In this document: positions 1 to 64,000 of the stretch, piece by piece | How the letters are laid out: each line of letters opens with the position of its first letter | Numbering within the stretch: position 1 is the first letter of the stretch | DNA from: Candidatus Woesebacteria bacterium | GTDB lineage: Bacteria; Patescibacteriota; Microgenomatia; UBA1400; PJMF01 | Assembly: GCA_050123235.1 (NCBI GenBank) | Contig: JASFHL010000002.1 | Span: 79,326 to 143,325 of the forward strand | DNA length: 64,000 nucleotides | Reading direction: 5' to 3' | Made by a program: the position numbers and the translations under genes | The notes under the pieces: model-generated | The model's input: the letters and a program-made list of their open reading frames with translations, nothing else | What the model was told of the DNA's origin: nothing | Database searches by the model: none

Positions 1-381
1 AAAAAATTTTCTCAGGCCAAAGTTTTTCAGTTCAAACTTAGCAGAATTCTATTTACTTGGCTTGATTCTTTAAATCCCCAAAAAAAACAGAAAAAAAAGC
101 AGCTGGAATTATTACAACAGACTACGCAATATGACGACGAATGGATTTGTTTTTCTATGCTTATTCGCCAAATTAGATTAATGATTCAGGCTAAAGAGGG
201 AGCTAAGATTAAAGGAGCGCCTTTTATGATTACCAAACTTAAAAAACAAGCTCAAGCTTTTTCCTTGACTAAGCTCATTCAGATTCATAAACAATTATTA
301 AAAATTGATTTAGCTCATAAAAGTTCAAACAATTATTTAGACTTAGCTCAAGATTTAAACATACTAACATTGAATTTATGA
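1..381 (+). CDS. C-terminal fragment of a gene running in from the left edge; weakly resembles the DNA polymerase III delta subunit (HolA) C-terminus
   Basis: Frame 1 is open from nt 1 to the stop at 379-381. The helical, K/Q/L-rich tail (…IRQIRLMIQAKEGAKIKG…) is reminiscent of the HolA C-terminal domain. Judged by eye only. Confidence 0.3.
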   Translation, partial: KKFSQAKVFQFKLSRILFTWLDSLNPQKKQKKKQLELLQQTTQYDDEWICFSMLIRQIRLMIQAKEGAKIKGAPFMITKLKKQAQAFSLTKLIQIHKQLLKIDLAHKSSNNYLDLAQDLNILTLNL

Positions 382-429
382 TAAAGTTGGATTAGTCTAA
401 GCTTAAAACAAGTATCTCTTATTCTTTAA

Positions 430-457
430 TTGTCTTCGTATGAAAAAGTATGATAAT
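430..457 (+). promoter_or_regulatory. Candidate sigma70-like promoter for the phosphohexomutase gene
   Basis: -35 TTGTCT (430-435), a 16-nt spacer, then -10 GATAAT (452-457), about 115 nt upstream of the 570 start. Confidence 0.25.
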
Positions 458-484
458 ATCATTTTTGACACTAAATTGTGATAA

Positions 485-504
485 TAGTTAATTTAAATTA
501 ACTA
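485..504. promoter_or_regulatory. Perfect 20-bp palindrome TAGTTAATTTAAATTAACTA, a possible operator or 5' hairpin
   Basis: Exact reverse-complement symmetry read directly. It lies between the candidate promoter and the 570 start codon. Confidence 0.3.
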
Positions 505-569
505 TTTACCAAACAGAAACTAAAAAAAGCTGGAATTATTAAATTCTTAGAAAAATAAAGAAAGGTCTT

Positions 570-1991
570 ATGTATAAAATAGTCCCAAAAATGAATCCTC
601 ACATTTTTCGCGGTTATGATTTGCGTGGCGTGGCTGATGTAGATTTAAGTGAAGACGTTTACTATACTCTAGGACGAGCTTATGCTACTTTTCTCCATCA
701 AAGAAGAATCAAAGAAGCAACTGTAGGCAGGGACAATCGACTCACTGGCCCGGCATACTCCAAAGCTTTTATCAAAGGCCTTAATGATGGAGGAATTGAT
801 ACTGTTGATATTGGCCTTAGTCTCAGTCAAATCACTTATTATTCCTCTTATGAATTCAAAACTAAAGGTAGTGCCATCATCACTGCTTCTCACAATCCTA
901 AAGAATACAATGGTCTCAAACTGGGAGTGGGCTACTCAGACACTATGATTACTGAAGAAATTCAGTATTTGCGAGAATTGGTTGAAAAGGGTAAATTTTG
1001 CAAAGGCAAAGGTAAAAACAGAAAACAAGATATTTTTCCAGCTTATAAAGCTGATATCTTGAAACATTTTGATCTTAAAAAGAAATGGAAAATAGTAGTA
1101 GATGGTTGTAACACCAACGCCGGTAAATTCTATCCTCCAATTTTCAGAGAAGCTGGTGGCACAGTCTTTAAACAAAATTGTGAACTAGATGGTAACTTTC
1201 CGCTAGGTGTACCAGATCCTACGGAGATAGAAGTTTTAGAAAGATTGGCAGAGGGTGTTAAAAAGCATAAAGCTGACATTGGTTTTGCCTATGACAGTGA
1301 CGGAGACAGAATGGCTGTGGTTGATGAAAAGGGGCAAGTTTTGTGGATGGATACCATTGTGGCCTTATTTGCTAAAGACATCTTAGATTTCATGCCTGGT
1401 AGCCCAATTGTTTATAACACCCTTTGTTCTAGACAGGTGACGGAAGCTATCGAAGACGGAGGTGGTGAAGCTGTGATGTGGATGACCGGACATTCGTTTA
1501 TTAAAGCTAAAGTTAAAGAAGTTAGATCTCCTTTTGGAGGAGAACTTTCTGGTCATATTTTCTTTATGGATAATTTTTATGGGCATGATGACGGAGCTTA
1601 TGCTAGTTTGAGGTTACTGCAATATCTAGAAAGAAAAAAGATGACTCTTAGTCAAGCTGTTAATCAACTTAGTCATTACGTAAGTAGCCCAGAAATTAAA
1701 CTTGGCTTAGCTGATGCAATCAAATTTAAATTCATTGATAGCAAAATCAGAGCTGAATTTAAAAAACAATGGCCAAATGCTAAATTTGTAGATATCGATG
1801 GCATCAGAATGGATACTAGAAATGAGATGGCTATTGTTAGAGCATCACAAAATGGGCCATATATCACTGTTAAGTTTGAAGGAAAAACTCAGGCCCAATA
1901 TGATAAAGTTAAAAAAATACTCAAAACTATTTTGAGTAAATATAAAGAAGTTGATTGGTCTACAGGTGTTAACACCCATTCCCTAGATTAA
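570..1991 (+). CDS. Phosphoglucomutase/phosphomannomutase (alpha-D-phosphohexomutase family)
   Basis: Active-site serine loop TASHNP, a metal-binding DGDGDR-like motif (DSDGDR) and a GGELSGH sugar-binding loop. The true start may be M at 591 (MNPHIFRGYDLRG). Confidence 0.85.
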   Translation: MYKIVPKMNPHIFRGYDLRGVADVDLSEDVYYTLGRAYATFLHQRRIKEATVGRDNRLTGPAYSKAFIKGLNDGGIDTVDIGLSLSQITYYSSYEFKTKGSAIITASHNPKEYNGLKLGVGYSDTMITEEIQYLRELVEKGKFCKGKGKNRKQDIFPAYKADILKHFDLKKKWKIVVDGCNTNAGKFYPPIFREAGGTVFKQNCELDGNFPLGVPDPTEIEVLERLAEGVKKHKADIGFAYDSDGDRMAVVDEKGQVLWMDTIVALFAKDILDFMPGSPIVYNTLCSRQVTEAIEDGGGEAVMWMTGHSFIKAKVKEVRSPFGGELSGHIFFMDNFYGHDDGAYASLRLLQYLERKKMTLSQAVNQLSHYVSSPEIKLGLADAIKFKFIDSKIRAEFKKQWPNAKFVDIDGIRMDTRNEMAIVRASQNGPYITVKFEGKTQAQYDKVKKILKTILSKYKEVDWSTGVNTHSLD

Positions 1992-1994
1992 ATC

Positions 1995-2510
1995 ATGCAT
2001 AAATTTTATACTCAAAATTACAAATTCTGCCCCAGATGCAAGAATAAGTTAGTGAAGGAGGAAGGGGCACTACGTTGTTATCAATGTGGTTTTGTGGTCT
2101 ATAGTAATCCAGCTGCAGCGGTAGTAGTTATTGTTATTCAAGATAAAAAAATCTTGCTGGCTAAAAGAGCAATTGAACCTCTAAAAGACTACTGGGATAA
2201 TCCTGGTGGTTTTGTTGATTTTAGTGAAAACATAGAAGATACAGTTATTAGGGAAGTCAAAGAGGAGACTAATCTCACTGTAGCAATTGAAAAATATTTA
2301 AGCTCTGAGCCAGATCAATATGGCCCAGAGGGCGCTCCTGTGATAAATTTATTTTATTATGCAAAAATTTTATCAGGTGAAATGAAAGCATTAGATGATG
2401 TGGCAGAACTAAAATGGTTTTCATTAGATGAAACTCCAAAAAAGCTAGCTTTTAAGAATACCAAGCGTTCTATTCAATTTGCAAAAAAAATAATCAATGA
2501 AAAAAAGTAA
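1995..2510 (+). CDS. NUDIX hydrolase with an N-terminal zinc ribbon
   Basis: CPRC…CYQCG zinc ribbon, then a Nudix box GGFVDFSENIEDTVIREVKEETNL (GX5EX7REUXEEXGU pattern). Confidence 0.8.
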   Translation: MHKFYTQNYKFCPRCKNKLVKEEGALRCYQCGFVVYSNPAAAVVVIVIQDKKILLAKRAIEPLKDYWDNPGGFVDFSENIEDTVIREVKEETNLTVAIEKYLSSEPDQYGPEGAPVINLFYYAKILSGEMKALDDVAELKWFSLDETPKKLAFKNTKRSIQFAKKIINEKK

Positions 2511-3273
2511 ATATTTGGAAACTGCTATCAAAGCTGCCAAGGAAGCGGAGAAAATCATTCTTAAATACTATAAAAAGAAAAATAGGATTTCACTAAAAAA
2601 GGATTTATCTCCTGTCAGCATTGCCGATCAAAAAGCTGAAGAAGCAATTATCAAGACAATTAGAGCAGTCTTTCCTGAGCATAATATCTTGGGAGAAGAG
2701 GGAGGCGATAGAAAAAAACAATCTGAATTTACTTGGATTATTGACCCGATTGATGGAACTAAAAGTTACTTGCGTCACATTCCACTTTTTGCAACAGAAA
2801 TTGCTTTGATGAAGAGTGAAGAAATCATCGTTGGAGTATCTAATGCTCCTGCTTTGAAAGAATTCCTTTATGCAGAAAAAGGGAAAGGAGCTTTTTGTAA
2901 TGATAAAAAAATTTTAGTTTCTAATATTGATAAATTATTTGAAGCGTATTTTAGTTTTGGCGGCTTAAAATATTTTAAAAGGGCTGACTTAATCTCTCAA
3001 CTTGTATCGTTATCTAAGAGCAATCGTGGCTTTAGAGGCATTGGTGAATTTTGGAGTTATCATCTATTAGCACAAGGTAAAATAGATGTGATGATTGAAG
3101 CCTGTGGCACTAAGATATGGGATTTTGCTGCTCTGACTCTTATTGTTAAGGAAGCTGGTGGTAAAGTAACAGATATCAATGGCAATGATATTAATATTAA
3201 AACCGACTCTATTATCGCTACTAATGGTAAATTACATCAAAAAATAGTTGATCGTTTCAAAAAAATAAACTAA
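2497..3273 (+). CDS. Inositol monophosphatase family protein (SuhB/IMPase-like)
   Basis: WIIDPIDGTKSY motif (DPIDGT) together with an EEGG metal-binding motif. Confidence 0.8.
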   Translation: MKKSKYLETAIKAAKEAEKIILKYYKKKNRISLKKDLSPVSIADQKAEEAIIKTIRAVFPEHNILGEEGGDRKKQSEFTWIIDPIDGTKSYLRHIPLFATEIALMKSEEIIVGVSNAPALKEFLYAEKGKGAFCNDKKILVSNIDKLFEAYFSFGGLKYFKRADLISQLVSLSKSNRGFRGIGEFWSYHLLAQGKIDVMIEACGTKIWDFAALTLIVKEAGGKVTDINGNDINIKTDSIIATNGKLHQKIVDRFKKIN

Positions 3274-3280
3274 GAACAAA

Positions 3281-4423
3281 ATGATTCCAAAAATAACAAC
3301 TAAATTAGATAGAATACTTAATATGAAAAAACAAAGCAGTAAAAAAATCAATAAATCTATTCTTGATAGTCGTCAGGCAATCGCTAAGATCGACAAATCA
3401 AATGTCTTAGGTTCAGTTGAAGCTTTAGCTGATCAAATAAAACATATCTGGGAAATCGCTGATCAGAGTTTAAGCTTTAAAAGTAAAAACGAAATAGAAA
3501 ATGTAGTAGTGACTGGCATGGGTGGCTCTGCACTAGGGCCAGATGTAGTTAAGTATCTTTTTAAGGAAAAATTAGATCTTCCCTTTGAAGTAGTCAATAG
3601 TTATACCCTTCCTAATTATGTCAATCAACACAGTTTGGTCATCCTTTCGAGCTATTCAGGCACTACTGAAGAGGTCTTAGCTTGTAGCAAAGAAGTAGAG
3701 AAAAAAAATGCCCAAGTCATGGTCATTACTGCTGGTGGTGAATTAAAAAAAATAGCTGAAAAAAAAAGTTATCCCTTATTATTGATCGATCCTAAATACA
3801 ACCCTTGTGGAGAACCAAGAATGGCTATCGGCTATGCTATTTTTGGAATGATTGCTCTTCTTAGTAAAGCAGGCATTATCCAAATCTCAGAAGATGAGAC
3901 CAAAGAAGTGATTACCACTATTATTAGTGTCATAGAAAAATGCAAAGTAGAAGTTGAAGCTGAAAAAAACCAAGCTAAAACTTTGGCTTTTGCCCTTTAT
4001 GATAAAAGACCTATTTTTGTAGCAAGTGAATTTCTTACAGGAGCTGCGCATGTTGCTGCCAATCAATCCAACGAAAATGCCAAAGCTTTTGCTGACTACA
4101 AAATTATTCCTGAAATTAACCACCATCTCATGGAAGGTCTACACTTCCCTAAAAGTAATACCTACAGCCATTTATTTATTTTTTTCAATTCATCACTTTA
4201 TAATCCTAGAAACCAAAAAAGAATGAAACTAACTCAAAGGGTAGTAGAAAAAAATCAGATAGAAACTTTAAGTATCAAACTTGAAAGTGAGAGCAAAATT
4301 ACCCAAGTTTTTGAATTAATCACTCTCACAGCCTACAGTATCTTTTATTTATCCATGCTCGAAAACGTCAACCCGGATGCTATTCCTTATGTAGATTGGT
4401 TTAAAGCTCAGATGAAAAAATAA
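3281..4423 (+). CDS. Bifunctional phosphoglucose/phosphomannose isomerase (SIS domain)
   Basis: SIS-domain glycine loop VVVTGMGGSALG and a second SIS-like segment, in the length range of archaeal/bacterial PGI/PMI proteins. It sits in a sugar-phosphate gene cluster. Confidence 0.65.
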   Translation: MIPKITTKLDRILNMKKQSSKKINKSILDSRQAIAKIDKSNVLGSVEALADQIKHIWEIADQSLSFKSKNEIENVVVTGMGGSALGPDVVKYLFKEKLDLPFEVVNSYTLPNYVNQHSLVILSSYSGTTEEVLACSKEVEKKNAQVMVITAGGELKKIAEKKSYPLLLIDPKYNPCGEPRMAIGYAIFGMIALLSKAGIIQISEDETKEVITTIISVIEKCKVEVEAEKNQAKTLAFALYDKRPIFVASEFLTGAAHVAANQSNENAKAFADYKIIPEINHHLMEGLHFPKSNTYSHLFIFFNSSLYNPRNQKRMKLTQRVVEKNQIETLSIKLESESKITQVFELITLTAYSIFYLSMLENVNPDAIPYVDWFKAQMKK

Positions 4424-4465
4424 ATTGATTGCATTCAACTTCAAGATACGCTAACATGAATAGTA

Positions 4466-6676
4466 GTGCAAATTCCCACTATTATCAAAGTCCAGGATTT
4501 TCATAGTTATCCCCAGTCTGCCATTGGGCAACTAGCTTTAGTCAAACAAAAACTAAATAAAAACCAAATTCCTTTAGCCCCTACTTTCTGTATTCCCATT
4601 AATACTCTTGAAAAAATAGCAAAGTATAATCAGTTGCCAGCAAAAATTCTTGATTTGCAAACTAGAATCAAAATAGATGATCAAGCTATGCTTGATCGTT
4701 TACTAAAAAAAGTAAAAACTTTAATCACTTATCAAAAATTACCAAAAAGAATTAGTCTACAACTACTGAAATTTCATGACCTAGAAATAAAGAACAACTT
4801 TTTAAACATTTATCCTAGTTATATTAAGCAAGAAATAAATCGTGAAAAATTAGTTCATAAAAACATTATTGGCGAGAGCAATATGCTTGACTCAATTCTC
4901 AATCTTTGGGCTGAATCTCTTACTCAAAAAGATTTGGAAAAAAATAACATTTTTCCTGCAGCTATCATTTTAGAAATTAAATTCCAAGCAAAGGTAGCTG
5001 GCTTAGCTTATACTCTCAATCCACAAAATGCTAATAAAAGGCAGATTTTGATTAAATCAATTTGGGGTAATTTTCATCATTCTATCTTAGAAAATGAAGG
5101 TGACAGTTTTGTCTTGGACCAAAATAATTGGGAAATTATTTACAAAAATATCAAACAACAATTTTTTTATACAGAGCGAATTAGTGATAGACTTGAAGAA
5201 AAAAAATTAAAAAAAGAAAAGCAAAAAATAAGTTCTTTAACAGATGTTGAAGCTATTAATTTAGCTCAAATAGTACAAAAAATTAAACGACTCAATCTCA
5301 AACATCTAGTTATTAGCTGGTATAAAGCCAATCACAAATATTACATCTCAGATGTTCATTCCTATCAGCTGCAAACAAAGATTGAAGACTATTTACAATT
5401 GCCCATTGCTTTGGGCAAAACTATCAACCACGGTTTGATTATCGGCCAAGCTAAGTTTATAGACAAAGCATCAGCACTCAATGATATCAAAACTGACGAT
5501 ATTATTATCTTAGAAAAACTTGATCACAGCTTTCTAAACCAGTTAAGCAAGACAGCTGCCATAATTTGTGAAACAGGCATCAGCACACCTAGTATCTTGC
5601 AAGCTATTAAACAAGCTCAAATACCTTGCCTAACTCAAGTTAAATCAGCTAGAAAAAAAATCAGCAATGGCATGAAAATTCTACTTGATGCTAACCATGG
5701 CAAAGTTTTTCCTCACAAATATCCTTTCAAAGAGGAAAAGCAACAGCAACAACCTTTACTTAATGAATTTTCTAAACAAACAAATCTTAAACTCTATTTA
5801 TCAGCGTCGGTAACTGAATTAGATAAGCTAGATCAGTTGGCTGATGGAATTGGCTTATTAAAAAGTGAAAGCTTGTTTCTTCAAACAGGGGAGCATCCTC
5901 TACATTTAATTAGAAAATGTAGAGAAGATCAAATTAAAAAAACTTTTATTAATCAAATCAAAACTCTGGCTACTAAAATAACTCAAAGGGATTATCCTGT
6001 AATTTATCGTATCCAAACTTTAAACAGCCAAGAATTAAATTCTCTCAAACATGCTGATAATTTTGAAGTAAAAGAAGATAATCCTCACTTAGGTCTGAGA
6101 GGTAGTATCAAAACTGTTCATAATTTTGAAATTTTTGATTTTGAACTTGATCTAATTAGAGAGGCTCAAAAAATCTTACCCCAAATTAAAATTATGCTTG
6201 CTTTTGTTAGAACAGCTGCTGAATTGCAGTTAATTTTAAAGCACGTGCAGCATTCTTCAAAAGATAAGTATAGACAAATCCCAATTTGTCTGGAAATTGA
6301 TACCATTGAAAATATTTTAAATCTCAAATACTATTTACGGCAAAAATTAGCTGCTATTTCTATCAACGTGGAAGAGATAAACGCTTTAATTTATGGCATT
6401 GATCCCTGTAATCATGAAATTAAAAAATTTTATCCAATTGATATCCCCTTACTAGAAACACTCTTGCTTGAAATCGCTCAAGCTAAAAAAGAAGTCTTAG
6501 AAATGACTGATCAGCGAATTCCTGAAATTTATTTACATTTACCAGAAGCAAATGCCGAATTGATCGATATTGCTAGTAAACTAAATTTCACTGCTATCAC
6601 TATCGAGAGCAAGTTTTCAAGTTCAGCAAAAAAGTGTATTATTGAAATAGAGGAATTTACTAAAAAAAATAGTTGA
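4466..6676 (+). CDS. PEP-utilizing enzyme family protein (PEP synthase / pyruvate phosphate dikinase-like, divergent)
   Basis: C-terminal TIM-barrel signature NPHLGLRGS (compare NPxLGxRGxR of PEPS/PPDK/EI). The central segment IILEKLDHSFLNQLSKTAAIICETGISTPSILQAIKQAQIPCL aligns to the mobile phospho-His domain (…TExGGRTSHAAIxARExGIPxVVG). It lies between PGI and enolase. Confidence 0.55.
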   Translation: MQIPTIIKVQDFHSYPQSAIGQLALVKQKLNKNQIPLAPTFCIPINTLEKIAKYNQLPAKILDLQTRIKIDDQAMLDRLLKKVKTLITYQKLPKRISLQLLKFHDLEIKNNFLNIYPSYIKQEINREKLVHKNIIGESNMLDSILNLWAESLTQKDLEKNNIFPAAIILEIKFQAKVAGLAYTLNPQNANKRQILIKSIWGNFHHSILENEGDSFVLDQNNWEIIYKNIKQQFFYTERISDRLEEKKLKKEKQKISSLTDVEAINLAQIVQKIKRLNLKHLVISWYKANHKYYISDVHSYQLQTKIEDYLQLPIALGKTINHGLIIGQAKFIDKASALNDIKTDDIIILEKLDHSFLNQLSKTAAIICETGISTPSILQAIKQAQIPCLTQVKSARKKISNGMKILLDANHGKVFPHKYPFKEEKQQQQPLLNEFSKQTNLKLYLSASVTELDKLDQLADGIGLLKSESLFLQTGEHPLHLIRKCREDQIKKTFINQIKTLATKITQRDYPVIYRIQTLNSQELNSLKHADNFEVKEDNPHLGLRGSIKTVHNFEIFDFELDLIREAQKILPQIKIMLAFVRTAAELQLILKHVQHSSKDKYRQIPICLEIDTIENILNLKYYLRQKLAAISINVEEINALIYGIDPCNHEIKKFYPIDIPLLETLLLEIAQAKKEVLEMTDQRIPEIYLHLPEANAELIDIASKLNFTAITIESKFSSSAKKCIIEIEEFTKKNS

Positions 6677-6742
6677 TAATCTTAATCACTGTTGATTAAG
6701 GAGATTTTGTCTTCTAACAAGTTTAAAAAAAGAAAGTTAATT

Positions 6743-8047
6743 ATGTCTAAAATTCAAACTATTCAAGCCAGAGAGATTATGGATTCGAGAGGTCTCCCTA
6801 CTGTTGAAGTAAGTTTGTGGTTGGAAAATGGGCAATCAGTTACTACTAGTGTGCCAAGTGGTACATCAAAAGGGAAAGATGAAGCCCTAGAATTAAGAGA
6901 TGAAGATCCAGAAAGAATGTTTGGGCAAGGTGTGCTTAAAGCTGTAGAAAATGTAAATAAGGTTCTAGGTCCAAAAATAATTGGTATGGATCCTACTCAA
7001 CAGTTAGAAATTGACCAATTAATGATTAATCTTGACGGTAGTAAAAATAAAAATCAACTAGGAGCAAATGCTATTTTAGCTGTTTCTCAAGCTGTATTAA
7101 AAGCTGGAGCCTTGGCTAGTAATTTACCAGTCTACAGCTATGTACAACAAAAATATCAACTCACAACTGAGCTAGCTATTCCTAATTGTATCTACAGTGT
7201 GGTTAATGGAGGTGAGCATGGAGCTGATAATCTTGATATTCAAGAATTCCAAGTCATAGTTGCCAGTAATTATGATTTCCCAACAGCTTTAGGCATAGTT
7301 GCTACTTTTCAAAAAAAACTAGAAGAAGTGCTAATTATTAAAGGAGCAATTCATTCAGTTGGTCTGTTAGGAGGCTTTACCCCTAATCTTTACAATAACA
7401 CTGACGTATTCGAAATATTAATCGAGACAAGCAAAACTACTGCTTATAAATTCGCCCAAGACATTTTTTTTGGAATTGACGCTTCGGCTTCATCATTCTT
7501 CAGCCACAATAAATATACTTTAAAGGATAAACCTCAACCATATTCTGCTGCTGAATTACTAGAATATTATAAAAATATCAGAAACACTTACAAAGTAATT
7601 TATATTGAAGATCCATTCCAAGAGGATGACAAACAGAGTTGGCAAAATATTACTAATGAAATGGGTGAAACCACCAAAATTGCCGGTGATAGTTTTTTGG
7701 TCACTAATAAAGAAAAAATTGATCAAGCAATCAAAGATAAAAGTTGCAATACCTTAGTAGCCAAACCAAACCAAATTGGTAGCATTAGTGAAACAATAGA
7801 TGTGATCAGTATAGCTAAACAAGCAGGTTGGCAAGTAGCAATATCCCATCGCAGTGGTGAGACTACTGATGATTTAATCGCAGATCTAGCAGTTGGAGTA
7901 GGAGCTGATTTTAGTAAATTTGGACCAATTAACAGAGGAGAAAGAACAGTCAAATATAACCGCTTATTAAAAATTTATCAAGATATTGCTCCTCAAAAAC
8001 AGCCCAATCAAAGTGACTCCCTTCAAAATAATAATGCTCAAACATAA
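6743..8047 (+). CDS. eno: Enolase (phosphopyruvate hydratase)
   Basis: Canonical N-terminus MSKIQTIQAREIMDSRGLPTVEV and active-site region SHRSGETTDDLIADLAV. The track ORF starts at 6692, but the conserved enolase start is M at 6743. Confidence 0.9.
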   Translation: MSKIQTIQAREIMDSRGLPTVEVSLWLENGQSVTTSVPSGTSKGKDEALELRDEDPERMFGQGVLKAVENVNKVLGPKIIGMDPTQQLEIDQLMINLDGSKNKNQLGANAILAVSQAVLKAGALASNLPVYSYVQQKYQLTTELAIPNCIYSVVNGGEHGADNLDIQEFQVIVASNYDFPTALGIVATFQKKLEEVLIIKGAIHSVGLLGGFTPNLYNNTDVFEILIETSKTTAYKFAQDIFFGIDASASSFFSHNKYTLKDKPQPYSAAELLEYYKNIRNTYKVIYIEDPFQEDDKQSWQNITNEMGETTKIAGDSFLVTNKEKIDQAIKDKSCNTLVAKPNQIGSISETIDVISIAKQAGWQVAISHRSGETTDDLIADLAVGVGADFSKFGPINRGERTVKYNRLLKIYQDIAPQKQPNQSDSLQNNNAQT

Positions 8048-8084
8048 AAATAAACTTAATACTAGTTAATCATTTTTTTAGCTT

Positions 8085-10010
8085 ATGTTAAAAGGCCTGC
8101 TCTCAAAAATTCTTCCGTTTCTAAGTCCAAAACAAAGCACTGCTCCTGATACTGTTGGACAAACACAAGAAGTTGCTAGGCAAACTCCGGTACAAGAGCC
8201 AGTAACTGCTCCGGCTCCTCCTCCTACCCCACAAATTGATACTAGTACCATTACTGTCCCACAAAATTATCAGACTCAATCATCAAGCAATCAAAGCACA
8301 CTGACCGTTGATTCTAAGCTTCAAGCAAAATTTAGCTCGCAACCATTTAATGAAACTGTCTCCAGACAACCCTATCAAGGTCCTAAACCAATGGTGGTAT
8401 TAGTTCTAGATGGTTGGGGAATTGGACCCGACTATGCTGGTAATGCCATCACCTTAGCCAAAACTCCAAACCTTGATAATTTTTGGATTTCTTTTCCGCA
8501 CACTCAACTTACTGCTAGTGGGCAAGCAGTTGGCTTACCTGAAGGAGAAGATGGAAATACTGAAACTGGCCATCTTAATATTGGCGCTGGCACCATTGTC
8601 TATCAAGAATTACCTAGAATTAATAATTCCATCAGACAAGGAGATTTTAACAAAAACCAAGCTTTTCATAATGCTTTTAATCATGTTAGGCAACATAATT
8701 CCAATCTTCATTTATTTGGCCTAATTGGCACTGGCAATGTTCATGCTAATATAGAACATCTTTTTGCTTTACTTGAACTTTGTCGAAAAGAAAATATCAC
8801 TAATGTCTATATCCATACCTTTACTGATGGTAGAGATTCTCCTCCCACCGATGGCATCAGTTATTTAAAACAAATTCAAAATAAGTGTAATAAATTGGGG
8901 ATTGGGAAAATTGCCACTATTATGGGGAGATTTTATGCTATGGATAGAGATAAAAAATGGGATCGTATTGAAAAAGCATATGATGCTATGGTAGTTGGTA
9001 CCAAAAATCAATTCTATGATCCAATAGAGGTATTACAAAAAAGTTATGATCAAAATGTTACTGATGAATTTATAGAACCTGCCAATATTCTTAATGAGGA
9101 TGGTTCATTGAGATTAGTAAAAGATAATGATGCTGTGATCTTTTTTAATTATCGAGTTGACAGACCGCGTGAGTTGACTAGAGCCTTTGTCATGCAAGAT
9201 TTTGAAGAAGGTGTCAAAAAGGAAGACTATGATCCTTTTTATGAAAAGTACCATAAAACAAGCTTGCAGGAGACAGAACACAAAGTAAGTTTAAAAACTT
9301 TTCAAAGAAAAAAGATCATTAATAACTTATTTTTTGTCACTATGACTACTTATGAAAATATTTTACCTTGCGATGTGGCTTTTGCGATGCAGGATATTCC
9401 TCATCATATAGGTAAAACTCTTTCTAACCATGGAATTAGACAGTTGCGAATAACTGAAACTGAAAAAGAAAAATTTGTTACTTCTTTTTTAAATGGCAAA
9501 ATAAAACAAGCTCATCCAGGAGAAGATTGGATAATTTATCCTTCAAAAGGAGTAAAATCCTATGATTCAGTGCCAGAAATGTCTGCCTTTGAAATAAGCA
9601 ATGAGATCATCAGACAAATGCAAACTAACACTTATGACATTATTATTGCCAATATTTGTAATGGTGACATGGTTGGTCATACTGGCAACCTAGAGGCAGC
9701 AATAAAAGCTTGCCAGATTGTAGACCAAGCGGTATCAAATATAGCTAAGGCTGTTCTAGCTAAAAACGGCTTATTAATTATTACTGCTGACCACGGTAAT
9801 GTAGAAGAAATGATTAATTTAGAAACTGGAGCAGTTGATACTAAGCATTCTACCTTCCCTGTGCCTTTTATTGTCATGGCTAATCAACTTAAAAATAATC
9901 CCCAGATGTTGCCAACTGGGATTTTAGCTGATATTTCACCAACTGTTTTAGGTCTCATGAATATCTCTAAACCTGAAGGTATGACTGGACGTAGTTTATA
10001 TAAATTTTAA
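8085..10010 (+). CDS. gpmI: 2,3-bisphosphoglycerate-independent phosphoglycerate mutase, with a roughly 100-aa Pro/Thr/Gln-rich N-terminal extension
   Basis: The iPGM core begins KPMVVLVLDGWGIG (8384 onward) and contains the TADHGN motif. The upstream 100 codons are low-complexity (PAPPPTPQIDTSTITVPQNYQTQSSSNQ). Confidence 0.8.
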   Translation: MLKGLLSKILPFLSPKQSTAPDTVGQTQEVARQTPVQEPVTAPAPPPTPQIDTSTITVPQNYQTQSSSNQSTLTVDSKLQAKFSSQPFNETVSRQPYQGPKPMVVLVLDGWGIGPDYAGNAITLAKTPNLDNFWISFPHTQLTASGQAVGLPEGEDGNTETGHLNIGAGTIVYQELPRINNSIRQGDFNKNQAFHNAFNHVRQHNSNLHLFGLIGTGNVHANIEHLFALLELCRKENITNVYIHTFTDGRDSPPTDGISYLKQIQNKCNKLGIGKIATIMGRFYAMDRDKKWDRIEKAYDAMVVGTKNQFYDPIEVLQKSYDQNVTDEFIEPANILNEDGSLRLVKDNDAVIFFNYRVDRPRELTRAFVMQDFEEGVKKEDYDPFYEKYHKTSLQETEHKVSLKTFQRKKIINNLFFVTMTTYENILPCDVAFAMQDIPHHIGKTLSNHGIRQLRITETEKEKFVTSFLNGKIKQAHPGEDWIIYPSKGVKSYDSVPEMSAFEISNEIIRQMQTNTYDIIIANICNGDMVGHTGNLEAAIKACQIVDQAVSNIAKAVLAKNGLLIITADHGNVEEMINLETGAVDTKHSTFPVPFIVMANQLKNNPQMLPTGILADISPTVLGLMNISKPEGMTGRSLYKF

Positions 10011-10050
10011 TTCCTCTTTTTTTCGGTTTTTTTTAAAATTGCCATATTTC

Positions 10051-10065
10051 TTATCAGTTTGATAA
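10051..10065. promoter_or_regulatory. Inverted repeat TTATCA-N3-TGATAA upstream of lexA, a candidate LexA operator
   Basis: Perfect 6-3-6 palindrome about 90 nt upstream of the lexA start. LexA autoregulation is well established, but this box matches no known LexA consensus. Confidence 0.25.
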
Positions 10066-10153
10066 TTAAAAATCCACTTGTCAATTCGCTATAGGTTCGG
10101 ATAAGCTAAATTTAATTTGGGATATCTTTGCCCAAATAAAAAACAAAGGACAT

Positions 10154-10774
10154 ATGGCAATTACTTTATATAAACGTCAGCGACAAATTTTGGATTTTAT
10201 TGCTCAATATATCCAAAAGCATGGTTATTCTCCAACTTTGAAAGAAATTGCTAAATGCATTGGTGTCTCATCTCTAGCGACTGTTCATGAGCATTTACAA
10301 GCATTAGAAAGAAAAAAAGTTATTAAACGACAAAGTGGCACAGTTAGAGGAATTGAATTAATTGATAGAACCTTTCTTAAACTAACAGAAAGTGTTGACC
10401 TGCCACTTTTAGGTTATATTGCTGCTGGTTCACCAATTGAACCTCACAGCGACCCTAATGCTACTTTTAAAGTTTCCCCTGAAATGATCAGCGGCAAAAG
10501 ACGGGCTTATACCCTCCAAGTTAAAGGCAAATCAATGATTGAGGATCATATCGATGATGGCGACTATGTAGTAATAGAAGAAACTCAAGATATTAATAAT
10601 GGGGATATTGTCGTGGCCCTTTTAGATAATGGCCTAGCTACTTTAAAACGTTTTTATAAAGAAGTAACTAGAATTAGATTAGAGCCAGCTAATTCTTCAA
10701 TGAGTCCAATTTATGCTACTAATGTTCAAATTCAAGGTAGAGTGGTAGGTTTAATCAGAAAATTTAAATATTAA
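10154..10774 (+). CDS. lexA: LexA repressor (wHTH plus S24 peptidase)
   Basis: N-terminal HTH, an Ala-Gly cleavage site in IAAGSPIEP, and a Ser/Lys dyad in VKGKSMIEDHIDDGDYVVIEE … LKR. Confidence 0.85.
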   Translation: MAITLYKRQRQILDFIAQYIQKHGYSPTLKEIAKCIGVSSLATVHEHLQALERKKVIKRQSGTVRGIELIDRTFLKLTESVDLPLLGYIAAGSPIEPHSDPNATFKVSPEMISGKRRAYTLQVKGKSMIEDHIDDGDYVVIEETQDINNGDIVVALLDNGLATLKRFYKEVTRIRLEPANSSMSPIYATNVQIQGRVVGLIRKFKY

Positions 10775-10825
10775 TATTTGTTCATTGTAATTATTGCGAA
10801 ACGAAGATTCGAGTTGCAGTTTTAA

Positions 10826-10853
10826 CATTTACTATAAATAAAAATAGTAAATG
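10826..10853. terminator. AT-rich perfect 10-bp hairpin between convergent genes, a possible bidirectional terminator
   Basis: CATTTACTAT-aaataaaa-ATAGTAAATG, lying between the lexA stop and the stop of the minus-strand 10859 gene. Confidence 0.35.
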
Positions 10854-10858
10854 TAAAC

Positions 10859-11410
10859 TTAATTACTTTTAAATTTTTTTTCAGAATAATTCAAACTCCA
10901 ATTCACAAAACATCTCAATACATAAAGATAGTCAGACAAACGATTAGCTATTTTTAGAATTAAAGGTCTAATAGTCTCTTTTTTCGACAAAGCTATCAGA
11001 CTCCGTTCAAAGCGTCTAGCTACTGTCCGAGCTATATCTAAAAAAACTGCTAATTCAGTTCCTCCAGGAAGTAAGAATCGCTGATGCCAATTCTCTTTCA
11101 TTCTTTTTTGCAAATCCTCTGAGTTCTTTTCTAACTTATTTAAAACAGTAATACTTAGTTTGGCTTTTGGAGATTGGGCTAGTTCAGCACCTAAAACAAA
11201 AAATTCTTTTTGAAGATAAATTAAAAATTTTTGTTCTTCTTTAAAATTAGACCCCAGCTTAGTCAACAATAGACCTAACCATGAATTTAGCTCATCCAAA
11301 TTACCAATTACTTCAAAAATTAAATCATCTTTAGCTCTCCTCTCACCATTGGCTAAAGCAGATTTACCATCATCACCACCTTTTGTAGAAATATTAATCA
11401 TATTTATCAT
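10859..11410 (-). CDS. PduO-type ATP:cob(I)alamin adenosyltransferase family protein
   Basis: N-terminus TKGGDDGKSALANGERRAKDDLIFEVIGNLDELNSWLG matches the PduO/MMAB family signature (TGDxGxTSL…RxxKDD…GxxDELN). Confidence 0.7.
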   Translation of the reverse strand: MINMINISTKGGDDGKSALANGERRAKDDLIFEVIGNLDELNSWLGLLLTKLGSNFKEEQKFLIYLQKEFFVLGAELAQSPKAKLSITVLNKLEKNSEDLQKRMKENWHQRFLLPGGTELAVFLDIARTVARRFERSLIALSKKETIRPLILKIANRLSDYLYVLRCFVNWSLNYSEKKFKSN

Positions 11411-11476
11411 TGTTTTTATCCTAACATAAAAATTAACACTTTCATTTCGATAAAATTACGGTTAAAATGAATACCC

Positions 11477-13171
11477 ATGAGCATTCATGGACTATTGACT
11501 AATAAGAAAAAAAATAAAACCAAATTTATTTTTGTATCAGGCGGAGTTTTAAGTGGTTTAGGAAAAGGTATTACTGCTGCCTCGTTAGGGGTACTGCTCA
11601 AAGAACAAGGCTATTCTGTTACCAACCTCAAGTGTGAAAATTATCTTAATATTGATTCAGGTAATATAAACCCTGTGGAACATGGTGATGTCTTTCTCTG
11701 CGAAGATGGTCTAGAAGCTGATTTGGATCTTGGTTCTTATGAAAGATTTCTTTCTCAAGAAGTAGGTTATAAAAATTTCACTACCATGGGACAGATTTAT
11801 TCCACTGTTATTCAGAAAACCAAAGACCTTCAATTCAACGGGATAACAGTTGATGCTATTCCCTATGTACCAGAAGAAGCAATCAGACGAATCTATCAAG
11901 CTGCTGAGGGGTTTGATATTATTCTGGTCGAATTAGGTGGCACCGCTGGGGAATATCAAAATGTTATTTATTATGAAGCTTATAGAATCATGAAGATGAA
12001 AAATCCTGAAGATGTAATTCATATTCATGTTACTTATTTCCCAACTCCAGCGAATATCAATGAATTAAAATCCAAACCGACTCAATTATCTGTCAAAACC
12101 CTAAACTCTATGGGTATTCAACCAGACTTTATTGTGGGCAGAGCTAGATTGCCAATTGATGACAAACGCAAAGAAAAAGTAGCTTACCATTGCAACTTAA
12201 AAAAAGAAAATGTAATCTCAAATCCTGATTGTGAGAGTATTTATCAAATTCCGCTTACTTTTCATGAGCAAGAATTTGATATCAAAGTCTTAAATCTTTT
12301 GGGCTTGAAATCTAAAAAAACCAAACTCACATCTTGGAGAAAACTAATTGAAAGAATTTTTGCTAAAAAACAAGAAAAAATTAAGATCGCTATTATTGCT
12401 AAATACATTGCTACTGGTGATTATGAACTTAAAGATTCCTATACTTCCTTAATCGAAGCACTGCAGCATGCTGCTTGGCAAAATAGATTAGATTTAGAAT
12501 TGTTATTTGTCAAAGCAGAAGGATTAGAAAAAAAACGAAAATCAGAAATCAAAAAACTCAAAGATGCCCAAGGGGTAATTGTACCAATTGGTTGGGGAGA
12601 GAGAGGTGTAGAAGGAAAAATTAATGCCATTCAATATGCTAGGGAAAATAAAATTCCTTATTTAGGCCTTTGTTATGGTATGCAATTGGCTGCTATTGAA
12701 TTCGCTCGCCATGTAGTGAAGCTCAAGGGTGCTCATACTACTGAAGTCAACCCTGCTGCCGATCACCCGATTATTCACCAAATTCCATTTGAAGCTAAAT
12801 ATCAAACAATCAAAGGTCAAGGTGCTAGTATGAGACTAGGTGCTTATGACTGTGTTTTGAAAACAAATAGTTTAGCTTATTATATTTATAAAAGCCATCA
12901 GGCTTTTAAAAACCCAAAAGAAAATTTAATTTCCGAACGTCACCGCCATCGCTTTGAATTTAACAATGCCTATAGAAATCAACTTGAATCAGCTGGGTTT
13001 ATTATCTCTGGAACTAGCCCTGATGATTTTTTTGTAGAAATGATTGAACTGCCAAAAAAACTACATCCTTTCTTTTTGGCTACTCAGGCTCATCCAGAAT
13101 ACAAATCAAGACCATTAAAACCTCATCCTATTTTTATTGAGTATCTCAAAGCAGTGGCAAAACACAAGTAA
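11477..13171 (+). CDS. pyrG: CTP synthase
   Basis: N-terminal synthase domain (FVSGGVLSGLGKGI) and glutaminase-domain Cys motif GLCYGMQLAAIEFAR. Typical length of about 560 aa. Confidence 0.9.
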   Translation: MSIHGLLTNKKKNKTKFIFVSGGVLSGLGKGITAASLGVLLKEQGYSVTNLKCENYLNIDSGNINPVEHGDVFLCEDGLEADLDLGSYERFLSQEVGYKNFTTMGQIYSTVIQKTKDLQFNGITVDAIPYVPEEAIRRIYQAAEGFDIILVELGGTAGEYQNVIYYEAYRIMKMKNPEDVIHIHVTYFPTPANINELKSKPTQLSVKTLNSMGIQPDFIVGRARLPIDDKRKEKVAYHCNLKKENVISNPDCESIYQIPLTFHEQEFDIKVLNLLGLKSKKTKLTSWRKLIERIFAKKQEKIKIAIIAKYIATGDYELKDSYTSLIEALQHAAWQNRLDLELLFVKAEGLEKKRKSEIKKLKDAQGVIVPIGWGERGVEGKINAIQYARENKIPYLGLCYGMQLAAIEFARHVVKLKGAHTTEVNPAADHPIIHQIPFEAKYQTIKGQGASMRLGAYDCVLKTNSLAYYIYKSHQAFKNPKENLISERHRHRFEFNNAYRNQLESAGFIISGTSPDDFFVEMIELPKKLHPFFLATQAHPEYKSRPLKPHPIFIEYLKAVAKHK

Positions 13172-13216
13172 GCTTGCATTCTTGCCTGATTATCAGTAAA
13201 ATAACACTTTGCTAAT

Positions 13217-13570
13217 ATGTCTCAATATTTCACTTACCACCAGCAAACCATCAGTAGTGGTGATACTGTCAAAATTCATCAAGAAATCACTGAAGGCAAG
13301 AAAAAAAGAATCCAAGTGTTTGAAGGGATAGTAATTGCTATTAAAAACAGAGGCAGAGGCCAGTCAATCACTGTTAGAAAAATTGGGGCCAATGGTATTG
13401 GAGTAGAAAAAATCTTTCCAGTCTTTTTGCCATCAATCAAAAAAATTGAACTCAAACGCAAAGGAAAAGTCAGAAGAGCTAAACTATACTACCTACGTGA
13501 CAAAATCGGTAAAGCAGCAACTAAAATTAAAGAAAAAAGTACTTTCTCCAAAGCAAGTCTCGCAACATAA
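13217..13570 (+). CDS. rplS: 50S ribosomal protein L19
   Basis: Size of 117 aa and a conserved L19 core ([27 protein letters not shown]…GVEKIFPV). Confidence 0.85.
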
Positions 13571-13913
13571 TTTTAAAACTGGACAAAAAGGTGAAGATAG
13601 AGCCACTATCTTCCTGAAAAGAAAAGGCTATGAGATACTAGCTAAGAATATCAGAGCAAAAACAAAAGAAGTTGACATTATAGCTTTGGATAAAAAAACT
13701 GATGAGCTAGTATTTATTGAAGTCAAGACAAGAAAAACAAGTTTTTATGGCCATCCTAGCTTGGCAGTAAAAAAACATAAATTGCAAAACATGCAACTAG
13801 TGGCTAGAGCTTTTTTACAAAAACAAAACTTAAAAAAAGACTACAGGTTTGATATCATATCAATATTGCCTGGAAAAATTGAGCACTTTGAAAATATAAC
13901 TTGGAATTATTAG
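13497..13913 (+). CDS. YraN family (UPF0102) endonuclease-like protein; N-terminus overlaps rplS in another frame
   Basis: [50 protein letters not shown] matches the YraN core. There is no in-frame ATG after the rplS stop. Candidate starts are GTG at 13497 or TTG at 13446, both inside rplS. Confidence 0.55.
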
Positions 13914-13921
13914 CTTTAAAA

Positions 13922-13996
13922 GGCCCCATCGTCTATCGGCTAGGACATTGGGTTTTCATCCCAAAAAGCGGGGTTCGATTCCCCGTGGGGTCACCA
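13922..13996 (+). tRNA. tRNA-Glu (anticodon TTC)
   Basis: Cloverleaf folded by hand: acceptor GGCCCCA/TGGGGTC, T-arm CGGGGTTCGATTCCCCG, anticodon loop TT-TTC-AT, CCA encoded. Confidence 0.8.
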
Positions 13997-14080
13997 AAAA
14001 AAAACAAAAATCTTAAAATCATATAAAAAAATCAGTAATCCTAATTTAGGATCTATCAACTTTAATGCTATTATGAAGAC

Positions 14081-14557
14081 ATGAGCTTAAAAAGAGCTAA
14101 ACTGCTCATTTTTTCTATTTTCATCTCTCACCTGGCTGGAATCATTGGCTCATTGGCTACCAGTTCCTCTGTTTCTACTTGGTACCCTAAACTAAACAAG
14201 CCTCTATTTAATCCTCCTAATTGGGTTTTTGCTCCAGTTTGGTTAACTCTTTATACCTTAATGGGAACTTCTCTTTACTTAATTTGGGTCAAGGGATTTA
14301 AAAAGAAAAAAATTGAATTAACTGTTCAAGTTTTTTTTATTCATTTATTTTTTAACTCACTCTGGTCTGTAGTGTTTTTTGGGTTTCAAAATTTAGCTTT
14401 AGCATTTCTAATAATTATTATTCTATGGTTGATGATTGCCTACTTAATTAGGCTATTCTGGCAAATCAATAAAAAAGCAGCATATCTTCTTTTACCATAT
14501 ATTTTATGGGTTAGTTTTGCAGCTTTATTAAATTATTCTATTTGGCAATTGAATTAA
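14081..14557 (+). CDS. TspO/MBR (tryptophan-rich sensory protein) family membrane protein
   Basis: WYPKLNKPLFNPPNWVFAPVWLTLYTLMG signature, five predicted TM helices, Trp-rich. Confidence 0.8.
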   Translation: MSLKRAKLLIFSIFISHLAGIIGSLATSSSVSTWYPKLNKPLFNPPNWVFAPVWLTLYTLMGTSLYLIWVKGFKKKKIELTVQVFFIHLFFNSLWSVVFFGFQNLALAFLIIIILWLMIAYLIRLFWQINKKAAYLLLPYILWVSFAALLNYSIWQLN

Positions 14558-14589
14558 AGTAGGTATAAAAATCATCCAATTATGAAATC

Positions 14590-15558
14590 TTAAATCCCAG
14601 CATATCTCTCTAATAATTTAATTGACGGTAGACTGTTATGCGAAATTTTATACGCAGCTGCAGCATTAGCAAATTTAACTGCTTGGTGAACTGATTTTTT
14701 CATTTCTAAAGCTTTAATAAAAGCTGCATTAAAACAATCACCAGCTCCAACAGTATTGACAGTTTTTACCTTTAATCCAGGGACAAGAAACTCTTCTTTG
14801 GAAACTTTTGCTCTAGCTCCTTTTTCAGCTCGCTTTACGACCAAAATCTGATTTTTATTAGGCTTATATTTGTCCCACGCCTTTTTAAAATCCCCTGCAC
14901 CCCAAATTAAAGAAAACTCGGTTTCACTAGGAAGATATATTTCTGAATTTTTAACTATTTTACGTAATTTACTGATTTCTTGCTGTGAAGCATTATTGGT
15001 GACACGGCCGTGATCTAAGACTACTTTTACATTATTATCATGAGCAAGGTCTAATAACTTTTCATAAAAGGGAATTAACTGTTTAAGTTTAAAAAAACCA
15101 GACAAATAAAGATACTTCACTTTTGGAATATTTTTCTTTAGCAAAGTCAAAATATCTGAAGCTTTTAGATTTTGATTTGCTGAACCAACTACTGTCATCA
15201 GTGTTTTGCCAGCGTTATTAACATAATTGATGCCAAGGTTTGTAGATACAGTCTTTTCTTCAATCAGAGCAGGAAAAATACCTTCTACTTTAAATAACTG
15301 TTTTAATATGTCCCCTGGAATATCTTGTCCTATTTTGCCAACAAAAATAGGATATAAGTTGAGTTTTGCTGTAATTTTAGCAATGATAACAGCAGAACCT
15401 CCCAATGCAATTTCATATTCTTTACCAACTGTTTCTGTTTCAGCTTTTAAAGCATCCGTGAAAGGAAAGTCTAAAGAATTAATATCAAGATAAAGCGAAC
15501 CCAATGAGAGTAGAGTGTATTGTGATGGTTTTTTCTTTGACATAGGAACTTTAATCAC
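14590..15558 (-). CDS. PfkB-family carbohydrate kinase
   Basis: C-terminal PfkB signature GAGDCFNAAFI and an N-terminal GG dipeptide region. Confidence 0.75.
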   Translation of the reverse strand: MIKVPMSKKKPSQYTLLSLGSLYLDINSLDFPFTDALKAETETVGKEYEIALGGSAVIIAKITAKLNLYPIFVGKIGQDIPGDILKQLFKVEGIFPALIEEKTVSTNLGINYVNNAGKTLMTVVGSANQNLKASDILTLLKKNIPKVKYLYLSGFFKLKQLIPFYEKLLDLAHDNNVKVVLDHGRVTNNASQQEISKLRKIVKNSEIYLPSETEFSLIWGAGDFKKAWDKYKPNKNQILVVKRAEKGARAKVSKEEFLVPGLKVKTVNTVGAGDCFNAAFIKALEMKKSVHQAVKFANAAAAYKISHNSLPSIKLLERYAGI

Positions 15559-15708
15559 TAAATAAATCTTAAGATAATTGTATTATATTTAAATAAATTT
15601 AGCTTTTCTATTTCAAAACATAACATCATCCAAAAAATTCTTGACAGTGTTCTGATTGCAGTTTTATACTGTTTCCAAGATCTAATAAATATTAATAAAA
15701 GGAGCTAT

Positions 15709-16125
15709 ATGTCACTCATAAAACTTAATCCAGTACTCAGCTCTCTGAATAGATGGCCTGATTTTTGGGATGAAGATTTCCCTTCTTTAAATACATCAGC
15801 TTCAAATAATCTAGATGTTTATGAAACTAATGATGAAGTAATTGTTAAGGCTAATGTAGCTGGCGTACCATCAGATAAGATTGATGTTACTTATGAAAAA
15901 GGTGTTTTATGGATCAAAGCTGAGAAAGTAGAAGAAACTGATGATAAAGATAAAAAACATTATAGTAAATCATCATGGAATTATTCTTATAGAGTCGCAG
16001 TACCAGGTGTACTAAATCACAATATAGAACCAGAAGCAGAAGTTGACAATGGAGTCATCACAGTTACTTTCAAAAAGGCTGCAGAGGCTAAACCAAAAAA
16101 ACTTTCTGTTAAGTCAAAGAAATAG
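15709..16125 (+). CDS. Hsp20/alpha-crystallin family small heat-shock protein
   Basis: Alpha-crystallin domain pattern (VDVYETNDEVIVKANVAGVPSDKIDVTYEKGVLWIKAEK …VTFKK). Confidence 0.85.
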   Translation: MSLIKLNPVLSSLNRWPDFWDEDFPSLNTSASNNLDVYETNDEVIVKANVAGVPSDKIDVTYEKGVLWIKAEKVEETDDKDKKHYSKSSWNYSYRVAVPGVLNHNIEPEAEVDNGVITVTFKKAAEAKPKKLSVKSKK

Positions 16126-16178
16126 TAAATTATCCCAGATATACTTATTTCTATACTTAGCAAAGTATTAAATGACTG

Positions 16179-16646
16179 CTATTTATCACAGTCGCATTTA
16201 TTAATCGCCAGTTTCATCAGTAATGCTTGTGCCAAATCAAAAACAAGAGCTAAAACAACTACTACCTTCCACGAGCTAATTCCCATTCCCAATTGCTCTG
16301 CAAATCTTGCTACTAGCCAAAGAGCGCCTGCATTAATAAAGAAGTGAAGCACTGACCAATGGAGACAAGTTAACTTTATCTTTAATTGCTCAGATATAAA
16401 TTCAATGACAGGAGTAGCAGCGACTACAATCAAAGTAAAAGTGATCATACTATTAACTAAAGCAGCTATGGGTGAAAAAACATGAGTTCCTAGAATCACA
16501 GCTTCCTTAAACCACATACTTGCGACATAAATAATCACACTATGTACTAGCAGAAACAAACCAAACATCACGGTCAATTGCTTGGCTGTTAAGTTACAAG
16601 TACAGACTGCTGCTTTTATTTTCTTGCCTTTTTTCTTTTTGGGCAT
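16179..16646 (-). CDS. Hypothetical small membrane protein (about 4 TM)
   Basis: Hydrophobic segments only; no motif recognised. Confidence 0.35.
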   Translation of the reverse strand: MPKKKKGKKIKAAVCTCNLTAKQLTVMFGLFLLVHSVIIYVASMWFKEAVILGTHVFSPIAALVNSMITFTLIVVAATPVIEFISEQLKIKLTCLHWSVLHFFINAGALWLVARFAEQLGMGISSWKVVVVLALVFDLAQALLMKLAINKCDCDK

Positions 16647-16830
16647 TGTGTCCTTTCTCTAAAAAACTCTTATATCAGATATCTTACTCATACTTGCTTA
16701 AAAAAATCAATCTATATTAAAAAAGTCTAAACTAAAAAATGACCTCTTGATCTGAAAAATTCATAACTTAGTTCTGATAGCTTTTTAAAAAAATGTTAAG
16801 ATAGTAAAAATATATTAAAAGGAACTCAAT

Positions 16831-17409
16831 ATGTCTCTTACCAACTCGACCATGCTTCCACTTGGCACTAAAGCCATTGATTTTTCATTACCAGCTACTA
16901 CTGGCCGAGTTTCGCTGACAGATTTTAAAGATAATAAGGTCTTGACTATCGCCTTTATTTGCAATCATTGTCCTTATGTCAAACACATTCTCAACGGATT
17001 CATTAGTCTTGCCAGAGAATATCAAAGTAAAGGAGTAGCTTTTGTGGCAATTAATTCCAATGATGCCAAAGCTTACCCAGAAGATAGTTTTGAAAAAATG
17101 CAAGAAATAGCTAAAAAGATTGGTTTTCCATTTCCATACCTTTATGATGAACTGCAAGAAGTGGCAAAAAAATACAAGGCAGCTTGTACTCCAGATTTTT
17201 ATATTTTTGACCAAGACAGAAAACTAGTTTATAGAGGGCAAATGGACAATAGTAGACCTGGTAATACCGAAGCAGTCACTGGATCAGACCTGCGTACAGC
17301 CCTAGATGCTGTTTTAGCTGACAAAAAAGTTAATCCAGAACAAAAACCTAGCTCTGGCTGTAACATTAAGTGGAAAGTAGAGAATGCTCCTGACTATTTT
17401 AAGCCTTAA
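16831..17409 (+). CDS. Thioredoxin-fold protein (redoxin-like, CxxC motif CNHC)
   Basis: FICNHCPYVKH CxxC motif in a thioredoxin-like context, about 190 aa. Confidence 0.55.
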   Translation: MSLTNSTMLPLGTKAIDFSLPATTGRVSLTDFKDNKVLTIAFICNHCPYVKHILNGFISLAREYQSKGVAFVAINSNDAKAYPEDSFEKMQEIAKKIGFPFPYLYDELQEVAKKYKAACTPDFYIFDQDRKLVYRGQMDNSRPGNTEAVTGSDLRTALDAVLADKKVNPEQKPSSGCNIKWKVENAPDYFKP

Positions 17410-17438
17410 TTGATAAACTTTTTATAAAATAAACTAAT

Positions 17439-17750
17439 TTAAAAGGGCAATTCACCAGCATCTTCCAAATCTTCTAGATCATTAACTTCTTCCAAATCAG
17501 TATCATCTTCTAAGGCAGAATATTTATCCTTTATTTCTTCAATTTCATTCTTCATATTCTTGAGTTTGCCTTTCAAAAATTTAGCCAGTTCCAATCCTCG
17601 TTTGAACTTAAGCATACTTGTTTCTAGATCAACTTTACCTTCTTCAAATTCTGCCACTATTGCTTCTAATTCTGCAAAAGCTTTATTCATATCCAATTGT
17701 TTACGCTGTTTTTTTTTCATAAAATTCCTTTGATTATTAATTTTTATCAA
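17439..17750 (-). CDS. xseB: Exodeoxyribonuclease VII small subunit
   Basis: FAELEAIVAEFEEGKVDLETSMLKFKRGLELAKFLKGKL matches the XseB helical-hairpin consensus. It lies directly downstream of xseA. Confidence 0.75.
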   Translation of the reverse strand: MIKINNQRNFMKKKQRKQLDMNKAFAELEAIVAEFEEGKVDLETSMLKFKRGLELAKFLKGKLKNMKNEIEEIKDKYSALEDDTDLEEVNDLEDLEDAGELPF

Positions 17751-18996
17751 TTTTTTTTATTTGAGAAACAAAAACTCCATCTACCAAATAGGTTGAAAGC
17801 ATAGTTTCTTTTTTCAAATCAGTCACAGAGCGGACTAACTGTCCCTTTTCATCTTTACTAAAACTAAAACCTCTTTTTAAAACTTTTCTATAATCTAAAT
17901 TACTTAATAGTCTCTCTAGATTATCTAATTCCTGTATCTTTTCTTTGAGTAATCCTCTTGCCAAAGTAAGTAACTTATCCGTTTTGCTTTTCAAAGCTTG
18001 TTTGTTTAAACCTAATTTCTTTTCTCTTATAAATAAAGCCTGCCTTAATTTTCTCAGCAAGCTAAAAAATCTACTCAACTGTTTTTCAAAAAAATTAATC
18101 AATATCCTAACCTGATAATCAATCACTTCTCCTGCCTCTCTTAATAAAATTTCAAGACTGCTTTCTAGTTTCAAAACAAGATGCCTCAGCTCAGCTGCAA
18201 TTGCCTGTCTGCTAACCACCAGCAATTCCGCTGCATTAGAAGGCGTGGAGGCTCTGACATCTGCCACCAGATCTGTTAAAGCAATATCTTCTTCATGACC
18301 AATCCCACTGATAACTGGGATTTTACTGGCAAAGACTGCCCTGGCTACTGCTTCATCATTAAAACTGAGCAAATCTTCTAAAGATCCACCTCCTCGAGTT
18401 AAAACTATGGCATCTAAATTTAACTTCTTTTGCTGAGAATTAAGATATTTAAAGGCTAACAAGAGTGACTTAACACTGTTCTTTCCTTGCACATTAACCG
18501 GATAAAAATAAATTTTCAGACCACCCATTCTGGCTGATAAAATTTTAACAAAATCACTATAAGCCATAGAACCCTTGGCAGTAATTAAGCCTATCTTTTG
18601 TGGAAACTTAATTATTGTTCTTTTTCTAGCTGCATCAAATAAACCTTCTGCCATCAATTTGGTTTTGAGTTTCTCATAGGCTAATTTCAAAGCTCCTTCT
18701 CCAGCAGGAATAATTTGCTTGGCATTAAGACTAAAACGACTGCTTTTCTGATGTAAATTGGGTCGTCCATAAACATGAACTTTCATGCCTTCTTCTAGAG
18801 CATTCAAAGTAGAAATCTCATAAACTGGAGCAAAAACATTAAGACTGGCCCTGTCATCTTTAATAGTAATAAATAACCATTTACCTTGATTGATTTTTAA
18901 TTCACTAATCTCACCTTCCACCACTACCTCACCCAATGCTTTGAGGTGAGTATCGATCATGTGATTAAATTGTTGAACCTGCAAAATTTTTTCCAT
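17737..18996 (-). CDS. xseA: Exodeoxyribonuclease VII large subunit
   Basis: N-terminal OB-fold, size and pairing with xseB. The track ORF extends to 19071, but the likely start is MEKILQVQQ at 18996. Confidence 0.75.
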   Translation of the reverse strand: MEKILQVQQFNHMIDTHLKALGEVVVEGEISELKINQGKWLFITIKDDRASLNVFAPVYEISTLNALEEGMKVHVYGRPNLHQKSSRFSLNAKQIIPAGEGALKLAYEKLKTKLMAEGLFDAARKRTIIKFPQKIGLITAKGSMAYSDFVKILSARMGGLKIYFYPVNVQGKNSVKSLLLAFKYLNSQQKKLNLDAIVLTRGGGSLEDLLSFNDEAVARAVFASKIPVISGIGHEEDIALTDLVADVRASTPSNAAELLVVSRQAIAAELRHLVLKLESSLEILLREAGEVIDYQVRILINFFEKQLSRFFSLLRKLRQALFIREKKLGLNKQALKSKTDKLLTLARGLLKEKIQELDNLERLLSNLDYRKVLKRGFSFSKDEKGQLVRSVTDLKKETMLSTYLVDGVFVSQIKKIDKN

Positions 18997-19109
18997 GATA
19001 ATTGAAATTATAAACAATTCCTTAAAGCAAACTGCATTATAAGGCAACCCTTTATATCTTGGAAAGCTCAAGTTATAATGCTAATAAATTTTTTAAATTA
19101 TTGAATCTT

Positions 19110-19183
19110 GGCGCGGTACCAGAGTGGCCTAATGGCGAGGTCTGCAAAACCTTCGTTCGCGGGTTCGAATCCCGCCCGCGTCT
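19110..19183 (+). tRNA. tRNA-Cys (anticodon GCA)
   Basis: Acceptor GGCGCGG/CCGCGTC, 3-bp D-stem CCA/TGG, anticodon stem GAGGT/ACCTT with loop CT-GCA-AA, T-arm GCGGGTTCGAATCCCGC. No CCA encoded. The track ORF 19059..19247 across it is spurious. Confidence 0.8.
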
Positions 19184-19303
19184 CAATTTGAAAACATTCT
19201 CAACTACCTCTCTTCATCTTTTTCCTAAAAGCCATAGTTTCATCTAATGAAAATTTCATATACAATATTTTAATAATTAATAGTTACTTCAATTAAAGTA
19301 GTC

Positions 19304-20221
19304 ATGAACAAAATTAAAATTTTCTTTTACGCTTTTATTAACTCTTTTAAACCTAGCTATTATAAAGATGTGATTAAGGCGAAATTTTCTTTTTCGCTCA
19401 AATACTTTGCCTTTCTTCACTTATTACTTTCATTGGTTTTGGCTTTCTCTGTACTAATACCACTTTCAAAACTAGATGCAAAAGATATTGCCAATAAACT
19501 GAGCACTATTTATCCAGAAGAATTAGAGATCACTGTAGGAGGAGATGGCCTTTCTATCAACCAAGAGCTTCCCTATGTGGTTGATCTACCTTCTAGTCTT
19601 TTTGATCAAGATTCAGCACTTGCTGAGGAATTTCCGTCTAGTTTCCATATAGCAACTTTTGATTCTGATGAAAACATTAAAGGCATTAGTGATGTTCTTC
19701 AAAGAAACTCTATGCTGGTTATCACTGAATCCACTGTTTATGCTTTAAAAGATGCTAAAACCCATGAACTAAGAGTGATGCAGATTGAACCTCGCAGAGA
19801 AACTATTCGCTTTAGCAAAGATGAAGTAGATCTATTTAAAAATCAAATTTTAAAATCTTCTATTATTAAATTTAAACTCTATATCCCGTTAATCATCTTA
19901 GTTATTTTTATCCTTGTCTTTTCATTGATGACTATTGGTAGAATGATTACTATATTCTTCTTTGCTATAGTTGCTCATTTCCTAGCACAGCTTTTCTTTA
20001 AAGCTAAACAACTCTCTTACAAAAAGACTTTCCAACTGATGTTGCACTCTAGTACACTAGTCATTATAGCCCAAGAAGCTTTGAAAAAATTAAATTTAAG
20101 CTACTTAAATGGCTGGAATTATTTTTTCATCCTTTTAACCTGGACAATTTATTTATTCACTCAATTACAAGACGCCACTGCTACTAAAAAAGCAAGTACT
20201 AACAAAAAAAATAAAAAATAA
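19304..20221 (+). CDS. Hypothetical membrane protein
   Basis: N-terminal TM helix, an acidic soluble domain, then a C-terminal TM bundle. No motif recognised. Confidence 0.35.
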   Translation: MNKIKIFFYAFINSFKPSYYKDVIKAKFSFSLKYFAFLHLLLSLVLAFSVLIPLSKLDAKDIANKLSTIYPEELEITVGGDGLSINQELPYVVDLPSSLFDQDSALAEEFPSSFHIATFDSDENIKGISDVLQRNSMLVITESTVYALKDAKTHELRVMQIEPRRETIRFSKDEVDLFKNQILKSSIIKFKLYIPLIILVIFILVFSLMTIGRMITIFFFAIVAHFLAQLFFKAKQLSYKKTFQLMLHSSTLVIIAQEALKKLNLSYLNGWNYFFILLTWTIYLFTQLQDATATKKASTNKKNKK

Positions 20222-20246
20222 TTATTATTTATAGTATAATCAACTT

Positions 20247-22106
20247 ATGCTAGGTTTAGCCACGATTGCTTTAATGGCTTATTTTATTCTTACTCGTATT
20301 ACTAATAAAAATAACGGAGAAGAACCTGTTCAAAGAATTGTTTTTCCAAAATGGTTTATGTGGAGTTTGGGCTTAGTGATTGTTGCTTTTAATATTTTTA
20401 TTTATGAAACAAGTTCTATTGGTATTGGTCCAGGTTTATTTAATCTTTTTTTAACTATAGCAATCTTGCTGACATTTCCACAAAATAAAAAAAGTCTTCT
20501 TGTTTATTCTCTAGCTGCTTTAAACATTTTCACAGGATTAGGAATCGCCTTTAGAGCTAATGGTTTTGTCCAATCAGTCAATGGTTTTGCCACTAGTTTA
20601 CTTATCATTGCTTTGCTGCTAATCCGCAGCTGGGATCAAATTAAATGGAAAGGACTCTGGTTAGCTAGACATGCTTTATCATTGATTCCCAACAGTTTGA
20701 ATCAATTAAGAAGATTATTTCTTCAATCTCCAGGTAGAGATAAGAAACGCTCTTTAGTTGCTTCGCTCATAAAAACTACAGCTTTAACTTTAGTAATAGT
20801 TATTTTCTTTGCCAATATTCTTTCAAATGCTGATCCTGTTTTTAAACAAATTATTGATAAATTTATGGATGAAATTGTGGGAAGAGCATTAGCTTCATTA
20901 ATTGTTGCTGTTATTTTCAGTGTTTTCTTTACCCTCCAAATCAAAACAGAAGAAAAAAATTATCGCCTCAAAGTATTGGCTTTTCATGATGTACTTATCC
21001 CGACTGCGGCTCTGATCACCCTACTAGCTGTTTTTATTTTTGTCCAGCTTAGATATCTGTTTGGATCACATCATGATTTGACTCAATTTAATCTGACTTA
21101 CTCAGAATATGTTAGAAAAGGATTTACTGAACTGCTCATAGCTTGTTTTTTTGGCAGTCTTGTTTCCTATTTAGTAATTCTAAAGTCAAGAATCTTTGAA
21201 AAAGCATCCCAGATCAAACAACTGCAATTAACTAATATTGTTCTACTAGTTGAATTATTTTTCTTATTAGTTTCGGCCTTTAAGCGAGACATTATGTATG
21301 TGGAAGTTTATGGCCTTACTAGAGTTAGAATTATTGGCGGAATATTTTTAGTTTGGCTTGCTGTTTTATTACTTTTGCTTGCAGGGCTTACTATCTATAG
21401 ACAAATGAAGGAAAAACATTTGTTCAGCGGAATTTATCTAGCTAGCATTCTGGTTGTACTTAGCTTAAATTTAATCAATATTGATAAAATTGTTGCTTCC
21501 TATCAACCTTTAGATACTTTTAAAGATAAAGACTACTTTTACATTAATAATCTCTCTGAAGACGCGATTGATGGCTGGGAAGAATCAATTGAATCATCGG
21601 AAAAAATTGTTTTAGAATTGCTTGATAGAATTGACTTAACAGAAGTAGAAAAAAAACGCCTAGCAATAGCTAAACTATCTTTGATCTCTATTAAAGAAAA
21701 CCGCAAAAAATTAGATCAGAAATATTTAGCAACTGAACAGCTAATTGATGAATATTTTAGTGATTATGGGAAAATTGCAAAGTATCTTGAACAAAAGAGA
21801 AAGTGGCAGGCATTTAATCTAAGTGAATTCCAAGCTTTTAAGCGAATGCAAGATAAGCAAGATCTCTTTTACAAAAAAGTTGATAGACTTATAGCGGAGA
21901 TCGAGAGTTATCAAGAAATTTATGAAATTGATTTATATGAACAAGAAAATTGGCGCTTAAGAGAATTTGAACATCCTTTTGTTTTTATCCATCTGGACTA
22001 TTATCCAAGAAGATTAAAAACTGACAAATATCCTAAAAACTATAAAACACCAGAATCACAAACCTTACCGTCTACTCCCTCAGTCACACCTCGCGCTACT
22101 AGATAA
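20247..22106 (+). CDS. Hypothetical polytopic membrane protein with a C-terminal cytoplasmic coiled-coil region
   Basis: More than 10 predicted TM helices followed by a charged helical tail. No catalytic motif recognised. Confidence 0.35.
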   Translation: MLGLATIALMAYFILTRITNKNNGEEPVQRIVFPKWFMWSLGLVIVAFNIFIYETSSIGIGPGLFNLFLTIAILLTFPQNKKSLLVYSLAALNIFTGLGIAFRANGFVQSVNGFATSLLIIALLLIRSWDQIKWKGLWLARHALSLIPNSLNQLRRLFLQSPGRDKKRSLVASLIKTTALTLVIVIFFANILSNADPVFKQIIDKFMDEIVGRALASLIVAVIFSVFFTLQIKTEEKNYRLKVLAFHDVLIPTAALITLLAVFIFVQLRYLFGSHHDLTQFNLTYSEYVRKGFTELLIACFFGSLVSYLVILKSRIFEKASQIKQLQLTNIVLLVELFFLLVSAFKRDIMYVEVYGLTRVRIIGGIFLVWLAVLLLLLAGLTIYRQMKEKHLFSGIYLASILVVLSLNLINIDKIVASYQPLDTFKDKDYFYINNLSEDAIDGWEESIESSEKIVLELLDRIDLTEVEKKRLAIAKLSLISIKENRKKLDQKYLATEQLIDEYFSDYGKIAKYLEQKRKWQAFNLSEFQAFKRMQDKQDLFYKKVDRLIAEIESYQEIYEIDLYEQENWRLREFEHPFVFIHLDYYPRRLKTDKYPKNYKTPESQTLPSTPSVTPRATR

Positions 22107-22183
22107 AATTTTCTTTCACGAGCTAAATTCAATTTCTCTTACAAATATATTACAATATCCTGACTAATCAATAATTTTTATCA

Positions 22184-23344
22184 ATGTCTAAAAAAATGAA
22201 AAGCTACTATATTCACACCCTTGGCTGTCAGGCTAATAAAAGTGATTCTGAAAGGATAGCCTCTGATTATCATGCTAGAGGCTATAAAGAAGCTAAATCA
22301 TGGAAAAACTGTGAGCAATTAGTGATCAATACCTGTGCAGTCAGACTTAGAGCAGAGCATCGAGTCTATGGCTTTTTGGAAAATGTAAAAAAACATTTTG
22401 ATAAAACAGGCAAAAAACGACCAAAAATTATTCTCACCGGTTGTATGCTTCATCACGGAGAAGAAAAAATTAAGGAAAAACTTAAAATTATTGATGAAGT
22501 CTTACCTATCACAGAAGTCAGTTTTAACCGGCCGGCTCTCAGAAAAGATAAAAAACACGCCTTCATACCTATTTCAACTGGCTGCAACTCCTTTTGTAGT
22601 TATTGTATCGTGCCTTACTCTAGGGGGCGTGAGAAATCAAGGTCCATGGCAGAAATTCTAAAAGAAGTAAGAATGCTAATTAAACAAGGTTATAGTGAAA
22701 TTACTTTAATTGGTCAAAGTGTCAATTCTTGGGGTTTAGAAAAAGTAGGAGTTTCATACAGAAAAATGTTGATGAATAAAAAGTTAACAAGAGAGGATTT
22801 ACCTTCCAACCAATCACAATATCTAAAAGCCAATGGTCTTCCTCCATTTGTTAAACTATTACAGTCAATCTCTAAATTTTCAGAAATTAAAATTATTAGA
22901 TTTTTATCTGCCAATCCATGGGATTTTCATGACGAATTAATTGAAGAAATTGCCCATAATCCCAAAATTGACCGCTACATTCATCTACCTATCCAGTCAG
23001 GGAGTAATACTGTACTTCACCGCATGAATCGAGGTTATACAAGAGAAGATTATCTTGAATTAGTTAATAAATTAAAAAAAGCTGATCCAGATATTGTCTT
23101 GGGAACAGATATTATTGTCGGCTTTCCTGGAGAAACAGAGCAAGAATTTCAGGAAACAGTGGAACTTGCTCAAAGAATTGATTGGAAACTAGCTTTTGTA
23201 GCTATTTATTCTCCTAGACCTAAAACAGCCAGCTGGCGTTTGTATGAAAACAATGTTCCTTATAAAGTTAAAAGGAAGCGCTGGCAGATCTTAGAAGATA
23301 TGATTAATAAAAAAAATCTTAAAAAAAGACCCAAAGTAGTCTAA
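22184..23344 (+). CDS. miaB: Radical SAM methylthiotransferase, MiaB/RimO family
   Basis: MTTase N-domain (YIHTLGCQANKSDSE), radical SAM CNSFCSYC (CxxxCxxC) and a C-terminal TRAM-like region. Adjacent to miaA. Confidence 0.75.
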   Translation: MSKKMKSYYIHTLGCQANKSDSERIASDYHARGYKEAKSWKNCEQLVINTCAVRLRAEHRVYGFLENVKKHFDKTGKKRPKIILTGCMLHHGEEKIKEKLKIIDEVLPITEVSFNRPALRKDKKHAFIPISTGCNSFCSYCIVPYSRGREKSRSMAEILKEVRMLIKQGYSEITLIGQSVNSWGLEKVGVSYRKMLMNKKLTREDLPSNQSQYLKANGLPPFVKLLQSISKFSEIKIIRFLSANPWDFHDELIEEIAHNPKIDRYIHLPIQSGSNTVLHRMNRGYTREDYLELVNKLKKADPDIVLGTDIIVGFPGETEQEFQETVELAQRIDWKLAFVAIYSPRPKTASWRLYENNVPYKVKRKRWQILEDMINKKNLKKRPKVV

Positions 23345-23355
23345 TAATCTCAATT

Positions 23356-24342
23356 ATGAAACAACTTATCTCAATCATTGGCCCAACTGCTACTGGAAAG
23401 ACTTCTCTTGCCTTGGCAATTGCAAAACAACTACTAAAAAATAAAGAATACGAAGGTATAGAGCTTATTTCTGCAGATTCTAGGCAAGTTTATCAAGGCT
23501 TGAGTATTATTACTGGGGCTGATGTACCAGCTAATTTCCAAGAAACAAAAGCAAAAGCTGATTATCCATATTTCCAGCATAATTCAAAAAAAATTAATCT
23601 TCATGGCGTGGCTGTTATTAAGCCCAATCAAGAATGGTCAGTTGCCCATTTCAAAAAACTAGCTTTACAAATCATTCAAGAAGCTTGGCAAAAACAGCAT
23701 TTAGCAATAGTGGTAGGGGGTACAGGCCTTTATCATCAACATCTCTTTAGTAAAAGCAATTATTTTGGTATTCCAGCAAATAAAGAACTTAGAAATAAAG
23801 CAGAAAAAATGAAACTTCCTGAACTACAAGAATGGTTAAAAAAAATTAATCAAGAAAAGTTCAATCAATTGAATCGATCAGATAAAAACAATCCTCGTCG
23901 ATTAATTAGAAGAATAGAGATTGAACTCTTTGTCAAAAATTCTCAAGCAAAAATTAAAGCTAAAGACAAATTTAAGCCTGACAGTCAGTTGCTAATTGGA
24001 CTTCAAAATAAATTAGCAAATATCAAAGAAAAAATTAAACAAAGAGTCAAACAACGTTGGCAAAGTGGCGCTAAAAAGGAAGTAAAAGCCATCATCAGAA
24101 AATATCCTAATGAGAAACTGCCGGCCCTGTCAGCTACTGGTGTTAAAGAGATCAGTCAATTTCTAAGGAATGAAATTACGGAAAAAGAATGCCTTAATCT
24201 CTGGACCTTAAGAGAATACCAGTATGCCAAAAGACAAATTACCTGGTGGAAGAAAAGACCTGGGATAAATTGGCTAGATTTAAGTCAAAAAAATTTTAAA
24301 AAAAATGCATTCCAGCTAGTGTCTGACTATCTAGAACAGTGA
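23356..24342 (+). CDS. miaA: tRNA dimethylallyltransferase
   Basis: P-loop IIGPTATGKTSLAL and a DSRQVY motif, both typical of MiaA. Confidence 0.85.
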   Translation: MKQLISIIGPTATGKTSLALAIAKQLLKNKEYEGIELISADSRQVYQGLSIITGADVPANFQETKAKADYPYFQHNSKKINLHGVAVIKPNQEWSVAHFKKLALQIIQEAWQKQHLAIVVGGTGLYHQHLFSKSNYFGIPANKELRNKAEKMKLPELQEWLKKINQEKFNQLNRSDKNNPRRLIRRIEIELFVKNSQAKIKAKDKFKPDSQLLIGLQNKLANIKEKIKQRVKQRWQSGAKKEVKAIIRKYPNEKLPALSATGVKEISQFLRNEITEKECLNLWTLREYQYAKRQITWWKKRPGINWLDLSQKNFKKNAFQLVSDYLEQ

Positions 24343-24390
24343 ACAACTATAATCGTAGACGAAAGTTCAAGAAAGCTTTATACTTAGTCT

Positions 24391-25413
24391 ATGTTTAACT
24401 TTTTTCACCACAAAAAAAAGCAAGTGGAAATTTCCCCTTCAATAGTTGTCTTTTCTGCCTTTTTTTTACTCTTTCTATATTTTCTATATTACATTAGTTC
24501 AATCATTACGCTTTTATTTTTATCATTCATCATTATGATTGCTCTCAACGGAGCAGTAGCAAAAATTGAAAAACGCTTTAAAATTAATAGATTATTCAGT
24601 GTCATTTTTATTTATATTTTGGTGGTGCTAGTGAGCGTTACTATTTTTGCCTATTTGGTACCACCATTGGCTAAACAAGTCTACTTATTGCTACAAAGCA
24701 TTGATTTACCAGTAATAGATCATCTCAATAGCGTTGATAATTTGACTGAATTGAGTGAGCTGGCAGGAAAATATAGTAATTCTGTTAACACTATTTTTTC
24801 CTTTATCACTTCTACTTTTGCTAGTATCTTTACTTTCTTTACCTTGATAGTAATGTCTTTCTACTTAATTCTAGATAGACCAAAACTACACCTTAAACTT
24901 TATTGGTTTACCAAAGATAAAAAGAAAATTAAAATTGCCCAGGATTTTCTAGATTCAATTGAAAGTCAGCTCGGTGGTTGGGTCAGAGGACAGATCATTC
25001 TCATGACTATTATTGGCTTGGCTACCTTTCTGGGTCTGACTGTACTAAAAGTGCCATTTGCTTTGCCACTTGCTCTTTTGGCAGGGTTGTTGGAAATTTT
25101 ACCAAATCTAGGACCCACTATCGCTGCTGTGCCAGCAGTAGCTCTGGCTTTTATTAATCTTGGCCCTGCACGGGGACTAGCAACACTAATTTTCTATATT
25201 ATAGTTCAACAAGTAGAAAACAATTTTATAGTTCCAAAGATTATGAAGGAAAATGCTGATGTCAATCCTTTAGTGGCTATTACTTGTATCTTAATTGGTT
25301 TTAAAATTTATTCTGTAGTTGGGGCATTATTGGCAATTCCTGTTTATATTATTCTTAGAACTCTTTATTCCTTCTGGGCAAAATATAAAAAAAATATAGA
25401 AGCACCTTGGTGA
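24391..25413 (+). CDS. AI-2E family transporter (UPF0118/PerM-like)
   Basis: Eight predicted TM helices and the conserved LGGWVRGQ segment. Confidence 0.75.
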   Translation: MFNFFHHKKKQVEISPSIVVFSAFFLLFLYFLYYISSIITLLFLSFIIMIALNGAVAKIEKRFKINRLFSVIFIYILVVLVSVTIFAYLVPPLAKQVYLLLQSIDLPVIDHLNSVDNLTELSELAGKYSNSVNTIFSFITSTFASIFTFFTLIVMSFYLILDRPKLHLKLYWFTKDKKKIKIAQDFLDSIESQLGGWVRGQIILMTIIGLATFLGLTVLKVPFALPLALLAGLLEILPNLGPTIAAVPAVALAFINLGPARGLATLIFYIIVQQVENNFIVPKIMKENADVNPLVAITCILIGFKIYSVVGALLAIPVYIILRTLYSFWAKYKKNIEAPW

Positions 25414-25438
25414 GTAGATTTTTCGCAAAATAAAAAAT

Positions 25439-25507
25439 GAGCGGGTAACGATAAACTGCTCGAACCTAAGACCTCTTATCGAGCCTAGTTTGGAACTCCA
25501 GTTTCGT
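25439..25507. repeat. Truncated copy (C) of a conserved non-coding repeat family
   Basis: The 28-nt core GAGCGGGTAACGATAAACTGCTCGAACC is identical to the core in copy B (28536-28563). Following similarity is weaker (…CTAGTTTGGAACTCCAGTTTCG). On the minus strand the core is followed by ATTTTTTATTTTG. Confidence 0.6.
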
Positions 25508-25554
25508 AATTTGAAAGATCATCTTGGCATTTTCAGCTTTTCTCAAATATCTAG

Positions 25555-26451
25555 CTAGAAAGAAACATCATTCAAATCAGAACTAATATTTTGAGCAGAT
25601 ACTTTTAAAGCGTTATTTTGAGGAGCTAGTTTAACTACTTCGTCAATAAATTGCGTTTTTTCAGTAGAATTGACGACATAAAGCGGGTTGCCATCAACTG
25701 TGGATGATTGTGATCCGTATTTTTTTACAAGATCTACAAACTGCTGGTCTTTTAAAATATCAAGATTCATAACTCGCACTATTGTTCCAGAGGATGCATC
25801 CCTTTTTTCTCCGATTAAGTCTATCCACACACCCAACGAGCTTATTCCATATGGACCTGGTTCTCTTACATTCAACCAATAGCTTTGACCATTGATCATA
25901 ACCGTTTTATAGTTACTTAAGGATTGGAAATTATCTCCCATCCCCATATATTTTGAGTTTTGGTGGAAGAAATACACATTTCTGATGTCGCCTGAAAATT
26001 CAGGATTTTCAACTCTGATGGACATATTGGCATAATTTTCGTCGGGAACAAAACAGTTTATTGAATTTTGAACACCGTAGGCAGTTTTTATTGATTGATC
26101 TAAAGTGAACGGTAGTTTGTTTAGACTGATCTTACTATTTAGGCAAAATTGAGAAAGGGCTTCAGATAGGTTAATTTTATTTGTTGTTTCTGTAGAGGCA
26201 GATGATGGGATTATAATTTCATCATTTCTCTCACTTATTGGAGTAGGAGTTGTCTGTTCTATTGACTTTAACGGTTGAGATTTATTACCAATGTAATATC
26301 CACTCAAGCCGAAGACTACAGCAGTAACCAAAAAAGTAATCAGTAATGGGAATAATATGTTATTCTTGTTTGTTGAAAAATTTTCAGCTTGGACAACTGG
26401 CCGATTAACTATAGTATTTTCGGGTGGATTTGCTTGACTTTTATCTTCCAT
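25555..26451 (-). CDS. Hypothetical membrane-anchored protein (N-terminal TM, extracytoplasmic domain)
   Basis: A single N-terminal hydrophobic helix, then an S/T/N-rich linker. No motif recognised. Confidence 0.4.
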   Translation of the reverse strand: MEDKSQANPPENTIVNRPVVQAENFSTNKNNILFPLLITFLVTAVVFGLSGYYIGNKSQPLKSIEQTTPTPISERNDEIIIPSSASTETTNKINLSEALSQFCLNSKISLNKLPFTLDQSIKTAYGVQNSINCFVPDENYANMSIRVENPEFSGDIRNVYFFHQNSKYMGMGDNFQSLSNYKTVMINGQSYWLNVREPGPYGISSLGVWIDLIGEKRDASSGTIVRVMNLDILKDQQFVDLVKKYGSQSSTVDGNPLYVVNSTEKTQFIDEVVKLAPQNNALKVSAQNISSDLNDVSF

Positions 26452-26496
26452 ATTTTAATTATGGCTTAACTAAAGATAAATAACAAGAACATTTGC

Positions 26497-26722
26497 GGTT
26501 CGATTCCCATCACCGGTATTGCAACTTTCCAGACTAAACGAATTTTTGTAAAAGATGAGGCTCAAACTCGAGGAAATGCGAACTACTTGGGGAAAATTGA
26601 AGCCACAACAAAACTGCTCCCGTATGGAGCGGGTATGAGCGGGTAACGGTACTTTGCTCGAACCTATTTGGCCTGGACGACTATATCAAACCCGATCTAG
26701 TTTTGCAGTTACAAGCTCTTAA
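26497..26722. repeat. Copy A of the roughly 220-nt conserved non-coding repeat
   Basis: Collinear with copy B over about 220 nt (start GGTTCGATTCCCATCACCGGTATT … end CCCGATCTAGTTTTGCAGTT), with a 10-nt internal tandem duplication (GAGCGGGTAT-GAGCGGGTAA). It lies immediately 3' of the minus-strand gene 26737..27288. Confidence 0.7.
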
Positions 26723-26736
26723 GGGTCACTTAAATA

Positions 26737-27288
26737 TTAAGAGTTTTTCTCAAATAATTTAAACATTTGTGATTCTTTATCGTATGAACGAGCAGTTTCA
26801 AAAGCCTCCTCTAGAGATTTTTTGTTTTGAGCCAACTCATATGCGATATGAGTACCAAATAAATACGCTGAATTCCCGAAAGGCGCTCCAGAGGGTGCAA
26901 TATATTTTTTCACACCTGCATCTAGAAATGAGTTTGCTAGCTCTTTGTTTCCGGTCTCACACCCCAAGCTAACAATATTTTTATCTTTCAGATTTGCATA
27001 TTCCTTCACATCTTCTGCAGATAATGGTTTTTCTCCTGGGCATGTATATATGCCTTCTTTTTCATCACCATGGCATGCAATAAAAATTAAGTCTTCAGTT
27101 TTAATATTACCTTTGAGTATTTCTAGCAACTGTTTTCTGGATCCAATAAAGTGAATGTTTACATTGAACCAAAACCTTTCAAAAGCAAGTCTTAAGGCTT
27201 GAGCTTCAAGATCTGAATTTTCTAAAACAATTAGCGAAACTGGCAATTGTGATACTAACGGTGCTTCATGGTATTTATGTTCAGACAT
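26737..27288 (-). CDS. Small caspase-like protein, clan-CD peptidase-like His/Cys dyad (paralog 1)
   Basis: Beta-strand then HG (DLIFIACHGDEKEG), and about 35 aa later a second strand then Cys (NIVSLGCETGN). This is the pattern of caspase/CHAT p20 domains. It is a paralog of 28663..29298. Confidence 0.4.
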   Translation of the reverse strand: MSEHKYHEAPLVSQLPVSLIVLENSDLEAQALRLAFERFWFNVNIHFIGSRKQLLEILKGNIKTEDLIFIACHGDEKEGIYTCPGEKPLSAEDVKEYANLKDKNIVSLGCETGNKELANSFLDAGVKKYIAPSGAPFGNSAYLFGTHIAYELAQNKKSLEEAFETARSYDKESQMFKLFEKNS

Positions 27289-27477
27289 ATCAAGTTAATT
27301 ATAGAAGAATTGGCTACGCTTTGGTATAGTCAGCTTACCGAATGATCTCTATGGTGAAGGTGCCTTACTTTTAGGGAACGATTGTTGGTGCTGGTGCACC
27401 AGTGATCCATCTTAGCTACAGGGATCGCTAGTCACTAATCAAGATGGAGAAATTTATTTTGCTCAAAATAACATTTT

Positions 27478-28359
27478 ATGTCACAAGGAAAGATTTTTGA
27501 ACAAATTGTCAGTTTGATCGAACACAGTTTAAAAAGTGACGAGAATGTCACAGTAAAGCACGATGTCAAACTAGTTGATTCATTAGGAATAGAAAGACAA
27601 ATTGATGTTTATATAACAGCTTTTATAAATGAGCATGAAATCACTGTCGCCATTGAGTGTAAGGATCACAACAGTAAAGTAAAAATTACTGAAATAGATG
27701 CATTTGATAGTAAAACTCGGAAACTTGCGGTGGATAAGCGAATATTTGTTTCTAAAAATGGTTATCAGTCAGGAGCAATCAAAACTGCAAAAAAAACAGG
27801 AATAGAATTGTGCACCCTTTCAAATCTTTCAAAAGAAGTACTAAAATCTTGGTTGCAAATACCAGGACTTCAAATGATAAATCAAATATATGATTTTAAA
27901 CACTCAAGATTTAATTTAGCTAAAGAAACGACAGTCAAAAAATTACCACCAAATTATGATATTGAGTCAAATCTATACTTGGCTGACAAGAAAAAACAAA
28001 TATCTACATCAGAGGTTAGACAGAACCTTATTAATCAGCTCTCAAAGCAACATCCTGACTTTTTTGAACCCAATAAGACCAAAAAAGTAGTTTTCAATTT
28101 CCCCAAGGAACCATATTACTTAAAAATTAATAATTTATTTGAACGAATAGATAATATTGAATCAATTATTTTTTTTAGATCGGAAATAACAAATCACCCG
28201 ATTTCTTATATACAACAATATTCACAGATTAATGGAAAAAATATTGCGAAGGCAGCGTCAATCGAGTTTCCTGCGTTATCTCAAGAATTTATCTTGAGCT
28301 TTGTTAGGTCAGAAAGTGACAACCTTACAAGGGTAGTTATTGCACCCAAAAAGAAATAG
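27478..28359 (+). CDS. Protein with an N-terminal Mrr-type restriction endonuclease (PD-(D/E)xK) domain and a C-terminal region of unknown function
   Basis: LVDSLGIERQIDVYI…ITVAIECKDHNSKVKITEIDAF…IFVSKNGYQSGAIKTAKKTGIELCTL fits the Mrr_cat pattern (D…ExK, followed by the conserved A…A…gI.L segment). The C-terminal roughly 170 aa have no recognisable motif. Confidence 0.55.
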   Translation: MSQGKIFEQIVSLIEHSLKSDENVTVKHDVKLVDSLGIERQIDVYITAFINEHEITVAIECKDHNSKVKITEIDAFDSKTRKLAVDKRIFVSKNGYQSGAIKTAKKTGIELCTLSNLSKEVLKSWLQIPGLQMINQIYDFKHSRFNLAKETTVKKLPPNYDIESNLYLADKKKQISTSEVRQNLINQLSKQHPDFFEPNKTKKVVFNFPKEPYYLKINNLFERIDNIESIIFFRSEITNHPISYIQQYSQINGKNIAKAASIEFPALSQEFILSFVRSESDNLTRVVIAPKKK

Positions 28360-28404
28360 ATTTATGGGATACTTTGTTTTATTATTGAACTGGCTCCGAC
28401 GGAG

Positions 28405-28622
28405 GAGTTCGATTCTCGTCACCGGTATTATACCTTTCCAGGCTAACGTAATTTTTGTGAATTTTGAGGCTCGAACTCGGGGAAAGATGGATTACTTTGG
28501 GAAATTTTAGGCCACGACAAAACTACTCCCGTATGGAGCGGGTAACGATAAACTGCTCGAACCCATTTGGCCTGGATGACTATATCAAACCCGATCTGGT
28601 CTTGCAGTTGAATCTTCTTAAA
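28405..28622. repeat. Copy B of the roughly 220-nt conserved non-coding repeat
   Basis: Collinear with copy A. It contains the core GAGCGGGTAACGATAAACTGCTCGAACC (28536-28563) and internal complementary segments (GAGTTCGA / TCGAACTC). It lies immediately 3' of the minus-strand gene 28663..29298. Confidence 0.7.
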
Positions 28623-28662
28623 GAGCGAATGGGTATTAGATCCCTTGTTAATACTTAACCTT

Positions 28663-29298
28663 CTAATTATTAAGTCTTTTGTCTGTTGGTTCTATAAGTA
28701 CTCTTTCGGCTTGATTTAGGACACCAGAAATTCCCTGTACATAATATATTGGACAACCAATCTCGTCGACTATCCACTGTGGAATATTATAAGTACCCAC
28801 CCCTTCTGAGTTAGCACTACAAGCATCAAACGCTATTAATGTATATTTATTTTTGCCTGTTAAATCCTTGATTGGACCTCTCAAAAAATCTTCAACATCA
28901 ACAATTTTTTCACCAAATCCTTTAGTAGAAATAATCCATCGACCCTGTTTTTCTGCACCATGTCCATGAATAAGAAGTATGTTTGGAGATTCTGCAGATA
29001 ATATATCAATCAACCTGTTTTGTACAGAATCATAACTATCTCTTTTAATGCCAAAAATTCTTGTCAAAGAAATTAGAGGTTTAAATCTCGCATCTTTGAA
29101 CTCATGTTTTTCACCAAAAACTGTAACTTCTTCTACTGTATGTTGCCAATCAAGTATGACGCTATCGACACGAGCATCTCTTTCAAACTCAGGAGTAAAT
29201 TGAAAACCTGACTCTGTTAACACGAAAGGCCCTTTGTTAAATACTATTCGTGCCTTATCACCCTGCTGAAGAACATAATCAGTATAATTTTCAGGCAT
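28663..29298 (-). CDS. Small caspase-like protein, clan-CD peptidase-like His/Cys dyad (paralog 2)
   Basis: NILLIHGHGAEKQG (HG motif) and KYTLIAFDACSANSEG (Cys motif), with the same spacing and pattern as 26737..27288, plus an extra N-terminal extension of about 80 aa. Confidence 0.4.
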   Translation of the reverse strand: MPENYTDYVLQQGDKARIVFNKGPFVLTESGFQFTPEFERDARVDSVILDWQHTVEEVTVFGEKHEFKDARFKPLISLTRIFGIKRDSYDSVQNRLIDILSAESPNILLIHGHGAEKQGRWIISTKGFGEKIVDVEDFLRGPIKDLTGKNKYTLIAFDACSANSEGVGTYNIPQWIVDEIGCPIYYVQGISGVLNQAERVLIEPTDKRLNN

Positions 29299-29349
29299 AT
29301 TTCATGATATTACTTAATGTAATTTTCTGTTTATTTCTGCCACTTTTTG

Positions 29350-29422
29350 AGCGAGAGACGGGATTCGAACCCGCGACCTTCTCCTTGGCAAGGAGACATT
29401 CTAGCCACTGAACTACTCTCGC
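29350..29422 (-). tRNA. tRNA-Gly (anticodon GCC)
   Basis: Reverse complement folds: acceptor GCGAGAG, anticodon stem CTCCT/AGGAG with loop TT-GCC-AA, T-arm GCGGGTTCGAATCCCGT. Confidence 0.8.
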
Positions 29423-29499
29423 TTTTCTTAATCAAAACTTAGCTAAAATTTCTAGCACCAGTCTTTCAATTTTTAATCTCCAACTTTTAACTCATTCTG

Positions 29500-29572
29500 T
29501 GCCAAGCTGAGGAATCGAACCTCAATCTCATGTTTTTCAGACACGCGCCGTGACCAACTTGGCTAGCTTGGC
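29500..29572 (-). tRNA. tRNA-Phe (anticodon GAA)
   Basis: Reverse complement: acceptor GCCAAGC, anticodon loop CT-GAA-AA, T-arm TGAGGTTCGATTCCTCA. Confidence 0.8.
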
Positions 29573-29639
29573 TAATTTTATCTTATCTTAAAAACAACCT
29601 CCCTATCCTAGCCTTATTCTAAAAATTTTTCAAGCCTAG

Positions 29640-29713
29640 TGGGCAATGTAGGATTCGAACCTACGACCTCTTCGATGTAAGCGAAGCACTCTAACCAGCT
29701 GAGCTAATTGCCC
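29640..29713 (-). tRNA. tRNA-Val (anticodon TAC)
   Basis: Reverse complement: GGGCAATTAGCTCAGCTGGTTAGAGTG…, anticodon loop CT-TAC-AT, T-arm GTAGGTTCGAATCCTAC. Confidence 0.8.
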
Positions 29714-30022
29714 TTTATTAACAACGATATTATAACCTCAATCATTGAATAAGTCTTGAGGTAATTAAATTTATTGACCTCTCATTTAAAAACATATATA
29801 CTACATATTAAGATATAAAAGTATTGCTTTATAAAAAAACCTAAAATTAATAAAGCAATCAAAAATAATGAGGCATCATCTTAATTTGCTCCATAAAAAA
29901 AAAATTCATCAGTTCAGCACTGGCAGATATTTTTTTCCTCTCAATCTTTCCTTTATAAAGCAAATTATCAATCACTCTCTCCCTACAGTTTGCTGGCGGG
30001 ATGAGCTAATTAAAGGAAATAT

Positions 30023-31351
30023 ATGATCACAGTCACTCCAGAAAAACCGCTATCAGCTAGCAACGTGGAGGGTGATCCTGCTACCGAAAGACAACTTTCA
30101 GCTCCTCCCCAACTTCGACCTAGAGAAATTGCTTATCAGGAACCCGGTGAGCCTTTGTCAGGAGAAAGATTGGAAGAATTAAGAGAAATTTTAGCTCTAG
30201 ATCATCAGCCTACTTTAGAAGCCTTAGCTTCTCATCTTTTTCAGAGTGACTTGGATCGAGCTCAAGAGTATTTGGCAGAATTAGCAATTGTAATGAATTT
30301 CCCAACAACGAAACTTTTTGTTCGTGATGCTAATACTGTTTTCCAAGATAAAGAAACTCTTGATTTAAAATTGAGCTTACTTGGCATAAATCCTCACACT
30401 TTTGGGGATCTTATGAGGATCAGAAATAACGATCCACAAGCAAATATAAGTAGAGCCACTTTGCTGAAAGAAGTTAATGACAGCAGCTTTACCGTAGCAA
30501 AAAGACTAGCTGAAGTTTGGACTGAAGTAAACTCAAGAGGCTACAAAGGTTACGTTGATTTATTAAATCAAATGGGTTGCACTCAAGAAAGAATAGCTGA
30601 TGCTGAAATTTTATTGGCTAATCTAGTAAACAGATTTTTACCAGGATTAACTGATGTACTTGATATCCATGATCCTCAATATAATCATAATCCAAATTTA
30701 GCATTGCCAGAATTACGACTGGCTGCAGCAAGTTCTAAAGAACTAGAAGAACTTTTTGGTCTAGATACTATCCCTTCTGCAGAATCAGATCTATTAGCTC
30801 CAGGTACGGCTACAGCTATGTTTTTTGCTAGAATTAATGAGCAAGAAAAATTAGAAAAAAAAGTGACCATTCTTCATGGCAAAGGTGATCCAAGAACAAA
30901 ACATGAAGTAGGACACGTATTAACTGATTATGCTTTAACTGATGCTGGTTTGCCTTTCTCATTAATGACTGATATGGAATTAACTGAAGCTGCCAGTAGA
31001 TTCAGCGAAAGAATGGATATCAGAGAAACTATTTTTAATCTTGCTACTTTAGTGGCAAGTTATAGATTAGCTAAAGACATAGATACATTGATGAGAATAC
31101 CACAACTAGATTTAGATAAAAAGATTTTTGTTTTGCAAGACGATATAACAGAAGCAGCGGACCAAGAATTAGATTGTGGCATTAAAGCGGCACCAGGAGC
31201 TGCTCATCTTTGGATGGGCCCTTTTGCAGTACCATATTGGATGGGTACTGCCAGCGCTGTTTCTATGAGGCTAGCTTTAAGTGAAGAAGAAAATCCTAAA
31301 ACTCAGATAGAAGCGATTGCCATGGTTTTGCAACAATATGGAGTTCTCTAG
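30023..31351 (+). CDS. Hypothetical protein with G+C and codon usage atypical for the window (possibly acquired)
   Basis: A 442-aa ORF rich in L/E/A/D. G+C is visibly higher than in flanking genes (frequent CTG, GCC, CGA, GAG codons). No motif recognised. Confidence 0.5.
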   Translation: MITVTPEKPLSASNVEGDPATERQLSAPPQLRPREIAYQEPGEPLSGERLEELREILALDHQPTLEALASHLFQSDLDRAQEYLAELAIVMNFPTTKLFVRDANTVFQDKETLDLKLSLLGINPHTFGDLMRIRNNDPQANISRATLLKEVNDSSFTVAKRLAEVWTEVNSRGYKGYVDLLNQMGCTQERIADAEILLANLVNRFLPGLTDVLDIHDPQYNHNPNLALPELRLAAASSKELEELFGLDTIPSAESDLLAPGTATAMFFARINEQEKLEKKVTILHGKGDPRTKHEVGHVLTDYALTDAGLPFSLMTDMELTEAASRFSERMDIRETIFNLATLVASYRLAKDIDTLMRIPQLDLDKKIFVLQDDITEAADQELDCGIKAAPGAAHLWMGPFAVPYWMGTASAVSMRLALSEEENPKTQIEAIAMVLQQYGVL

Positions 31352-31645
31352 AATTTTTATTTAAGAATTTTAGGGAAGGCTTAGTCTGAAAATAAGCTGA
31401 TAAATCACATATCAAATATGCCCTTGACTGTAAAAATGAAATACTTCATAGTAACTACAGCTTTTTTAAAAATATTTGAGCACCAAGATTAGAAAATTAA
31501 TGCAAAAACTAATTTTTTTTTTGCCAACACTAAGCTTTCTCTCCGATTCTAAATACCGCTATCAAATTTGCAATTCCCCAAAAATAGAAACTCATAAAAA
31601 AATTGAATTATTGGAATTTCTATTAAATAAAAATAAAAGTAAAAA

Positions 31646-31669
31646 ACTCCCAAATGGGAGTTTTTTTTT
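31646..31669 (+). terminator. Rho-independent terminator-like hairpin plus T9 run
   Basis: ACTCCCA-aa-TGGGAGT followed by TTTTTTTTT. It ends about 17 nt before the argG start codon. Confidence 0.6.
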
Positions 31670-31686
31670 GTAGGCAAAGGTCATTT

Positions 31687-32886
31687 ATGTCCAAAAAACA
31701 ACAGAATAAAAAACTAATTTTAGCTTTTTCAGGTGGACTGGATACATCTTTTTCAATTCCTTATCTAAAAGATCAAGGTTACCAAGTTATCACAGTCACT
31801 CTTGATTCAGGAGGTTTTTCTAAAAAGGAATTAATAGCCATTAAAAAGAAATCAAGAAAATTAGGTGCCAGCAAGCATTACCAGGTTGATATCAAAAAAG
31901 AACTTTACGAAGAAGTTATCTCCTGGATTATCAAAAGCAATGGTCTTTATGAAGGTTCTTACCCTAACATGTGTGCTGACCGCTATCTGATTGCCAAAAA
32001 ATGTATTGAAATCGCCAAAAAAGAAAATGCAAAATATGTAGCCCACGGTTCAACTGCCATGGGCAATGATCAAGTGCGTTTTGATTTAGCTTTAATGGCA
32101 TTAGGGCCAAATATCAAAATTGTGGAACCAATCAAAGAAATCGGTGGAGATAGAAAAGTAGAACTTAATTTTTTAAAAGACAGAGGTTTTGATGTCAGTT
32201 GGAAGCACCAACAATATTCCATCAATGAAAATATCATGGGTTTAACTTACTCTGGATCAACTATTGACCAAAGTAAAGAAGCAGATAGTAAGATTTTTAA
32301 ACTTGTTACTGCCAAAGAGATAAAGAAAAGTAAGTATTTGAGCGTTAGTTTCAAAGCTGGAGAACTAGTAAAAGTCAACAATAAAGCTATGTCTGGCTCA
32401 GAAGCGATTGCCTACTTAAATAAAGTAGTCGGACAACATGGTTTTGGCAAAATGTACTATACCGGTGACTGTATTATTGGCATTAAAGGCAGGATAGCCA
32501 TTGAAGCTCCTGCACTTTATTTTTTAATCATCGCCCATCGCGCTCTAGAGCAACAGGTTTTAACCAAAACTCAAATTGATTTCGGAGTCCCAGTTTCACA
32601 GCGCCTTACGGAAATGATTTACAATGGTAAATTTTATGATCCGCTGGTGACTGATCTAAAAACTTTTCTTGACTCGCAACAAAAAAACGTGACTGGGACT
32701 GTCAAAATGAAGCTGGAATATGGACAAGCTTTGCCAGTTGAAATCAAAACTTCCAATTCATTAATTGATCATAAAACAGCCACTTATGCTCAAAGCTGTA
32801 GCTGGACAAGAGAAGATGCTGATGGTTTTATCAAACTTTATGGTTTACAGTCTAATCTGGCACATAGAATATCAACAAAAAAATGA
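31687..32886 (+). CDS. argG: Argininosuccinate synthase
   Basis: N-type ATP pyrophosphatase P-loop AFSGGLDTS, size about 400 aa. Start taken as MSKKQQ at 31687; the track ORF start at 31654 lies inside the terminator. Confidence 0.85.
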   Translation: MSKKQQNKKLILAFSGGLDTSFSIPYLKDQGYQVITVTLDSGGFSKKELIAIKKKSRKLGASKHYQVDIKKELYEEVISWIIKSNGLYEGSYPNMCADRYLIAKKCIEIAKKENAKYVAHGSTAMGNDQVRFDLALMALGPNIKIVEPIKEIGGDRKVELNFLKDRGFDVSWKHQQYSINENIMGLTYSGSTIDQSKEADSKIFKLVTAKEIKKSKYLSVSFKAGELVKVNNKAMSGSEAIAYLNKVVGQHGFGKMYYTGDCIIGIKGRIAIEAPALYFLIIAHRALEQQVLTKTQIDFGVPVSQRLTEMIYNGKFYDPLVTDLKTFLDSQQKNVTGTVKMKLEYGQALPVEIKTSNSLIDHKTATYAQSCSWTREDADGFIKLYGLQSNLAHRISTKK

Positions 32887-33521
32887 AAAAAAACAAAGCC
32901 AAATACCATTTATCGCATTATCAATTTTTTGATGCCAATGTTTTACATTCAATTCCTAATACTTTAAAAACTATTATTGCCAAACAAATGGTTAATCTTT
33001 TAAAAGAACATCAAGAAACTATGCTTCAACCCAGCATGACCGAATTGATTGAAAATCTAAACACAGGCCAAGTGGTCATATCTTGGGATACTGAAAATAA
33101 TGCTGTTGCTGGTTTCGGAAGAGCTAGTCTTTGGCCAGGAAAAAATAAAAAAAAGCAAAAAGTCTATGAATTTGGTAGTTGGCTAGTGCAGAAAGAATAT
33201 CAAGGCCAAGGAATTGGCAGAAAAGTCCTTTATTTGATGATTGATTATTTAAAACGCGAAAATAAAAAATTACAAATTATCGCGGTCTGTTCTGAAAGCA
33301 ATCCTCGCCCTGTCCAAGTTTTACAGCTAGCTGGTGCTCAACTCACTAGTCAACCAAGTAATGTTAAAGTTTTACTTGGAGAAGGTGAGGCAAAAGTAGT
33401 CTTTCTGGACTTAACAAATATTGATGCTAAGTCTGTAGCTGATTTACCAAAAAAAATGATTGAGAAGTTCCAAAAACAGCTTTACTCACCAACTTATGGA
33501 AATGGTTGTGTACATCTTTAA
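32883..33521 (+). CDS. GNAT family N-acetyltransferase
   Basis: Acetyl-CoA binding motif QGQGIGRKVL (Q/RxxGxG/A), in a GNAT-fold-sized protein. Confidence 0.65.
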   Translation: MKKNKAKYHLSHYQFFDANVLHSIPNTLKTIIAKQMVNLLKEHQETMLQPSMTELIENLNTGQVVISWDTENNAVAGFGRASLWPGKNKKKQKVYEFGSWLVQKEYQGQGIGRKVLYLMIDYLKRENKKLQIIAVCSESNPRPVQVLQLAGAQLTSQPSNVKVLLGEGEAKVVFLDLTNIDAKSVADLPKKMIEKFQKQLYSPTYGNGCVHL

Positions 33522-34969
33522 ATATGCTGAAGCAAAACCAAAACTTACTAATTGAAAATTGTGAATTAATTTATACAGTCAATCAACAAAGAGATGTTCT
33601 AGAAAAAACTGACATTTATCTTGAAGATAATTTAATTAAAAAAATTGGCAAAAATTTAAGACAAAACATAAAAAATAAAATTAACGAGACTATTGATGCC
33701 TCTGAGATGATTGCGTTGCCTGGTTTTATTAATACCCATCATCATCTTTTTCAGACACTTTTTAGAGGCATTGATCTATTAAAAAAACGACCGATTGTGG
33801 AATGGATACAAACACTTTCGGCTTTAGTTGAATTTATGGATGAAGAGGCAATTGATATCGCAGTTAAAATTGGAATTGCTGAATTACTTTTGTCTGGTTG
33901 TACTACTACTAGTGATCATTTATATGTTTTTCCACACGGGAGAGAAAGCTTATTTGATGCTGAAGTAAAAGCAGCAGAAAAAATGGCAATTCGCTTTCAT
34001 CCTATTCGCGGCAATTTATCAGTCAATGAACAAGGGGAGAGTCTTTTTCCTGACTATGTTTTAGAAACTGAAGATCAGGTTCTCAGTCGATCAAAAGCGG
34101 CTATTGAAAAATATCATGATGATTCAAAACTTTCTATGTGTAGACTCGGTTTAGGACCTTGTGGTATTTACTCAGCTTCCAAAAATCTATTTGAAAAAAT
34201 CGGCCAGTTAGCAAAAAAACACCAGCTTAACTTACATACTCATCTTTTAGAAACAGCTGATGAACATCAATTAAGCAAACAGTTATTTAAAATGGATCTC
34301 TTTGATTTTTTATCATCAACTAATTTCTTAGGAAAACATGCTTGGCATGCTCATGCTGTTTATGCCACAAAAAATGATGTCAAAACCTTAGCTAAAATAA
34401 AAACTGGCATCTCTTACACCCCTTGGTGCACTACTGCCAAAAAACAAGTTACTCCAGTTATACAAATGCTTAAACACGGCGTGCCTGTTAGCATCGGCAC
34501 TGATGGATCTGCTGGCAATGATGCCTCAAATTTAATGGTGGAGGCAAGATTGGCGGGTAGATTGCAAGGTATGAATCAAGAAGTTAAAACAGTTTCCTAT
34601 CTGCGAGCTACAGAAATATTAGAATTACTCACCATTGGCGGGGCACGTTGTTTAGGGCGAGAAGATGTTTTGGGATCGATTGAAAAAAATAAGGTTGCAG
34701 ACTTAGTACTTATTAATATTAAAGATAAATTAGAATGTAGTGGCTGTGATAATCCTTTGGAAGCTATTTTTCATACAGCTCTAAATCGCGTTGATTACTC
34801 AATAATTAACGGAAAAATAATTGTCAAACAAGGCCAATTAAACAACTCTAAACTAGATTTAAAAAAAATGATCAAAATTCATAACGCTATTGCTAAAAAA
34901 GTAAGACAAAAGGCAGAAAAAAAATTAAATAAAAATCTCAGGCTAAAATGGCAAAAAGCATTTATTTAA
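33506..34969 (+). CDS. Amidohydrolase family protein (nucleoside/nucleobase deaminase-like, similar to MTA/SAH deaminase or guanine deaminase)
   Basis: Metal-binding GFINTHHHL (HxH), a mid-protein HLLET motif and a distal D. About 490 aa. The substrate is not inferable from sequence. Confidence 0.65.
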   Translation: MCTSLNMLKQNQNLLIENCELIYTVNQQRDVLEKTDIYLEDNLIKKIGKNLRQNIKNKINETIDASEMIALPGFINTHHHLFQTLFRGIDLLKKRPIVEWIQTLSALVEFMDEEAIDIAVKIGIAELLLSGCTTTSDHLYVFPHGRESLFDAEVKAAEKMAIRFHPIRGNLSVNEQGESLFPDYVLETEDQVLSRSKAAIEKYHDDSKLSMCRLGLGPCGIYSASKNLFEKIGQLAKKHQLNLHTHLLETADEHQLSKQLFKMDLFDFLSSTNFLGKHAWHAHAVYATKNDVKTLAKIKTGISYTPWCTTAKKQVTPVIQMLKHGVPVSIGTDGSAGNDASNLMVEARLAGRLQGMNQEVKTVSYLRATEILELLTIGGARCLGREDVLGSIEKNKVADLVLINIKDKLECSGCDNPLEAIFHTALNRVDYSIINGKIIVKQGQLNNSKLDLKKMIKIHNAIAKKVRQKAEKKLNKNLRLKWQKAFI

Positions 34970-34990
34970 AAATTAGTTAAAGGAGCAATA

Positions 34991-36232
34991 ATGACCTCAA
35001 TAAAAGAAAAAAAAGCTAAAAAGAGAGTTAGACAATATATTGACCAGAACATCGTTAAAAAAGTGTATTCTAACAAAGCTGTGGATAAAGTAGCTTGGGT
35101 CGTCGGCTCCACACCTCCTCCTTTAACTATAGAAATGGAAAGATTGAGATATAAAGCTCCACATCACCCTTCTCTTAAGGAAATTTTTAAAGCTAGAACT
35201 CGCTTAGCCGCAGAAATGTATTTAACCAGAACCTGTGCTCTCAATTGTCTAGGCTGCTCAGTGCCTACTTACATTCGTTGGGGTAAAGAAGAAAAAAGAA
35301 CTTGTCAAGAATGGCAGAAATTAATCATTGAGCTAAAAGAAAGGGGATTGAAAGCAGTTAAATTTATTGGTGGTGAGGTTGGTTTTATTCCATGGCTACC
35401 AGATGTAGTCAAAACTGCTTTAAATCATGATCTAGTAGCAACTGTCTTTACTGATGGGATCCCATTTCTCAGAAAGCCTGAAAGACTAGAAAGACTATAC
35501 GAACTCAGTGACGGCAAAGTTATTCTTTATACCAGCCTTGATTTTTTACCACCAAGAAAAAAACTAACATCAAAAGCTGCGCTTAATCCCGAAACTTCTA
35601 GAGCATATAAAGCTCAGGAAGCATTAAAATTCATTGATCAAGCAATTGATTTTGGTTTTCCAGTGGTTGCGCATATGATGGTTTTTGCTGGAAACTATAA
35701 TTTAATAGAAAAAATTTATCAAAAGGTGACACAGCATGGAGCTAAATTTTCTATTGGCACTATGCAAGTGGACTGCCATCTTTATCAAGGTAGAAATCCA
35801 AAAAACTATGCTCAAGCTTTGACTAAAAAACATCGAAGCAAAATTAAACAACAGATGCTCAAACTACTAAAAATTGAAGATAAAAATGTGAAAGCAGGTC
35901 GGCGAACATTTGTTAATTCTAGAGCTCATTTAGCTAGCTTGCATACAGAAGGCATTAATCCTAAAGTTGATTGCAATAATCGCTTGGGGCCACCAGCAGT
36001 TTTTGCGGTGATGCCTAATCATGATCTCAGACATTGCCCAGTGATCCAAACTTTAGATCAGGTGAAACAATGTCAAGGTTGTTCTTACGCAGTCTTCAGA
36101 GATTCAGACCCTGAAAGAGCTAAATTTTTAAAAGAGAAAGGAATATATAAACCAAAAAAGGGAGTAGTTGATTTTCCATCTTTAATTTATCCAACTGAAG
36201 AAAATAATCAACTAGAAAAATTGTATGAATAA
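34991..36232 (+). CDS. Radical SAM domain protein with an additional C-terminal Cys cluster
   Basis: CALNCLGC matches CxxxCxxC. C-terminal cysteines (CNNRLG…HCPV…CQGCSY) suggest an auxiliary Fe-S (SPASM/twitch-like) region. Confidence 0.55.
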   Translation: MTSIKEKKAKKRVRQYIDQNIVKKVYSNKAVDKVAWVVGSTPPPLTIEMERLRYKAPHHPSLKEIFKARTRLAAEMYLTRTCALNCLGCSVPTYIRWGKEEKRTCQEWQKLIIELKERGLKAVKFIGGEVGFIPWLPDVVKTALNHDLVATVFTDGIPFLRKPERLERLYELSDGKVILYTSLDFLPPRKKLTSKAALNPETSRAYKAQEALKFIDQAIDFGFPVVAHMMVFAGNYNLIEKIYQKVTQHGAKFSIGTMQVDCHLYQGRNPKNYAQALTKKHRSKIKQQMLKLLKIEDKNVKAGRRTFVNSRAHLASLHTEGINPKVDCNNRLGPPAVFAVMPNHDLRHCPVIQTLDQVKQCQGCSYAVFRDSDPERAKFLKEKGIYKPKKGVVDFPSLIYPTEENNQLEKLYE

Positions 36233-37115
36233 AAATTTAAAACAAATATTAAACCAAGCTATTGACATTCATGTTCATGTTGGAGATAGATCTTATGATG
36301 ATGGAGGTCTTAAAAGACAATATACAGTTAGCGATCTAAATAAGGCAACTAAATCTTTCCTTGTTGCAAAAGCACATTTTCTTCCATTTGTGAAAGAAGA
36401 AAATAAAGTACTAGGTTCTGTTACTCTTAATTTTGGAATGAAAGCAGAGCAAGTCTTAGAGGCAAGTAAACATGTGTCACATCGGTTGACCGTTTGGATG
36501 CCAACTTTAAATGCTAAAGCCCATCAGGAAGCTGTTAAAAATGATCCTTTTTGGAAAAAACTTTTTGCTGGACTAAAACTAGGAGAACCAATTTCTGTTT
36601 TAAATGAATTAAGAGAATTGTCTCAAGAAACTTTAAAAGTACTAGAAACTATCAAAAAATTAGATGCAATCCTTGCTACCGGCCATTTATCACAACAGGA
36701 AGTGAAAATTTTAGTCAAAGAAGCAATTCAATCAAGAATTTCTGATATTGTTTTAACTCATGTTAGTTCCAGACATAATAAGTTATCAATTGATCAGCAA
36801 CAAAAATTAATTGCCTTAGGCAAAAAAAAACAAACTAGAGTTTGGAGTGAACACTGTGCTATTACTTGGATTGACGGTAAAGAAGGTGCTTACGATATAA
36901 AAAGAGATTTTGTTGAGCTAATTAAAAAAATCGGACCGAAGCATTGTATTATTTCGTCAGATACCGGCCGTTACATTGGAGATGCTAAAAAACCAAGTTT
37001 ACCAAATGAATGTTTAGAATTATTTTGCCAGCTATTATTAAATAACGGTATTAGTTTGGAAGATTTATCAATGATGTTAATTCAAAATCCTAAAACTTTG
37101 TTTAAACTAACATAA
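36225..37115 (+). CDS. Hypothetical metal-dependent hydrolase (TIM-barrel amidohydrolase-2-like)
   Basis: N-terminal DIHVHVGD (HxH) motif typical of TIM-barrel metallohydrolases. Overlaps the radical SAM gene by 8 nt, suggesting they form an operon. Confidence 0.4.
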   Translation: MNKNLKQILNQAIDIHVHVGDRSYDDGGLKRQYTVSDLNKATKSFLVAKAHFLPFVKEENKVLGSVTLNFGMKAEQVLEASKHVSHRLTVWMPTLNAKAHQEAVKNDPFWKKLFAGLKLGEPISVLNELRELSQETLKVLETIKKLDAILATGHLSQQEVKILVKEAIQSRISDIVLTHVSSRHNKLSIDQQQKLIALGKKKQTRVWSEHCAITWIDGKEGAYDIKRDFVELIKKIGPKHCIISSDTGRYIGDAKKPSLPNECLELFCQLLLNNGISLEDLSMMLIQNPKTLFKLT

Positions 37116-37166
37116 CTAATCACGCTTTGTATTAATATTAACAATTTAAATTAAAAGGAAAAAAAT

Positions 37167-37712
37167 ATGATAAAAAAAACTTATCAGGTTAATATTGCCG
37201 GCCTCAAACGAAAACTACCTTTATTTCAGGTCGCCCCTGATTTGAAAATTGCTCTTTTCAATATCTTAGGTGACACAGAAGTAGTACTACATGCTGCTAA
37301 AGCCCTAGCCAAAAAAATTCCCAAAGAAGTAGACGTTTTAGTTACTCCTGAAGTTAAAAGTGTGCCACTGGCTTTTGAACTCTCAATGTTGCTCAATAAA
37401 CCATATATAGTGACTCGCAAAATTAGAAAACCATATATGACCGGTTCAATCAAAGCTGATGTAACTTCCATTACTACTGGCAAACTCCAGACTTTATGGT
37501 TAGACGGGAGAGATATTAAAAAAGTTGCTCAAAAAAAAGTAGCTCTAGTTGACGATGTGATCAGTACTGGTAGCACACTTAAAGGTCTGCGTGACTTGAT
37601 GAAAAAAGCCAAAGCAAAAATAGTAGCAGAAGTTGCTGTTTTCACAGAAGGAGATAAAGATCAATGGAAAGATGTTATTTCACTGGGACACCTACCTCTA
37701 TTTAAAAAATAG
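37167..37712 (+). CDS. Phosphoribosyltransferase (adenine/purine PRTase-like, type I)
   Basis: PRPP-binding motif VALVDDVISTGSTL and a size of about 180 aa. Confidence 0.7.
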   Translation: MIKKTYQVNIAGLKRKLPLFQVAPDLKIALFNILGDTEVVLHAAKALAKKIPKEVDVLVTPEVKSVPLAFELSMLLNKPYIVTRKIRKPYMTGSIKADVTSITTGKLQTLWLDGRDIKKVAQKKVALVDDVISTGSTLKGLRDLMKKAKAKIVAEVAVFTEGDKDQWKDVISLGHLPLFKK

Positions 37713-37801
37713 ATAGTTTTAAAAAGTTATATTCTTAAAATTTGGGCCAAATATTATTTTTAAACAAAGATACAATTAATTAACAATTAAAGAAAGAAAA
37801 T

Positions 37802-38611
37802 ATGTATTCAATTTCAACATATGCTGATATCGGAGTGATTGGTGGTTCTGGTTTTTACTCGTTGCTTGATAAAGCAAAATCAATCAGCATTGATACTCCT
37901 TATGGCCCGGCAAGCGATCAGTTTAGTATTGGCAAAATTGCTGACAAAACAGTAGCTTTCCTACCACGCCACGGCTTTGATCATCGTTTTCCACCTCATA
38001 AAATACCATACAAAGCAAACCTTTTTGCCTTTAAACAACTAGGAGTGAAATTTATTATTTCTCCTTGTGCTTCTGGCAGTTTAAAAAATGAAATCAAACC
38101 AGGTGACTTTGTGATTTGTGATCAATTTGTTGACCGTACTAAGGGTAGAGAAGATACTTTTTATCACGGACCAAAAGTAGCACACATTGCTCTTGATGAA
38201 CCATACTGCCCATATCTAAGACAAATCGCTAGTACAGCAGCTAAAAAATTAAAATATCCTATCCATGACCAAGGGACCGTAGTAGTGATCAATGGTCCTC
38301 GTTTTTCTAGCCGTGCTGAAAGTGAATGGTTTAGTAATCAAGGTTTTGCTGTCATTAATATGACTCAATATCCTGAAGTAGTTTTAGCTAGGGAATTGGA
38401 GATTTGTTTTGTCAATATCTCGCTCATCACTGATTACGATGTGGGAATAAAAAATAATCCAGATGTCAAAGCTGTTAGTACAGATGAAGTAATTAAAATT
38501 TTCAAAAAAAATAATCAAAAAATCAGAAACATGCTTGTCGAAATTATTAAAAATATTAACATTAAAAATGACTGCTCTTGCCAGCACGCACTGGAACATG
38601 CAGTCATCTAA
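37802..38611 (+). CDS. Purine nucleoside / 5'-methylthioadenosine phosphorylase (PNP family 2)
   Basis: IGVIGGSG, LPRHG, a phosphate-binding region and the overall MTAP/PNP pattern. Confidence 0.75.
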   Translation: MYSISTYADIGVIGGSGFYSLLDKAKSISIDTPYGPASDQFSIGKIADKTVAFLPRHGFDHRFPPHKIPYKANLFAFKQLGVKFIISPCASGSLKNEIKPGDFVICDQFVDRTKGREDTFYHGPKVAHIALDEPYCPYLRQIASTAAKKLKYPIHDQGTVVVINGPRFSSRAESEWFSNQGFAVINMTQYPEVVLARELEICFVNISLITDYDVGIKNNPDVKAVSTDEVIKIFKKNNQKIRNMLVEIIKNINIKNDCSCQHALEHAVI

Positions 38612-38625
38612 AGAGAGGGAAATTT

Positions 38626-39261
38626 ATGAAAAAGAAAAATGTTCATATTATTGATCATCCTTTTGTGATCGATTCTTTATCTCACTTACGAAATAAAGAT
38701 ACCAAAATTAAAAAATTTCGTCATCATTCTGATAAAATTTGCCAACTTTTATTTGCAGAAGCCATAAGAGGTCTAGATTTTAAAAAACAAAAGATTAAAA
38801 CACCACTCACAGTTACCACTGTCAAAAAATTAAAAGACGAAGTGATTATTGTCCCGATTCTACGTTCTGGCATTGCTATGTTATTTGGAGCCATGCACCT
38901 GTTGCCAAAATCAAAAGTGGGTTTTGTGGGTTTAGAAAGAGATGAACAAACAGCCATTGCTTATGAGTACTATTGGAAAATTCCTGCTGTGAGCAAAAAC
39001 TCAGTCATCATTATCACCGACCCCATGCTAGCTACTGGAGGTTCTATCCTGCATGTATTAAAAAAAATTTCTAGAGAAACAAAAGCAAAAGCCATCAGAA
39101 TTGTGAGTGTAGTTTGTGCTCCTGAAGGTATTAAAGCCATTCATAAAGAATTTCCTAAAATAGAAATCTTTACTGCAGCTGTAGACTCTCACCTAAATGA
39201 TATCAAGTTTATTGTACCAGGTTTAGGTGATTATGGTGACCGTTATTTTGGAACTGAATAA
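38626..39261 (+). CDS. upp: Uracil phosphoribosyltransferase
   Basis: DPMLATGGS PRPP motif and a typical UPRTase N-terminus (MKKKNVHIIDHPFV). Start at 38626 is preceded by an AGAGAGGGA RBS. Confidence 0.85.
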   Translation: MKKKNVHIIDHPFVIDSLSHLRNKDTKIKKFRHHSDKICQLLFAEAIRGLDFKKQKIKTPLTVTTVKKLKDEVIIVPILRSGIAMLFGAMHLLPKSKVGFVGLERDEQTAIAYEYYWKIPAVSKNSVIIITDPMLATGGSILHVLKKISRETKAKAIRIVSVVCAPEGIKAIHKEFPKIEIFTAAVDSHLNDIKFIVPGLGDYGDRYFGTE

Positions 39262-39364
39262 AGAATTAAAAAATTATTGGCTTTTTCAAGAAAATAAGAG
39301 TAAAATATAATCTTCATTAAGATCGCTATTATTTTTCCGTATTTTGCGAATCAAGATCAAAATT

Positions 39365-41191
39365 ATGCAAATCAGAAATATTGCTATTATTGCTCATGTT
39401 GACCACGGTAAAACCACCCTGATCGATGGTATGCTCAAGCAAACTGATACTTTCAGAATAAATCAGGCTGAAATGAGCCAGCATGCTATTTTAGACCAAA
39501 ATGATCTAGAAAAAGAAAAAGGCATCACTATTTTGGCAAAAAACACCGCTGTTTTTTATAAAGACTATAAAATCAATATCATTGATACTCCAGGCCATGC
39601 TGATTTTAGTGGAGAAGTAGAACGAGTCATTAACATGGCTGATGGAGCTTTACTAATAGTTGATGCTGCTGAAGGTCCTTTACCTCAAACCAAATTTGTT
39701 TTACAAAAAGCTATTGAACAAAATCTTAAAATAATAGTAATCATTAATAAAATTGATAGAAAAGATGCTCAGCCAGAACAAGCTCTTAAAAAAACAGAAG
39801 AATTGTTTTTAAACTTAGCAGACAACGATCAACAACTAATTTTTCCAGTCCTCTATGCTGCTGGTAGAGCTGGTAAGATTTGGCATAAACTACCAACTAA
39901 TATTGAAGAAGCAGCGGACCTAAGTCCTCTTTTTGAAGAAATTATCAAAACAATTCCCGAATCTCAGGCTGACGCGAATAAACCTTTTAAAATGTTAGTC
40001 TCCAACCTTGACTTTGATGATTATAAAGGCACATATGCAATTGGCAAAGTTTCACAAGGAATAATAAAAACAGGTCAAAACATTGTTCTCATGGATGAGA
40101 ATAAAATATTATCTCAACAAAAAATTCAGCATATTTTTACTAGTAGAGGATTATCTAGAGAAGAAATTGAAACTTGCCAAAGTGGAGACATCATTGCCAT
40201 TACCGGCATCAAAGATATTCGGATTGGCCAAACTATTGTGGATCCGATTGATCCTACTGGCTACCCTCGTATCCAAATTGGTGAAGCCACCATTAAAATC
40301 CAAATTTCTGCCAATAGCTCTCCTTTAGCTGGTAGAGAAGGGGACTTTGTCACTGCCAGACAATTAAAAGATCGATTAAAAAAAGAACAAAAGACTAACA
40401 TTGGCTTAAAAATTGAATCTCAGCAAAATGGCAAAGGTTTTATGGTAGCTGGGAGAGGAGAGCTACATCTAGCTATTTTAGTTGAAAACATGCGTAGAGA
40501 AGGTTATGAGATGGAAGTGGCTAAACCACAGGTGATTTTAAAAGAGATTAATGGCCAAGTTTCTGAACCTATTGAAGAATTGACCATCGAAATTGATCAA
40601 AATTTCGTTGGCATTATCACAGAAGAACTAGGTAAAAGAAAAGGTGAACTAATCGAAAGTTTCACCAATGATAAAGCAATTTCTAGAATGGTCTACAGAA
40701 TCGCCAGTAAGAATTTACTAGGATTTAGAAGTAAAATTCTAACTAAAACCAGAGGAAATGGCTTATTTAGCAGTCACTTTTTAGAATATCAGGCTATCGG
40801 TCCTAAAGCTAAAAAATTAAGAAATGGTGCTCTGGTGGCTAGTCATTCAGGTAACGCTACTAGCTATGCCTTAAGAACAGCCCAAAATCGTGGACTTACT
40901 TTCATTCCAGCTGGTAGCGAAGTCTACCAAGGGATGATTATTGGTTTAAATAAACAAAGCGAAGATATAGAAATCAACGTCACTAAGGCAAAAAAATTAA
41001 CAAATTTCCGTTCTAATGCAGATATTAGCGTCCCGCTAGAACCTCCTATGATCCTTAGCTTAGAGCAGTCTTTAGATTTTATTGAAGATGATGAACTTTT
41101 GGAAGTCACTCCTAAAAATTTAAGATTAAGAAAAAAATTCTTAGATAAGGGAGATCGAGTGAAGCAAGCTAAAAAGATGGCTTTGTCCTGA
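39365..41191 (+). CDS. typA: Translational GTPase TypA/BipA
   Basis: [25 protein letters not shown] and NKIDR GTPase motifs, and a length of about 600 aa characteristic of BipA. Confidence 0.85.
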
Positions 41192-41332
41192 TTGATCAAA
41201 AACTATTGGCTTAAGAGCCTAAATAGGATAATATTCTTAATATTGCATTATACAAGTCCTAAAAAAAGGGCTTTTTTTTGTTTTCCCGATAAAAAAAATT
41301 ATCTCTGTTTGATGTTTAATGGAGGATGATTT

Positions 41333-41407
41333 GTGAGTCAGCTGGGACTCGAACCCAGGACACCCTGCTTAAGAGGCAGGTGCTCTAACCAACTGAGCTA
41401 CTGACCC
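41333..41407 (-). tRNA. tRNA-Lys (anticodon CTT)
   Basis: Reverse complement: GGGTCAGTAGCTCAGTTGGTTAGAGC…, anticodon stem CCTGC/GCAGG with loop CT-CTT-AA, T-arm CTGGGTTCGAGTCCCAG. Confidence 0.75.
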
Positions 41408-41485
41408 TAACTATTTATTATTGTTTTATTTTCAAATAATCCGGACGTCCCAATTTTAAAAACTTAATTTCCTATCCAATATATG

Positions 41486-41578
41486 TGCCCAGGAGAGGAC
41501 TTGAACCTCCACGAAATAAATTCACAGCCTCCTCAAGACTGCGCGTCTACCAGTTCCGCCACCTGGGCTAATAGATTT
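41486..41578 (-). tRNA. tRNA-Leu (anticodon GAG), long variable arm
   Basis: Reverse complement: GCCCAGGTGGCGGAACTGGTAGACGC…, anticodon loop TT-GAG-GA, long variable arm, T-arm GGAGGTTCAAGTCCTCT. Confidence 0.75.
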
Positions 41579-41638
41579 ATATATTATAAAACCAATCATC
41601 CTGAAGCTCAAATCAAGAAATCACAAAAATCAAGTCTG

Positions 41639-41723
41639 TGCCGAAGAGAGGATTTGAACCTCCACCCCGCTAAGCAGGACACGCTTCTGAGGCGTGCGCG
41701 TCTACCAATTCCGCCACTTCGGC
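41639..41723 (-). tRNA. tRNA-Leu (anticodon CAG), long variable arm
   Basis: Reverse complement: GCCGAAGTGGCGGAATTGGTAGACGC…, anticodon stem CACGC/GCGTG with loop CT-CAG-AA, T-arm GGAGGTTCAAATCCTCT. Track ORFs 41483..41878 and 41608..41814 over the tRNAs are spurious. Confidence 0.8.
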
Positions 41724-41740
41724 TGAAATTTAAGAAGTTG

Positions 41741-42460
41741 TTATTTAGTAACCAATGCTTTATAACGTGTAATTGGTCCAAATTTACGATAAAAAGCTTC
41801 CAAGATAAGTTCAACAGTTCTATTGATGGTAAAGTAATTAGTATTAATAGTCAAATCATAAGAATTAGCTGCATCTAATTTTTTTCTAAAATATTGCTTT
41901 ACAAAGTCCTTTCTTTCTTTTTCTTCCTTAGCAATCACTTTTTTTGCTTGTTGTCTAGTAAAGCCTTCAAACTCCATGGCTCTATTGACTCTCACCGCAT
42001 AAGGAGCCACTACGTTTACATGAAGGCCTCTGGCAAAAGGACAGATGAAATTAGCCCCTCTGCCCAGAATTACCACATGACCCTTATGAGCATAGGCCAA
42101 AATAATTCTCGTTAATTCTTTCAAGTAAGTAATATTATCAACATAATCAGGATTTAGAATAGAGTGAACAATATCATTAATTCTAGTCCTACTTTTCTCG
42201 TCAATTTCTCTAATAATAGCTTTACTTTTTTTAATTGAATGAGAAATATCATCAATAATTTGCTCATCAACAAAGATAAAATCTAATTTTTGAGCTAACT
42301 TTTTGGCAATAGGAGCGCCACCACTACCCGGCTCACGAGCTATGGTAATAAAGGGCTTAGTAAAGATCTCCCCATTTTCCTGATAACTCTCCAGTAATTT
42401 ATCTTTCAGCTTCATCGCAGTGATCATTTTATTGACCAAGGGATAATAGTGAATCTTCAT
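41741..42460 (-). CDS. Cytidylate kinase-like family protein (P-loop NTPase)
   Basis: ITIAREPGSGGAPIAKKLAQKLDFIFVDEQII resembles the 'cytidylate kinase-like' family N-terminus (ITIsREyGSGGreIAkkLA). Confidence 0.5.
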   Translation of the reverse strand: MKIHYYPLVNKMITAMKLKDKLLESYQENGEIFTKPFITIAREPGSGGAPIAKKLAQKLDFIFVDEQIIDDISHSIKKSKAIIREIDEKSRTRINDIVHSILNPDYVDNITYLKELTRIILAYAHKGHVVILGRGANFICPFARGLHVNVVAPYAVRVNRAMEFEGFTRQQAKKVIAKEEKERKDFVKQYFRKKLDAANSYDLTINTNYFTINRTVELILEAFYRKFGPITRYKALVTK

Positions 42461-42501
42461 ACTTTGTATTATAACGTTTTTTTTGGAAAAAGCATGATTA
42501 T

Positions 42502-42885
42502 TTAATTAAAAAATTGACTGTTTAAAGGAATCTTATCTAGAGCGTCTAAAAGGCCATTTCTTCTAAAAAAACTTTGTTTAGAAACATAAGTGACTCCCTC
42601 TTGTTGAGCTAGCCCACGGCCAGATCTTTGATCATAAGAAAAAATAAAAACTGCTAAATTTAAAGCTAAAGCAGCTTGCATATAGACCTTCCAATCTTCT
42701 CCAGTTAAAGTAGTGATAATCAATAAGCTTGCTTTAGCTTCTTCTAAGATTCTTTCCGCCTCTTCCACTTGCCCAACTTCTTCAACTTTTACAGCTTTAT
42801 AACCTTTAAAACGTAAAGCTGTAATGAGCACTTTTTCTAAATTACAATCTCCCTGTAAAATTGCAGCTCTAGGTCTTTCTTCCAT
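42502..42885 (-). CDS. Hypothetical protein
   Basis: ORF only. Faint resemblance to a receiver-like alpha/beta fold, with no conserved motif. Confidence 0.3.
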   Translation of the reverse strand: MEERPRAAILQGDCNLEKVLITALRFKGYKAVKVEEVGQVEEAERILEEAKASLLIITTLTGEDWKVYMQAALALNLAVFIFSYDQRSGRGLAQQEGVTYVSKQSFFRRNGLLDALDKIPLNSQFFN

Positions 42886-43029
42886 AAAATTAATTTCCTT
42901 TTTACATATTTATTATGTCGATATTGTCTCAACAATTATAAAATAAATTTAAAAAAAACCAAAGAATCTTTATTCCTAAACAGAATTAGCCATCACGAAA
43001 TGTTATAATTTAATGGTTCTTTAAACTCT

Positions 43030-43103
43030 GCCTCAGTAGCTCAGTGGATTAGAGCGCCGGTCTTCGGAACCGGGCGTCGGGGGTTCGAATCCCTCCTGAG
43101 GCA
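43030..43103 (+). tRNA. tRNA-Arg (anticodon TCG)
   Basis: GCCTCAGTAGCTCAGTGGATTAGAGC…, anticodon stem CCGGT/ACCGG with loop CT-TCG-GA, T-arm GGGGGTTCGAATCCCTC. Confidence 0.8.
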
Positions 43104-43131
43104 CCTTACTAATTAGCTCCTAAAATAAATT

Positions 43132-44028
43132 ATGAAAATCATTTCTGGACTATCCAACCTCAAATTAGCTCAAAAAATTGCCAACAAGCTTAATTTAAGT
43201 ATAGTAGATTGTGAAATTTCTAATTTTAAAAATGAAGAAAAAAGAATCTGGATCAAAGAAAATTTGAGAAGTGAAAATATTACCTTAGTTCAATCCTTTT
43301 CCTCTCCAGTTGATAGCCATATCATTGAAACTCTACTCATAACAGATGCGCTGGAAAGAATGGGTGCTAGGCACGTTAATCTTTTAGTTCCTTGGATGGG
43401 CTATTCCTTGCAAGACAAAGTCTTTAGAGAAGGAGAACCAATTGCTGCCAAAATGGTTGCCAACATTCTTTCAAATACTTATATTAGAAGAGTTTTCTTA
43501 TTAGATCTTCATAATAATAGTATTCCTGGATTTTTTTCAATCCCTACTCATCACTTATCAGCCATGGATATTTTTGCAGATTATATAAAAGAAAATTTTG
43601 ATTTAAAAAAAGCTATTATTGCCAGTCCTGACTTTGGCGGCTTAAAAAGAGCTAGATCTTTTGCTAACAAACTTGGATTAGATTTGATTAATATTGATAA
43701 ACACCGTGATTTAAAAACTGGAAAAGTAACAGCTGTTGGCTTACATGGAAAAACAAAAAACAAGACTGTTTTCCTTTTTGATGATGTGATTATGTCCGGT
43801 GGAACAGTAGTTGAGTCTGCTAAAATACTTAAAAAAGAAGGAGCAAAGCAAGTTCACTTTTTAGCAACACATGCTGTTTTATGTGATAATGCTATCCAAA
43901 AGATTCAAAAATCAAAAATTGATAGTGTGGTAGTCACTAATTCCATTTACCACAAAAAAATTAATGATAGAATAAAGACTCTTGATGTTTCACCTATTTT
44001 TGCTGAAGCAATTAAGCAATGGCTATAA
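43132..44028 (+). CDS. prs: Ribose-phosphate pyrophosphokinase
   Basis: DLHNNSIPGFF (compare DLHA.QIQGFF) and PRPP-binding loop FLFDDVIMSGGTV. Confidence 0.8.
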   Translation: MKIISGLSNLKLAQKIANKLNLSIVDCEISNFKNEEKRIWIKENLRSENITLVQSFSSPVDSHIIETLLITDALERMGARHVNLLVPWMGYSLQDKVFREGEPIAAKMVANILSNTYIRRVFLLDLHNNSIPGFFSIPTHHLSAMDIFADYIKENFDLKKAIIASPDFGGLKRARSFANKLGLDLINIDKHRDLKTGKVTAVGLHGKTKNKTVFLFDDVIMSGGTVVESAKILKKEGAKQVHFLATHAVLCDNAIQKIQKSKIDSVVVTNSIYHKKINDRIKTLDVSPIFAEAIKQWL

Positions 44029-44040
44029 AATCTTGATATT

Positions 44041-45276
44041 ATGAAAATGTCTCAATTGGCTTTTAGGCCTCTCAAAAATCCACCGGCTAATGCTGATACT
44101 CTTAACCATGCACTCTTAGTGCAAGCTGGTTTTGTGCGTCAACTCATGGCTGGAGTATACAGTTACACTCCTTTAGGCCTGAAAGTTCTCAATAAAATCA
44201 GGAATGTGATTAGAGAGGAAATGAATGCGATAGGTGGCCAAGAAATCCTCATGCCTTCTTTGCATCCAAGTAAAAATTGGAAACAAACCGGAGCTTGGGA
44301 TGGAGTTGATGTGCTTTTTAAAATCAAGAGCAGAACTGATAGAGATTATGCTCTTGGTCAAAGTCATGAAGAAGTAGTCACTCCTTTAGCCAAAGATATT
44401 ATTAAAAGCTACCGCGATCTTCCTTTGGCTTTATATCAAATCCATTGGAAATTTAGAGATGAACTTAGAGCTAAATCAGGTATTTTAAGAGGCAGAGAGT
44501 TTGAGATGAAAGATATGTATAGTTTTCACGAAACTCAATCGGATTTTGATAAATTTTACCAAAAAGTCAAGGATGCTTATCTTAAAGCTTATAAAAAAAT
44601 TGATCTAGTTGCCAAAGTCACTGAAGCTTCTGGAGGCAGTTTTTCCAACAAGATTTCTTATGAGTTTATGGTCTTAACTGATGCCGGCGAAGATGATATT
44701 TATTATTGTTCTAACTGTGAATTTTGTGTAAATAGTGAGATTGCCAAGAAAAAAGCAGGCGATATTTGTCCTAACTGTAAAAAAGCAAAACTAAAAGCAG
44801 CTCGCGCTTCTGAAGTAGGTAATGTCTTTGACTTGGGTCAAAAATATAGCAAAGATTTTGATTTAAGCTACACTAATCAAAAAGGTGAAAAAAAGCAACC
44901 TATCATGGGTTGCTATGGTTGGGGTACTACCAGAACCATGGGTGTGGTAGTAGAAAAATCAAATGATAAACGCGGGATTATCTGGCCTAAAGCCATTGCT
45001 CCTTTCCAGCTACATCTAATTTCGATTAAAGGGGCAGAACAAGAAGCAAAAAAACTTTATCAGCAATTGCTAGCAGAAAAAATAGAAATCATTTGGGATG
45101 ACCGTGATGAAAATCCTGGTAGTAAGTTTGCTGACGCAGATTTAATTGGTATACCAGTAAGATTAGTAGTGTCATTGAAAAATAAAAATAAGGTTGAATG
45201 GAAAGAGAGAGATAAAGAAAAAACTAAATTAATCAAGTCTAAAGAACTAATTAAAAGATTAAAAGCATCTTCATGA
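44041..45276 (+). CDS. proS: Prolyl-tRNA synthetase (short form without an insertion/editing domain)
   Basis: Class II motifs: motif 1 region LLVQAGFVRQLMAGVYSYTPLGLKVLNKIRNVIREEM, and motif 2 HWKFRDELRAKSGILRGREFEMKDMYSF. Confidence 0.75.
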   Translation: MKMSQLAFRPLKNPPANADTLNHALLVQAGFVRQLMAGVYSYTPLGLKVLNKIRNVIREEMNAIGGQEILMPSLHPSKNWKQTGAWDGVDVLFKIKSRTDRDYALGQSHEEVVTPLAKDIIKSYRDLPLALYQIHWKFRDELRAKSGILRGREFEMKDMYSFHETQSDFDKFYQKVKDAYLKAYKKIDLVAKVTEASGGSFSNKISYEFMVLTDAGEDDIYYCSNCEFCVNSEIAKKKAGDICPNCKKAKLKAARASEVGNVFDLGQKYSKDFDLSYTNQKGEKKQPIMGCYGWGTTRTMGVVVEKSNDKRGIIWPKAIAPFQLHLISIKGAEQEAKKLYQQLLAEKIEIIWDDRDENPGSKFADADLIGIPVRLVVSLKNKNKVEWKERDKEKTKLIKSKELIKRLKASS

Positions 45277-45620
45277 ATCGCGACTATAAAAATCTTGTTT
45301 TTACTAAACATGCGCTAGATCGTTTAAAAAGTCGTTCTCTAACTCAAGAGCATATTTATCAAACTATTAATTTTCCTGATCTTAGTAAGAAATCTAGACA
45401 AGCAGGTACTAAAAAATTTATAAAAAAAATAAAGGGTCGTAAAGTTCATAGTATAGCAAGTTTTTTAGATGATCAAAAAAAATGGCTGGTGATTTCTGTT
45501 TGGGTGAGAGGAGAGGAAGATAAATTGCCATTTATCTGGCAATTTATCACTTTGCCTTTTAAATTATTTATTAAAATTTTGAAATTAATTATCAAGCAGT
45601 TTTTAAAAAATAAAAAATGA
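45273..45620 (+). CDS. Hypothetical small protein
   Basis: 115 aa with a basic C-terminus. No confident motif. Confidence 0.3.
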   Translation: MNRDYKNLVFTKHALDRLKSRSLTQEHIYQTINFPDLSKKSRQAGTKKFIKKIKGRKVHSIASFLDDQKKWLVISVWVRGEEDKLPFIWQFITLPFKLFIKILKLIIKQFLKNKK

Positions 45621-45830
45621 AATTAGTTCAATTTTTTACTGCGAAAATTGCAAAAAATATCTAGTCTTATAAAAAATATTTTCTTCAATCTTATAAAAAA
45701 CTATATACCTTCTAATCAATCTTTTTTCCTTATGGGTTTTTTCTGTAAAAAAGTATATAGTACTAAATACTACCCGGTGAGGGGTCCACTACAAATTACC
45801 AGATTTCATATCTAAGAAATCCAGGGATTT

Positions 45831-46739
45831 GTGGTGGTTTTATTATTAAGATATACTATTAAAGTGCAAAAGAAAAAATTGATTGTCACTCACCATGCTC
45901 CTGATCCTGATGCTATTGCTGCTGTTTGGCTTTTAAAAAACTTTGATAGTCAGCATTATGCTGATGCTAGAGTTGCTTTTGTTAATCCTGGAGAAAAAAT
46001 TGATCTAGAAGAAGCAGAAAAATATCAAGCACAACTTCATGAGATAACTTTTGTTGATACTGGTCATGGAGAATTTGATCATCATCAACCATCCAGAGCT
46101 AAAAAAAAAATTTGTGCTTCTTCATTAGTATTTGACTATATTTGCAAATTGCATCCTGAAAGAAAAGAAGATAAAGCCCTTCAAGAATTAGTTGCATTCA
46201 TTAATGATCTAGATCATTTTGGAGAAATATATTGGCCAGAACCTACTCATACTCGTTATGTTTTCATGCTCCATGAGTTAATCAGAGGACATGAATATAC
46301 AGATCCTCATAATGATGATTCACAAATGCATTTTGGACTTAAATGCCTAGACTATGCTTATGCAGCTTTAAAAAAATCAATCAGAGCTGCTGAAGCTATT
46401 GAACAAAAAGGCATAGAATTTGACATCCAAGGTGGTAAGGCTTTGGCAATTGAAACTAGAAATGACGATGCTATTAAAAGAGCTCAAAAAATGGGTTTCT
46501 TATTAGTGATTAGTAAAGATAGTAAACAAGGTAATATCAGAATTAAAGCCAGACCAGATGCTAAATTTAATCTTGATAAACTTTATCAAGCAATCAAAAA
46601 AATTGATCATAAAGGAACTTGGTTTTACCATGGTGGCGGCAAAATGTTACTTAACGGTTCTAGGAAAAAACGTAATCATCTGGCTAGCCCATTAACCTTA
46701 GAAGAAACTATGAAATTAGTAAAGGAGCATTATGCATAA
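45831..46739 (+). CDS. Hypothetical protein, possibly a DHH-superfamily phosphoesterase-like N-terminus
   Basis: LIVTHHAPDPDAIAAVWLL resembles DHH motifs I/II (H-x-x-P-D-x-D-a-i-g-s). The start codon is uncertain; GTG at 45831 lies within a hairpin. Confidence 0.3.
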   Translation: MVVLLLRYTIKVQKKKLIVTHHAPDPDAIAAVWLLKNFDSQHYADARVAFVNPGEKIDLEEAEKYQAQLHEITFVDTGHGEFDHHQPSRAKKKICASSLVFDYICKLHPERKEDKALQELVAFINDLDHFGEIYWPEPTHTRYVFMLHELIRGHEYTDPHNDDSQMHFGLKCLDYAYAALKKSIRAAEAIEQKGIEFDIQGGKALAIETRNDDAIKRAQKMGFLLVISKDSKQGNIRIKARPDAKFNLDKLYQAIKKIDHKGTWFYHGGGKMLLNGSRKKRNHLASPLTLEETMKLVKEHYA

Positions 46740-47202
46740 AGATGATTGCGTTTTTTGTCAAATTGCTAAAGGAGAAATGCCTTGTCACAAAGTATGGGAA
46801 GATGAAAAACATCTTGCTTTTTTATCAATCTTTCCTAATACCGAAGGTTTCACCGTCATCGCCCCCAAAGAGCATTATTCTAGCTATGCTTTCGAACAGG
46901 AAAATCAAGTATTATCAGAACTAATAATTGCTACCAAGAAAACGGCTCAAGTCTTGGATAAGTTTTTCAAAGATGTAAATCGTTGTGGGATGTTTTTTGA
47001 AGGCTATGGGGTTGATCATCTTCATAGTAAACTTTTTCCAATGCATGGCACTGTAGCAATAGATGAGTGGCAAAATATAGAAAGTAAAGGGTTTGACCAA
47101 TATTTTGATCAATATCCTGGTTATCTTTGTTCAAATAATTCCAAAAGGGCGGATGATAAAAAATTGGCTAAATTAGCTAAAGCCATTAGAGATTCTTATT
47201 AA
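46732..47202 (+). CDS. HIT (histidine triad) family protein
   Basis: N-terminal CVFCQI-like segment and histidine-triad-like VDHLHSKLFP, in a HIT-sized protein. Confidence 0.55.
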   Translation: MHKDDCVFCQIAKGEMPCHKVWEDEKHLAFLSIFPNTEGFTVIAPKEHYSSYAFEQENQVLSELIIATKKTAQVLDKFFKDVNRCGMFFEGYGVDHLHSKLFPMHGTVAIDEWQNIESKGFDQYFDQYPGYLCSNNSKRADDKKLAKLAKAIRDSY

Positions 47203-47304
47203 AATCAAAGATACTCTCCCAGAAAGTTTAACTTTGAGATATAATACAGCACTATCTTTATTAGAAAACAAATTAATCAATAAATCAAAATATTTGGATA
47301 GGAG

Positions 47305-47565
47305 GTGTTCAACTTGCCAATTATTGTCAAAGCTAAAAAGAATGATTCTACTAGTGACTTGATTAAAAAATTCAAAAAAATGGTTGCAGCTAGTGACGTA
47401 GTACAAATCTGCAAAGATAGAAGATATCATCAAAAGCCTTCCAAAACTAAATCTGTGAATATAGCACAATATAAACGTTTAAGAAAAAGAATGCGTTCAC
47501 TCAAAAAAATGAAAAATACTTCAGCCTCAGTTCTAGAGAGAATGGCAGAAAGATTGAACGCTTAA
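47305..47565 (+). CDS. rpsU: 30S ribosomal protein S21
   Basis: MPIIVKAKKND…, a basic C-terminus and a size typical of S21. The real start is probably TTG at 47314, 9 nt downstream of a GGAGG RBS. Confidence 0.7.
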   Translation: MFNLPIIVKAKKNDSTSDLIKKFKKMVAASDVVQICKDRRYHQKPSKTKSVNIAQYKRLRKRMRSLKKMKNTSASVLERMAERLNA

Positions 47566-47604
47566 AAATAACTGAAACTAGATTTAGTCTCAAGCTTAGA
47601 TTAA

Positions 47605-48267
47605 TTATTTTCTAGATTTGATCCTTGCCTTAATCATGAATTCCCATTGATCACCATCACTGGTATCAAAACTAGTGGAATTGGTTAATTGATATAAATT
47701 TAATAAGTGGTTACTCAAAGATTCTTCGATTTCTTTACGTTGTTCATTTAATTCTGAGACTTCTACTCTTAAATTCGTTACCTGAGGATCAGCTTGCAAT
47801 TGACTTTTCCTAGCTTTGACCTCATGAGTATAACTATCAGCTTGCTGTTTTGCTTCCGTCAATTTGCTATCATTATCAAAAACATTTCTCAAACTTTCTC
47901 TTTTTTCTTTAAGTTCTGCTTTAATTTTCATCAATTCTTCTGCATTACGTTCAATTAAATTTTGTAAAGAAGTAAGGGTAGTAGCTAATTGATCAGATGC
48001 TGCTAATTCATCATCCTGATTATTGGCATCACTGACTTTATCATCATTAGTCGCAGAATTCTGAGAAACTTGCGACAAAGCTTCCAGAGCTAAATCATCT
48101 CCAGACTTGAGTTTTGGCTCAGTTTTTCCTTCTCCCAATTGCGCTGTTTTACTTTGGGCAAGTTTTTTTTGTTTATTAATTGCTAACTGTTTTTGTTGAT
48201 CATCTGTCATAATATTTTTCCTTTCTGTTACCTTAAAACTTATAACAAGTTCTAGAAAACACTGCAA
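47605..48267 (-). CDS. Hypothetical acidic coiled-coil protein
   Basis: Q/E/L-rich heptad-like sequence. No motif. Confidence 0.35.
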   Translation of the reverse strand: MQCFLELVISFKVTERKNIMTDDQQKQLAINKQKKLAQSKTAQLGEGKTEPKLKSGDDLALEALSQVSQNSATNDDKVSDANNQDDELAASDQLATTLTSLQNLIERNAEELMKIKAELKEKRESLRNVFDNDSKLTEAKQQADSYTHEVKARKSQLQADPQVTNLRVEVSELNEQRKEIEESLSNHLLNLYQLTNSTSFDTSDGDQWEFMIKARIKSRK

Positions 48268-48328
48268 GCCTCATAATTCTTATTTTCTAACTCTTTTGCT
48301 TTTAAAAAACTAATCGATTATACTAATG

Positions 48329-48654
48329 AGAGTGCGCAACCGGGTAATGTGCTTCAATTTGAAGAGGAAAGTCCGGACAGCAGAACGACAGGTGTCCTGC
48401 GAAAGTGGGAGACTCGCCTTAGGCGAGGACAGTAAGAGCAACAGTGACGATAGCCGTGGCGGGCTGTGAAACGACCAAGTGACTGGGTTATCCCGATTTT
48501 CGGGGTAGGCAATCCTCCCTGCTGCAACTAGCGAACTTTACCTTATTGGATTCGTTCCCTATATTTATTTGGCTTGCCAAATCTTAAGGTAATAAAGACT
48601 AGGCCTAGATAGATCATTACTTAAACAGAATCCGGCTTACGAGTTGCGCACTAT
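48329..48654 (+). ncRNA. rnpB: RNase P RNA (bacterial type, compact)
   Basis: P1 pairing AGTGCGCAAC (48331-40) with GTTGCGCACT (48643-52). P4 strand GAGGAAAGTCCGGAC. Conserved ACAGTAAGAGCAACAGTGACG and GGCAATCCTCCC segments. Confidence 0.85.
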
Positions 48655-48663
48655 TTAAATTTT

Positions 48664-49461
48664 ATGGATATTTCTCAAGCTATTTTACTAGGAATAATAC
48701 AGGGGATTACTGAATTTTTACCAATTTCTAGTTCTGGACATCTTGTCATTTTTCAACAATTATTAGGTCATGCTGAACCTCAGTTAACCTTTGATACCTT
48801 TCTACACTTAGCTACTCTATTAGCAATTATCATTTTCTTTTTTGCTGAAATTATTAAAATTAGAAAAAAAAGCCTAGTTCTATTGATAATAGCCACCATC
48901 CCTATTACAATTTTTGGTTTATTAATTAATCATTATGGTGAATTTTTATTTAGCTCAATTCCGTTAGTTGCTATTACCTTAGGTATTACTGGAATCATTA
49001 ATTTGCTCACTGATAGAAAACTGGAGAAAAGGAAACAAGAACAAAAAACTAAAACAGAAATAAAACGCTCAGATGCTTTAATTATTGGAATTTTCCAAGC
49101 ATTAGCTGTAATCCCAGGAATTTCTAGGTCTGGATCTACTTTATTTGCAAGTATTAATCAGAAACTAGATAGACAAACAGCTTTTAATTTTTCTTTCCTA
49201 CTAGCCATCCCCGCTATTTTAGGTGCTGTTATATTACAATCAATTAAACTTTATCAACAAGGATTTAATATAGCACAGCCAATTAATTTCCTTGCTGGTG
49301 GAATAGCTGCTTTTTTTAGTGGTTTATTAAGCTTAGCTTTCCTAAACTTTGTAATTAAAAAGGCACGCTTTGAATGGTTTGCTCTTTACTGTATTACTCT
49401 TTCTGTTATTACTATGTTTCTTTTTATTAATCTAAAATATTCTTGGCTATCCTGTAACTAA
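48664..49461 (+). CDS. uppP: Undecaprenyl-diphosphatase
   Basis: ILLGIIQGITEFLPISSSGHL and PGISRSG motifs of BacA/UppP. Confidence 0.85.
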   Translation: MDISQAILLGIIQGITEFLPISSSGHLVIFQQLLGHAEPQLTFDTFLHLATLLAIIIFFFAEIIKIRKKSLVLLIIATIPITIFGLLINHYGEFLFSSIPLVAITLGITGIINLLTDRKLEKRKQEQKTKTEIKRSDALIIGIFQALAVIPGISRSGSTLFASINQKLDRQTAFNFSFLLAIPAILGAVILQSIKLYQQGFNIAQPINFLAGGIAAFFSGLLSLAFLNFVIKKARFEWFALYCITLSVITMFLFINLKYSWLSCN

Positions 49462-50956
49462 TAGCTTCTGCTAATTGCTTCTCACTAATCTCTTTAACTC
49501 CATCTAAATCTGCAATTGTTTGCGCTACCTTGATAATTTTAAAATACACTCTCGCTGAAAATTTCAAACGTTCTGCAGCTATCTGTAAAAATCTAAAAGC
49601 TGCTTTTTCCATTTTGCAAACATTTCTTAAAATTTTATTGTCTAGCTCAGAGTTATTTGTTAAAGCAAATTGACTCAATCTATTAAGTTGAGCATTTCTG
49701 GCCTTAATTACTCTCTGTCTAATCTGGGTAGATGTCTCTTGTTCAGCTAAATTTTGTTCTGCTAAATCTTCGATTTTTACTGCCCTTACCCTAAAATGTA
49801 AATCAATTCTGTCTAAAATCGGACCAGATAATTTTCTTCTATAACGCTGAAGATCAAAATCATTACAAATACATAGATTCTCAGCTGAAACTGAACCACG
49901 ATAACCACAGGGGCAGGGGTTAGCAGCAGCAATTAAAGTAAAAATGGCTGGATAAGTAACAGCTCCAATTGCTCTAGAAATAATCACTTTACCTTCCTCC
50001 AAAGGTTGACGTAGAGCTTCTAAGCAAAACCTAGAAAACTCTGGAAATTCGTCTAAAAAAAGTACACCTCGGTGCGCTAAAGAAATCTCACCTGGCTTTA
50101 AAGCAGTACCACCGCCCAGCAAGGCAACATGCGAACTAGTGTGATGAGGAGAACGAAATGGTCGTTCACGGATTAAAGAGCTTTTAGCTAAACCTGCCAC
50201 TGAATAAATTTTAGTCACTTCAACAGCTTCTTGTTCAGTCAATGGTGGCAAGATTGAAACCATAGCTTTTGCTAAAAGAGTTTTGCCAGAACCTGGTGGA
50301 CCTAACATCAATAAATTATGCCCCCCTGCTGCCGCAATCTCTAAGACTCTTTTTGCTTCTAGTTGTCCTTTAATATCAGCAAAATCTATCTTAAATTTTT
50401 GACTTTGAGCAGCCTTAAAACTTTTATGTAATAATTCTGGCAAAAGAGATTTTTTCTTTGCTAAAGAAATAATTTCTTTTAAATGCTGAATGGTAAAAAT
50501 TTTAATACCAGAAATCAAAGATAATTCATCTTGATTAGCAGCAGGCAAAATTACTTTTTTAAAACCCATTTTTTTAGCAGCCAAAACTAGAGGTAAAGCT
50601 CCTTTGATAACTTTAACTGCCCCATTAAGAGATAATTCACCAAAAAAGATAGTGTCATCAGTCTTAAGCTTTATTTCTTGATAATTTTTGAGTAAAGCAA
50701 CTGCAATCGCTAATTCTAGAATACTACTAGTTTTTTTAATATCAGCTGGGGCCAAATTAACTATTGTTCGCTTAGCTCTAGTTCTCACTCCGCAATTGAG
50801 TAGAGCAGAGCTGATTCTTTCCTTAGCCTCTTCTACTGCGCGGCCAGCCAAACCAATCAGAACTAATCCTGGCACACCTCGATTACTGTCTACCTCAACT
50901 TCAACTTTGATCGGTTGCAGGCCAATTATAATGGCAGTATAAGTTCGAGAAATCAT
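49427..50956 (-). CDS. YifB/ComM family Mg-chelatase-like AAA+ ATPase
   Basis: N-terminal Lon-like domain, Walker A LMLGPPGSGKT, Walker B VLFLDEFPEF, and the conserved ComM C-terminus. Confidence 0.85.
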   Translation of the reverse strand: MISRTYTAIIIGLQPIKVEVEVDSNRGVPGLVLIGLAGRAVEEAKERISSALLNCGVRTRAKRTIVNLAPADIKKTSSILELAIAVALLKNYQEIKLKTDDTIFFGELSLNGAVKVIKGALPLVLAAKKMGFKKVILPAANQDELSLISGIKIFTIQHLKEIISLAKKKSLLPELLHKSFKAAQSQKFKIDFADIKGQLEAKRVLEIAAAGGHNLLMLGPPGSGKTLLAKAMVSILPPLTEQEAVEVTKIYSVAGLAKSSLIRERPFRSPHHTSSHVALLGGGTALKPGEISLAHRGVLFLDEFPEFSRFCLEALRQPLEEGKVIISRAIGAVTYPAIFTLIAAANPCPCGYRGSVSAENLCICNDFDLQRYRRKLSGPILDRIDLHFRVRAVKIEDLAEQNLAEQETSTQIRQRVIKARNAQLNRLSQFALTNNSELDNKILRNVCKMEKAAFRFLQIAAERLKFSARVYFKIIKVAQTIADLDGVKEISEKQLAEAISYRIAKNILD

Positions 50957-51026
50957 TGATTAAGCATCAGTTTAGACTCAAATGTTTACAAGAACTGTAA
51001 TTTGGGAGGAATTTCAAAAAATCTAA

Positions 51027-51437
51027 TTACCAAATAATCCGATAAACATACTTATCTTTATCTTGGCTATAATCTCTAATTTCAATCTGGTCAGAATTTT
51101 TATAATACTGACCTTCAAATTTAAACAAGTCACCATCTTCACCATAAAAATTACTAGAATCCTTATATAATTGGATTTTGAGTAAATCAGTTCCTCTTTT
51201 ACCCAAAAACTCAAGCTTAATCACTATGGGAGAATCAAGGCGCAGATCTTGATCAATGATTTTGTGATATTTATCATCTTGAAGATCAACAGAGTCTAGC
51301 ATTACTTTACCATTAAACTCATACATCTTAGCCCCATCAGGAACTCTCTTTACTCCAATGCGATGCCAATTAAAAAAACGTCTATTTCTAAAAACATAAA
51401 CAATGCTTGAAACTAGTGCTCGTTGACGATCTGTCAT
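51027..51437 (-). CDS. Hypothetical protein
   Basis: ORF only. Confidence 0.3.
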   Translation of the reverse strand: MTDRQRALVSSIVYVFRNRRFFNWHRIGVKRVPDGAKMYEFNGKVMLDSVDLQDDKYHKIIDQDLRLDSPIVIKLEFLGKRGTDLLKIQLYKDSSNFYGEDGDLFKFEGQYYKNSDQIEIRDYSQDKDKYVYRIIW

Positions 51438-51443
51438 AAAAAT

Positions 51444-51815
51444 TTAAGAAATATTTACTTGGTATTGTTTATCTCCAATCCTAATATAGCTACTGCTAAT
51501 ATTGATCTGGAGAGAAGTTGCTTTCCAGTAATTTGCCTGATTGCCAGAAAATTGAAGTTCTATAATCTCCTTGTTATTAATATAAAATCTGCCACTTGAA
51601 CCAGTTTTATTCCCAGTAATACGATCATCATCCAAAATTAAATCCAATCTATTATTTTCTAAAGAAAACTCACCATCAGCCCATTCATAATCACCGCCAT
51701 TACTCTGAACAACAATTCTGGCTCGAACTGCTCCTTCTGTTGATTCGGCAAACTCCTTATTAAAGCAGGCAGCGATTGCTGCTACAATCAATTCTTGGCT
51801 TAAAGCTTCACTCAT
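51444..51815 (-). CDS. Hypothetical protein
   Basis: ORF only; forms a tight tandem pair with 51027..51437. Confidence 0.3.
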   Translation of the reverse strand: MSEALSQELIVAAIAACFNKEFAESTEGAVRARIVVQSNGGDYEWADGEFSLENNRLDLILDDDRITGNKTGSSGRFYINNKEIIELQFSGNQANYWKATSLQINISSSYIRIGDKQYQVNIS

Positions 51816-51912
51816 AAAAATCCTTTATTTAATTTTTTGAAATTAACAATATTATATCATCGCCAAAGAAGAAATCTGTCAATTTAAAAAATAAAGCAAA
51901 TTGAGGACCAAC

Positions 51913-52827
51913 TCAGAACATTGCCATTTTTATAGCGCCATGGGCTGGAGAATTTTTTGGAAAAATAGGCTTAATTTGAGAATTAAAATCTTTTATCCTA
52001 GCAATTAATTGCTCTTTAATATAAGTGACTCTAGTGAGGCCACCAACTAAAACTACATCCGTAACTGTATCTTGCAAATCTAACTTTTTAATCACAGTCA
52101 CAACCATATTCATTAAGTTACTGATTGCCTGATCAAAAATCTCCTTTGCCACTAAATCATCCTGCTCAAAAGCTTGAGTACAAAGTTGGGCTAATTGAGC
52201 AATTTGTTTTTTACTCAATAAAGGCTGATAAACTTTAGATTTCAAATCAAGTATCGAATCCACTTTGAAATACTCACAAAGTAATTTTTCTAAAATTGTT
52301 TTCTTAGCCCGGCCATCATAACTCTGAGTAGCTGCCTTTAGAACTGCTAAGCCAATGCTATAAGCTGAACCTTCACCAGCCAACAAAAAATCTAAACCTC
52401 CAGTTTTAGCAATTTGACCCTTTTGATTACGGCCAAGACAATTAGAACCAGTCCCAGCAATTAAAATTATTGCATTCTCTTTTTTGCTACCACTAGCAAG
52501 CGCAATCCAGGCATCGTTAACTATAGAATAATTTTTTATGGAAAATTTCTGAAATATAGGGGTAAAAACTTTATCAGCATTATCCTTATCTTCTTGATTA
52601 TCAACTCCAGCTAAGCCAAAAACTAAATTTTCAACTGAAGCTCCATCTTGAAATTTATTAAAAGTATTATTCAAAACTGCTTCTAAATTAGCTGCAGCTT
52701 CCTCAGCAGCTATTACATCTAAATTAGTTGGACCGGAGACAAGCTCAGCCAAAACTTTACCAGCCTCATCAGCTAGCACTAATTCTGTTTTACTGGCACC
52801 ACCGTCAATTCCGATGTAATATTTCAT
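51913..52827 (-). CDS. BadF/BadG/BcrA/BcrD-type ATPase (N-acetylglucosamine kinase-like sugar kinase)
   Basis: ASKH-fold phosphate-1 motif YYIGIDGGASKTELVL and IIAGTGSNCLG. Confidence 0.65.
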   Translation of the reverse strand: MKYYIGIDGGASKTELVLADEAGKVLAELVSGPTNLDVIAAEEAAANLEAVLNNTFNKFQDGASVENLVFGLAGVDNQEDKDNADKVFTPIFQKFSIKNYSIVNDAWIALASGSKKENAIILIAGTGSNCLGRNQKGQIAKTGGLDFLLAGEGSAYSIGLAVLKAATQSYDGRAKKTILEKLLCEYFKVDSILDLKSKVYQPLLSKKQIAQLAQLCTQAFEQDDLVAKEIFDQAISNLMNMVVTVIKKLDLQDTVTDVVLVGGLTRVTYIKEQLIARIKDFNSQIKPIFPKNSPAHGAIKMAMF

Positions 52828-54784
52828 CTTTTTTAGCTAAATATTCTAAAATCAATTCAATATAAACAGCATGGCTCCAAACTAAAGGCGTAGCGGACTT
52901 AGCCTCACCAGTATATGGATCAATTTGTTCTGGCAAAATTCCAGAAGGGTACATTAGATCCACTGTCCAATTGATTACTCGTTCTACTTCTTCTAGATCA
53001 GCTTGAGTGACCTGTTTCTTTTTTAACAAACTTATTGCTGGCCACATGGTAGTAATTAGCCAAGGATTTGCTAGATCTTTATCTTTAAAATATTTATCAT
53101 TTTCATAACGAATTAAACCAGCGCGATCACCAGGATTAGTTAAACGTTTTTTAACCTCTGCATCAGTGGAAATGAACAAAGGATCATCCTGATCGAAAAC
53201 ATTAAAATACCACAGACCAAAAAGAGAACTTGAATCCACAGTATTATCATGAACTACCGCTTTACCATCCCAAACTGCTGTTCTTACAAAGGAATTCAAT
53301 TTTTTGCTATATAAATGATCAACCATTGCCTTCTTAACCTCTTTAGCTGCATCACGATATTTTCTCATATGATTTCTTTTACCTAGCAATTCACTAAAAT
53401 CAGCAGCAGCCATCAAGCCGCCATAAACTGAACAACAAGTGTAAGTCGAAATACCTATTTTTTCTTCCCACAAATCATAAGAAGGCAATGGTAAACCTGA
53501 TTCAGGATTTCGAAAACTAACTAAAAAATCAGCAATTTTCTCAATCATAGGTTTATATAGCTCTTCAATAAATTCTAAATCTTTGCTGGACTGATAATGC
53601 TGCCAGAGGGCAAATAAGACTCCTGCACTTTCATCTTCTTGAATTGGCAATTGTAAAATTTTATCTTTCAACCAATCACTTTGAGCAGTGGTTGAATGCC
53701 AGGTTGAACCCAAGCTTCTATCAGAATTAAAACGGTGATGCAAATAACCATCAGGATGCAATACATCTTTACAAAAAATAAAAAATTCTTCTGTAACTTC
53801 AGTATAACCAGCCTTATCCAAAGCAGCACAAATAAAAGCAGCATCCCGTGGCCACATATAGGTATAGTCATCCTTGCCATATTCAATCATTTGGCTATCA
53901 GCGCTGGCGATGATACTCCCTCCGTTATCAGTATGCGCCCTTAAGATAAACAGTGAAGTATCAAATAATTTTCTCTGTTTCTCGGAAAGACTTTTAATTT
54001 GAGGATTGCGTTTCATTAACCAAGCACGCCAATAGTGTTCAGTTGAATGAATCATCCCTTCTGGAGTTTTATCATAAACCATCTGATTCATTTTGTAAGC
54101 TTCTGCTAAAGATTTACCAGCACAAATCCAATAATAAACTCTTGTTTTGCATTTACCTTCACAAGAAGCGTAAAATCTCATCACACTATCGACGCTACCA
54201 TGCTCAACTGCGTTTTTCGCTAATTCTCCATCCTCTGCATCTCGATAACTACCTTCTTTGCCAGCAAACTGATAAGCTCCAACTGTATAATCATCCAGTC
54301 TCTTACCAGCTTCAGTTTGACCATTAACAAAAAAAACTCGTCTACCTTTGTAATGAACAATAGCACTATGAGTTGGATCATAGAAAGCTGTATTCCTCTT
54401 TCTATACTCACTGATCATAAAAACTTGATGGAAAAAAATTTTAATATCTGCCTTGTTTTCACTATGATTGTAAATATCTACTTGTCGTAAAAAAACATTG
54501 GTCTCATTGTAAACAATATCTTCCATCACTAAACTAATATCTAGTTTTTCATTTTTACAAACCAAATAACCAACCATTGTTTCTGGTTTATATCCCAAAG
54601 TAATTTTCCATGAACCATCATCAAGCCAAGAAAAGCGATTATTGACCATCAAGCCAATACGATGTTTATGACCGCTAACATGATTTTCCAAACCCACATA
54701 ATGATAATGCATATCACGGACAAAACCATATTTATCAAGAGTGACTAGAAAATTCCCATTACTGAGGACAAGAGCTCTGGCCAT
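52805..54784 (-). CDS. Glycoside hydrolase family 15-like (glucoamylase / glucan 1,4-alpha-glucosidase-like)
   Basis: YTYMWPRDAAF matches the GH15 (alpha/alpha)6-barrel signature (Y/F)xWxRDxA. An N-terminal beta-sandwich domain precedes it. Confidence 0.65.
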   Translation of the reverse strand: MARALVLSNGNFLVTLDKYGFVRDMHYHYVGLENHVSGHKHRIGLMVNNRFSWLDDGSWKITLGYKPETMVGYLVCKNEKLDISLVMEDIVYNETNVFLRQVDIYNHSENKADIKIFFHQVFMISEYRKRNTAFYDPTHSAIVHYKGRRVFFVNGQTEAGKRLDDYTVGAYQFAGKEGSYRDAEDGELAKNAVEHGSVDSVMRFYASCEGKCKTRVYYWICAGKSLAEAYKMNQMVYDKTPEGMIHSTEHYWRAWLMKRNPQIKSLSEKQRKLFDTSLFILRAHTDNGGSIIASADSQMIEYGKDDYTYMWPRDAAFICAALDKAGYTEVTEEFFIFCKDVLHPDGYLHHRFNSDRSLGSTWHSTTAQSDWLKDKILQLPIQEDESAGVLFALWQHYQSSKDLEFIEELYKPMIEKIADFLVSFRNPESGLPLPSYDLWEEKIGISTYTCCSVYGGLMAAADFSELLGKRNHMRKYRDAAKEVKKAMVDHLYSKKLNSFVRTAVWDGKAVVHDNTVDSSSLFGLWYFNVFDQDDPLFISTDAEVKKRLTNPGDRAGLIRYENDKYFKDKDLANPWLITTMWPAISLLKKKQVTQADLEEVERVINWTVDLMYPSGILPEQIDPYTGEAKSATPLVWSHAVYIELILEYLAKKDEILHRN

Positions 54785-54811
54785 AAAACCTTTTTATAAA
54801 ACTATTTTTCA

Positions 54812-56041
54812 TCATAACAATCTTTCCCTGAGGTCCGCAAGCACTATCGAATATTTTCTATAAGCTTCAAACGGACTTTTATAAGGATTAAAATAAGCAT
54901 GGACATCACCATCCGCCGCCCATTTAGTACACATATAATAGAAATGATCGCTGGTTTGTAACCTACGCCAGTCTTCAACTAGTTGCTCATTATTAGAATT
55001 TAAAATTTTGTCTTCCATTGAATAAAGAATTCTTAAACTATCGTATTGGAACTGGTTATCTCGCCAAGCTGTTAGATCTCGATCAATATCAGCCCAAGAA
55101 ATATAATCAGGCACATCATAAATTGCTAATTTATTGAGTTTTTTCTGACTTAATTTAAAAGAAGCTGATCGCTGTTTTACAGCATATTGCTTAAATATCT
55201 CGGAAGGCAAAACAAAATGATTCCAGCTTTTATCTAAAAATCTTTTAATTAATTCTGCAAAAAAATCAAAAATACCTGTATCCACCCACTGATGTTCACC
55301 AAAGGTCTCAAAGTCCATAAATAAATTTACTAGGGATTCTTCAGGATAAATTTGAATCCACTCTAGATAACGATCAACTGTTAGTGGATACCATAACCAA
55401 CTCCTATTACTAAAACGAAAAGCAAGATCATCAGAAAGCTTAGCATGTTTTAAAAGCAAGGGCACTTTATTAAGAGACTGACTGGCAAAAAGCTGAGTTC
55501 TAGTTCTTCCTTGTAAGTAACGATCAACTGCCTCGGTTAGAACTCCTAAAAAATCAAAATCATCTAATAAGTCAATAATTTCATTGGCATAAATTAGTTC
55601 TGTATTTCTAAAAACCTTTGTTTCAAAGTTAAAGAGTTTTTTTATTAAGTTTCTGTGTTTATCAACTTGATGAATAAATTCATCCTTGGAATATAAAAAA
55701 GCAAGAGAATGATAATAAGTCTCTGATAATAACTCCAAACGCCCTGTTTTTACTGCGTCTTTAATTAATTGAATTATTTCTTTTTCATAAAACAAAGCTT
55801 GTTCTAAAAAAACTCCACTGCAAGATAAAGCAAATTTAAAATTATCGTGCCGATGAAGTAAATCATTTAGCAGGCGTAGCATTGGTAAATATGATTTATT
55901 TGCAACTTTTTGAAAAACTAATCTATTTAAATCATTTTTCTCTGAAAAAAAATATGAACTATTATTGCCTAAATCAAAAACTTCAAAATTCTGCAAACGA
56001 TAAGGTTGATGAAGTTGAAAATACAAACAAATTTGCGGCAT
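54812..56041 (-). CDS. Glycoside hydrolase family 57 protein
   Basis: N-terminal LYFQLHQPYRL carries the GH57 HQP signature. The size of 409 aa is compatible with GH57 amylase or branching-enzyme cores. Confidence 0.65.
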   Translation of the reverse strand: MPQICLYFQLHQPYRLQNFEVFDLGNNSSYFFSEKNDLNRLVFQKVANKSYLPMLRLLNDLLHRHDNFKFALSCSGVFLEQALFYEKEIIQLIKDAVKTGRLELLSETYYHSLAFLYSKDEFIHQVDKHRNLIKKLFNFETKVFRNTELIYANEIIDLLDDFDFLGVLTEAVDRYLQGRTRTQLFASQSLNKVPLLLKHAKLSDDLAFRFSNRSWLWYPLTVDRYLEWIQIYPEESLVNLFMDFETFGEHQWVDTGIFDFFAELIKRFLDKSWNHFVLPSEIFKQYAVKQRSASFKLSQKKLNKLAIYDVPDYISWADIDRDLTAWRDNQFQYDSLRILYSMEDKILNSNNEQLVEDWRRLQTSDHFYYMCTKWAADGDVHAYFNPYKSPFEAYRKYSIVLADLRERLL

Positions 56042-56065
56042 GACTAGAATATATCCTAAACTTAG

Positions 56066-57301
56066 TTACGAAAACAATCTATTATAAACTTGCTTTACCG
56101 CCTGAGCTGATTTATCCCAAGACAAGGATTTGAGATCACGCAACTGACCTTTTACTACTTTCTCACTGAAGCCCTTACTCCTAAGTAAACGCAAGACTGT
56201 TTGGCTCATTTTATCAAGATCCCAAAAATCAATAGTCATAGCACTCTTCATTACTTCGGCTACTCCAGAGTTTTTAGAAATAATTACTGGAGTTTTATAA
56301 CTAGCTGCTTCTAAAGCTACCAAACCAAATGGCTCAGACACAGAAGGCATAATAAAAACATCGGCTCTATTTAAAAGTTTATCTTTTTGCTTATCTCTCA
56401 CAAAACCACTGAACAAAACAGAAGCAGATAAACTCTTACCCGCTGCTCTAAATAATAGTTCATGATACATATCACCACTACCAGCCAAAATAAACAGTGT
56501 ATCAGACATCTTTTCTAATACTTTTTTGGCCACTGAAATAAAGAACTCAGCTCCTTTTTGAGCTGTGAAGCGACCCATGAACACTACTACCGGCCTTTTA
56601 TGAGCAAATTGATATTTATCAAAACTAGGATTTTTTAAATTGAAGGATATGCCATTATGGACTACATCTATTTTATTGGGATTAATCTGATATTTATCAA
56701 CTAATAATCTTTTAGTGTAATAACTGACAGCAATCACCCGATCAGCTGTCATCATTCCTTCATATTCTGTATGAGCAATATAGTGACTACCATACCCATG
56801 AGGTATACGATCAAACTCCGTAGAATGGATATGAGCAACCATAGCTTTACCAGTTTTTTTCTTTAATCTAGCTGCTGCTGGAAAAGCCATCCAATCATGA
56901 GCATGAATTAAATCAAAATCATTCTTAAGCTGATTGGTATTCTGCTCAACTAACTGACTATAACGCTCTACCTTATGTTCCAATTCTGATTGAGGCAAAG
57001 CATTAAGTTCAAATAAATCCAAGGGTCTATCAAAGGATGATCGCCTTGTTCGAACTGATGTATAAGCCATGAAGGGAGCTTTGTTTTTACTATTCATAAG
57101 CTCCCATTCAGGATCAACGCAAGATAAAACATTCATATGAACTAGTGGCTTATGAAGAATATAAGGAAGAGTAAAATAAATTTGTGTATTAGTTCCGGCT
57201 AAAGATTTAGTTAAACCTTGACACGCCACACCTAGACCACCACTATTATGAGGTGGATATTCCCAACCAATCATTAGCACTTTCCCATCATGAAGTGGCA
57301 T
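56066..57301 (-). CDS. Glycosyltransferase (GT4/GT5, glycogen-synthase-like)
   Basis: N-terminal GGLGVACQGL (compare KTGGLGDV of GlgA) and C-terminal EPFGLVALEAASYKTPVI (E-x7-E GT-B motif). Located in an alpha-glucan locus. Confidence 0.65.
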   Translation of the reverse strand: MPLHDGKVLMIGWEYPPHNSGGLGVACQGLTKSLAGTNTQIYFTLPYILHKPLVHMNVLSCVDPEWELMNSKNKAPFMAYTSVRTRRSSFDRPLDLFELNALPQSELEHKVERYSQLVEQNTNQLKNDFDLIHAHDWMAFPAAARLKKKTGKAMVAHIHSTEFDRIPHGYGSHYIAHTEYEGMMTADRVIAVSYYTKRLLVDKYQINPNKIDVVHNGISFNLKNPSFDKYQFAHKRPVVVFMGRFTAQKGAEFFISVAKKVLEKMSDTLFILAGSGDMYHELLFRAAGKSLSASVLFSGFVRDKQKDKLLNRADVFIMPSVSEPFGLVALEAASYKTPVIISKNSGVAEVMKSAMTIDFWDLDKMSQTVLRLLRSKGFSEKVVKGQLRDLKSLSWDKSAQAVKQVYNRLFS

Positions 57302-57386
57302 AAATAATCTATCATATTAGTGTAGCGATTTCTCTCTATTGTTGACAAGAGGAAAAACGTTATTCTATGAGATATAATATGAGCAA

Positions 57387-58604
57387 ATGATTAAGAATAT
57401 TATTTACCGATTAAAAAGACCTTACCATTTTTTAAAAACTGCAATTTTTCGTGGTATCCCAGCTCAAATTAAATATAGATTCCCTAGTAAAAAATTAAAA
57501 GTAATCACTATTACCGGCACTGATGGTAAGACCACCTCTAGTACCTTAACCTATCATATTTTAAAAACTGCTGGTAAAAAAGTAGGCCTCATTTCAACTG
57601 TAGCTGCATACATAGGGGATAAGGAAATTGAAACTGGATTGCATGTGACTACTCCAGATCCTAGAAAACTACAACAATTAATGAGAGAAATGCTTAATCA
57701 GGGACTTGAATACTTAGTGCTTGAATTTACTTCACATGGAGCTTATCAATATCGAACTTGGGGTGTCAAACCCTTCATTGGCGGCCTTACTAACATTACT
57801 CATGAACATTTGGATTATCATCTCAACATGGAAAATTATATTGATGCTAAAGCAATGATGCTTAAAAAAGCTTCTACATTAATCCTTAACGCTGATGACA
57901 AAAATTACCTAAAGTTAAGAAAAAAGTTCAATAAAAAACAAAATATTATTAATTATTCTTTATCAGAAAAACTTCCTTCTAGCCTCACTACTGCTATTAA
58001 AAAAAGATTCCCAGAATCATATAACCAGATGAATGCTAGATTAGCTATAAAAATCGCTAAACTATTAAAAATCGAAAATAAAGATATTATTAGAGCAATC
58101 GAATCTTTTCCAGGAGTTCCCGGTAGAATGCAATTCGTAAGCAATAAGAAAGGTTTTGAAATCGTGATTGATTTTGCTCATACACCCAATGCCTTGGAAG
58201 CCGCTTTGACTGCACTCAGAAAAAAACAGAAACAAGATAAATCAAAAGGTAAACTAATTGCTGTTTACGGTTGTGCTGGACTTAGAGATGTAAAAAAACG
58301 GCCAATGATGGGTAAAATTGGTGTTGATTTAGCAGATTTAGTGATTTTTACAGCTGAGGATCCCCGTACTGAAGATGTTTGGTCAATTATTCGCCAAATG
58401 AAAGAACAACTAGAAGATGGCCATAATAAAATTATCAGCATTGCTGATAGAAAAAAAGCAATTAGTTTTGCCTTAAGAAAAATAGCAAAAAGAGGAGATT
58501 TAATAGCTATCTTTGGCAAAGGGCCGGAAAAAAGTATCTGTTATGGAAAAATAGAAAAACCCTGGAGCGATCTTAAAGTTGTGCAGGAAATACTCAATGG
58601 ATAA
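57387..58604 (+). CDS. Mur ligase family protein (MurE/MurF-like central and C-terminal domains, short)
   Basis: ATP-binding ITGTDGKTTSS, with a Mur ligase middle domain and C-domain pattern. At about 405 aa it lacks a long N-terminal domain. Confidence 0.55.
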   Translation: MIKNIIYRLKRPYHFLKTAIFRGIPAQIKYRFPSKKLKVITITGTDGKTTSSTLTYHILKTAGKKVGLISTVAAYIGDKEIETGLHVTTPDPRKLQQLMREMLNQGLEYLVLEFTSHGAYQYRTWGVKPFIGGLTNITHEHLDYHLNMENYIDAKAMMLKKASTLILNADDKNYLKLRKKFNKKQNIINYSLSEKLPSSLTTAIKKRFPESYNQMNARLAIKIAKLLKIENKDIIRAIESFPGVPGRMQFVSNKKGFEIVIDFAHTPNALEAALTALRKKQKQDKSKGKLIAVYGCAGLRDVKKRPMMGKIGVDLADLVIFTAEDPRTEDVWSIIRQMKEQLEDGHNKIISIADRKKAISFALRKIAKRGDLIAIFGKGPEKSICYGKIEKPWSDLKVVQEILNG

Positions 58605-60027
58605 AGACTTTAATTTATTAAACTATCAAAATTTCTACTTAGTTGGTGTTAAAGGTGTAGCCATGACATCCTTAGCCCAATGTTTAATTGATGCTAAAAA
58701 AAACGTTAGAGGTAGTGATTTAGCTGAAAGTTTTGTTACTCAAAAAATTTTGGATAAATTAGCAATAAAAATAGATTTAAACTTTAATCAACAGATACCT
58801 AAAAACACGGATTGTCTCATTTATACTTCTGCTCATCAAGCTCAAGCTAACCCTCAAGTCATTCAAGCTCAAAAAAAAGGCATTAAAGTTTTATCTCAAG
58901 CCGAGGCTTTGGCTAGTTTATTTAATCAAAAACAAGGTATTGCTGTCTGCGGAGTAGGAGGTAAGTCAACAGTCTCAGCCATGATCACTTGGATATTAGA
59001 AAAAAATAAACTTAATCCCTCTTTTTCTGTGGGAGTAGGTGACATTATTGGCTTAGGCAAAACTGGCCAGTGGAGCAATGACAGTAAGTTTTTCGTTGCT
59101 GAAGCAGATGAGTATGTAATTGATCCTAAAGCAAAAGAAAAAAATAAAGAGATTACTCCGCGATTTTCCTTTTTAAAACCTTTTATAACCATCTGTACCA
59201 ATTTGAAATTTGACCATCCTGATGTTTATCAAGATTTTAATCATACAAAAAAAGTATTTAGTCAATTTTTTAGACAAATAAAAAAAGGCGGAACTCTATT
59301 AGTTAATACAGATAATGAAGACTTGATTCAATTAAGTAAAAAACAGAAAGATAAAAACATTCTCAGTTTCGGAGAACACAGAAAAGCAGATTTTAGATTA
59401 ACCAATTACCACTCGAAAGAAGGCGAAACTATTGGTTTCTTTGAATTTAAAAAACAAAACTACCAAATTAAATTAAAAATCCCTGGAAAATTTAATTTAT
59501 TAAATGCTATTGCAGCCACTGCAACTTGTTATGCTTTAGGCATCGATATTAATTTAAGTCTTAAAACTTTGCAAAATTTTTCTTCCACACTAAGGCGTTT
59601 TGAATTTAAAGGAAAAAAAAATGGAGTTAAATATTATGATGACTATGCTCATCACCCTAGTGAAGTCTATCAAGCCATCAAAGCATTAAATGATTGGTAT
59701 CCAAATAAACGAAAATTGATTACCTTTCAATCACACACTTTTTCAAGGACCAAAAAACTTTTTTCAGAATTTGTAGACGCTTTCCGCGAAGCTGATGAAG
59801 TGCTGATGATTGATATCTTTGCTTCCGCCAGAGAAGCCTATGACCCAAACATTAGTAGCGATCAATTATGCCAAGCAATTATAAAAAAATATCCCAGAAT
59901 TAAAACTAAAAATCTTAAAACTATTGATAAATTAGCTAATTATTTTAAAAATGAGCTTCAAAAAGAAGATATTTGCCTAACTCTAGGGGCAGGGGATATA
60001 TATAAAGTGCATGAGATGATAAAATAG
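58597..60027 (+). CDS. murC: UDP-N-acetylmuramate--L-alanine ligase
   Basis: N-terminus FYLVGVKGVAMTSLAQCL (compare HFIGIGGxGMSxLA) and ATP site AVCGVGGKST. Start taken as MDKDF at 58597. Confidence 0.75.
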   Translation: MDKDFNLLNYQNFYLVGVKGVAMTSLAQCLIDAKKNVRGSDLAESFVTQKILDKLAIKIDLNFNQQIPKNTDCLIYTSAHQAQANPQVIQAQKKGIKVLSQAEALASLFNQKQGIAVCGVGGKSTVSAMITWILEKNKLNPSFSVGVGDIIGLGKTGQWSNDSKFFVAEADEYVIDPKAKEKNKEITPRFSFLKPFITICTNLKFDHPDVYQDFNHTKKVFSQFFRQIKKGGTLLVNTDNEDLIQLSKKQKDKNILSFGEHRKADFRLTNYHSKEGETIGFFEFKKQNYQIKLKIPGKFNLLNAIAATATCYALGIDINLSLKTLQNFSSTLRRFEFKGKKNGVKYYDDYAHHPSEVYQAIKALNDWYPNKRKLITFQSHTFSRTKKLFSEFVDAFREADEVLMIDIFASAREAYDPNISSDQLCQAIIKKYPRIKTKNLKTIDKLANYFKNELQKEDICLTLGAGDIYKVHEMIK

Positions 60028-60055
60028 TGATATAATTTCACAGCTAAAAGCATCA

Positions 60056-60139
60056 GCCTCGGTGGCGGAACTGGCAGACGCGCGAGACTTAAAATCTCGT
60101 TCTGGCAACAGAGTGTGGGTTCGATTCCCACCCGAGGCA
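60056..60139 (+). tRNA. tRNA-Leu (anticodon TAA), long variable arm
   Basis: GCCTCGGTGGCGGAACTGGCAGACGC…, anticodon stem CGAGA/TCTCG with loop CT-TAA-AA, T-arm GTGGGTTCGATTCCCAC. Confidence 0.8.
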
Positions 60140-60147
60140 CAAAAAAA

Positions 60148-60221
60148 CGGAGAGTAGCTCAGATGGCTAGAGCGCACGCTTTGGGAGCGTGAGGCCGCAG
60201 GTTCAAGTCCTGTCTCTCCGA
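60148..60221 (+). tRNA. tRNA-Pro (anticodon GGG)
   Basis: CGGAGAGTAGCTCAGATGGCTAGAGC…, anticodon stem ACGCT/AGCGT with loop TT-GGG-AG, T-arm GCAGGTTCAAGTCCTGT. Track ORFs 59958..60140 and 59983..60177 are spurious. Confidence 0.8.
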
Positions 60222-60230
60222 CTTTTTAAA

Positions 60231-60509
60231 ATGGAATACAGTCCAAAATTAGATCACCTTCCTTTTCCAATATTCCCAGTGCCTGATGTAATAAATCTAC
60301 AAACTATACATCAGCTAACAGCTTTAGTTGGCGTGCTAATCTGCTCGATTATTGGTTTATCGCTTCTTTTAAGTAGACAACAATCTGAGTCAGATAGAGC
60401 TCATACTTTGATGACACTATCAGCAGCTTTTGGTTTACTAGGAATTTATCTGCCTATATTAATTTTGCTAATTGAAGGATTGGAATTAATAGAAAAGCTA
60501 AGATCATGA
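60231..60509 (+). CDS. Hypothetical small membrane protein
   Basis: The track ORF starts inside tRNA-Pro, so the start is reassigned to ATG at 60231. Two hydrophobic helices. Confidence 0.35.
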   Translation: MEYSPKLDHLPFPIFPVPDVINLQTIHQLTALVGVLICSIIGLSLLLSRQQSESDRAHTLMTLSAAFGLLGIYLPILILLIEGLELIEKLRS

Positions 60510-60549
60510 AACATTTTTTATCAGAATATTCTCATGTTAAAATTAACTT

Positions 60550-60792
60550 ATGTCACTCAAACACATCCGCACCATCCGTCCACCAACCTCAGCCAAAACA
60601 GCTACTCCCGTTGCTAACAAAACTCAAGCCTATCAATCTCAAATCGATCAATTAAGTAAAGAAAGACAGCGATTAAAGATTGCAGAAGCTCACGCTAGCC
60701 CTGAAATCAAAAAAACTCTTTCACAAAGAGGAGAGTCTATTGAAAGAAGAATTGGAAACTTACAAGATAAAGTAAAAAATAATTTCTATTAA
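60550..60792 (+). CDS. Hypothetical small protein
   Basis: ORF only. Confidence 0.3.
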   Translation: MSLKHIRTIRPPTSAKTATPVANKTQAYQSQIDQLSKERQRLKIAEAHASPEIKKTLSQRGESIERRIGNLQDKVKNNFY

Positions 60793-60833
60793 AGACTCTT
60801 CTTTTAAATTTTTAGCAATTGAGGATACTTTAA

Positions 60834-61382
60834 TCAACGCCCAAATTTTCTATCAAGCCAGTTTTGGTATAAAGTTACATTGTGAATAAACTTAATAGTA
60901 TCAACATTGATATGCAATCTATCCAACAAAAGAAATAATAAAGGGATATACCATTCTGTACCATCTTGGATATTTAACTTATGCTTTTGTAGCTCCGTCA
61001 GAAACGTAGGCTTCAATATAGGTCTTGTCAACATAAATCTCATTAAGACGGCATCTTCATCCGTAAGGGCTAATTTGTACTTTCGGATTAATAAATCTCG
61101 ATGTGCAGACTTAGCATCAGCTGCTATACCTCCGGCCCATGGGCCTGTCAAACATAGAAAGGATCTTTCACCAGATGCTTTTTTGTGAATAGCCCCTATT
61201 TGATATCTTAACTTAAGATTACTAAAGCTAGCTACGGTAATTTCTCTTACTACAGGTCTAGTAGCAAGATCCAATTCCCATAATAAAAAATCCAGCCATC
61301 TTTCTTCTGAAAGAAGACAGGCTGGTTCAGGTAGCCGATATTTCCTTTTTTCTATCGGTGCCCAAATTACTCCTTCTTTCAT
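60834..61382 (-). CDS. Hypothetical protein
   Basis: ORF only; no motif I can name with confidence. Confidence 0.35.
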   Translation of the reverse strand: MKEGVIWAPIEKRKYRLPEPACLLSEERWLDFLLWELDLATRPVVREITVASFSNLKLRYQIGAIHKKASGERSFLCLTGPWAGGIAADAKSAHRDLLIRKYKLALTDEDAVLMRFMLTRPILKPTFLTELQKHKLNIQDGTEWYIPLLFLLLDRLHINVDTIKFIHNVTLYQNWLDRKFGR

Positions 61383-61490
61383 ATATTTTTCAATTAAATT
61401 CCTTCAGATTACAGTTTTTGTAATGTTCCTTTATTATATTCTAACTAGCAACTTTTAAACCTATAAATTAAAAAATTCTAATTATTATCT

Positions 61491-62939
61491 ATGCCTCTTC
61501 AAACTCTCCAGCATTGCTACGGCTATCAAAATTTCCGTTCTGGTCAACTAGATATTATTAATTCTATTTTAAAAAAAAATGATACTTTAGCAGTTTTACC
61601 CACTGGAGGTGGTAAATCTATTTGTTTTCAAATCCCTGGATTGATGTTAGCGGGCACTACTATAGTAATCTCACCTTTAATTTCTTTAATGAAAGATCAA
61701 GTGGATACTTTAGTCAAAAAAAATATTACGGCTACTTATATTAATAGTTCATTAAATCAAACAGAACTAGAAAAAAGATTGGAACTCATTAGTAAACAGG
61801 CATATAAATTTATTTATCTTGCTCCAGAAAGGTTAAAAAATAAAAGTTTTCTAAAAGCTTGTCAAAAAATAAAAATCCCTTTGATCGCTGTTGATGAAGC
61901 TCATTGCATTTCTATGTGGGGACATGAGTTTCGTCCTAGTTATCGAGAGATAAATCAATTTCTAAAAAAATTATCTTCCCGACCAATTATAACGACCTTT
62001 ACTGCGACGGCTACTAAAGTTGTTATTAAAGATATTATCAATATTCTTCAATTAAACAAAGTAAAACAATTTGTTAAAAGTTTTAAAAGGGATAATCTAA
62101 GAATTATAGTTAAATATTGTATTAGTCAATTTGAAAAAGATCTTTTCCTACTGCGAATTTTAAAAAAACACCAGCAGCAAGCTGGCATCATCTATACAGC
62201 TACTCGTAAAAAAGCAGAATATTTAGCTCAATTAATTAATTTTTTAAATTTTAAAGATAAACAAGAAGTCTTATATTATCATGGCGGTATGAATAGTGAA
62301 GAAAGAACTTATGTTCAGGAACAATTTCTAAATGATAAAATCAAATTAATTGTAGCCACTAATGCCTTTGGGATGGGAGTAGATAAAGCTAATATCAGAT
62401 TTATTATCCATTACCAAATCCCTGGAAACATTGAAAACTATTATCAGGAAGCAGGAAGAGCAGGCCGAGATAGAAAAGCATCTCATTGTTATTTACTTTT
62501 TCAAGCTAAAGATCTTAACATTCAGATTCAACTGATCAAAAAAAGTTATCCAGATGCAAAGCACCCAAGAAGAGCAGTGGAAATTGACAAACTTAAAGCC
62601 ATGTTGAGATTCGCTAGCATAAGACAATGTCGTCAAGAAACTATTTTAGAATATTTTACTGATAAAAAAGTTGAAAATAGATGTGCCAATTGTGATATTT
62701 GTCTTAATCAAACAATTCAAGTTTCAAAAAAAGAACTTAGCAATCAAAAAAGATTATTAGAATTAAGTCAAATTCTGGCCCAAAAAAACAAAATCCCTCA
62801 AGCTCAAGTCATGAGTAGAAAAATGATTCAATTAATTGCTCTCTTAGAACCACAAAGTAAAAATGATTTCTTAAAAATCGCTGGTATTGGCCATGGTTGG
62901 GTGGAGAAGTGGTATTCAGCTTTTAGTTCAATCTTGTGA
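61491..62939 (+). CDS. recQ: ATP-dependent DNA helicase RecQ (short form, zinc-binding/RQC region present, no HRDC)
   Basis: Motif I LAVLPTGGGKSICFQIP, motif II DEAHCISMWGHEFRP, and RecQ C-terminal Cys cluster C…C…C.NCD.C. Confidence 0.85.
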   Translation: MPLQTLQHCYGYQNFRSGQLDIINSILKKNDTLAVLPTGGGKSICFQIPGLMLAGTTIVISPLISLMKDQVDTLVKKNITATYINSSLNQTELEKRLELISKQAYKFIYLAPERLKNKSFLKACQKIKIPLIAVDEAHCISMWGHEFRPSYREINQFLKKLSSRPIITTFTATATKVVIKDIINILQLNKVKQFVKSFKRDNLRIIVKYCISQFEKDLFLLRILKKHQQQAGIIYTATRKKAEYLAQLINFLNFKDKQEVLYYHGGMNSEERTYVQEQFLNDKIKLIVATNAFGMGVDKANIRFIIHYQIPGNIENYYQEAGRAGRDRKASHCYLLFQAKDLNIQIQLIKKSYPDAKHPRRAVEIDKLKAMLRFASIRQCRQETILEYFTDKKVENRCANCDICLNQTIQVSKKELSNQKRLLELSQILAQKNKIPQAQVMSRKMIQLIALLEPQSKNDFLKIAGIGHGWVEKWYSAFSSIL

Positions 62940-63515
62940 AGTTTCATCGGCTGCTTTGATCAGTTCATTTATTTTATCAACATCGTTAAGCTCACATACT
63001 CCCCATAAACCCAACTGTTTTTCTCTAGCTTGTCTTTCTGCTTCTTTTAATTCATCTTGTTTGGCAATATCTGGCGGAAAACTACGTGCAAAAGCATAAC
63101 CTTCTTCTACTAGGAGTTTGTTTACTAAAACATCTTCTAGCCACACATATCGCAGCAAACGACCATAACGATCAGTTTCACTGACATCTTTTTCCAAAGA
63201 AACAATTTTACCTTCAACTAATTGACGATTATGTTCTGAAGCTTCTTTGCCAAAACATTCTTGTCCTACTCTTGGATCTTTAGTTTCTGGTGTATCTACA
63301 CCAATATATCTCACTTTTCTACCATCACTTAATCTAATAGTATCACCATCGATCACTTCTTCTACTAAAGCCTGCTCATAACCACGCTCATCATCTTCAC
63401 CTAAAACTTGACTTTGCATTTGAAAATTTTTCCATACTTGGATTAAAGATAAAAAAAAGACAAAAATTAAGGAAATCAGAGACAAAGTCTTTTTTACTTT
63501 ACGATAACTTATCAT
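62928..63515 (-). CDS. Thermonuclease (staphylococcal nuclease homolog) with an N-terminal signal/anchor
   Basis: SNase core EVIDGDTIRLSDGRKVRYIGVDTPE…GRLLRYVW and an N-terminal hydrophobic segment. Confidence 0.75.
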   Translation of the reverse strand: MISYRKVKKTLSLISLIFVFFLSLIQVWKNFQMQSQVLGEDDERGYEQALVEEVIDGDTIRLSDGRKVRYIGVDTPETKDPRVGQECFGKEASEHNRQLVEGKIVSLEKDVSETDRYGRLLRYVWLEDVLVNKLLVEEGYAFARSFPPDIAKQDELKEAERQAREKQLGLWGVCELNDVDKINELIKAADETSQD

Positions 63516-63618
63516 ATATCCAAACTAACGCAAATCAGCTCTTAATGTCTAGAAGCAATTAAGTTAAAAATATCTTGAAAAAATTACTTTATCTACAGCA
63601 GTTGCTGAAATTAAAAAG

Positions 63619-63984
63619 CTATAAATCACAAAGCTGATAAAGTTCGCCATCTTTGAAACCGCGTTTGCGATAGTACTCCTTGGTACCAATCGCTGAAATC
63701 ACAGCTAATTTTTTATATCCTGCTTTTCTTGCAATCTGCTTTGCTCTTACTATTAGTCGACTACCTAGACCTAAATGTTGAGCTTTACTTTTTGATTTTT
63801 TACCTAAAGATAAAGCAGGACCATAAACATGGACTTCTCGAATCATGGCAGCCCCTGCTAATTCATCAATAAAATTTGAACTATTAGGCAAACTCAAACG
63901 CAAAAAAGCTAATAATTTTTCCTGTTGAGAAGCTTTCATCTTTTTCACTGGGGCAATGAACTGTAAAAATCGTTCCTCACTCAT
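63619..63984 (-). CDS. GNAT family N-acetyltransferase
   Basis: Acetyl-CoA motif LGLGSRLIVRAKQIARKAGYKKL. Ends 16 nt before the window edge. Confidence 0.55.
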   Translation of the reverse strand: MSEERFLQFIAPVKKMKASQQEKLLAFLRLSLPNSSNFIDELAGAAMIREVHVYGPALSLGKKSKSKAQHLGLGSRLIVRAKQIARKAGYKKLAVISAIGTKEYYRKRGFKDGELYQLCDL

Positions 63985-64000
63985 ACTAGTCTTATATTTA

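Follow-up and report, generated by a model that had tools for sequence, protein, structure and literature searches.

Tandem integrase-less cassettes at the 3′ end of tRNA-Gly in a Woesebacteria genome, apparently left by phage-type serine integrases

What has been assembled between the AI-2E family transporter gene and the tRNA cluster of this Candidatus Woesebacteria contig, and by what means? The 64,000-nt stretch analyzed here (the window) carries at this place a series of small genes and repeats, which a preliminary description had read as an accessory island at a tRNA hotspot and as a protease-plus-nuclease defence or abortive-infection system. We consider it likely that the segment is an array of integrase-less cassettes inserted serially at the 3′ end of tRNA-Gly(GCC), in which the repeats, here termed ELs, would combine an att core with the displaced tail of a large serine recombinase (LSR). 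The order on the minus strand is tRNA-Gly(GCC), cassette A (211-aa gene and EL), cassette B (Mrr-like nuclease, 183-aa protein and EL), cassette C (298-aa protein and EL) and the AI-2E gene, with the following features.

24391..25413, plus strand: AI-2E family transporter gene (Pfam E 7e-52), the conserved chromosomal flank bounding the array
25437-29348: tandem array of three small integrase-less cassettes
25437..25554, minus strand: EL copy 3, last element of the array (core 25439-25465)
25555..26451, minus strand: cassette C cargo, 298-aa membrane protein with an N-terminal transmembrane anchor
26498..26635, minus strand: type-2 start of cassette C, with a terminator-like hairpin (26616-26630)
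26636..26773, minus strand: EL copy 1, end of cassette B (nhmmer E 1.7e-35; core 26637-26663)
26737..27288, minus strand: cassette B cargo, 183-aa stand-alone protein of predicted caspase/CHAT fold, with a conserved His-Cys dyad
27478..28359, plus strand: cassette B cargo, 293-aa protein with an N-terminal Mrr_cat PD-(D/E)xK nuclease domain, antisense to the other cargo
28400..28532, minus strand: type-2 start of cassette B, with a terminator-like hairpin (28525-28539), a GAGTTCGAGCCTC motif and an inverted tRNA-3′-like piece at its end
28464-28658, plus strand: putative relic ORF of 64 aa, intact in repeat copy 2, ..RLELGERWITLGNFRPRQNYSR followed by MERVTINCSN...NT and the stop
28533..28662, minus strand: EL copy 2, end of cassette A (nhmmer E 2.7e-31; tRNA-Gly-like core 28536-28562)
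28663..29298, minus strand: cassette A cargo, 211-aa protein with invariant HGHG and DACS motifs
29299..29348, minus strand: type-1 cassette start, AAAAAGTGGCAGAAATAAACAGAAAATTACAT..., immediately after the tRNA-Gly 3′ end
29349..29422, minus strand: tRNA-Gly(GCC) (ARAGORN, Rfam), anchor of the array by its 3′ end (attL side)
29499-29572, minus strand: tRNA-Phe, upstream of tRNA-Gly(GCC)
29639-29713, minus strand: tRNA-Val, upstream of tRNA-Gly(GCC)

The three clustered tRNA genes, Gly(GCC), Phe and Val (29349-29713, minus strand), were as first described, and no integrase or other recombinase was found in the window, again in agreement with the preliminary description. Its reading of the segment as an island at a tRNA hotspot was borne out by synteny with a distant relative (locus L079), which shares the miaB-miaA-AI-2E flank and has an identical tRNA-Gly(GCC)-Phe-Val cluster. 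Seven genes lie between the shared flanks in L079, none of them related to the cargo of the window, and the terminal EL adjoins AI-2E at the position equivalent to EL copy 3, the core of which is 24 nt from the AI-2E stop codon in the window. These results support the view that 25437-29348 is accessory DNA, brought together by horizontal transfer at a tRNA hotspot for integration.

The three repeat copies noticed earlier are real, two being full (26498-26722 and 28407-28621, ~80% identical) and the third partial (starting at 25437), but they are not peculiar to this locus, as the core was found in 92 metagenome stretches. The 27-nt core, GTTCGAGCNNNNTANNGTNACCCGCTC, occurs three times on the minus strand of the window against 0 expected. 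An EL is ~120 nt long, and its terminal 27-35 nt mimic the 3′ end of tRNA-Gly, the two aligning as GGTTCGA..CGT..CCCGCTCCA. The tRNA-Gly(GCC) of the window itself has CGCTC alone in common with the EL core at the junction. Many loci have the type-1 start motif behind a tRNA-Gly gene or an EL core, and its reverse complement matches the final ~12 nt of an LSR gene in locus L243; it is probably a P′ half-site plus the promoter of the cargo gene. In comparisons of sequence, z values of about 1-3 weakly support homology of the type-2 starts with an LSR 3′ end.

Across the metagenomes, EL arrays begin where a tRNA-Gly gene ends, at its 3′ terminus. A co-oriented tRNA-Gly lies upstream in 31 of 90 EL loci, the tally being 32 for Gly and at most 5 for any other tRNA. 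Wherever a locus holds at least two core-containing ELs, these are co-oriented (24/24), with a median spacing of 1053 nt, and most ELs sit directly behind a co-oriented ORF. Of 45 cargo proteins gathered from these loci, almost all are mutually unrelated, and cupins, GNATs, NUDIX, HAD and methyltransferases are among the kinds that precede the repeat. The same 217-aa cassette stands behind tRNA-Gly(CCC) in locus L048 and behind an EL core in L101, both junctions reading ...GCTC followed by ATAAAGTGACAGAA. Likewise, homology between the 183-aa cassette of the window and its Roizmanbacteria counterpart, which sits directly behind tRNA-Gly(CCC), ends exactly at the core, ...ACCCGCTCAT.

The repeat had been called non-coding, which is half right, since a relic frame is present and the 64-aa ORF is intact in copy 2; in EL copy 1 a tandem duplication of 10 nt breaks it (GAGCGGGTA at 26627-26635 and 26637-26645). 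Among ELs, variation is greatest at the third codon position and greater at the first than at the second, deletions between variants are in frame, and the start codon is absent in half of the copies, a pattern that fits a relic C-terminal coding tail. In locus L089, an LSR fragment adjoins an EL and runs in frame into the same tail. With this LSR-plus-tail as the query, tblastn found the ORF 28464-28658 (E 1.3e-14), which resembles the C-terminal end of an LSR in its uninterrupted (attP-like) form. Since one frame passes from the LSR into the EL, the EL looks like the 3′ terminus, now displaced, of an integrase gene spanning attP, and its frame would be the LSR tail in the excised state.

An LSR 74% identical to the L089 fragment is encoded on the phage contig 3300038436_000160 of IMG/VR (58,954 nt), which was read as two separate end pieces on either side of a 46-kb middle part. 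This 543-aa protein consists of Resolvase, Recombinase and Zn ribbon domains, and its gene adjoins an XRE/M78 lysogeny module. At one end of the contig the LSR ORF runs through an antisense tRNA-Gly(CCC), and at the other an EL is followed by a type-1 cassette. As neither the window nor most arrays hold a recombinase, we infer catalysis by this LSR from two or three loci.

The cassettes were apparently left by phage-type serine integrases. The autonomous form would be a temperate phage of Microgenomates whose LSR gene carries attP inside its own frame. Integration would set the LSR gene against tRNA-Gly, with an EL remaining at the opposite prophage end. Of this EL, the final ~30 nt, which mimic the acceptor 3′ end and T-arm of tRNA-Gly, would be the att core, and the other ~90 nt the displaced 3′-terminal coding tail. 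The cassettes may have arisen from such elements by deletion, or be satellites in which the two half-sites, a type-1 or type-2 start and the EL core, are preserved; they would be mobilizable in trans, now or formerly. Newer insertions at the tRNA would displace older ones outward. LSRs normally need half-sites of only ~25 bp, so att function does not explain why integrase-less cassettes retain the ~90-nt tail. Neither excised circles nor empty sites within one population were observed.

We next consider whether the cargo forms a defence or abortive-infection island, in which caspase-like proteases and an Mrr-type nuclease would cooperate and the repeats would be a regulatory or RNA component. 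The 293-aa protein does carry the Mrr-type nuclease domain recognized earlier (Pfam PF04471, Mrr_cat; 31.3 bits, above the cut-off of 21; E 2.4e-7), with D...ExK present (IDVYI...VAIECKD). Of the two proteins described as caspase-like paralogs, the AF2 model of the 183-aa protein (pLDDT 89) confirmed a predicted caspase/CHAT fold; Foldseek matched it best to SAVED-CHAT (E 2.5e-7) and then to Craspase TPR-CHAT, caspases, separase and gingipain, and H73-G74 and G109-C110 are invariant in the family. Paralogy with the 211-aa protein was not detectable by sequence (BLASTP E 0.002 over 47 aa; hhalign probability 1.3%). Defence systems frequently carry caspase/CHAT folds and Mrr_cat domains alike, and the nuclease and 183-aa genes lie in one cassette interval (26636-28532). 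Nevertheless, PADLOC, NCBIfam and PHROG gave no match for any of the proteins, the 183-aa protein has no fused sensor domain such as SAVED or TPR, and its homologs have varied neighbors, never an Mrr gene. The 211-aa gene lies in a separate cassette, and its homolog in Levybacteria has an unrelated gene context; relatives of the 298-aa protein are cargo in other arrays, and a similar gene comes after an EL on phage contig L105. The repeat follows every kind of cargo and has neither RNA covariation nor an Rfam match. A cooperating defence system is therefore quite improbable, and the best explanation is that the 211-aa protein, nuclease, caspase-fold protein and membrane protein are independent passengers. 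As one group of ultra-small (CPR) bacteria shows this architecture repeatedly, the locus looks like a hotspot for foreign-gene acquisition and not a defence system.

The other alternatives concern the repeat and its movement. That the EL is a free-standing small gene (40-100 aa, family 'ERVT'), or else a terminator or structured RNA that is repeated by coincidence, is very improbable. Public data contain 147 small ORFs called in this family, with conserved hydrophobic positions and a three-helix AF2 model, and two junctions have terminator-like hairpins. However, less than half of the copies have a start codon immediately before the conserved GAG, the first 7 residues of the model are disordered while the first ~19 codons are almost invariant in nucleotides, Pfam, PHROG and fold searches gave no match, folding z-scores are 0 to -1.8, and the frame continues an LSR ORF. 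Homologous recombination alone, by DNA uptake and crossover between the ~120-200-nt conserved EL/tRNA-Gly sequences or by local duplication, would suit ELs that are 80-95% identical over >100 nt and flank every cassette, as well as the lack of a recombinase in most arrays. We regard it as unlikely, given that conservation ends abruptly with the tRNA-like core (in 69 of 91 distinct junctions the sequences on the other side are unrelated), that either a tRNA-Gly 3′ end or an EL core can serve as left junction, and that an LSR phage has tRNA-Gly at one boundary and an EL at the other. An active, integron-like capture platform is possible, if doubtful: cassettes of 0.5-3 kb would be small mobile units and not products of decay, and would circularize and be inserted or excised by LSRs in trans, with the EL core and cassette start as a portable attP. 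Dozens of one-gene cassettes with both conserved ends, the same cassette at differing ranks and in differing genomes, the attP-like arrangement at internal junctions, the overwhelmingly non-phage cargo and the many contig breaks at ELs all favor it. On the other hand, no circular forms were seen, no directionality factor, which LSR recombination of attL with attR normally requires, was identified, several ELs are degenerate, and just 17 of the 91 distinct junctions are strictly type 1.

The CPR cassette arrays, read as serial integrase-less insertions, are a variant of tRNA-targeted integrative elements. Integrons (IntI, attI, attC) also consist of co-oriented, mostly single-gene cassettes with diverse cargo and a conserved ~100-nt element after each; here, in contrast, there is no IntI, the EL has neither an attC-type hairpin nor R″/R′ sites, a tRNA gene serves as the anchor, and the candidate recombinase lies on the far side in convergent orientation. 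Staphylococcal SCC composite islands arise by tandem insertion at the 3′ end of one small conserved gene, rlmH, with direct repeats between, and serine recombinases are involved there and in the Dehalococcoides ssrA islands. Those islands are several kb long and differ from the present arrays in target gene and host. In Dehalococcoides, site-specific insertions that recur at the 3′ end of ssrA likewise leave islands in tandem, with copies of that end as direct repeats between them (PMC3146451). The tRNA/tmRNA islands and prophages of the Islander database share insertion at tRNA 3′ ends, a displaced tRNA-like fragment distally and tandem arrays from serial insertions, although an integrase was required there for each island and candidates <2 kb were rejected (PMC4383910). 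Compared with them, most units here are 0.5-3 kb long and integrase-less, a serine and not a tyrosine enzyme is the candidate recombinase, and the ~120-nt repeat has an insertion in the T-loop of its tRNA mimic. Prochlorococcus tycheposons also bring cargo to tRNA genes, newcomers pushing older elements inward, and their islands, like this array, are scattered with degraded remnants and partial tRNAs (bioRxiv 10.1101/2020.12.28.424599). Here, by contrast, the host is a CPR Microgenomates, tRNA-Gly isoacceptors are the sole target, the cassettes are mostly single-gene, and the remnants retain a defined integrase-tail relic. The genes for Mx8 IntP and the SSV integrase span attP, and integration splits or alters their 3′ ends so that the prophage C-terminus differs (cited in PMC4383910; Tojo et al. 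1996). The LSR ORF is similar in ending in antisense tRNA-Gly when integrated and in the EL tail when attP-like, whereas those enzymes are tyrosine integrases and the displaced tails here persist as a repeat family.

The 442-aa ORF that had been counted as part of the island sits across the tRNA cluster, outside the array. Its G+C is 0.378 against 0.337 for the window, and its GC3 of 0.221 falls within the 0.20-0.29 of its neighbors, so the ORF is not compositionally foreign as had been proposed. It is a near-orphan with 3 distant relatives.

The last base of the tRNA-Gly(GCC) gene is the start of an array of cassettes in this low-G+C (0.337) CPR genome. Cassette A carries the gene for a 211-aa protein, cassette B those for an Mrr-like and a 183-aa protein, and cassette C that for a 298-aa protein, and each contains a copy of the EL, a conserved ~120-nt repeat whose core resembles the 3′ end of tRNA-Gly. 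The features of the region are as follows.

30023-31351, plus strand: 442-aa ORF, upstream of tRNA-Val
29713-29349, minus strand: tRNA-Val, tRNA-Phe and tRNA-Gly(GCC)
29298-28663, minus strand: gene for the 211-aa protein
28407-28621, minus strand: repeat copy 2 (full), between the 211-aa gene and the Mrr-like gene
27478-28359, opposite strand to the rest of the array: gene for the Mrr-like protein (293 aa)
27288-26737, minus strand: gene for the 183-aa protein
26498-26722, minus strand: repeat copy 1 (full), between the 183-aa and 298-aa genes
26451-25555, minus strand: gene for the 298-aa protein, membrane-anchored
repeat copy 3 (partial), minus strand: between the 298-aa gene and the AI-2E transporter gene
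AI-2E transporter gene, convergent: 3′ end at 25413

The two full copies are about 80% identical, and copy 3 has the gene-distal ~115 nt in common with them. The 27-nt core GTTCGAGCNNNNTANNGTNACCCGCTC occurs three times on the minus strand of the window, against none expected. Copies 1 and 2 look like 225-nt repeats because cassettes B and C both open with the type-2 start, one of two conserved cassette beginnings.

The core pattern was matched in 92 metagenome DNA stretches, and a nucleotide HMM built from these matches retrieved further, more degenerate copies within the same loci. In all 24 loci with at least two core-containing ELs, the ELs are co-oriented, with a median spacing of 1053 nt (range 492-4704), and a co-oriented ORF lies directly upstream of most ELs. 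Almost none of the 45 cargo ORFs collected is related to another; the types read from their sequences include cupin, AAA ATPase, HD, NUDIX, GNAT, HAD, HIT and PIN proteins, methyltransferases, a kinase and an IS200-type transposase. Conservation ends sharply at ...ACC(C/A)GCTC; of 91 distinct junctions, 69 continue into unrelated sequence, and the inverted repeat GTCAC N11 GTGAC spans the junctions.

Several loci show further peculiarities at or near the ELs. In L007, L014, L017, L027, L033, L036, L041, L042, L058, L063, L068, L069 and L072, the contig stops no more than ~150 nt from an EL core, which is consistent with assembly breaks at the repeat or with strain heterogeneity at the junctions. 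A perfect palindrome, TACCCGCTCATTTTGC-ttc-GCAAAATGAGCGGGTA, followed by a T-run, lies exactly at an EL junction in L004 (9484-9516) and is either a scar of recombination or a terminator formed by the core end and its inverted copy. The unit of EL core, 8 nt and tRNA-Thr(CGT) is found twice on the contig of L029 (3715-3931 and 6928-7126), 3.2 kb apart. The cassette ORF of L034, which ends 143 nt from the EL junction, looks by eye like an IS200/IS605-type Y1 transposase from its translated motif, and mobile-element genes thus seem to travel as cassette cargo too.

In 31 of 90 loci, ARAGORN located a co-oriented tRNA-Gly gene (CCC, GCC or TCC) upstream of the ELs. Among the upstream tRNAs, Gly was counted 32 times and each other tRNA at most five times, and the non-Gly tRNAs are neighbours within the same tRNA clusters. 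The EL core mimics GGTTCGA..CGT..CCCGCTCCA of the tRNA-Gly 3′ end with an insertion in the T-loop, which places a direct repeat at the distal boundary; the tRNA-Gly of L004, for example, reads GACGGGTTCGACTCCCGTATCCCGCTCCA, and the corresponding EL stretch AGGTTCGAGCAGTTTATCGTTACCCGCTCA. The likeness is confined to the 3′ ~30 nt, and the EL was ruled out as a whole degenerate tRNA-Gly because this stretch alone aligns (whole-tRNA alignment z, 2.4).

Both types of cassette start are found after tRNA-Gly genes and after EL cores. The type-1 start is a short motif, AAAGTGACAGAAAT..TTACAT, located in the window at 29348-29299, immediately after tRNA-Gly(GCC). The type-2 start comprises ~150 nt, begins with a hairpin and a T-run, and opens cassettes B and C. 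The TGTCAC repeats were considered as part of a diversity-generating retroelement, as Tn7-like ends or as iterons; these candidates were dropped, as the motif is the cassette start beside tRNA-Gly. At the end of the type-2 start is a piece resembling a tRNA 3′ half (GGTTCGATTCC..CACCGGTA; window 26498-26522 and 28417-28441, plus strand), which is inverted with respect to tRNA-Gly, is kept in about 10 other loci, and was called by neither ARAGORN nor Rfam. The junction of EL copy 1 contains a 10-nt tandem duplication, GAGCGGGTA, at 26627-26645 (26627-26635 and 26637-26645). From its sequence, the duplication reads as the EL core end plus 10 nt left over from the acceptor end of a tRNA-Gly on the next cassette.

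The cassettes are found as units in different surroundings. The 183-aa gene of the window and the EL behind it share 83% identity with a segment from Roizmanbacteria, and the homology stops exactly at ...ACCCGCTCAT; the Roizmanbacteria unit lies immediately behind tRNA-Gly(CCC) in another chromosomal neighbourhood than in the window. A cassette encoding a 217-aa protein (82% nucleotide identity) comes first after tRNA-Gly(CCC) in L048, and in L101 it ranks second and is preceded by an EL core; both left junctions read ...GCTC/ATAAAGTGACAGAA. Conversely, the same surroundings hold different genes. The distant relative L079 carries MiaB (62% identity), MiaA, AI-2E and the identical tRNA-Gly(GCC)-Phe-Val cluster, and between AI-2E and tRNA-Gly it has two ELs and seven genes, none of which is similar to the four of the window. 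As content differs between the same flanks, the conserved gene order that the preliminary description had named as evidence against its accessory island was not observed.

On the strand opposite to the cargo genes, the EL contains an ORF-like frame, ERVT(I/V)xCSNL...LQLxxLKxHLxIxSF, in variants of 38-85 codons that are distinguished by in-frame deletions. Past codon 12, nucleotide diversity is highest at the third codon position, followed by the first and then the second, and almost no position varies in the first ~19 codons. Less than half of the EL copies have a start codon immediately before the conserved GAG. Public data contain 147 called small ORFs of this family; all named ones come from Microgenomates-type CPR or WWE3, and no Pfam domain was detected in the 147.

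A probable origin of this frame is indicated by L089, in which the C-terminal fragment of a large serine recombinase (LSR), containing the zinc-ribbon domain, adjoins the EL and runs in frame into it (...FPPVHSH/MERVTIRCSNLF...FN, then stop). With this fragment as query, a full-length LSR of 74% identity was retrieved from one end of the IMG/VR contig 3300038436_000160 (58,954 nt), which was read as two non-overlapping end stretches. The LSR of 543 aa has Resolvase, Recombinase and zinc-ribbon domains, lies beside an XRE repressor and an M78/ImmA-type protein, and is convergent with tRNA-Gly(CCC), its ORF passing through the antisense tRNA (...SPSHSP/MERDTGIEPVFFAWEANVLPLN, then stop). At the opposite end of the contig, phage-like genes (LPD38 large polyvalent protein and M23 peptidase) precede an EL, behind which come a type-1 start and a gene similar to that of the 298-aa protein in the window. 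A second phage contig has the same LSR/tRNA-Gly end, and a third has the same EL end. The 543-aa LSR (L242) and one of 538 aa (L243) both have the three domains and abut tRNA-Gly; they belong to the related phage and not to the window.

Sequence comparison suggests that traces of the same gene are present in the window. The ORF at 28464-28658 (RLELGERWITLGNFRPRQNYSR/MERVTINCSN...) looks like a relic LSR C-terminus, and the duplication at the junction of EL copy 1 puts a stop into the putative relic ORF. The reverse complement of the type-1 start (..TGTCACATCTG/GAGCGG) matches the final bases of the L243 LSR gene (..TTCACATCTG/GAGCGG), which would fit a retained P′ half-site. The type-2 start has the same 67-nt spacing as the LSR 3′ end and aligns to it with z values of 1-3, pointing weakly to a longer LSR remnant. 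Other LSR genes were seen to converge on tRNA-Gln, tRNA-His and tRNA-Leu genes and to touch their 3′ ends (L011 2543-4188, L095 1297-1739, L091 2381-2808 and L089 7865-9232), which suggests that tRNA-targeting LSR elements are a general family in these CPR genomes. Because these other LSRs abut tRNA-Gln, -His or -Leu, the link of tRNA-Gly to the candidate LSR rests on two or three loci.

The simplest reading of the phage contigs would be an integrated temperate phage, in which tRNA-Gly is followed by the LSR gene pointing towards it, the phage genes, the EL and an older cassette. The attP site would be located in the coding sequence near the 3′ end of the LSR gene, so that integration would carry the last 40-80 LSR codons to the opposite end of the prophage and leave them there as the EL. 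In tandem arrays, every internal junction would rebuild an attP-like arrangement. The small cassettes could then be either what deletions have left behind, no longer mobile, or satellites that can still be mobilised in trans. A more ambitious version, to which we give a distinctly smaller than even chance, would make the tRNA-Gly genes of Microgenomates an integron-like capture platform and a main route by which these reduced genomes gain genes horizontally: cassettes of one gene each (0.5-3 kb) would keep both half-sites of a phage-type LSR, in the cassette start and the EL core, and would be inserted, excised and exchanged in trans, while the LSR gene would span attP, its C-terminal tail switching between the excised and integrated states and perhaps setting directionality. 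Integrases extending across attP are known from Mx8 and SSV (PMC4383910); these are tyrosine enzymes. The window contains no recombinase gene, as already noted in the preliminary description, nor do the arrays examined on long contigs, and no recombinase is recurrent among ~200 flanking ORFs save a few LSRs and IS transposases. An integrase within EL-associated elements was found only on the phage contigs (L242/L243) and as the L089 fragment, and is absent from the cassettes of the window and from most arrays. Neither circular forms nor empty sites within one population were seen.

Co-oriented single-gene cassettes with diverse cargo and a repeat after each are features of an integron. In an integron, however, IntI is expected beside the array, whereas here no tyrosine recombinase was recurrent in the ~200 flanking ORFs or present in the window. 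The attC site of integrons forms an imperfect end-to-end hairpin with R′′/R′ (RYYYAAC / GTTRRRY), which the ELs lack: single-stranded DNA folds of both strands of four ELs gave z values of -0.3 to -1.8 and no end-to-end hairpin, ruling out an attC-like structure, and the EL terminal sequence GTTCGAGC...CCGCTC differs from GTTRRRY. The array therefore resembles an integron superficially, with neither IntI nor attC. Its architecture works like that of tRNA-targeted, tandem-accreting elements such as Islander islands, tycheposons and ssrA islands; 3′-end insertion at an intact tRNA, a distal tRNA-end repeat and variable content between the flanks are all present. An integrase in each element, as expected of such an island, is lacking from the cassettes of the window and from most arrays. 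What is unusual here is the small size of the units, their lack of integrases, the exclusive use of tRNA-Gly isoacceptors, a candidate integrase of the serine type whose gene would span attP, and a displaced tail that would be kept as a repeat family across Microgenomates. Literature searches on CPR integrons, cassettes and att sites found no description of this architecture.

Other explanations of the EL fared less well. A structured RNA or a known RNA family was rejected, as Rfam returned tRNAs only at both gathering and E-value thresholds, the fold z was about 0, and RNAalifold on 40 ELs gave four invariant pairs and zero covariation. The small ORF was considered as a ribbon-helix-helix protein; it had no Pfam, PHROG or fold match, and its AF2 model consists of three helices (pLDDT 68). 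The LSR of L011 was rejected as the array integrase, as it adjoins tRNA-Gln and not an EL and is without viral relatives. Scanning viral contigs for attL-type junctions and tRNA-Gly 3′ ends gave chance matches only, among the matches listed, and the repeat had no match in phage and plasmid databases. Searches by tblastn with XerD, lambda Int and resolvase motifs yielded nothing relevant, the sole match in the window being inside an iPGM gene.

The genomes of CPR bacteria are tiny, and to our knowledge descriptions of recognisable mobile elements in them are few. A tRNA-Gly hotspot that is shared across the lineage and stacks single accessory genes would help to explain the gain and shuffling of accessory functions in these bacteria. 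The hotspot has a candidate serine integrase and a ~120-nt signature, and the signature provides a simple handle on the flexible gene pool in Microgenomates metagenomes. Units of this kind would escape island finders that require an integrase per island and >2 kb. A serine integrase gene spanning its own attP would be unusual and could inform the control of recombination directionality.

No support was obtained for the cargo proteins of the window acting as one system. The model of the 183-aa protein (pLDDT 89.3) has a caspase-hemoglobinase fold, and its Foldseek matches include SAVED-CHAT, Craspase, caspases, separase and gingipain (E, 2.5e-7 to 1e-4). H73-G74 and G109-C110, containing the His-Cys dyad, are invariant in the family, for which the search found nine members only. 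NCBI lists the 183-aa protein under a Candidatus Woesebacteria MAG. The protein is thus, as judged from the model, a minimal caspase/CHAT-fold protein, and it scores below the gathering threshold of Pfam CHAT (12.6 bits, cut-off 24; E, 0.09). The 190-nt spacer between the divergent 183-aa and Mrr genes (27289-27477) is somewhat G+C-richer; the 15-mer GCTGACTATACCAAA, which lies ~40 nt ahead of the start of the 183-aa gene, recurs in the upstream region of the L007 homologue and may be a promoter or operator. The 211-aa family has five members with invariant HGHG and DACS motifs and no Pfam or PDB match for the window protein. The 293-aa protein matches Mrr_cat (PF04471; 31.3 bits versus a gathering score of 21), with the D...ExK motif in IDVYI...VAIECKD.

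The preliminary description had interpreted the island as a protease-nuclease defence system with two paralogous caspase-like proteins and a compositionally foreign 442-aa ORF; of this, the accessory island is supported and the rest is not. Profile comparison of the 211-aa and 183-aa families gave an hhalign probability of 1.3%, which does not support paralogy. PADLOC-DB 2.0 returned zero matches at E < 0.1 for five proteins of the window, NCBIfam and PHROG models matched none of the 183-aa, 211-aa and 293-aa proteins, and homologues of the cargo proteins were not found travelling together, so that a coordinated protease-nuclease system is unsupported. Single cargo genes could still be defensive, and for practical purposes we regard the protease and nuclease genes as unrelated passengers.

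The 442-aa ORF is outside the array, as it lies upstream of tRNA-Val. Its G+C content of 0.378 is elevated at the first and second codon positions only, whereas at third positions (GC3, 0.221) it does not stand out from the window. Searches of Pfam, PDB and PHROG matched no domain or structure to it, and three distant relatives (23-24% identity) were found among 1.84 billion representative proteins. The ORF is a lineage-specific orphan and no compositional alien. It is followed at 31654-36232 by argG and genes for a GNAT acetyltransferase, an amidohydrolase, a radical-SAM protein and a DUF6282 protein; argG and the GNAT gene are neighbours in L003 as well (53% identity), the sole related genome locus found.

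Follow-up and report, generated by a model that had tools for sequence, protein, structure and literature searches.

Three direct repeats behind a tRNA-Gly gene of a Candidatus Woesebacteria genome are gene cassette junctions and probably att-type sites

What is a repeat that occurs three times, each time just 3' of another gene, within a few kilobases of the genome of a Candidatus Woesebacteria bacterium? The first-pass annotation of this stretch of DNA (64,000 nucleotides, here called the window) described copies A, B and C of a conserved non-coding element with an invariant 28-nt core, and offered a structured 3'-UTR or sRNA, an att-like repeat left by serial insertion of modules or a miniature mobile element as its identity. 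The repeat is genuine but does not represent a non-coding RNA. Its copies are the distal junctions of gene cassettes, one per cassette, and these cassettes are stacked downstream of tRNA-Gly(GCC). Every junction consists of two parts, a 28-nt core imitating the 3' end of tRNA-Gly (T-loop and acceptor end) and a small ORF on the plus strand that starts at the core. Listed from the tRNA genes outwards, the locus contains the following features.

29639–29713: tRNA-Val, which precedes tRNA-Gly(GCC)
29499–29572: tRNA-Phe, which precedes tRNA-Gly(GCC)
29349–29422, minus strand: tRNA-Gly(GCC), anchor of the array (attB-like platform), found by ARAGORN and Rfam (tRNA, 70.5 bits)
29299–29348, minus strand: promoter-like "type-2" arm, AAAAAGTGGCAGAAATAAACAGAAAATTACATTAAGTAATATC
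28663–29298, minus strand: cassette 1 cargo, an ORF for a 211-aa protein without Pfam or PADLOC match
28533–28658, plus strand: small ORF of copy B, intact (ATG and 41 codons, MERVTINCSNPFGLDDYIKPDLVLQLNLLKERMGIRSLVNT, stop), converging on the cassette 1 cargo
28536–28563, plus strand: core B, GAGCGGGTAACGATAAACTGCTCGAACC, defined by 28-mer search, comparison with tRNA-Gly and the homology boundaries between loci
28405–28535, minus strand: "type-1" arm that belongs to cassette 2 and forms the left arm of copy B
27478–28359, plus strand and thus in opposite orientation: cassette 2 cargo a, a 293-aa Mrr-type restriction-endonuclease-like protein (Pfam Mrr_cat, 2.4e-07)
26737–27288, minus strand: cassette 2 cargo b, a 183-aa protein (ORF list, Pfam scan and cross-locus comparison)
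26637–26762, plus strand: small ORF of copy A (ERVTVLCSNLFGLDDYIKPDLVLQLQALKGHLNIKSFSQII, stop), without usable start
26637–26664, plus strand: core A, GAGCGGGTAACGGTACTTTGCTCGAACC, deviating from B and C at 4 positions
26497–26626, minus strand: type-1 arm that belongs to cassette 3 and forms the left arm of copy A, 81% identical to the B arm and upstream of the 298-aa cargo gene
25555–26451, minus strand: cassette 3 cargo, a 298-aa protein (previously called a membrane protein) without family match
25439–25558, plus strand: copy C, with its core at 25439–25466 (identical to B) and a divergent small ORF (ERVTINCSNLRPLIEPSLELQFRNLKDHLGIFSFSQISS, stop)

The proposed collinearity of copies A (26497–26722) and B (28405–28622) was borne out at 81–85% identity, and the 10-nt tandem duplication in A is indeed present (GAGCGGGTAT at 26627–26636), where it forms a duplicated mini-junction ahead of core A. 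The core of copy C at 25439 is identical to that of B in 28/28 nt as stated, but the end assigned to this copy at 25507 is wrong; its homology continues at the protein level to the stop codon at 25556–25558. Neither is the core invariant, as copy A deviates at 4 of the 28 positions. A search with the 28-mer gave 0 chance matches in 100 shuffles. All three copies lie just 3' of a minus-strand gene (28663–29298, 26737–27288 and 25555–26451), as had been noted. Two of these genes had been regarded as caspase-like paralogs. They share only about 30% identity over 47 aa, too little for the repeat to have come about as a mere consequence of gene duplication. Searches of the window cargo against PADLOC and PDB sequences gave no match and did not confirm the caspase-like label.

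Read on the minus strand, core B is GGTTCGAGCAGTTTATCGTTACCCGCTC(CA), a mimic of the T-loop and acceptor 3' end of tRNA-Gly, and its outer edge coincides with a homology boundary between loci; the core in general (GGTTCGAGC..CGTTACCCGCTC[CA]) has the same resemblance. On this strand the type-1 arm of copy B follows the core as such arms follow real tRNA-Gly genes elsewhere. It contains the tRNA-like motifs TTCCCAAAG and GAGTTCGAGCC and terminates in an inverted T-arm/acceptor-like motif (plus strand GGAGTTCGATTCTCGTCACCGGT). The first cassette is inserted directly at the tRNA 3' end: the type-2 arm begins right after ..CGCTC of tRNA-Gly(GCC) at 29349, extends up to the start codon (ATG) of the first cargo gene and includes TAAACA-18-TATCAT at 29333–29304, which is sigma-70-like as a consensus match. 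Beyond copy C, the most distal junction of the array, the tRNA sense leads into a native flank rich in T and then to the convergent gene of an AI-2E transporter (24391–25413). An AI-2E gene followed by a core was likewise seen in one of the related loci (L005).

The first-pass annotation had found no conserved reading frame and had argued against protein coding, which is wrong for the right half and thus for about half of the element. The plus-strand frame is open from the core to a stop in 3/3 copies, encodes 41 aa beginning with (M)ERVTIxCSNLFSLDDYIKPDLVLQL.. and converges with the cargo gene. Within 28565–28610 all differences between A and B are at third codon positions, copy C differs by an in-frame gap of 9 nt, and across the family the indels are in frame as well (−9, +18, +30 and +78 nt). 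Diversity at the three codon positions is 0.26/0.13/0.43 for 39 distinct small-ORF copies. For loci found through the DNA core alone it shows a coding pattern downstream of nt 54–57 in short forms (0.31/0.23/0.50) and in long forms (0.15/0.09/0.33), and the frame is open for at least 37 codons in 20 of the 24 DNA-detected copies. The first ~54 nt of each junction, which overlap the start of the small gene, are constrained at the nucleic-acid level. Homologues of the product are rare (only 21 small hypothetical proteins among 5.8 billion proteins, and 57 representatives among 1.84 billion), and amino-acid substitutions across the 21 are conservative. Judged by this sequence signature, the small ORF is a real gene for a predicted acidic, helical protein of 41–75 aa. 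Its AlphaFold2 model is a two-helix hairpin (pLDDT 66) with no match in the PDB at E ≤ 0.001, and the product has no match in Pfam, NCBIfam or PHROGs. A fragment of a larger known protein was also considered and rejected, all homologues being small orphan proteins.

An in-frame start codon is missing from about half of the small-ORF copies. This is unexpected in a gene under selection and counts against the reading of the repeats that we favour. One such copy is C, with AAT ahead of the frame. Copy A, whose small ORF has a 26-nt overlap with the 3' end of the 183-aa gene, is without usable start because its 10-nt duplication makes the upstream ATG (26623) read ATG GAG CGG GTA TGA. At one related locus (L017) GAGGA-N4-ATG stands ahead of the small ORF. 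The junctions differ slightly exactly at the junction, where CA, CCA or A is found, and a junction reading ..CCA followed by T provides the ATG of the small gene through its complement.

Could the repeat still act as a structured RNA that recurs because several genes use it? On the minus strand it might be a tRNA-like 3'-UTR or a processing signal, on the plus strand a 5' hairpin in the small mRNA. Motifs that resemble a T-loop or end in CCA do occur, and the minus strand has a short hairpin with a T-run at the core/arm junction (28539–28525 and 26630–26616). On the plus strand the inverted repeat GAGCN..NGCTC of the core contains one covarying pair (GU 19, UA 7, UG 4, CG 3), with 84% of cells paired vs 80% in shuffles; this covariation is only suggestive, since codons 2 and 7 of the ORF are a confounding factor. 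Against this reading, Rfam gave no match to the element at the gathering threshold in the whole window or at E ≤ 10 in 25300–28800, and nothing on it in 15 related loci (Rfam 15), its only finds overall being ordinary tRNAs and one 5S rRNA; ARAGORN also had no match to the element. Neither strand folded with a better energy than its shuffled versions (z = +0.2 and +0.9), and the consensus fold of 12 type-1 arms reached −4.3 kcal/mol with essentially no covariation. The segments GAGTTCGA and TCGAACTC, previously taken as a sign of RNA structure, are conserved in sequence without covariation. As the right half evolves as plus-strand coding sequence, and as an RNA would leave the anchoring at tRNA-Gly, the tandem arrays and the homology boundaries at the core unexplained, we regard a structured RNA as highly improbable. 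T-loop/CCA-like motifs combined with an ORF lacking a start codon also led us to consider a tmRNA, a permuted tmRNA and a split tRNA. They were rejected, as ARAGORN found none, the ORF and the tRNA-like motifs are on opposite strands and there is no complementary acceptor strand. An extension of the cargo into the repeat by stop-codon recoding was dismissed too, the stops being TAG and TAA and not TGA.

In order to place the window among its relatives, we compared it with 96 related loci (97 sources, 715 kb in total). In 30 of the 97, two to four copies are present, always direct and 0.5–2.7 kb apart. Among the 51 loci with at least 2.5 kb of room, 40 have a tRNA-Gly at the proximal end, on the opposite strand beyond the last copy and 170–2900 nt beyond the small ORF, and all isoacceptors occur (GCC in 11 loci, CCC in 17, TCC in 12). 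The locus maps read cargo, junction, cargo, junction and then tRNA-Gly. Within the cassettes the arm stands directly at the junction and the cargo starts 15–50 nt further; internal junctions bear arms, and distal flanks are unique, often with a terminator hairpin and T-run. Three arm types are common to real tRNA-Gly 3' ends and cores. The type-2 motif AAAGTGACAGAAATAAACA..TTACATTAA occurs in about 20 loci, where it stands behind true tRNA-Gly genes as well as internal cores, and arms homologous to the type-1 arm of copy B are located directly downstream of tRNA-Gly in seven (L008, L019, L029, L074, L024, L077 and L084); the arm of copy A belongs to the same family as the type-1 arms of related loci. 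One identical cassette stands behind the 3' end of tRNA-Thr(CGT) in L033 and behind a core in L034, a comparison weakened because metagenome assemblies can mis-join at repeats. The distal repeat is similar to a tRNA 3' end (GGTTCGA.. ..CCCGCTC[CA]) but about 5 nt longer, and has 4–13 terminal nt in common with the resident tRNA-Gly, in the window only 5 (CGCTC). The core of L044 contains the tRNA-specific 13-mer CCGTATCTCGCTC, the signature of a hybrid site and the sole clear hybrid.

The cargo itself is highly diverse, with 92 Pfam families in 113 ORFs including PIN, AbiEii, HNH, EcoRI methylase, GmrSD and metabolic enzymes, and about two thirds of the ORFs (80 of 121) run with the tRNA. Cassettes are exchanged as modules at the core: of 29 homology blocks between non-syntenic loci, 25 begin no more than 10 nt from its first base, and a DUF4143 ATPase cassette bounded by cores is common to L003, L004, L023, L026 and L038. 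In the window, 26635–27276 (core A, small ORF and 183-aa gene) matches L046 3434–4075 with 83% identity, where the counterpart is the first cassette and adjoins tRNA-Gly(CCC). This block is without arm, so the limits of a cassette are not always arm to core.

Of the identities first offered, the att-like repeat from serial module insertion is thus supported by the two to four tandem cassettes behind tRNA-Gly, the homology blocks starting at the core and the hybrid core/tRNA sequence. We consider it likely that the repeats are attP-derived junctions (attR-type) of small integrative cassettes, which were inserted serially at the 3' end of tRNA-Gly(GCC). In tRNA direction the layout is tRNA-Gly, then three units of arm, cargo gene(s), antisense small ORF and core, and then the native flank. 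A site-specific recombinase would join the core of a circular cassette or phage genome to the tRNA 3' end or to an existing core, presumably with crossover in the last 5–13 nt of the acceptor-like end. The newest cassette would displace the older ones from the tRNA, and one core would remain per cassette. Arms of type 2 bring a promoter-like motif, those of types 1 and 3 a 130-nt spacer with many tRNA-like motifs. Points against this reading are the short identity between the window cores and the resident tRNA-Gly, the armless block shared with L046, the lack of a linked recombinase, and the three samples that contain this genome, which agree in their arrangement at the window locus, with neither strain variation nor an empty site or excised circle among them.

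The same pattern might arise by homologous recombination if the junction (core and small ORF) and the tRNA/arm served as portable homology arms, at which DNA taken up swaps or adds cargo as in the minimal mobile elements of naturally competent bacteria. This would need no recombinase, and none was found; the conserved blocks (54–130 nt) are long enough, the window cores equal the resident tRNA over just those 5 nt and the block shared with L046 has one boundary inside a cassette instead of at an arm. However, the 25 of 29 boundaries at 0–10 nt from the core are sharper than expected, the outside flanks and tRNA partners (Gly GCC/CCC/TCC and Thr) are unrelated, the heterogeneity of CA, CCA or A is located exactly at the junction, a hybrid core exists and site-specific integration typically accumulates units in tandem. 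Together this makes homologous recombination very unlikely in our view.

A large phage-like element bearing genes for a tail fibre, an M23 peptidase and LPD38 also ends exactly at the identical junction, and it has differing outside flanks in L017, L053, L055, L056, L063 and L093. The cassettes could accordingly be prophage scars rather than mobile units, each junction being the attR remnant of a tRNA-Gly temperate phage that was mostly deleted and left an att-proximal "moron", the small ORF and the core. The lack of an integrase in or near the cassettes fits this, as do the duplication that breaks copy A and the missing start codons, as would be expected of decaying remnants. It is countered by cassettes that are consistently tiny (0.5–2.7 kb) and complete end to end, by small ORFs that are still open in most copies and by the presence of the same single-gene cassettes in different genomes, ranks and tRNA-Gly isoacceptors, with homology stopping at the cores, which independent deletions would not yield. 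Prophage scars are therefore an unlikely explanation.

Queries with XerD, lambda Int, Cre and gamma-delta resolvase (tblastn, phmmer) gave nothing significant, whether in the 715 kb of DNA or among 571 ORFs. Pfam scans of large cargo, flanks, L077/L079, L082 and both flanks of the L051 copy revealed no linked integrase, and their only finds were one large serine recombinase (L033, 2.9 kb outside the array) and one IS630-type transposase; the cassettes and the window region contain neither a tyrosine nor a serine recombinase. The cassette arrangement recurs in dozens of Patescibacteria genomes with no recombinase gene nearby, and an integrase encoded by a phage or the chromosome may act in trans. 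Viral contigs scanned for the type-1 arm, the type-2 arm and the core gave 0 matches each.

Other mobile elements were considered as well. A miniature mobile element does not agree with copies that occur only as direct repeats linked to the 3' end of a tRNA, and beyond the three there are no dispersed copies in the window. An IS or MITE terminus was rejected likewise, as the 64-kb window holds only three clustered direct copies, and elsewhere direct arrays adjoin tRNA genes; no target-site duplications were seen at the flanks. The VR/TR repeat of a DGR was rejected on inspection because the repeat is conserved across many genomes, and so was a dif/Xer (IMEX) site, since the core has only a short GAGC/GCTC inverted repeat and not the dif consensus.

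Among known systems, the tycheposons of Prochlorococcus insert themselves behind particular tRNA genes, at the 3' end, where successive integrations move older elements deeper into the island; they have adaptive or defence cargo, and some relatives are phage-like (bioRxiv 10.1101/2020.12.28.424599). The window system is alike in its insertion at a tRNA 3' end, probable outward displacement, adaptive or defence cargo and phage-like relatives. Tycheposons, however, have their own tyrosine recombinase and replication genes, whereas the cassettes found here mostly hold a single gene and no recombinase. Their repeat is simply part of a tRNA, about 40 nt long, in contrast to a diverged mimic that is about 5 nt longer than the tRNA 3' end, is identical to the resident tRNA over 4–13 nt and overlaps a conserved small protein gene, and all three tRNA-Gly isoacceptors as well as tRNA-Thr are used here.

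With integron arrays and CALINs (attC clusters without integrase) the system shares mostly single-gene cassettes, highly diverse and mostly co-oriented cargo, a recombination-site-like repeat at the cargo 3' end and the lack of a recombinase inside the cassettes. It differs in having no IntI, attI and Pc platform, as the first cassette abuts tRNA-Gly, which takes this role. The attC architecture, an imperfect R''/L''/L'/R' palindrome of 57–141 nt with a GTTRRRY core, is absent; GTTACCC of the junction CGTTACCCGCTC does not fit GTTRRRY, and the core has only a 4–5-bp GAGC/GCTC inverted repeat. Moreover, the repeat contains a protein-coding small ORF, and while integron cassettes are promoterless many cassettes here have their own promoter-like arm.

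In SSV-type archaeal integration attP lies inside a gene, that of the integrase itself (~335 aa), which is split. As is probable here, crossover takes place within a protein-coding gene or at its edge, so that after integration the junction sets the 5' end of the gene and translation includes the tRNA-like att sequence; the gene split in SSV encodes the integrase, whereas here it encodes a 41–75 aa orphan protein without recombinase features. The ssrA-specific islands of Dehalococcoides are reportedly arranged in tandem stacks separated by direct repeats of the gene 3' end, and are said to have their own serine recombinase and a repeat that is a plain ssrA 3' fragment of about 20 bp. Like the window system, these islands insert site-specifically where a small-RNA gene has its 3' end (PMC3146451). 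They target tmRNA, however, and not tRNA-Gly, and are not known to have an embedded small ORF.

In the literature we found no description of the present cassette system, and the repeats are best read as att-type junctions of a tRNA-anchored, integron-like cassette system. A wider reading, plausible and offered tentatively, is that Patescibacteria (Microgenomates-type CPR) have an undescribed integron-like form of gene capture. Its platform would be a tRNA gene (any tRNA-Gly isoacceptor, sometimes tRNA-Thr), its cassettes mostly single genes with their own promoter-like arm, and its site a tRNA-3'-end mimic fused to the start of a 41–75 aa orphan gene. Mobilisation would occur in trans by a recombinase, perhaps from temperate CPR phages that use the same site, and the small protein may be a dedicated accessory factor, for example for directionality or targeting. 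CPR/Patescibacteria have tiny genomes and, to our knowledge, few mobile elements are known from them. A compact array at tRNA-Gly, which recurs in dozens of lineages with restriction-modification, toxin-antitoxin, abortive infection and metabolic cargo and whose site is shared with temperate phages, would be a general route for the flux of defence and niche genes in this group. The combination of core and tRNA-Gly 3' end provides a defined substrate for finding the missing recombinase, and an orphan micro-protein gene physically joined to a recombination site is unusual in itself. The 28–54-nt site also predicts where the flexible genome is located in a MAG, and the repeats offer an explanation for assembly breaks at these regions.

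We could confirm from the first-pass annotation that copies A (26497-26722) and B (28405-28622) are collinear, with about 220 nt aligned at 81–85% identity, that copy A carries a 10-nt tandem duplication, that the 28-nt core of copy C, which starts at 25439, is the same 28-mer as that of copy B, and that every copy sits after the stop codon of a minus-strand gene. The B/C 28-mer occurred 0 times when the window was shuffled 100 times. Other parts of the description had to be revised. The core had been called invariant, but in copy A 4 of its 28 positions deviate from B and C, and the homology of copy C runs on to 25558, beyond the end assigned to it. The two genes taken for paralogs are only about 30% identical, over 47 aa, so that conservation is far higher in the repeat than in the genes preceding it. 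A conserved reading frame had been thought absent, but a plus-strand frame from the core is open to the stop in all three copies:

Copy B, plus strand, small ORF: MERVTINCSNPFGLDDYIKPDLVLQLNLLKERMGIRSLVNT, then stop
Copy A, plus strand, small ORF: ERVTVLCSNLFGLDDYIKPDLVLQLQALKGHLNIKSFSQII, then stop
Copy C, plus strand, small ORF: ERVTINCSNLRPLIEPSLELQFRNLKDHLGIFSFSQISS, then stop

An in-frame gap of 9 nt sets copy C apart from A and B, and the remaining indels of the small ORF are in frame as well. Scanning one genome per species for the DNA of the core only (pattern GAGCGGGTAACG-N6-TGCTCGAACC) gave 15 loci, nearly all from Patescibacteria; all of them continue the same peptide to the right of the core and are unrelated in sequence to its left. 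A few of the MAGs found are titled Pseudomonadales or Gammaproteobacteria, yet have 34–36% GC. The records of five related loci (L005, L007, L008, L015 and L016, all GTDB representative MAGs) bear such titles ('uncultured Pseudomonadales' or 'Gammaproteobacteria') together with this GC content, the same cassette system and a set of genes like that of Patescibacteria, and their titles are probably wrong. The peptide exists in a short form of 41 aa and a long form of about 70 aa with a 26-codon insert. After nt 57, the diversity at the three codon positions in the DNA-ascertained loci is 0.31/0.23/0.50 for short and 0.15/0.09/0.33 for long forms, and downstream in 39 distinct copies it is 0.26/0.13/0.43. 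At least 37 codons are open in 20 of the 24 copies found with the DNA profile, at 34–43% GC in the loci checked, and the homologue in the phage-like locus L017 is preceded by GAGGA-N4-ATG. Judged by their coding pattern, these sequences show the small ORF to be a real gene. The first 54 nt (core plus LFSLDDYIK) have no third-position excess (0.18/0.16/0.18 and 0.08/0.18/0.17), which therefore points to a constraint at the nucleic-acid level there too. The encoded protein is an orphan, with 21 homologues, all small and hypothetical, among 5.8 billion proteins, 57 representatives among 1.84 billion and no match in Pfam, NCBIfam or PHROG; its AlphaFold2 model predicts a two-helix hairpin, for which no neighbour was found in the PDB.

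On the minus strand copy B reads ..GGGTTCGAGCAGTTTATCGTTACCCGCTCCA TACGGGAG.., that is a T-loop motif and then ..ACCCGC-T-CCA, and real tRNA-Gly genes in related loci end ..GGGTTCGAxTCCCnnnnCCCGCTC(CA). By its motifs, the core on this strand is a look-alike of a tRNA-Gly 3' end. Cores and resident tRNA-Gly genes have 4–13 terminal nt in common, and the core of the related locus L044 holds the tRNA-specific 13-mer CCGTATCTCGCTC, as would be expected for a hybrid attR. The sequence following a tRNA 3' end or a core in the tRNA sense, which we call the arm, is of the same three kinds directly after both real tRNA-Gly genes and cores in the related loci:

Type 1 arm: about 130 nt, homologous to the left arms of copies A and B, with tRNA-like motifs and, at its terminus, an inverted T-arm/acceptor-like motif
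Type 2 arm: window 29348-29299, between tRNA-Gly and the ATG of a 211-aa gene, AAAGTGACAGAAATAAACA..TTACATTAA, with a sigma-70-like match to the consensus only
Type 3 arm: a third kind, with an end in common with type 1

The motif TTAGCCTGGA lies inside the small ORF, 4 nt after the core, and appears again inverted in the arm about 116 nt away (window 28441-28450 versus 28567-28576). The common end of type 1 and type 3 arms reads ..TTAGCCTGGAAAGT..ACCGGTAACGGGAATCGAACC, which gives the core motifs in inverted form and at canonical length. Both could be candidate binding sites for a recombinase or an accessory protein.

The complementary segments GTTCGA and TCGAAC had been read as a sign of RNA structure. 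In twelve homologous left arms this pairing is invariant and without covariation, and their consensus fold reaches only -4.3 kcal/mol. Rfam found ordinary tRNAs only in the window and no match for the element even at E<=10, ARAGORN found neither tRNA nor tmRNA at the element, and its minimum free energies lie at the level of shuffled sequences on both strands. The element is neither a known nor an evident RNA, and we give very little credence to a structured RNA as explanation of the repeats. The arms look tRNA-like to the eye only; the Rfam tRNA model gives them no score.

The junction (core plus small ORF) shows microheterogeneity, with CA, CCA or A. The small ORF takes its ATG from the complement of ..CCA plus T; junctions with ..CA plus T read TAT-GAG and leave the ORF without an in-frame start, and ATG or TTG stands immediately before the small ORF in 26 of 95 distinct junctions. 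The duplication in copy A results in ATG GAG CGG GTA TGA, which inactivates the ATG, and the only intact start in the window is that of copy B. This duplication (window 26623-26636) repeats the junction itself, in the tRNA sense ..ACCCGCTC AT ACCCGCTC CA.., and has the look of slippage at the crossover or of an empty mini-site. In the related locus L046 (3417-3449), a perfect palindrome of 15 bp, ACCCGCTCATTTTGC GAA GCAAAATGAGCGGGT, runs from the outside flank into the core, of which it takes up the first 8 nt, and may represent a recombination footprint or a terminator; a similar motif, ATTTT..CAAAAT, occurs in the flank of copy C (25418-25438).

Scanning metagenome contigs with a protein pattern yielded 80 further loci, and the array counts cover the window and 96 related loci (97 sources, 715 kb). 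Two to four copies are present in 30 of the 97 sources, always in direct orientation and spaced 0.5–2.7 kb apart. The sequence extends at least 2.5 kb beyond the last copy in 51 loci, and 40 of these have the array closed by an opposite-strand tRNA-Gly (GCC 11, CCC 17, TCC 12). The locus maps have the layout of the window, with flank, junction, cargo, junction, cargo and so on up to the tRNA-Gly and a maximum of four cassettes. Internal junctions are followed by arms and the most distal one by unique sequence, often with a terminator hairpin and T-run, which is the tRNA's native downstream flank. The cargo comprises 92 Pfam families matched by 113 distinct ORFs, including DUF4143 ATPases, HIT, HD, PIN, HNH, AbiEii, EcoRI methylase, GmrSD and several metabolic enzymes. 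In every sample with this genome the three cassettes are the same.

Homology blocks of at least 300 nt that include a core and come from non-syntenic loci begin within 10 nt of the core's first base in 25 of 29 cases; exchange by homologous recombination between conserved flanks we hold to be decidedly improbable. Window 26635-27276 (core A, small ORF and a 183-aa gene) matches the first cassette of L046, beside a tRNA-Gly(CCC), at 83% identity, and a core-bounded DUF4143 cassette is common to five loci. The contigs of loci L033 and L034 are 100% identical over a stretch of 1766 nt, and the identity breaks off exactly at a cassette junction (L033 6901-7056 versus L034 1687-1890); the same type 2 arm with a 221-aa cargo comes after the 3' end of tRNA-Thr(CGT) in one contig and after a core in the second, where an assembly artefact is possible. 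As far as such comparisons tell, cassettes are exchanged at the core. A few positions differ between L033 and L034 in the first ~20 nt of the arm (GTGACAAAAAT versus GTGGCAGAAAT), and the crossover zone may therefore reach into the arm.

The sole IMG/VR match is L017, on the 54-kb contig IMGVR_UViG_3300025010_001927, also named Ga0209319_1000442. Its junction lies beside a tRNA-Leu, some 100 nt short of the contig end, and the interior has genes for a MazE-like protein, an M23 peptidase, an LPD38 polyvalent protein and a tail fibre. Elements homologous to it begin exactly at the core in six loci (L053, L055, L056, L063, L067 and L093) with differing outside flanks, and the core is therefore also the chromosome junction of a temperate-phage-like element. 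That the repeats are scars of prophages is conceivable and in our judgement unlikely. Instead, we consider it probable that small integrative cassettes have accumulated at tRNA-Gly(GCC) through site-specific recombination and that the repeats are their attP-derived junctions, the site overlapping the 5' end of the small conserved gene. The tRNA-3'-end mimic would recombine with the tRNA end or an existing core, catalyzed by a recombinase acting in trans, with a phage as a plausible source.

No recombinase linked to the arrays was found in the window and the related loci, which take in the phage-like elements on their junction side. The only recombinase in the 715 kb is a 572-aa large serine recombinase (Resolvase, Recombinase and Zn_ribbon_recom) in L033 (764-2482, plus strand), which overlaps a tRNA-Lys(ttt) (2425-2501), lies outside the array, 2.9 kb past the most distal cassette, and may be part of a separate tRNA-Lys element or relevant to the arrays. 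An IS630-type DDE_3 transposase with HTH domains in L051 (10025-11110, plus strand) lies 4.4 kb away from a copy of the junction; it probably belongs to an unrelated insertion sequence.

Integrons and CALINs likewise include arrays of single-gene, integrase-less cassettes, but the system described here has no IntI, attI or attC architecture and thus falls outside what defines an integron. A related case is the integration of islands in Dehalococcoides at ssrA, the tmRNA gene (PMC3146451). Unlike classical islands, the cassettes have no element-borne integrase, and the repeat is a diverged tRNA mimic welded to a micro-ORF instead of a plain tRNA fragment. Our literature searches found no description of this tRNA-anchored cassette system.

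In L015 two copies of an entire tRNA-Thr(CGT) gene, each with its adjacent core (6-nt spacer, TGATTT) and the small ORF, flank (3635-3929 and 6848-7079) a 3-kb island with methyltransferase-like and PIN-domain genes, and an ORF resembling by eye an excisionase/MerR-like HTH lies just outside it (7308-7703). Beside the arrays of L012 (3223-3573 and 3916-5112) and L005 (2980-3879) there are ORFs that by eye look like an Avd-like four-helix bundle and reverse transcriptases, which may represent a diversity-generating retroelement. In the window, a plus-strand 442-aa ORF (30023-31351) with no Pfam or PADLOC match lies directly past the tRNA-Val-Phe-Gly cluster. The tRNA-Leu genes directly continue this cluster in the relatives L020 and L027 and are 12 kb off in the window (41485-41723), an arrangement that suggests a further insertion or rearrangement within the window's tRNA cluster.

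Follow-up and report, generated by a model that had tools for sequence, protein, structure and literature searches.

Two small proteins encoded next to a tRNA-Gly gene raise the question of whether they are stand-alone caspase-like peptidases of common descent, and whether they act in defence or are cargo of another kind of genetic system. In the window (the whole 64,000-nucleotide stretch of DNA analysed here), an earlier note had described the two as paralogous minimal caspase-like proteins, each coupled to a copy of a conserved repeat, and had suggested a role in defence. The DNA comes from a Candidatus Woesebacteria (CPR) genome. Both open reading frames are present on the minus strand, one at 26737..27288 (183 aa, protein A) and the other at 28663..29298 (211 aa, protein B). 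Protein A is a predicted minimal stand-alone CHAT-like clan-CD cysteine peptidase domain, and protein B is an orphan protein of Microgenomates.

The hydrophobic strand followed by HG(D/A)EK(E/Q)G is found in both proteins (HGDEKEG in A, within LIFIAC-H73-G74-DEKEG, and HGAEKQG in B, within ILLIHG-H113-G114-AEKQG). A second strand ending at a cysteine is likewise found in both, as SLG-C110-ETGN in A and FDA-C160-SANS in B; the pattern C-x-(T/S)-(G/A)-N that the earlier note had drawn from them is imprecise, since B reads C-S-A-N with one residue fewer. His and Cys are 37 residues apart in A and 47 residues apart in B, and the family-level motif around the cysteine is GCxTG for A and DACS for B. 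When A was compared with B by BLASTP, a single alignment of only 47 residues around the HG was obtained, with an E-value of 0.002 for that one comparison, which is not significant because the pair had been picked among all proteins of the window. The hhalign comparison of the two families gave probabilities of 1.3% and 1.9%. The proposed paralogy of A and B is thus not borne out.

The predicted catalytic residues of A are His73 (codon 27070..27072, minus strand), which stands at the end of strand 67-71 and is followed by Gly74, and Cys110 (codon 26959..26961, minus strand), the predicted nucleophile in the G-C-x-T-G motif at the end of strand 104-107. Conservation of the His and Cys among homologs had been named beforehand as a point on which the peptidase proposal would turn, and among 120 relatives of A, His73 is conserved in 100%, Gly74 in 99% and Cys110 in 99%. 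The invariant positions in the alignment of 57 family sequences are R33, E37, G49, H73, C110, G113, P136 and Y150.

AlphaFold2 returned a confident model of A (pLDDT 90, pTM 0.86) with a clan-CD-like topology. Strand 67-71 leads to His73 and strand 104-107 leads to Cys110, and this order of His then Cys, together with the placement of both at strand ends, indicates the clan-CD arrangement. The predicted structure is an alpha/beta/alpha sandwich with the clan-CD strand order, and from this topology His73 and Cys110 would be juxtaposed. The best structural matches to A were 8tl0, 7y83, 7zoq and 8rot, which are CHAT or caspase-like effectors of type III CRISPR and CBASS, and its closest structural relatives are all endopeptidases.

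Sequence profiles point in the same direction at lower scores. The Pfam CHAT profile aligned to residues 24-166 of A with an E-value of 0.09 and 12.6 bits, below the gathering threshold of 24 bits, and reached E<0.01 in 3 of 57 relatives (best 8.3e-4), while no other Pfam family was matched; some members of the family are labelled 'CHAT domain-containing protein' in UniRef. The Peptidase_C14 profile, which had been suggested for this check together with CHAT, matched neither A nor B, and for A gave nothing even at E-values up to 1. In an hhalign comparison with caspase-3, the HG of A aligned to His121-Gly and its GC to Ala-Cys163 (E=0.0022, probability 13%). An NCBIfam scan of A gave no match above threshold, and sequence searches with profiles of 9 and 57 sequences found no solved PDB relative of A. 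The fold assignment of A rests on the predicted structure, because no sequence-profile method places A above threshold in CHAT or Peptidase_C14.

Taken together, the model of A and the conservation of its dyad make a cytoplasmic clan-CD cysteine peptidase with a single domain, from the CHAT/separase/gingipain branch, its most likely identity. In such an enzyme the general base would be His73, placed where strand 3 ends, and the nucleophile for peptide-bond cleavage would be Cys110, placed where strand 4 ends; both the proteolytic activity of A and its having a substrate are predictions. A has none of the domains with a sensor or regulatory function (TPR, SAVED, NACHT and similar) that keep known CHAT proteases under control.

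The family of A is widespread, large and unannotated, and its members are nearly always single genes. At least 231 clusters belong to it, with sizes of roughly 160-250 aa and a single domain in nearly all of them; it has no Pfam assignment, and a literature search found no report on it. About 190 aa is indeed small for the fold, as the earlier note had remarked, and clusters of similar size throughout the family show that this is not peculiar to the window. Most members come from Streptomyces and Nocardia, where they occupy core-chromosome loci: the Streptomyces homolog is flanked by ppc and pth/rplY/prs, and in Nocardia-type genomes the homolog sits between gcvT and an aminotransferase gene (2 instances). 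The Priestia homolog is plasmid-borne with metabolic genes around it, and in CPR loci the neighbours vary from locus to locus. No conserved partner gene was found across 9 homolog contexts.

These neighbourhoods bear on whether the enzyme is a protease at all. With the same fold and a live Cys-His dyad, A could be a transpeptidase or ligase, a thiol hydrolase or an acyl-transfer enzyme of core metabolism, and the core-genome metabolic surroundings of the Streptomyces and Nocardia members would suit such a function. One relative, P0052, carries a fused N-terminal GNAT acetyltransferase, and GNAT genes adjoin or lie near the relatives in Priestia and Baekduia; clan CD, moreover, includes GPI transamidase and legumain-type ligases, both of which are among the structural matches of A. 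However, the GNAT fusion is the sole one and lies on a contig of 1.3 kb, no neighbour of the family is kept across lineages, and the closest structural relatives of A are the endopeptidases mentioned above. We consider a function of A other than that of an endopeptidase unlikely.

The case of B is different. Its layout is a beta-rich N-terminal part (about residues 1-70) and an alpha/beta C-terminal part that bears the HG and the C. His113 (codon 28960..28962, minus strand) lies in H-G-H113-G114 and Cys160 (codon 28819..28821, minus strand) lies in D-A-C-S at the end of strand 154-160. His113, Gly114 and Cys160 are invariant and His111 varies (Y in P0012), in an alignment of only 5 sequences that are 52-60% identical, so that conservation says little here. 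B has about 6 relatives in total among 1.84 billion representatives (5 homologs; 3 real further ones by exhaustive profile search). Two extra matches of the B profile were artefacts, namely a gp32 repeat concatemer and an M23/lectin repeat protein. No conserved partner gene was found in 2 distinct contexts of B.

Unlike that of A, the model of B is of mediocre confidence (pLDDT 69.7, and below 50 in loop 162-168 after Cys160), and in it His113-Gly114 and Cys160 sit at strand ends. B may be an independently derived, very divergent clan-CD domain behind a beta-rich N-terminal domain. When its model was run through two structure-comparison programs (against 48,000 and 350,000 chains), clan-CD enzymes came out on top and nearly all of the weak matches belonged to that clan, with no match being significant. 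The hhalign comparison of B with caspase-3, also non-significant, put the HG and the C in register at both catalytic positions, and the His-then-Cys order, the strand-end positions and the HGHG and DACS motifs resemble those of metacaspases.

Against these signs stands the reading that B is an orphan alpha/beta protein outside clan CD, in which an HG and a Cys follow hydrophobic strands by chance and the likeness to A is a coincidence. The hhalign probabilities between the A and B families speak for it, as does the exhaustive profile search, which returned nothing beyond close relatives and the two spurious repeat proteins. The C-terminal domain of B, at only about 115 aa, is short for the fold. 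Searches of Pfam, NCBIfam, PADLOC and PDB sequences placed B in no family, the CHAT profile did not match it, and Peptidase_C14 matched neither B at E-values up to 1 nor its family at E-values up to 10. We regard this chance likeness as quite possible, at somewhat less than even odds. The clan-CD identity that the earlier note had assigned to both proteins is thus supported for A by its model and dyad conservation, and for B, which no profile places in any family, it is a weak suggestion.

The genes of A and B are carried as cargo by a cassette-built accessory island beside tRNA-Gly. The island spans 3.9 kb (about 25414-29348) between a gene for an AI-2E transporter and tRNA-Gly(GCC) (29349..29422, minus strand), the anchor of the cassette array, which is preceded by tRNA-Phe (29499-29572) and tRNA-Val (29639-29713); housekeeping genes flank the island. 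Between the A and B cassettes, and inverted relative to both, lies the gene for a protein of 293 aa with a restriction-endonuclease fold of Mrr type (27478..28359, plus strand; Pfam Mrr_cat E=2.4e-7, 31.3 bits, cutoff 21), which had no match in PADLOC. The third cassette gene (25555..26451, minus strand) encodes a protein of 298 aa that has an N-terminal membrane anchor and belongs to no known family; its N-terminus is related to the product of the gene directly after tRNA-Gly(gcc) in another locus, L020 (E=3e-11).

CHAT and caspase-like proteases serve as effectors in type III CRISPR and CBASS systems, and the best structural matches of A are effectors of exactly this kind. Since A and B also lie in a variable accessory island beside tRNA genes and in the company of a restriction-endonuclease-fold protein, one or both could be toxin-type or abortive-infection proteases of an anti-phage module that cleave host or phage proteins, perhaps together with the Mrr-type nuclease. 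Several results argue against such a module, which we hold to be quite improbable, and against the defence role that the earlier note had proposed. PADLOC gave no meaningful match for the five island proteins, the only hit being a 2TM 'Effector' model to the 298-aa protein at E=0.26, and neither A nor B carries a fused sensor domain. No co-encoded defence gene (gasdermin, CD-NTase, Cas10/Cas7-11, SAVED/TPR fusion) was found in the island or its flanks, nor any cyclase, Cas, gasdermin or NLR gene nearby. The relatives of A have no conserved partner, those in actinobacteria lie in conserved housekeeping neighbourhoods, and the Mrr-like gene is absent beside homologs of A or B elsewhere. Viral contigs contained no relative of A or B, and phage genomes none of A. 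A and B belong to no recognisable multi-gene defence system.

Each of the two genes is indeed coupled to a copy of the repeat, as had been noted. Copy 1 (26497..26765, plus strand) is the cassette-end element directly 3' of A, with its core at 26637-26664 and its plus-strand reading frame broken by a 10-nt duplication. Copy 2 (28406..28658, plus strand), directly 3' of B, has its 28-nt core at 28536-28563 and an intact plus-strand reading frame of 64 aa (28464..28658); the reverse complement of this core ends in ...GGTTCGAGCAGTTTATCGTTACCCGCTC-CA, which is like the 3' end of tRNA-Gly. A short form, copy 0 (25439..25557, plus strand), lies 3' of the unrelated 298-aa gene and abuts the AI-2E transporter gene at the far end of the island; the same arrangement of AI-2E gene and element occurs in L011. 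The window contains 3 matches to the 28-nt core, where 0 would be expected by chance.

The suggestion that the repeat is tied to caspase-like genes did not hold, since the same element stands 3' of many unrelated, convergently oriented genes in other Microgenomates. The 28-mer was found in 15 species-representative CPR genomes and in no viral contig. The repeat is real and generic: it closes many unrelated cassettes downstream of tRNA-Gly genes in Microgenomates. At 6 loci it follows tRNA-Gly on the downstream side, with matching orientation, and the order and orientation of tRNA-Gly, cassette and element recur in L001, L010, L012, L014 and L020. In a Roizmanbacteria genome, the unit of A gene plus element recurs, with 83% identity over 642 nt, on the downstream side of tRNA-Gly(ccc). 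A literature search found no report on tRNA-Gly cassettes in CPR.

On the tRNA-sense strand, a cassette end consists of a conserved stretch of ~95 nt, then the 28-nt sequence resembling the 3' end of tRNA-Gly, and then a terminator hairpin. Downstream of tRNA-Gly(GCC), and on its strand, the sequence ...GGTTCGAGC..CGTTACCCGCTC(CA) occurs three times; these copies repeat the 3' end of the tRNA directly and run the same way as the intact gene, the likeness to tRNA-Gly being judged by eye. The B unit ends in a terminator-like hairpin with a T-run (28525..28539, minus strand), whose 5' half is formed by the GCTCCA that ends the pseudo-tRNA sequence, and the A unit ends in a similar hairpin with a T-run (26616..26630, minus strand), whose counterpart in L001 is a perfect palindrome of 15 bp with a T-run after it. 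RNAalifold, on 5 extended copies, too few to be decisive, gave long-range pairing of the two tRNA-3'-like ends with some compensatory changes, and both strands folded similarly.

Several other identities of the element were tried and rejected. A tmRNA or permuted tmRNA, as its T-arm-like start and reading frame might suggest, was dismissed, as ARAGORN and Rfam returned nothing, the element lacks a 5' acceptor strand to match and occurs in several copies. It is not a canonical integron attC, its boxes (GGTTCGA..., CGTTACCCG) being off the R'' RYYYAAC and R' GTTRRRY consensus. A template or variable repeat of a DGR was rejected, as a reverse transcriptase adjoins copies in L018 only; the reading frame of the element had no Pfam match to a known small protein; and no tRNA in the window or in related loci ends in the left inverted repeat, as would a tRNA of which the element were a remnant.

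Cassette ends of this pattern are what repeated site-specific insertion at the tRNA-Gly 3' terminus would be expected to leave. Such integration is read from the architecture, because a search of the proteins encoded at 25-31.4 kb and of the related loci examined identified neither a recombinase nor an integrase. On balance we lean, with modest confidence, towards A as a minimal clan-CD peptidase and B as possibly another, both being cargo of a cassette island in which no defence system is recognisable. A bolder proposal, which we put forward tentatively and with less than even expectation, is that Microgenomates (CPR) possess an integron-like cassette system, not described before, which carries A and B as cargo. 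In such a system, cassettes of one or two genes would insert serially at tRNA-Gly 3' ends through a recombinase acting in trans, and the pseudo-tRNA-Gly 3' end that closes each cassette would double as the 5' half of a terminator hairpin. A small conserved opposite-strand protein (ERVTIxCSNLFSLDDYIK...SF) would start exactly at the recombination junction and be whole only in a circular or array-internal form. The mobile accessory functions that ultra-small bacteria swap in this way would then include minimal clan-CD proteases.

The bacterial CHAT and caspase-like proteases known so far are restrained by fused or partner sensors. A family of 180-200 aa that consists of the bare catalytic core raises the question of what restrains an A-type protease and what it cuts. 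The dyad of A is strictly conserved. Streptomyces and Nocardia retain the gene in their core chromosome, and CPR bacteria with reduced genomes have it too; the Streptomyces orthologs make the question accessible to genetic tests. Gene exchange among CPR bacteria is, as far as we are aware, poorly understood, and a tRNA-Gly-anchored array of tiny cassettes with a common end element would, if true, be a concrete and traceable mechanism for it.

Among known systems, the CHAT proteases (PF12770: SAVED-CHAT of type III CRISPR/CBASS, TPR-CHAT/Csx29 of Craspase, and DdvA) have the placement of His-Gly and Gly-Cys in common with A, and CHAT is the sole Pfam family that the relatives of A touch. Unlike them, A scores 12.6 bits against a threshold of 24, lacks a SAVED, TPR or transmembrane sensor part in its 183 aa, and is not beside CRISPR, CBASS or sigma/anti-sigma genes, its relatives being single genes. 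Caspases, metacaspases and orthocaspases (Peptidase_C14) have the same order of catalytic residues, and the register of A fits His121 and Cys163 of caspase-3; however, an inter-subunit linker and a p10-like extension are lacking, and A falls short of the length of a caspase catalytic domain by about 70 aa. The C80 domain (MARTX/TcdA/TcdB) and DUF4347 of the T6SS effector Tce1 (9qpe_G, 178 aa) are alike in size, at about 180-250 aa. The C80 and Tce1 domains belong to large secreted toxins, C80 being activated by InsP6 of eukaryotes, whereas A and B stand alone, have no sequence-level similarity to them and have no secretion signal evident on inspection of their sequences.

For the island, a precedent of tRNA/tmRNA-gene islands is given by the tandem islands at ssrA (tmRNA) in Dehalococcoides (PMC3146451). 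Like such islands and like integron arrays, the array carries unrelated cargo genes, most of them in the same direction and each closed by a conserved element, and the same unit of cargo plus element recurs at the equivalent site in another lineage. In the array as in the tRNA/tmRNA islands, the conserved element is a repeat of the 3' end of the RNA gene that anchors it; unlike islands of 10-50 kb, the array consists of one- or two-gene cassettes, with no integrase or recombinase gene found in or beside the arrays. Unlike integrons, it showed no intI in the searched regions, and its element is off the attC R''/R' consensus and carries a conserved opposite-strand reading frame.

The source of the window is a MAG of Candidatus Woesebacteria (CPR, Microgenomates). 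Both open reading frames of the earlier note were recovered on the minus strand, as protein A (26737..27288, 183 aa) and protein B (28663..29298, 211 aa). PVJ09_01515 is 100% identical to protein A, and PVJ09_01525 is the match of protein B. In the public annotation, PVJ09_01525 (186 aa) lacks the first 25 codons of the gene, and the 211-aa model of B is better than that of NCBI because the homologs align from Met1. Both genes lie in an island (about 25414 to 29348) flanked on one side by the housekeeping genes miaB, miaA and an AI-2E transporter gene, and on the other by tRNA-Gly(GCC), tRNA-Phe, tRNA-Val, an orphan 442-aa protein and argG. In the direction of the tRNA genes, the island reads B and repeat copy 2 (28406-28658), an inverted gene for an Mrr-type nuclease fold (Mrr_cat, E=2.4e-7), A and repeat copy 1 (26497-26765), and a gene for a membrane-anchored protein of 298 aa with repeat copy 0 (25439-25557) behind it.

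The Mrr-like protein (27478-28359, plus strand, 293 aa) has the Mrr-type fold in its N-terminal part and an uncharacterised C-terminal half, and its gene is absent beside A or B homologs elsewhere. A and the Mrr-like gene are divergent, and the 189 nt separating them appeared by eye to be G+C-richer than the DNA around. Of this spacer (27300-27450), only the plus strand folded better than shuffled sequences (-46.4 kcal/mol, z = -2.2; minus strand, z = -0.4). The spacer had no match in Rfam and may serve the Mrr-like gene as a structured leader. Past the tRNA cluster, the 442-aa ORF (30023-31351, plus strand) had no meaningful match in Pfam, NCBIfam or PADLOC, and its N-terminus, judged by eye, seems to have more Glu, Pro, Ala and Leu than is usual in this low-GC genome.

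The repeat is an element whose 28-nt core has 3 copies in the window, where 0 would be expected by chance, and is present in 15 species-representative genomes, most of them labelled CPR or Microgenomates and a few being MAGs nominally labelled Pseudomonadales or Gammaproteobacteria. We observed the element in the window and in the loci L001 (Roizmanbacteria), L004 and L008-L022 of other genomes, several of which carry two or three copies. Almost always it directly follows the 3' end of a convergently oriented gene, and the genes so closed are mutually unrelated: examples, labelled by eye from the translated sequences, include predicted ATP-binding, predicted kinase-like, epimerase-like and membrane proteins. 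At six loci (the window, L001, L010, L012, L014 and L020) a tRNA-Gly gene with anticodon GCC, TCC or CCC immediately precedes the array, always in the same relative orientation, and in the window and L011 the array abuts the 3' end of an AI-2E transporter gene.

Read on the tRNA-sense strand, the element has the end ...GGTTCGAGC..CGTTACCCGCTC(CA), which is similar to the T-loop and acceptor end that the local tRNA-Gly genes have (...GGTTCGA..CGTATCCCGCTCCA). At 26616-26630 and 28525-28539, its GCTCCA end makes up the 5' half of a terminator-like hairpin with a T-run after it. A Roizmanbacteria genome has a unit that matches A plus its element at 83% identity over 642 nt, about 60 nt downstream of tRNA-Gly(CCC); homology extends no farther than the end of the 28-mer on one side and the vicinity of the start codon on the other. 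Serial site-specific insertion at a tRNA 3' end would be expected to produce a cassette architecture of this kind; no recombinase was found in the cassettes examined or nearby. The tRNA-Gly cassette element falls outside the protease finding as first posed and is a more unusual observation than that finding, described below.

Two other loci had arrangements of their own. L021 has two copies of tRNA-Thr(CGT), in the regions 3635-3767 and 6848-6956, each 6 nt from where a 28-mer copy starts, and in the second case the tRNA-Thr(CGT) gene is inserted exactly at the element junction with GAGC/GCTC on its sides, which suggests that tRNA genes, too, can be cassettes. In L018, and in that locus only, a reverse transcriptase gene (3916-5112; RVT_1, E=2e-20) is about 900 nt from two element copies (2873-3028).

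Opposite the cassette genes, most element copies carry a conserved reading frame, ERVTIxCSNLFSLDDYIKPDLVLQLNLLKEHLNIxSF-stop, located on the plus strand of the window at 28464-28658 (an intact 64-aa ORF), 26637-26765 and 25439-25557; six loci have a version with a 24-codon insertion. The indels always have lengths that are multiples of three (3, 6, 10 and 24 codons), and differences at codon positions 1, 2 and 3 number 2803, 2083 and 3466, with the third position varying most. The homology starts abruptly at the tRNA-like junction GAGCGGG; the copies share no consistent start codon, and the frame had no match in Pfam. It may be a small gene spanning the recombination site. Six 'extended' copies, including both long copies of the window, begin about 130 nt farther upstream and open with a second, inverted tRNA-3'-like box, GGTTCGAWWCYCGTYACCGGTA, which is able to base-pair with the 28-mer some 130 nt away. 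This box is at 28406-28427 and 26497-26518 of the window (plus strand), and at 4892 in L013, 6066 in L016, 486 in L018 and 6718 in L021. Between the inverted box and the 28-mer is an internal hairpin with co-varying stems (TCTGG/CCAGA versus TTGAG/CTCGG).

The earlier note described A and B as paralogous caspase-like proteins with common His and Cys motifs. A contains LIFIAC-H73-G74-DEKEG and IVSLG-C110-ETGN, and B contains ILLIHG-H113-G114-AEKQG and LIAFDA-C160-SANS. The HG motif is common to both. The Cys motif as the note gives it fits A and is one residue off-register in B, the family-level motifs being GCxTG and DACS, respectively. BLASTP aligned 47 residues of A and B around HG (E=0.002, for that one pair only), and hhalign between the two families gave probabilities of only 1.3% and 1.9%. 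Recent paralogy is not borne out: if both are of clan CD, the alignments would make them at best very distant relatives.

B had only 5 relatives by word-indexed search. Another 3 real ones came from an exhaustive HMM search through 1.84 billion representatives, whose two other matches were repeat-protein artefacts. His113, Gly114 and Cys160 are invariant, yet all aligned sequences are more than 50% identical. The model of B (pLDDT 69.7) has a poorly defined N-terminal beta-rich part and a C-terminal alpha/beta part (about 90-205) in which HG lies inside a long strand and Cys160 ends strand 154-160. Foldseek placed MALT1 and caspase-9 best (E 0.013 or worse, TM about 0.2), and hhalign against caspase-3 put both catalytic positions in register with a probability of 0.7%. 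These weak lines agree and none is significant. To call B a clan-CD domain would be no more than a reasonable guess, and the class of this orphan is uncertain.

Nor did the proposed defence role find support. Nothing tied A or B to a defence system: PADLOC had no meaningful match at the island, no defence partner genes were near A or B, and relatives were absent from viral contigs for both proteins and from phage genomes for A.

Besides the identical database entry, the first search with A returned only 8 relatives: mostly uncultured, several from CPR and one from Streptomyces. The profile search gave at least 231 clusters, and tblastn found further members in Bacillus and Priestia. The clusters listed are roughly 160-250 aa, almost all single-domain, and mostly from Streptomyces, Nocardia and other actinobacteria. 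A single relative (P0052, an ENA contig protein of 360 aa) has an N-terminal GNAT acetyltransferase fusion, and in Priestia (L029) and Baekduia (L025) GNAT genes adjoin A homologs or lie close to them. Gene contexts vary: CPR relatives adjoin trpS/tyrS and tRNA-Gly, rpoC or tspO; the Streptomyces relative, a protein listed in 171 blocks of the genome collection's look-up index, lies between ppc and pth-rplY-prs-glmU; in two Nocardia-type genomes the gene is between gcvT and a class IV aminotransferase gene; and the Priestia relative is plasmid-borne among metabolic genes.

Among 120 sequences of A's family, His73 is conserved in 100%, and Gly74, Gly109 and Cys110 in 99% each; R33, E37, G49, H73, C110, G113, P136 and Y150 are invariant in a 57-sequence alignment. 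The AlphaFold2 model of A, built from a 9-sequence alignment, has pLDDT 90 and pTM 0.86, with alternating strands and helices and the two predicted catalytic residues after strands (strand 67-71 then His73, strand 104-107 then Cys110). Evidence from sequence profiles is far weaker than that from the model. Pfam CHAT touched A at E=0.09 and 3 of 57 relatives at below 0.01, and A is outside Pfam CHAT by that family's own threshold. A PDB sequence search with A's profile had no match, and hhalign placed HG on His121-Gly and GC on Ala-Cys163 of human caspase-3, a sequence entered by hand, with a probability of only 13%. UniRef automatically labels a few members 'CHAT domain-containing'. From the predicted structure, we conclude that A probably has a clan-CD fold, nearest to CHAT, with its dyad under strict selection. 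Its family is a minimal one, unannotated and unstudied.

For specialists, a family of minimal, stand-alone CHAT-like proteins poses a fair question, and one that can be tested in Streptomyces. In the mechanism with the best support, A would act as an autonomous cytoplasmic Cys-His endopeptidase. Beside the dyad, D75 is a 92% conserved acidic residue, and such conserved acidic residues hint, by analogy, that the putative enzyme may prefer a basic P1 residue, a feature of metacaspases, gingipain R and separase.
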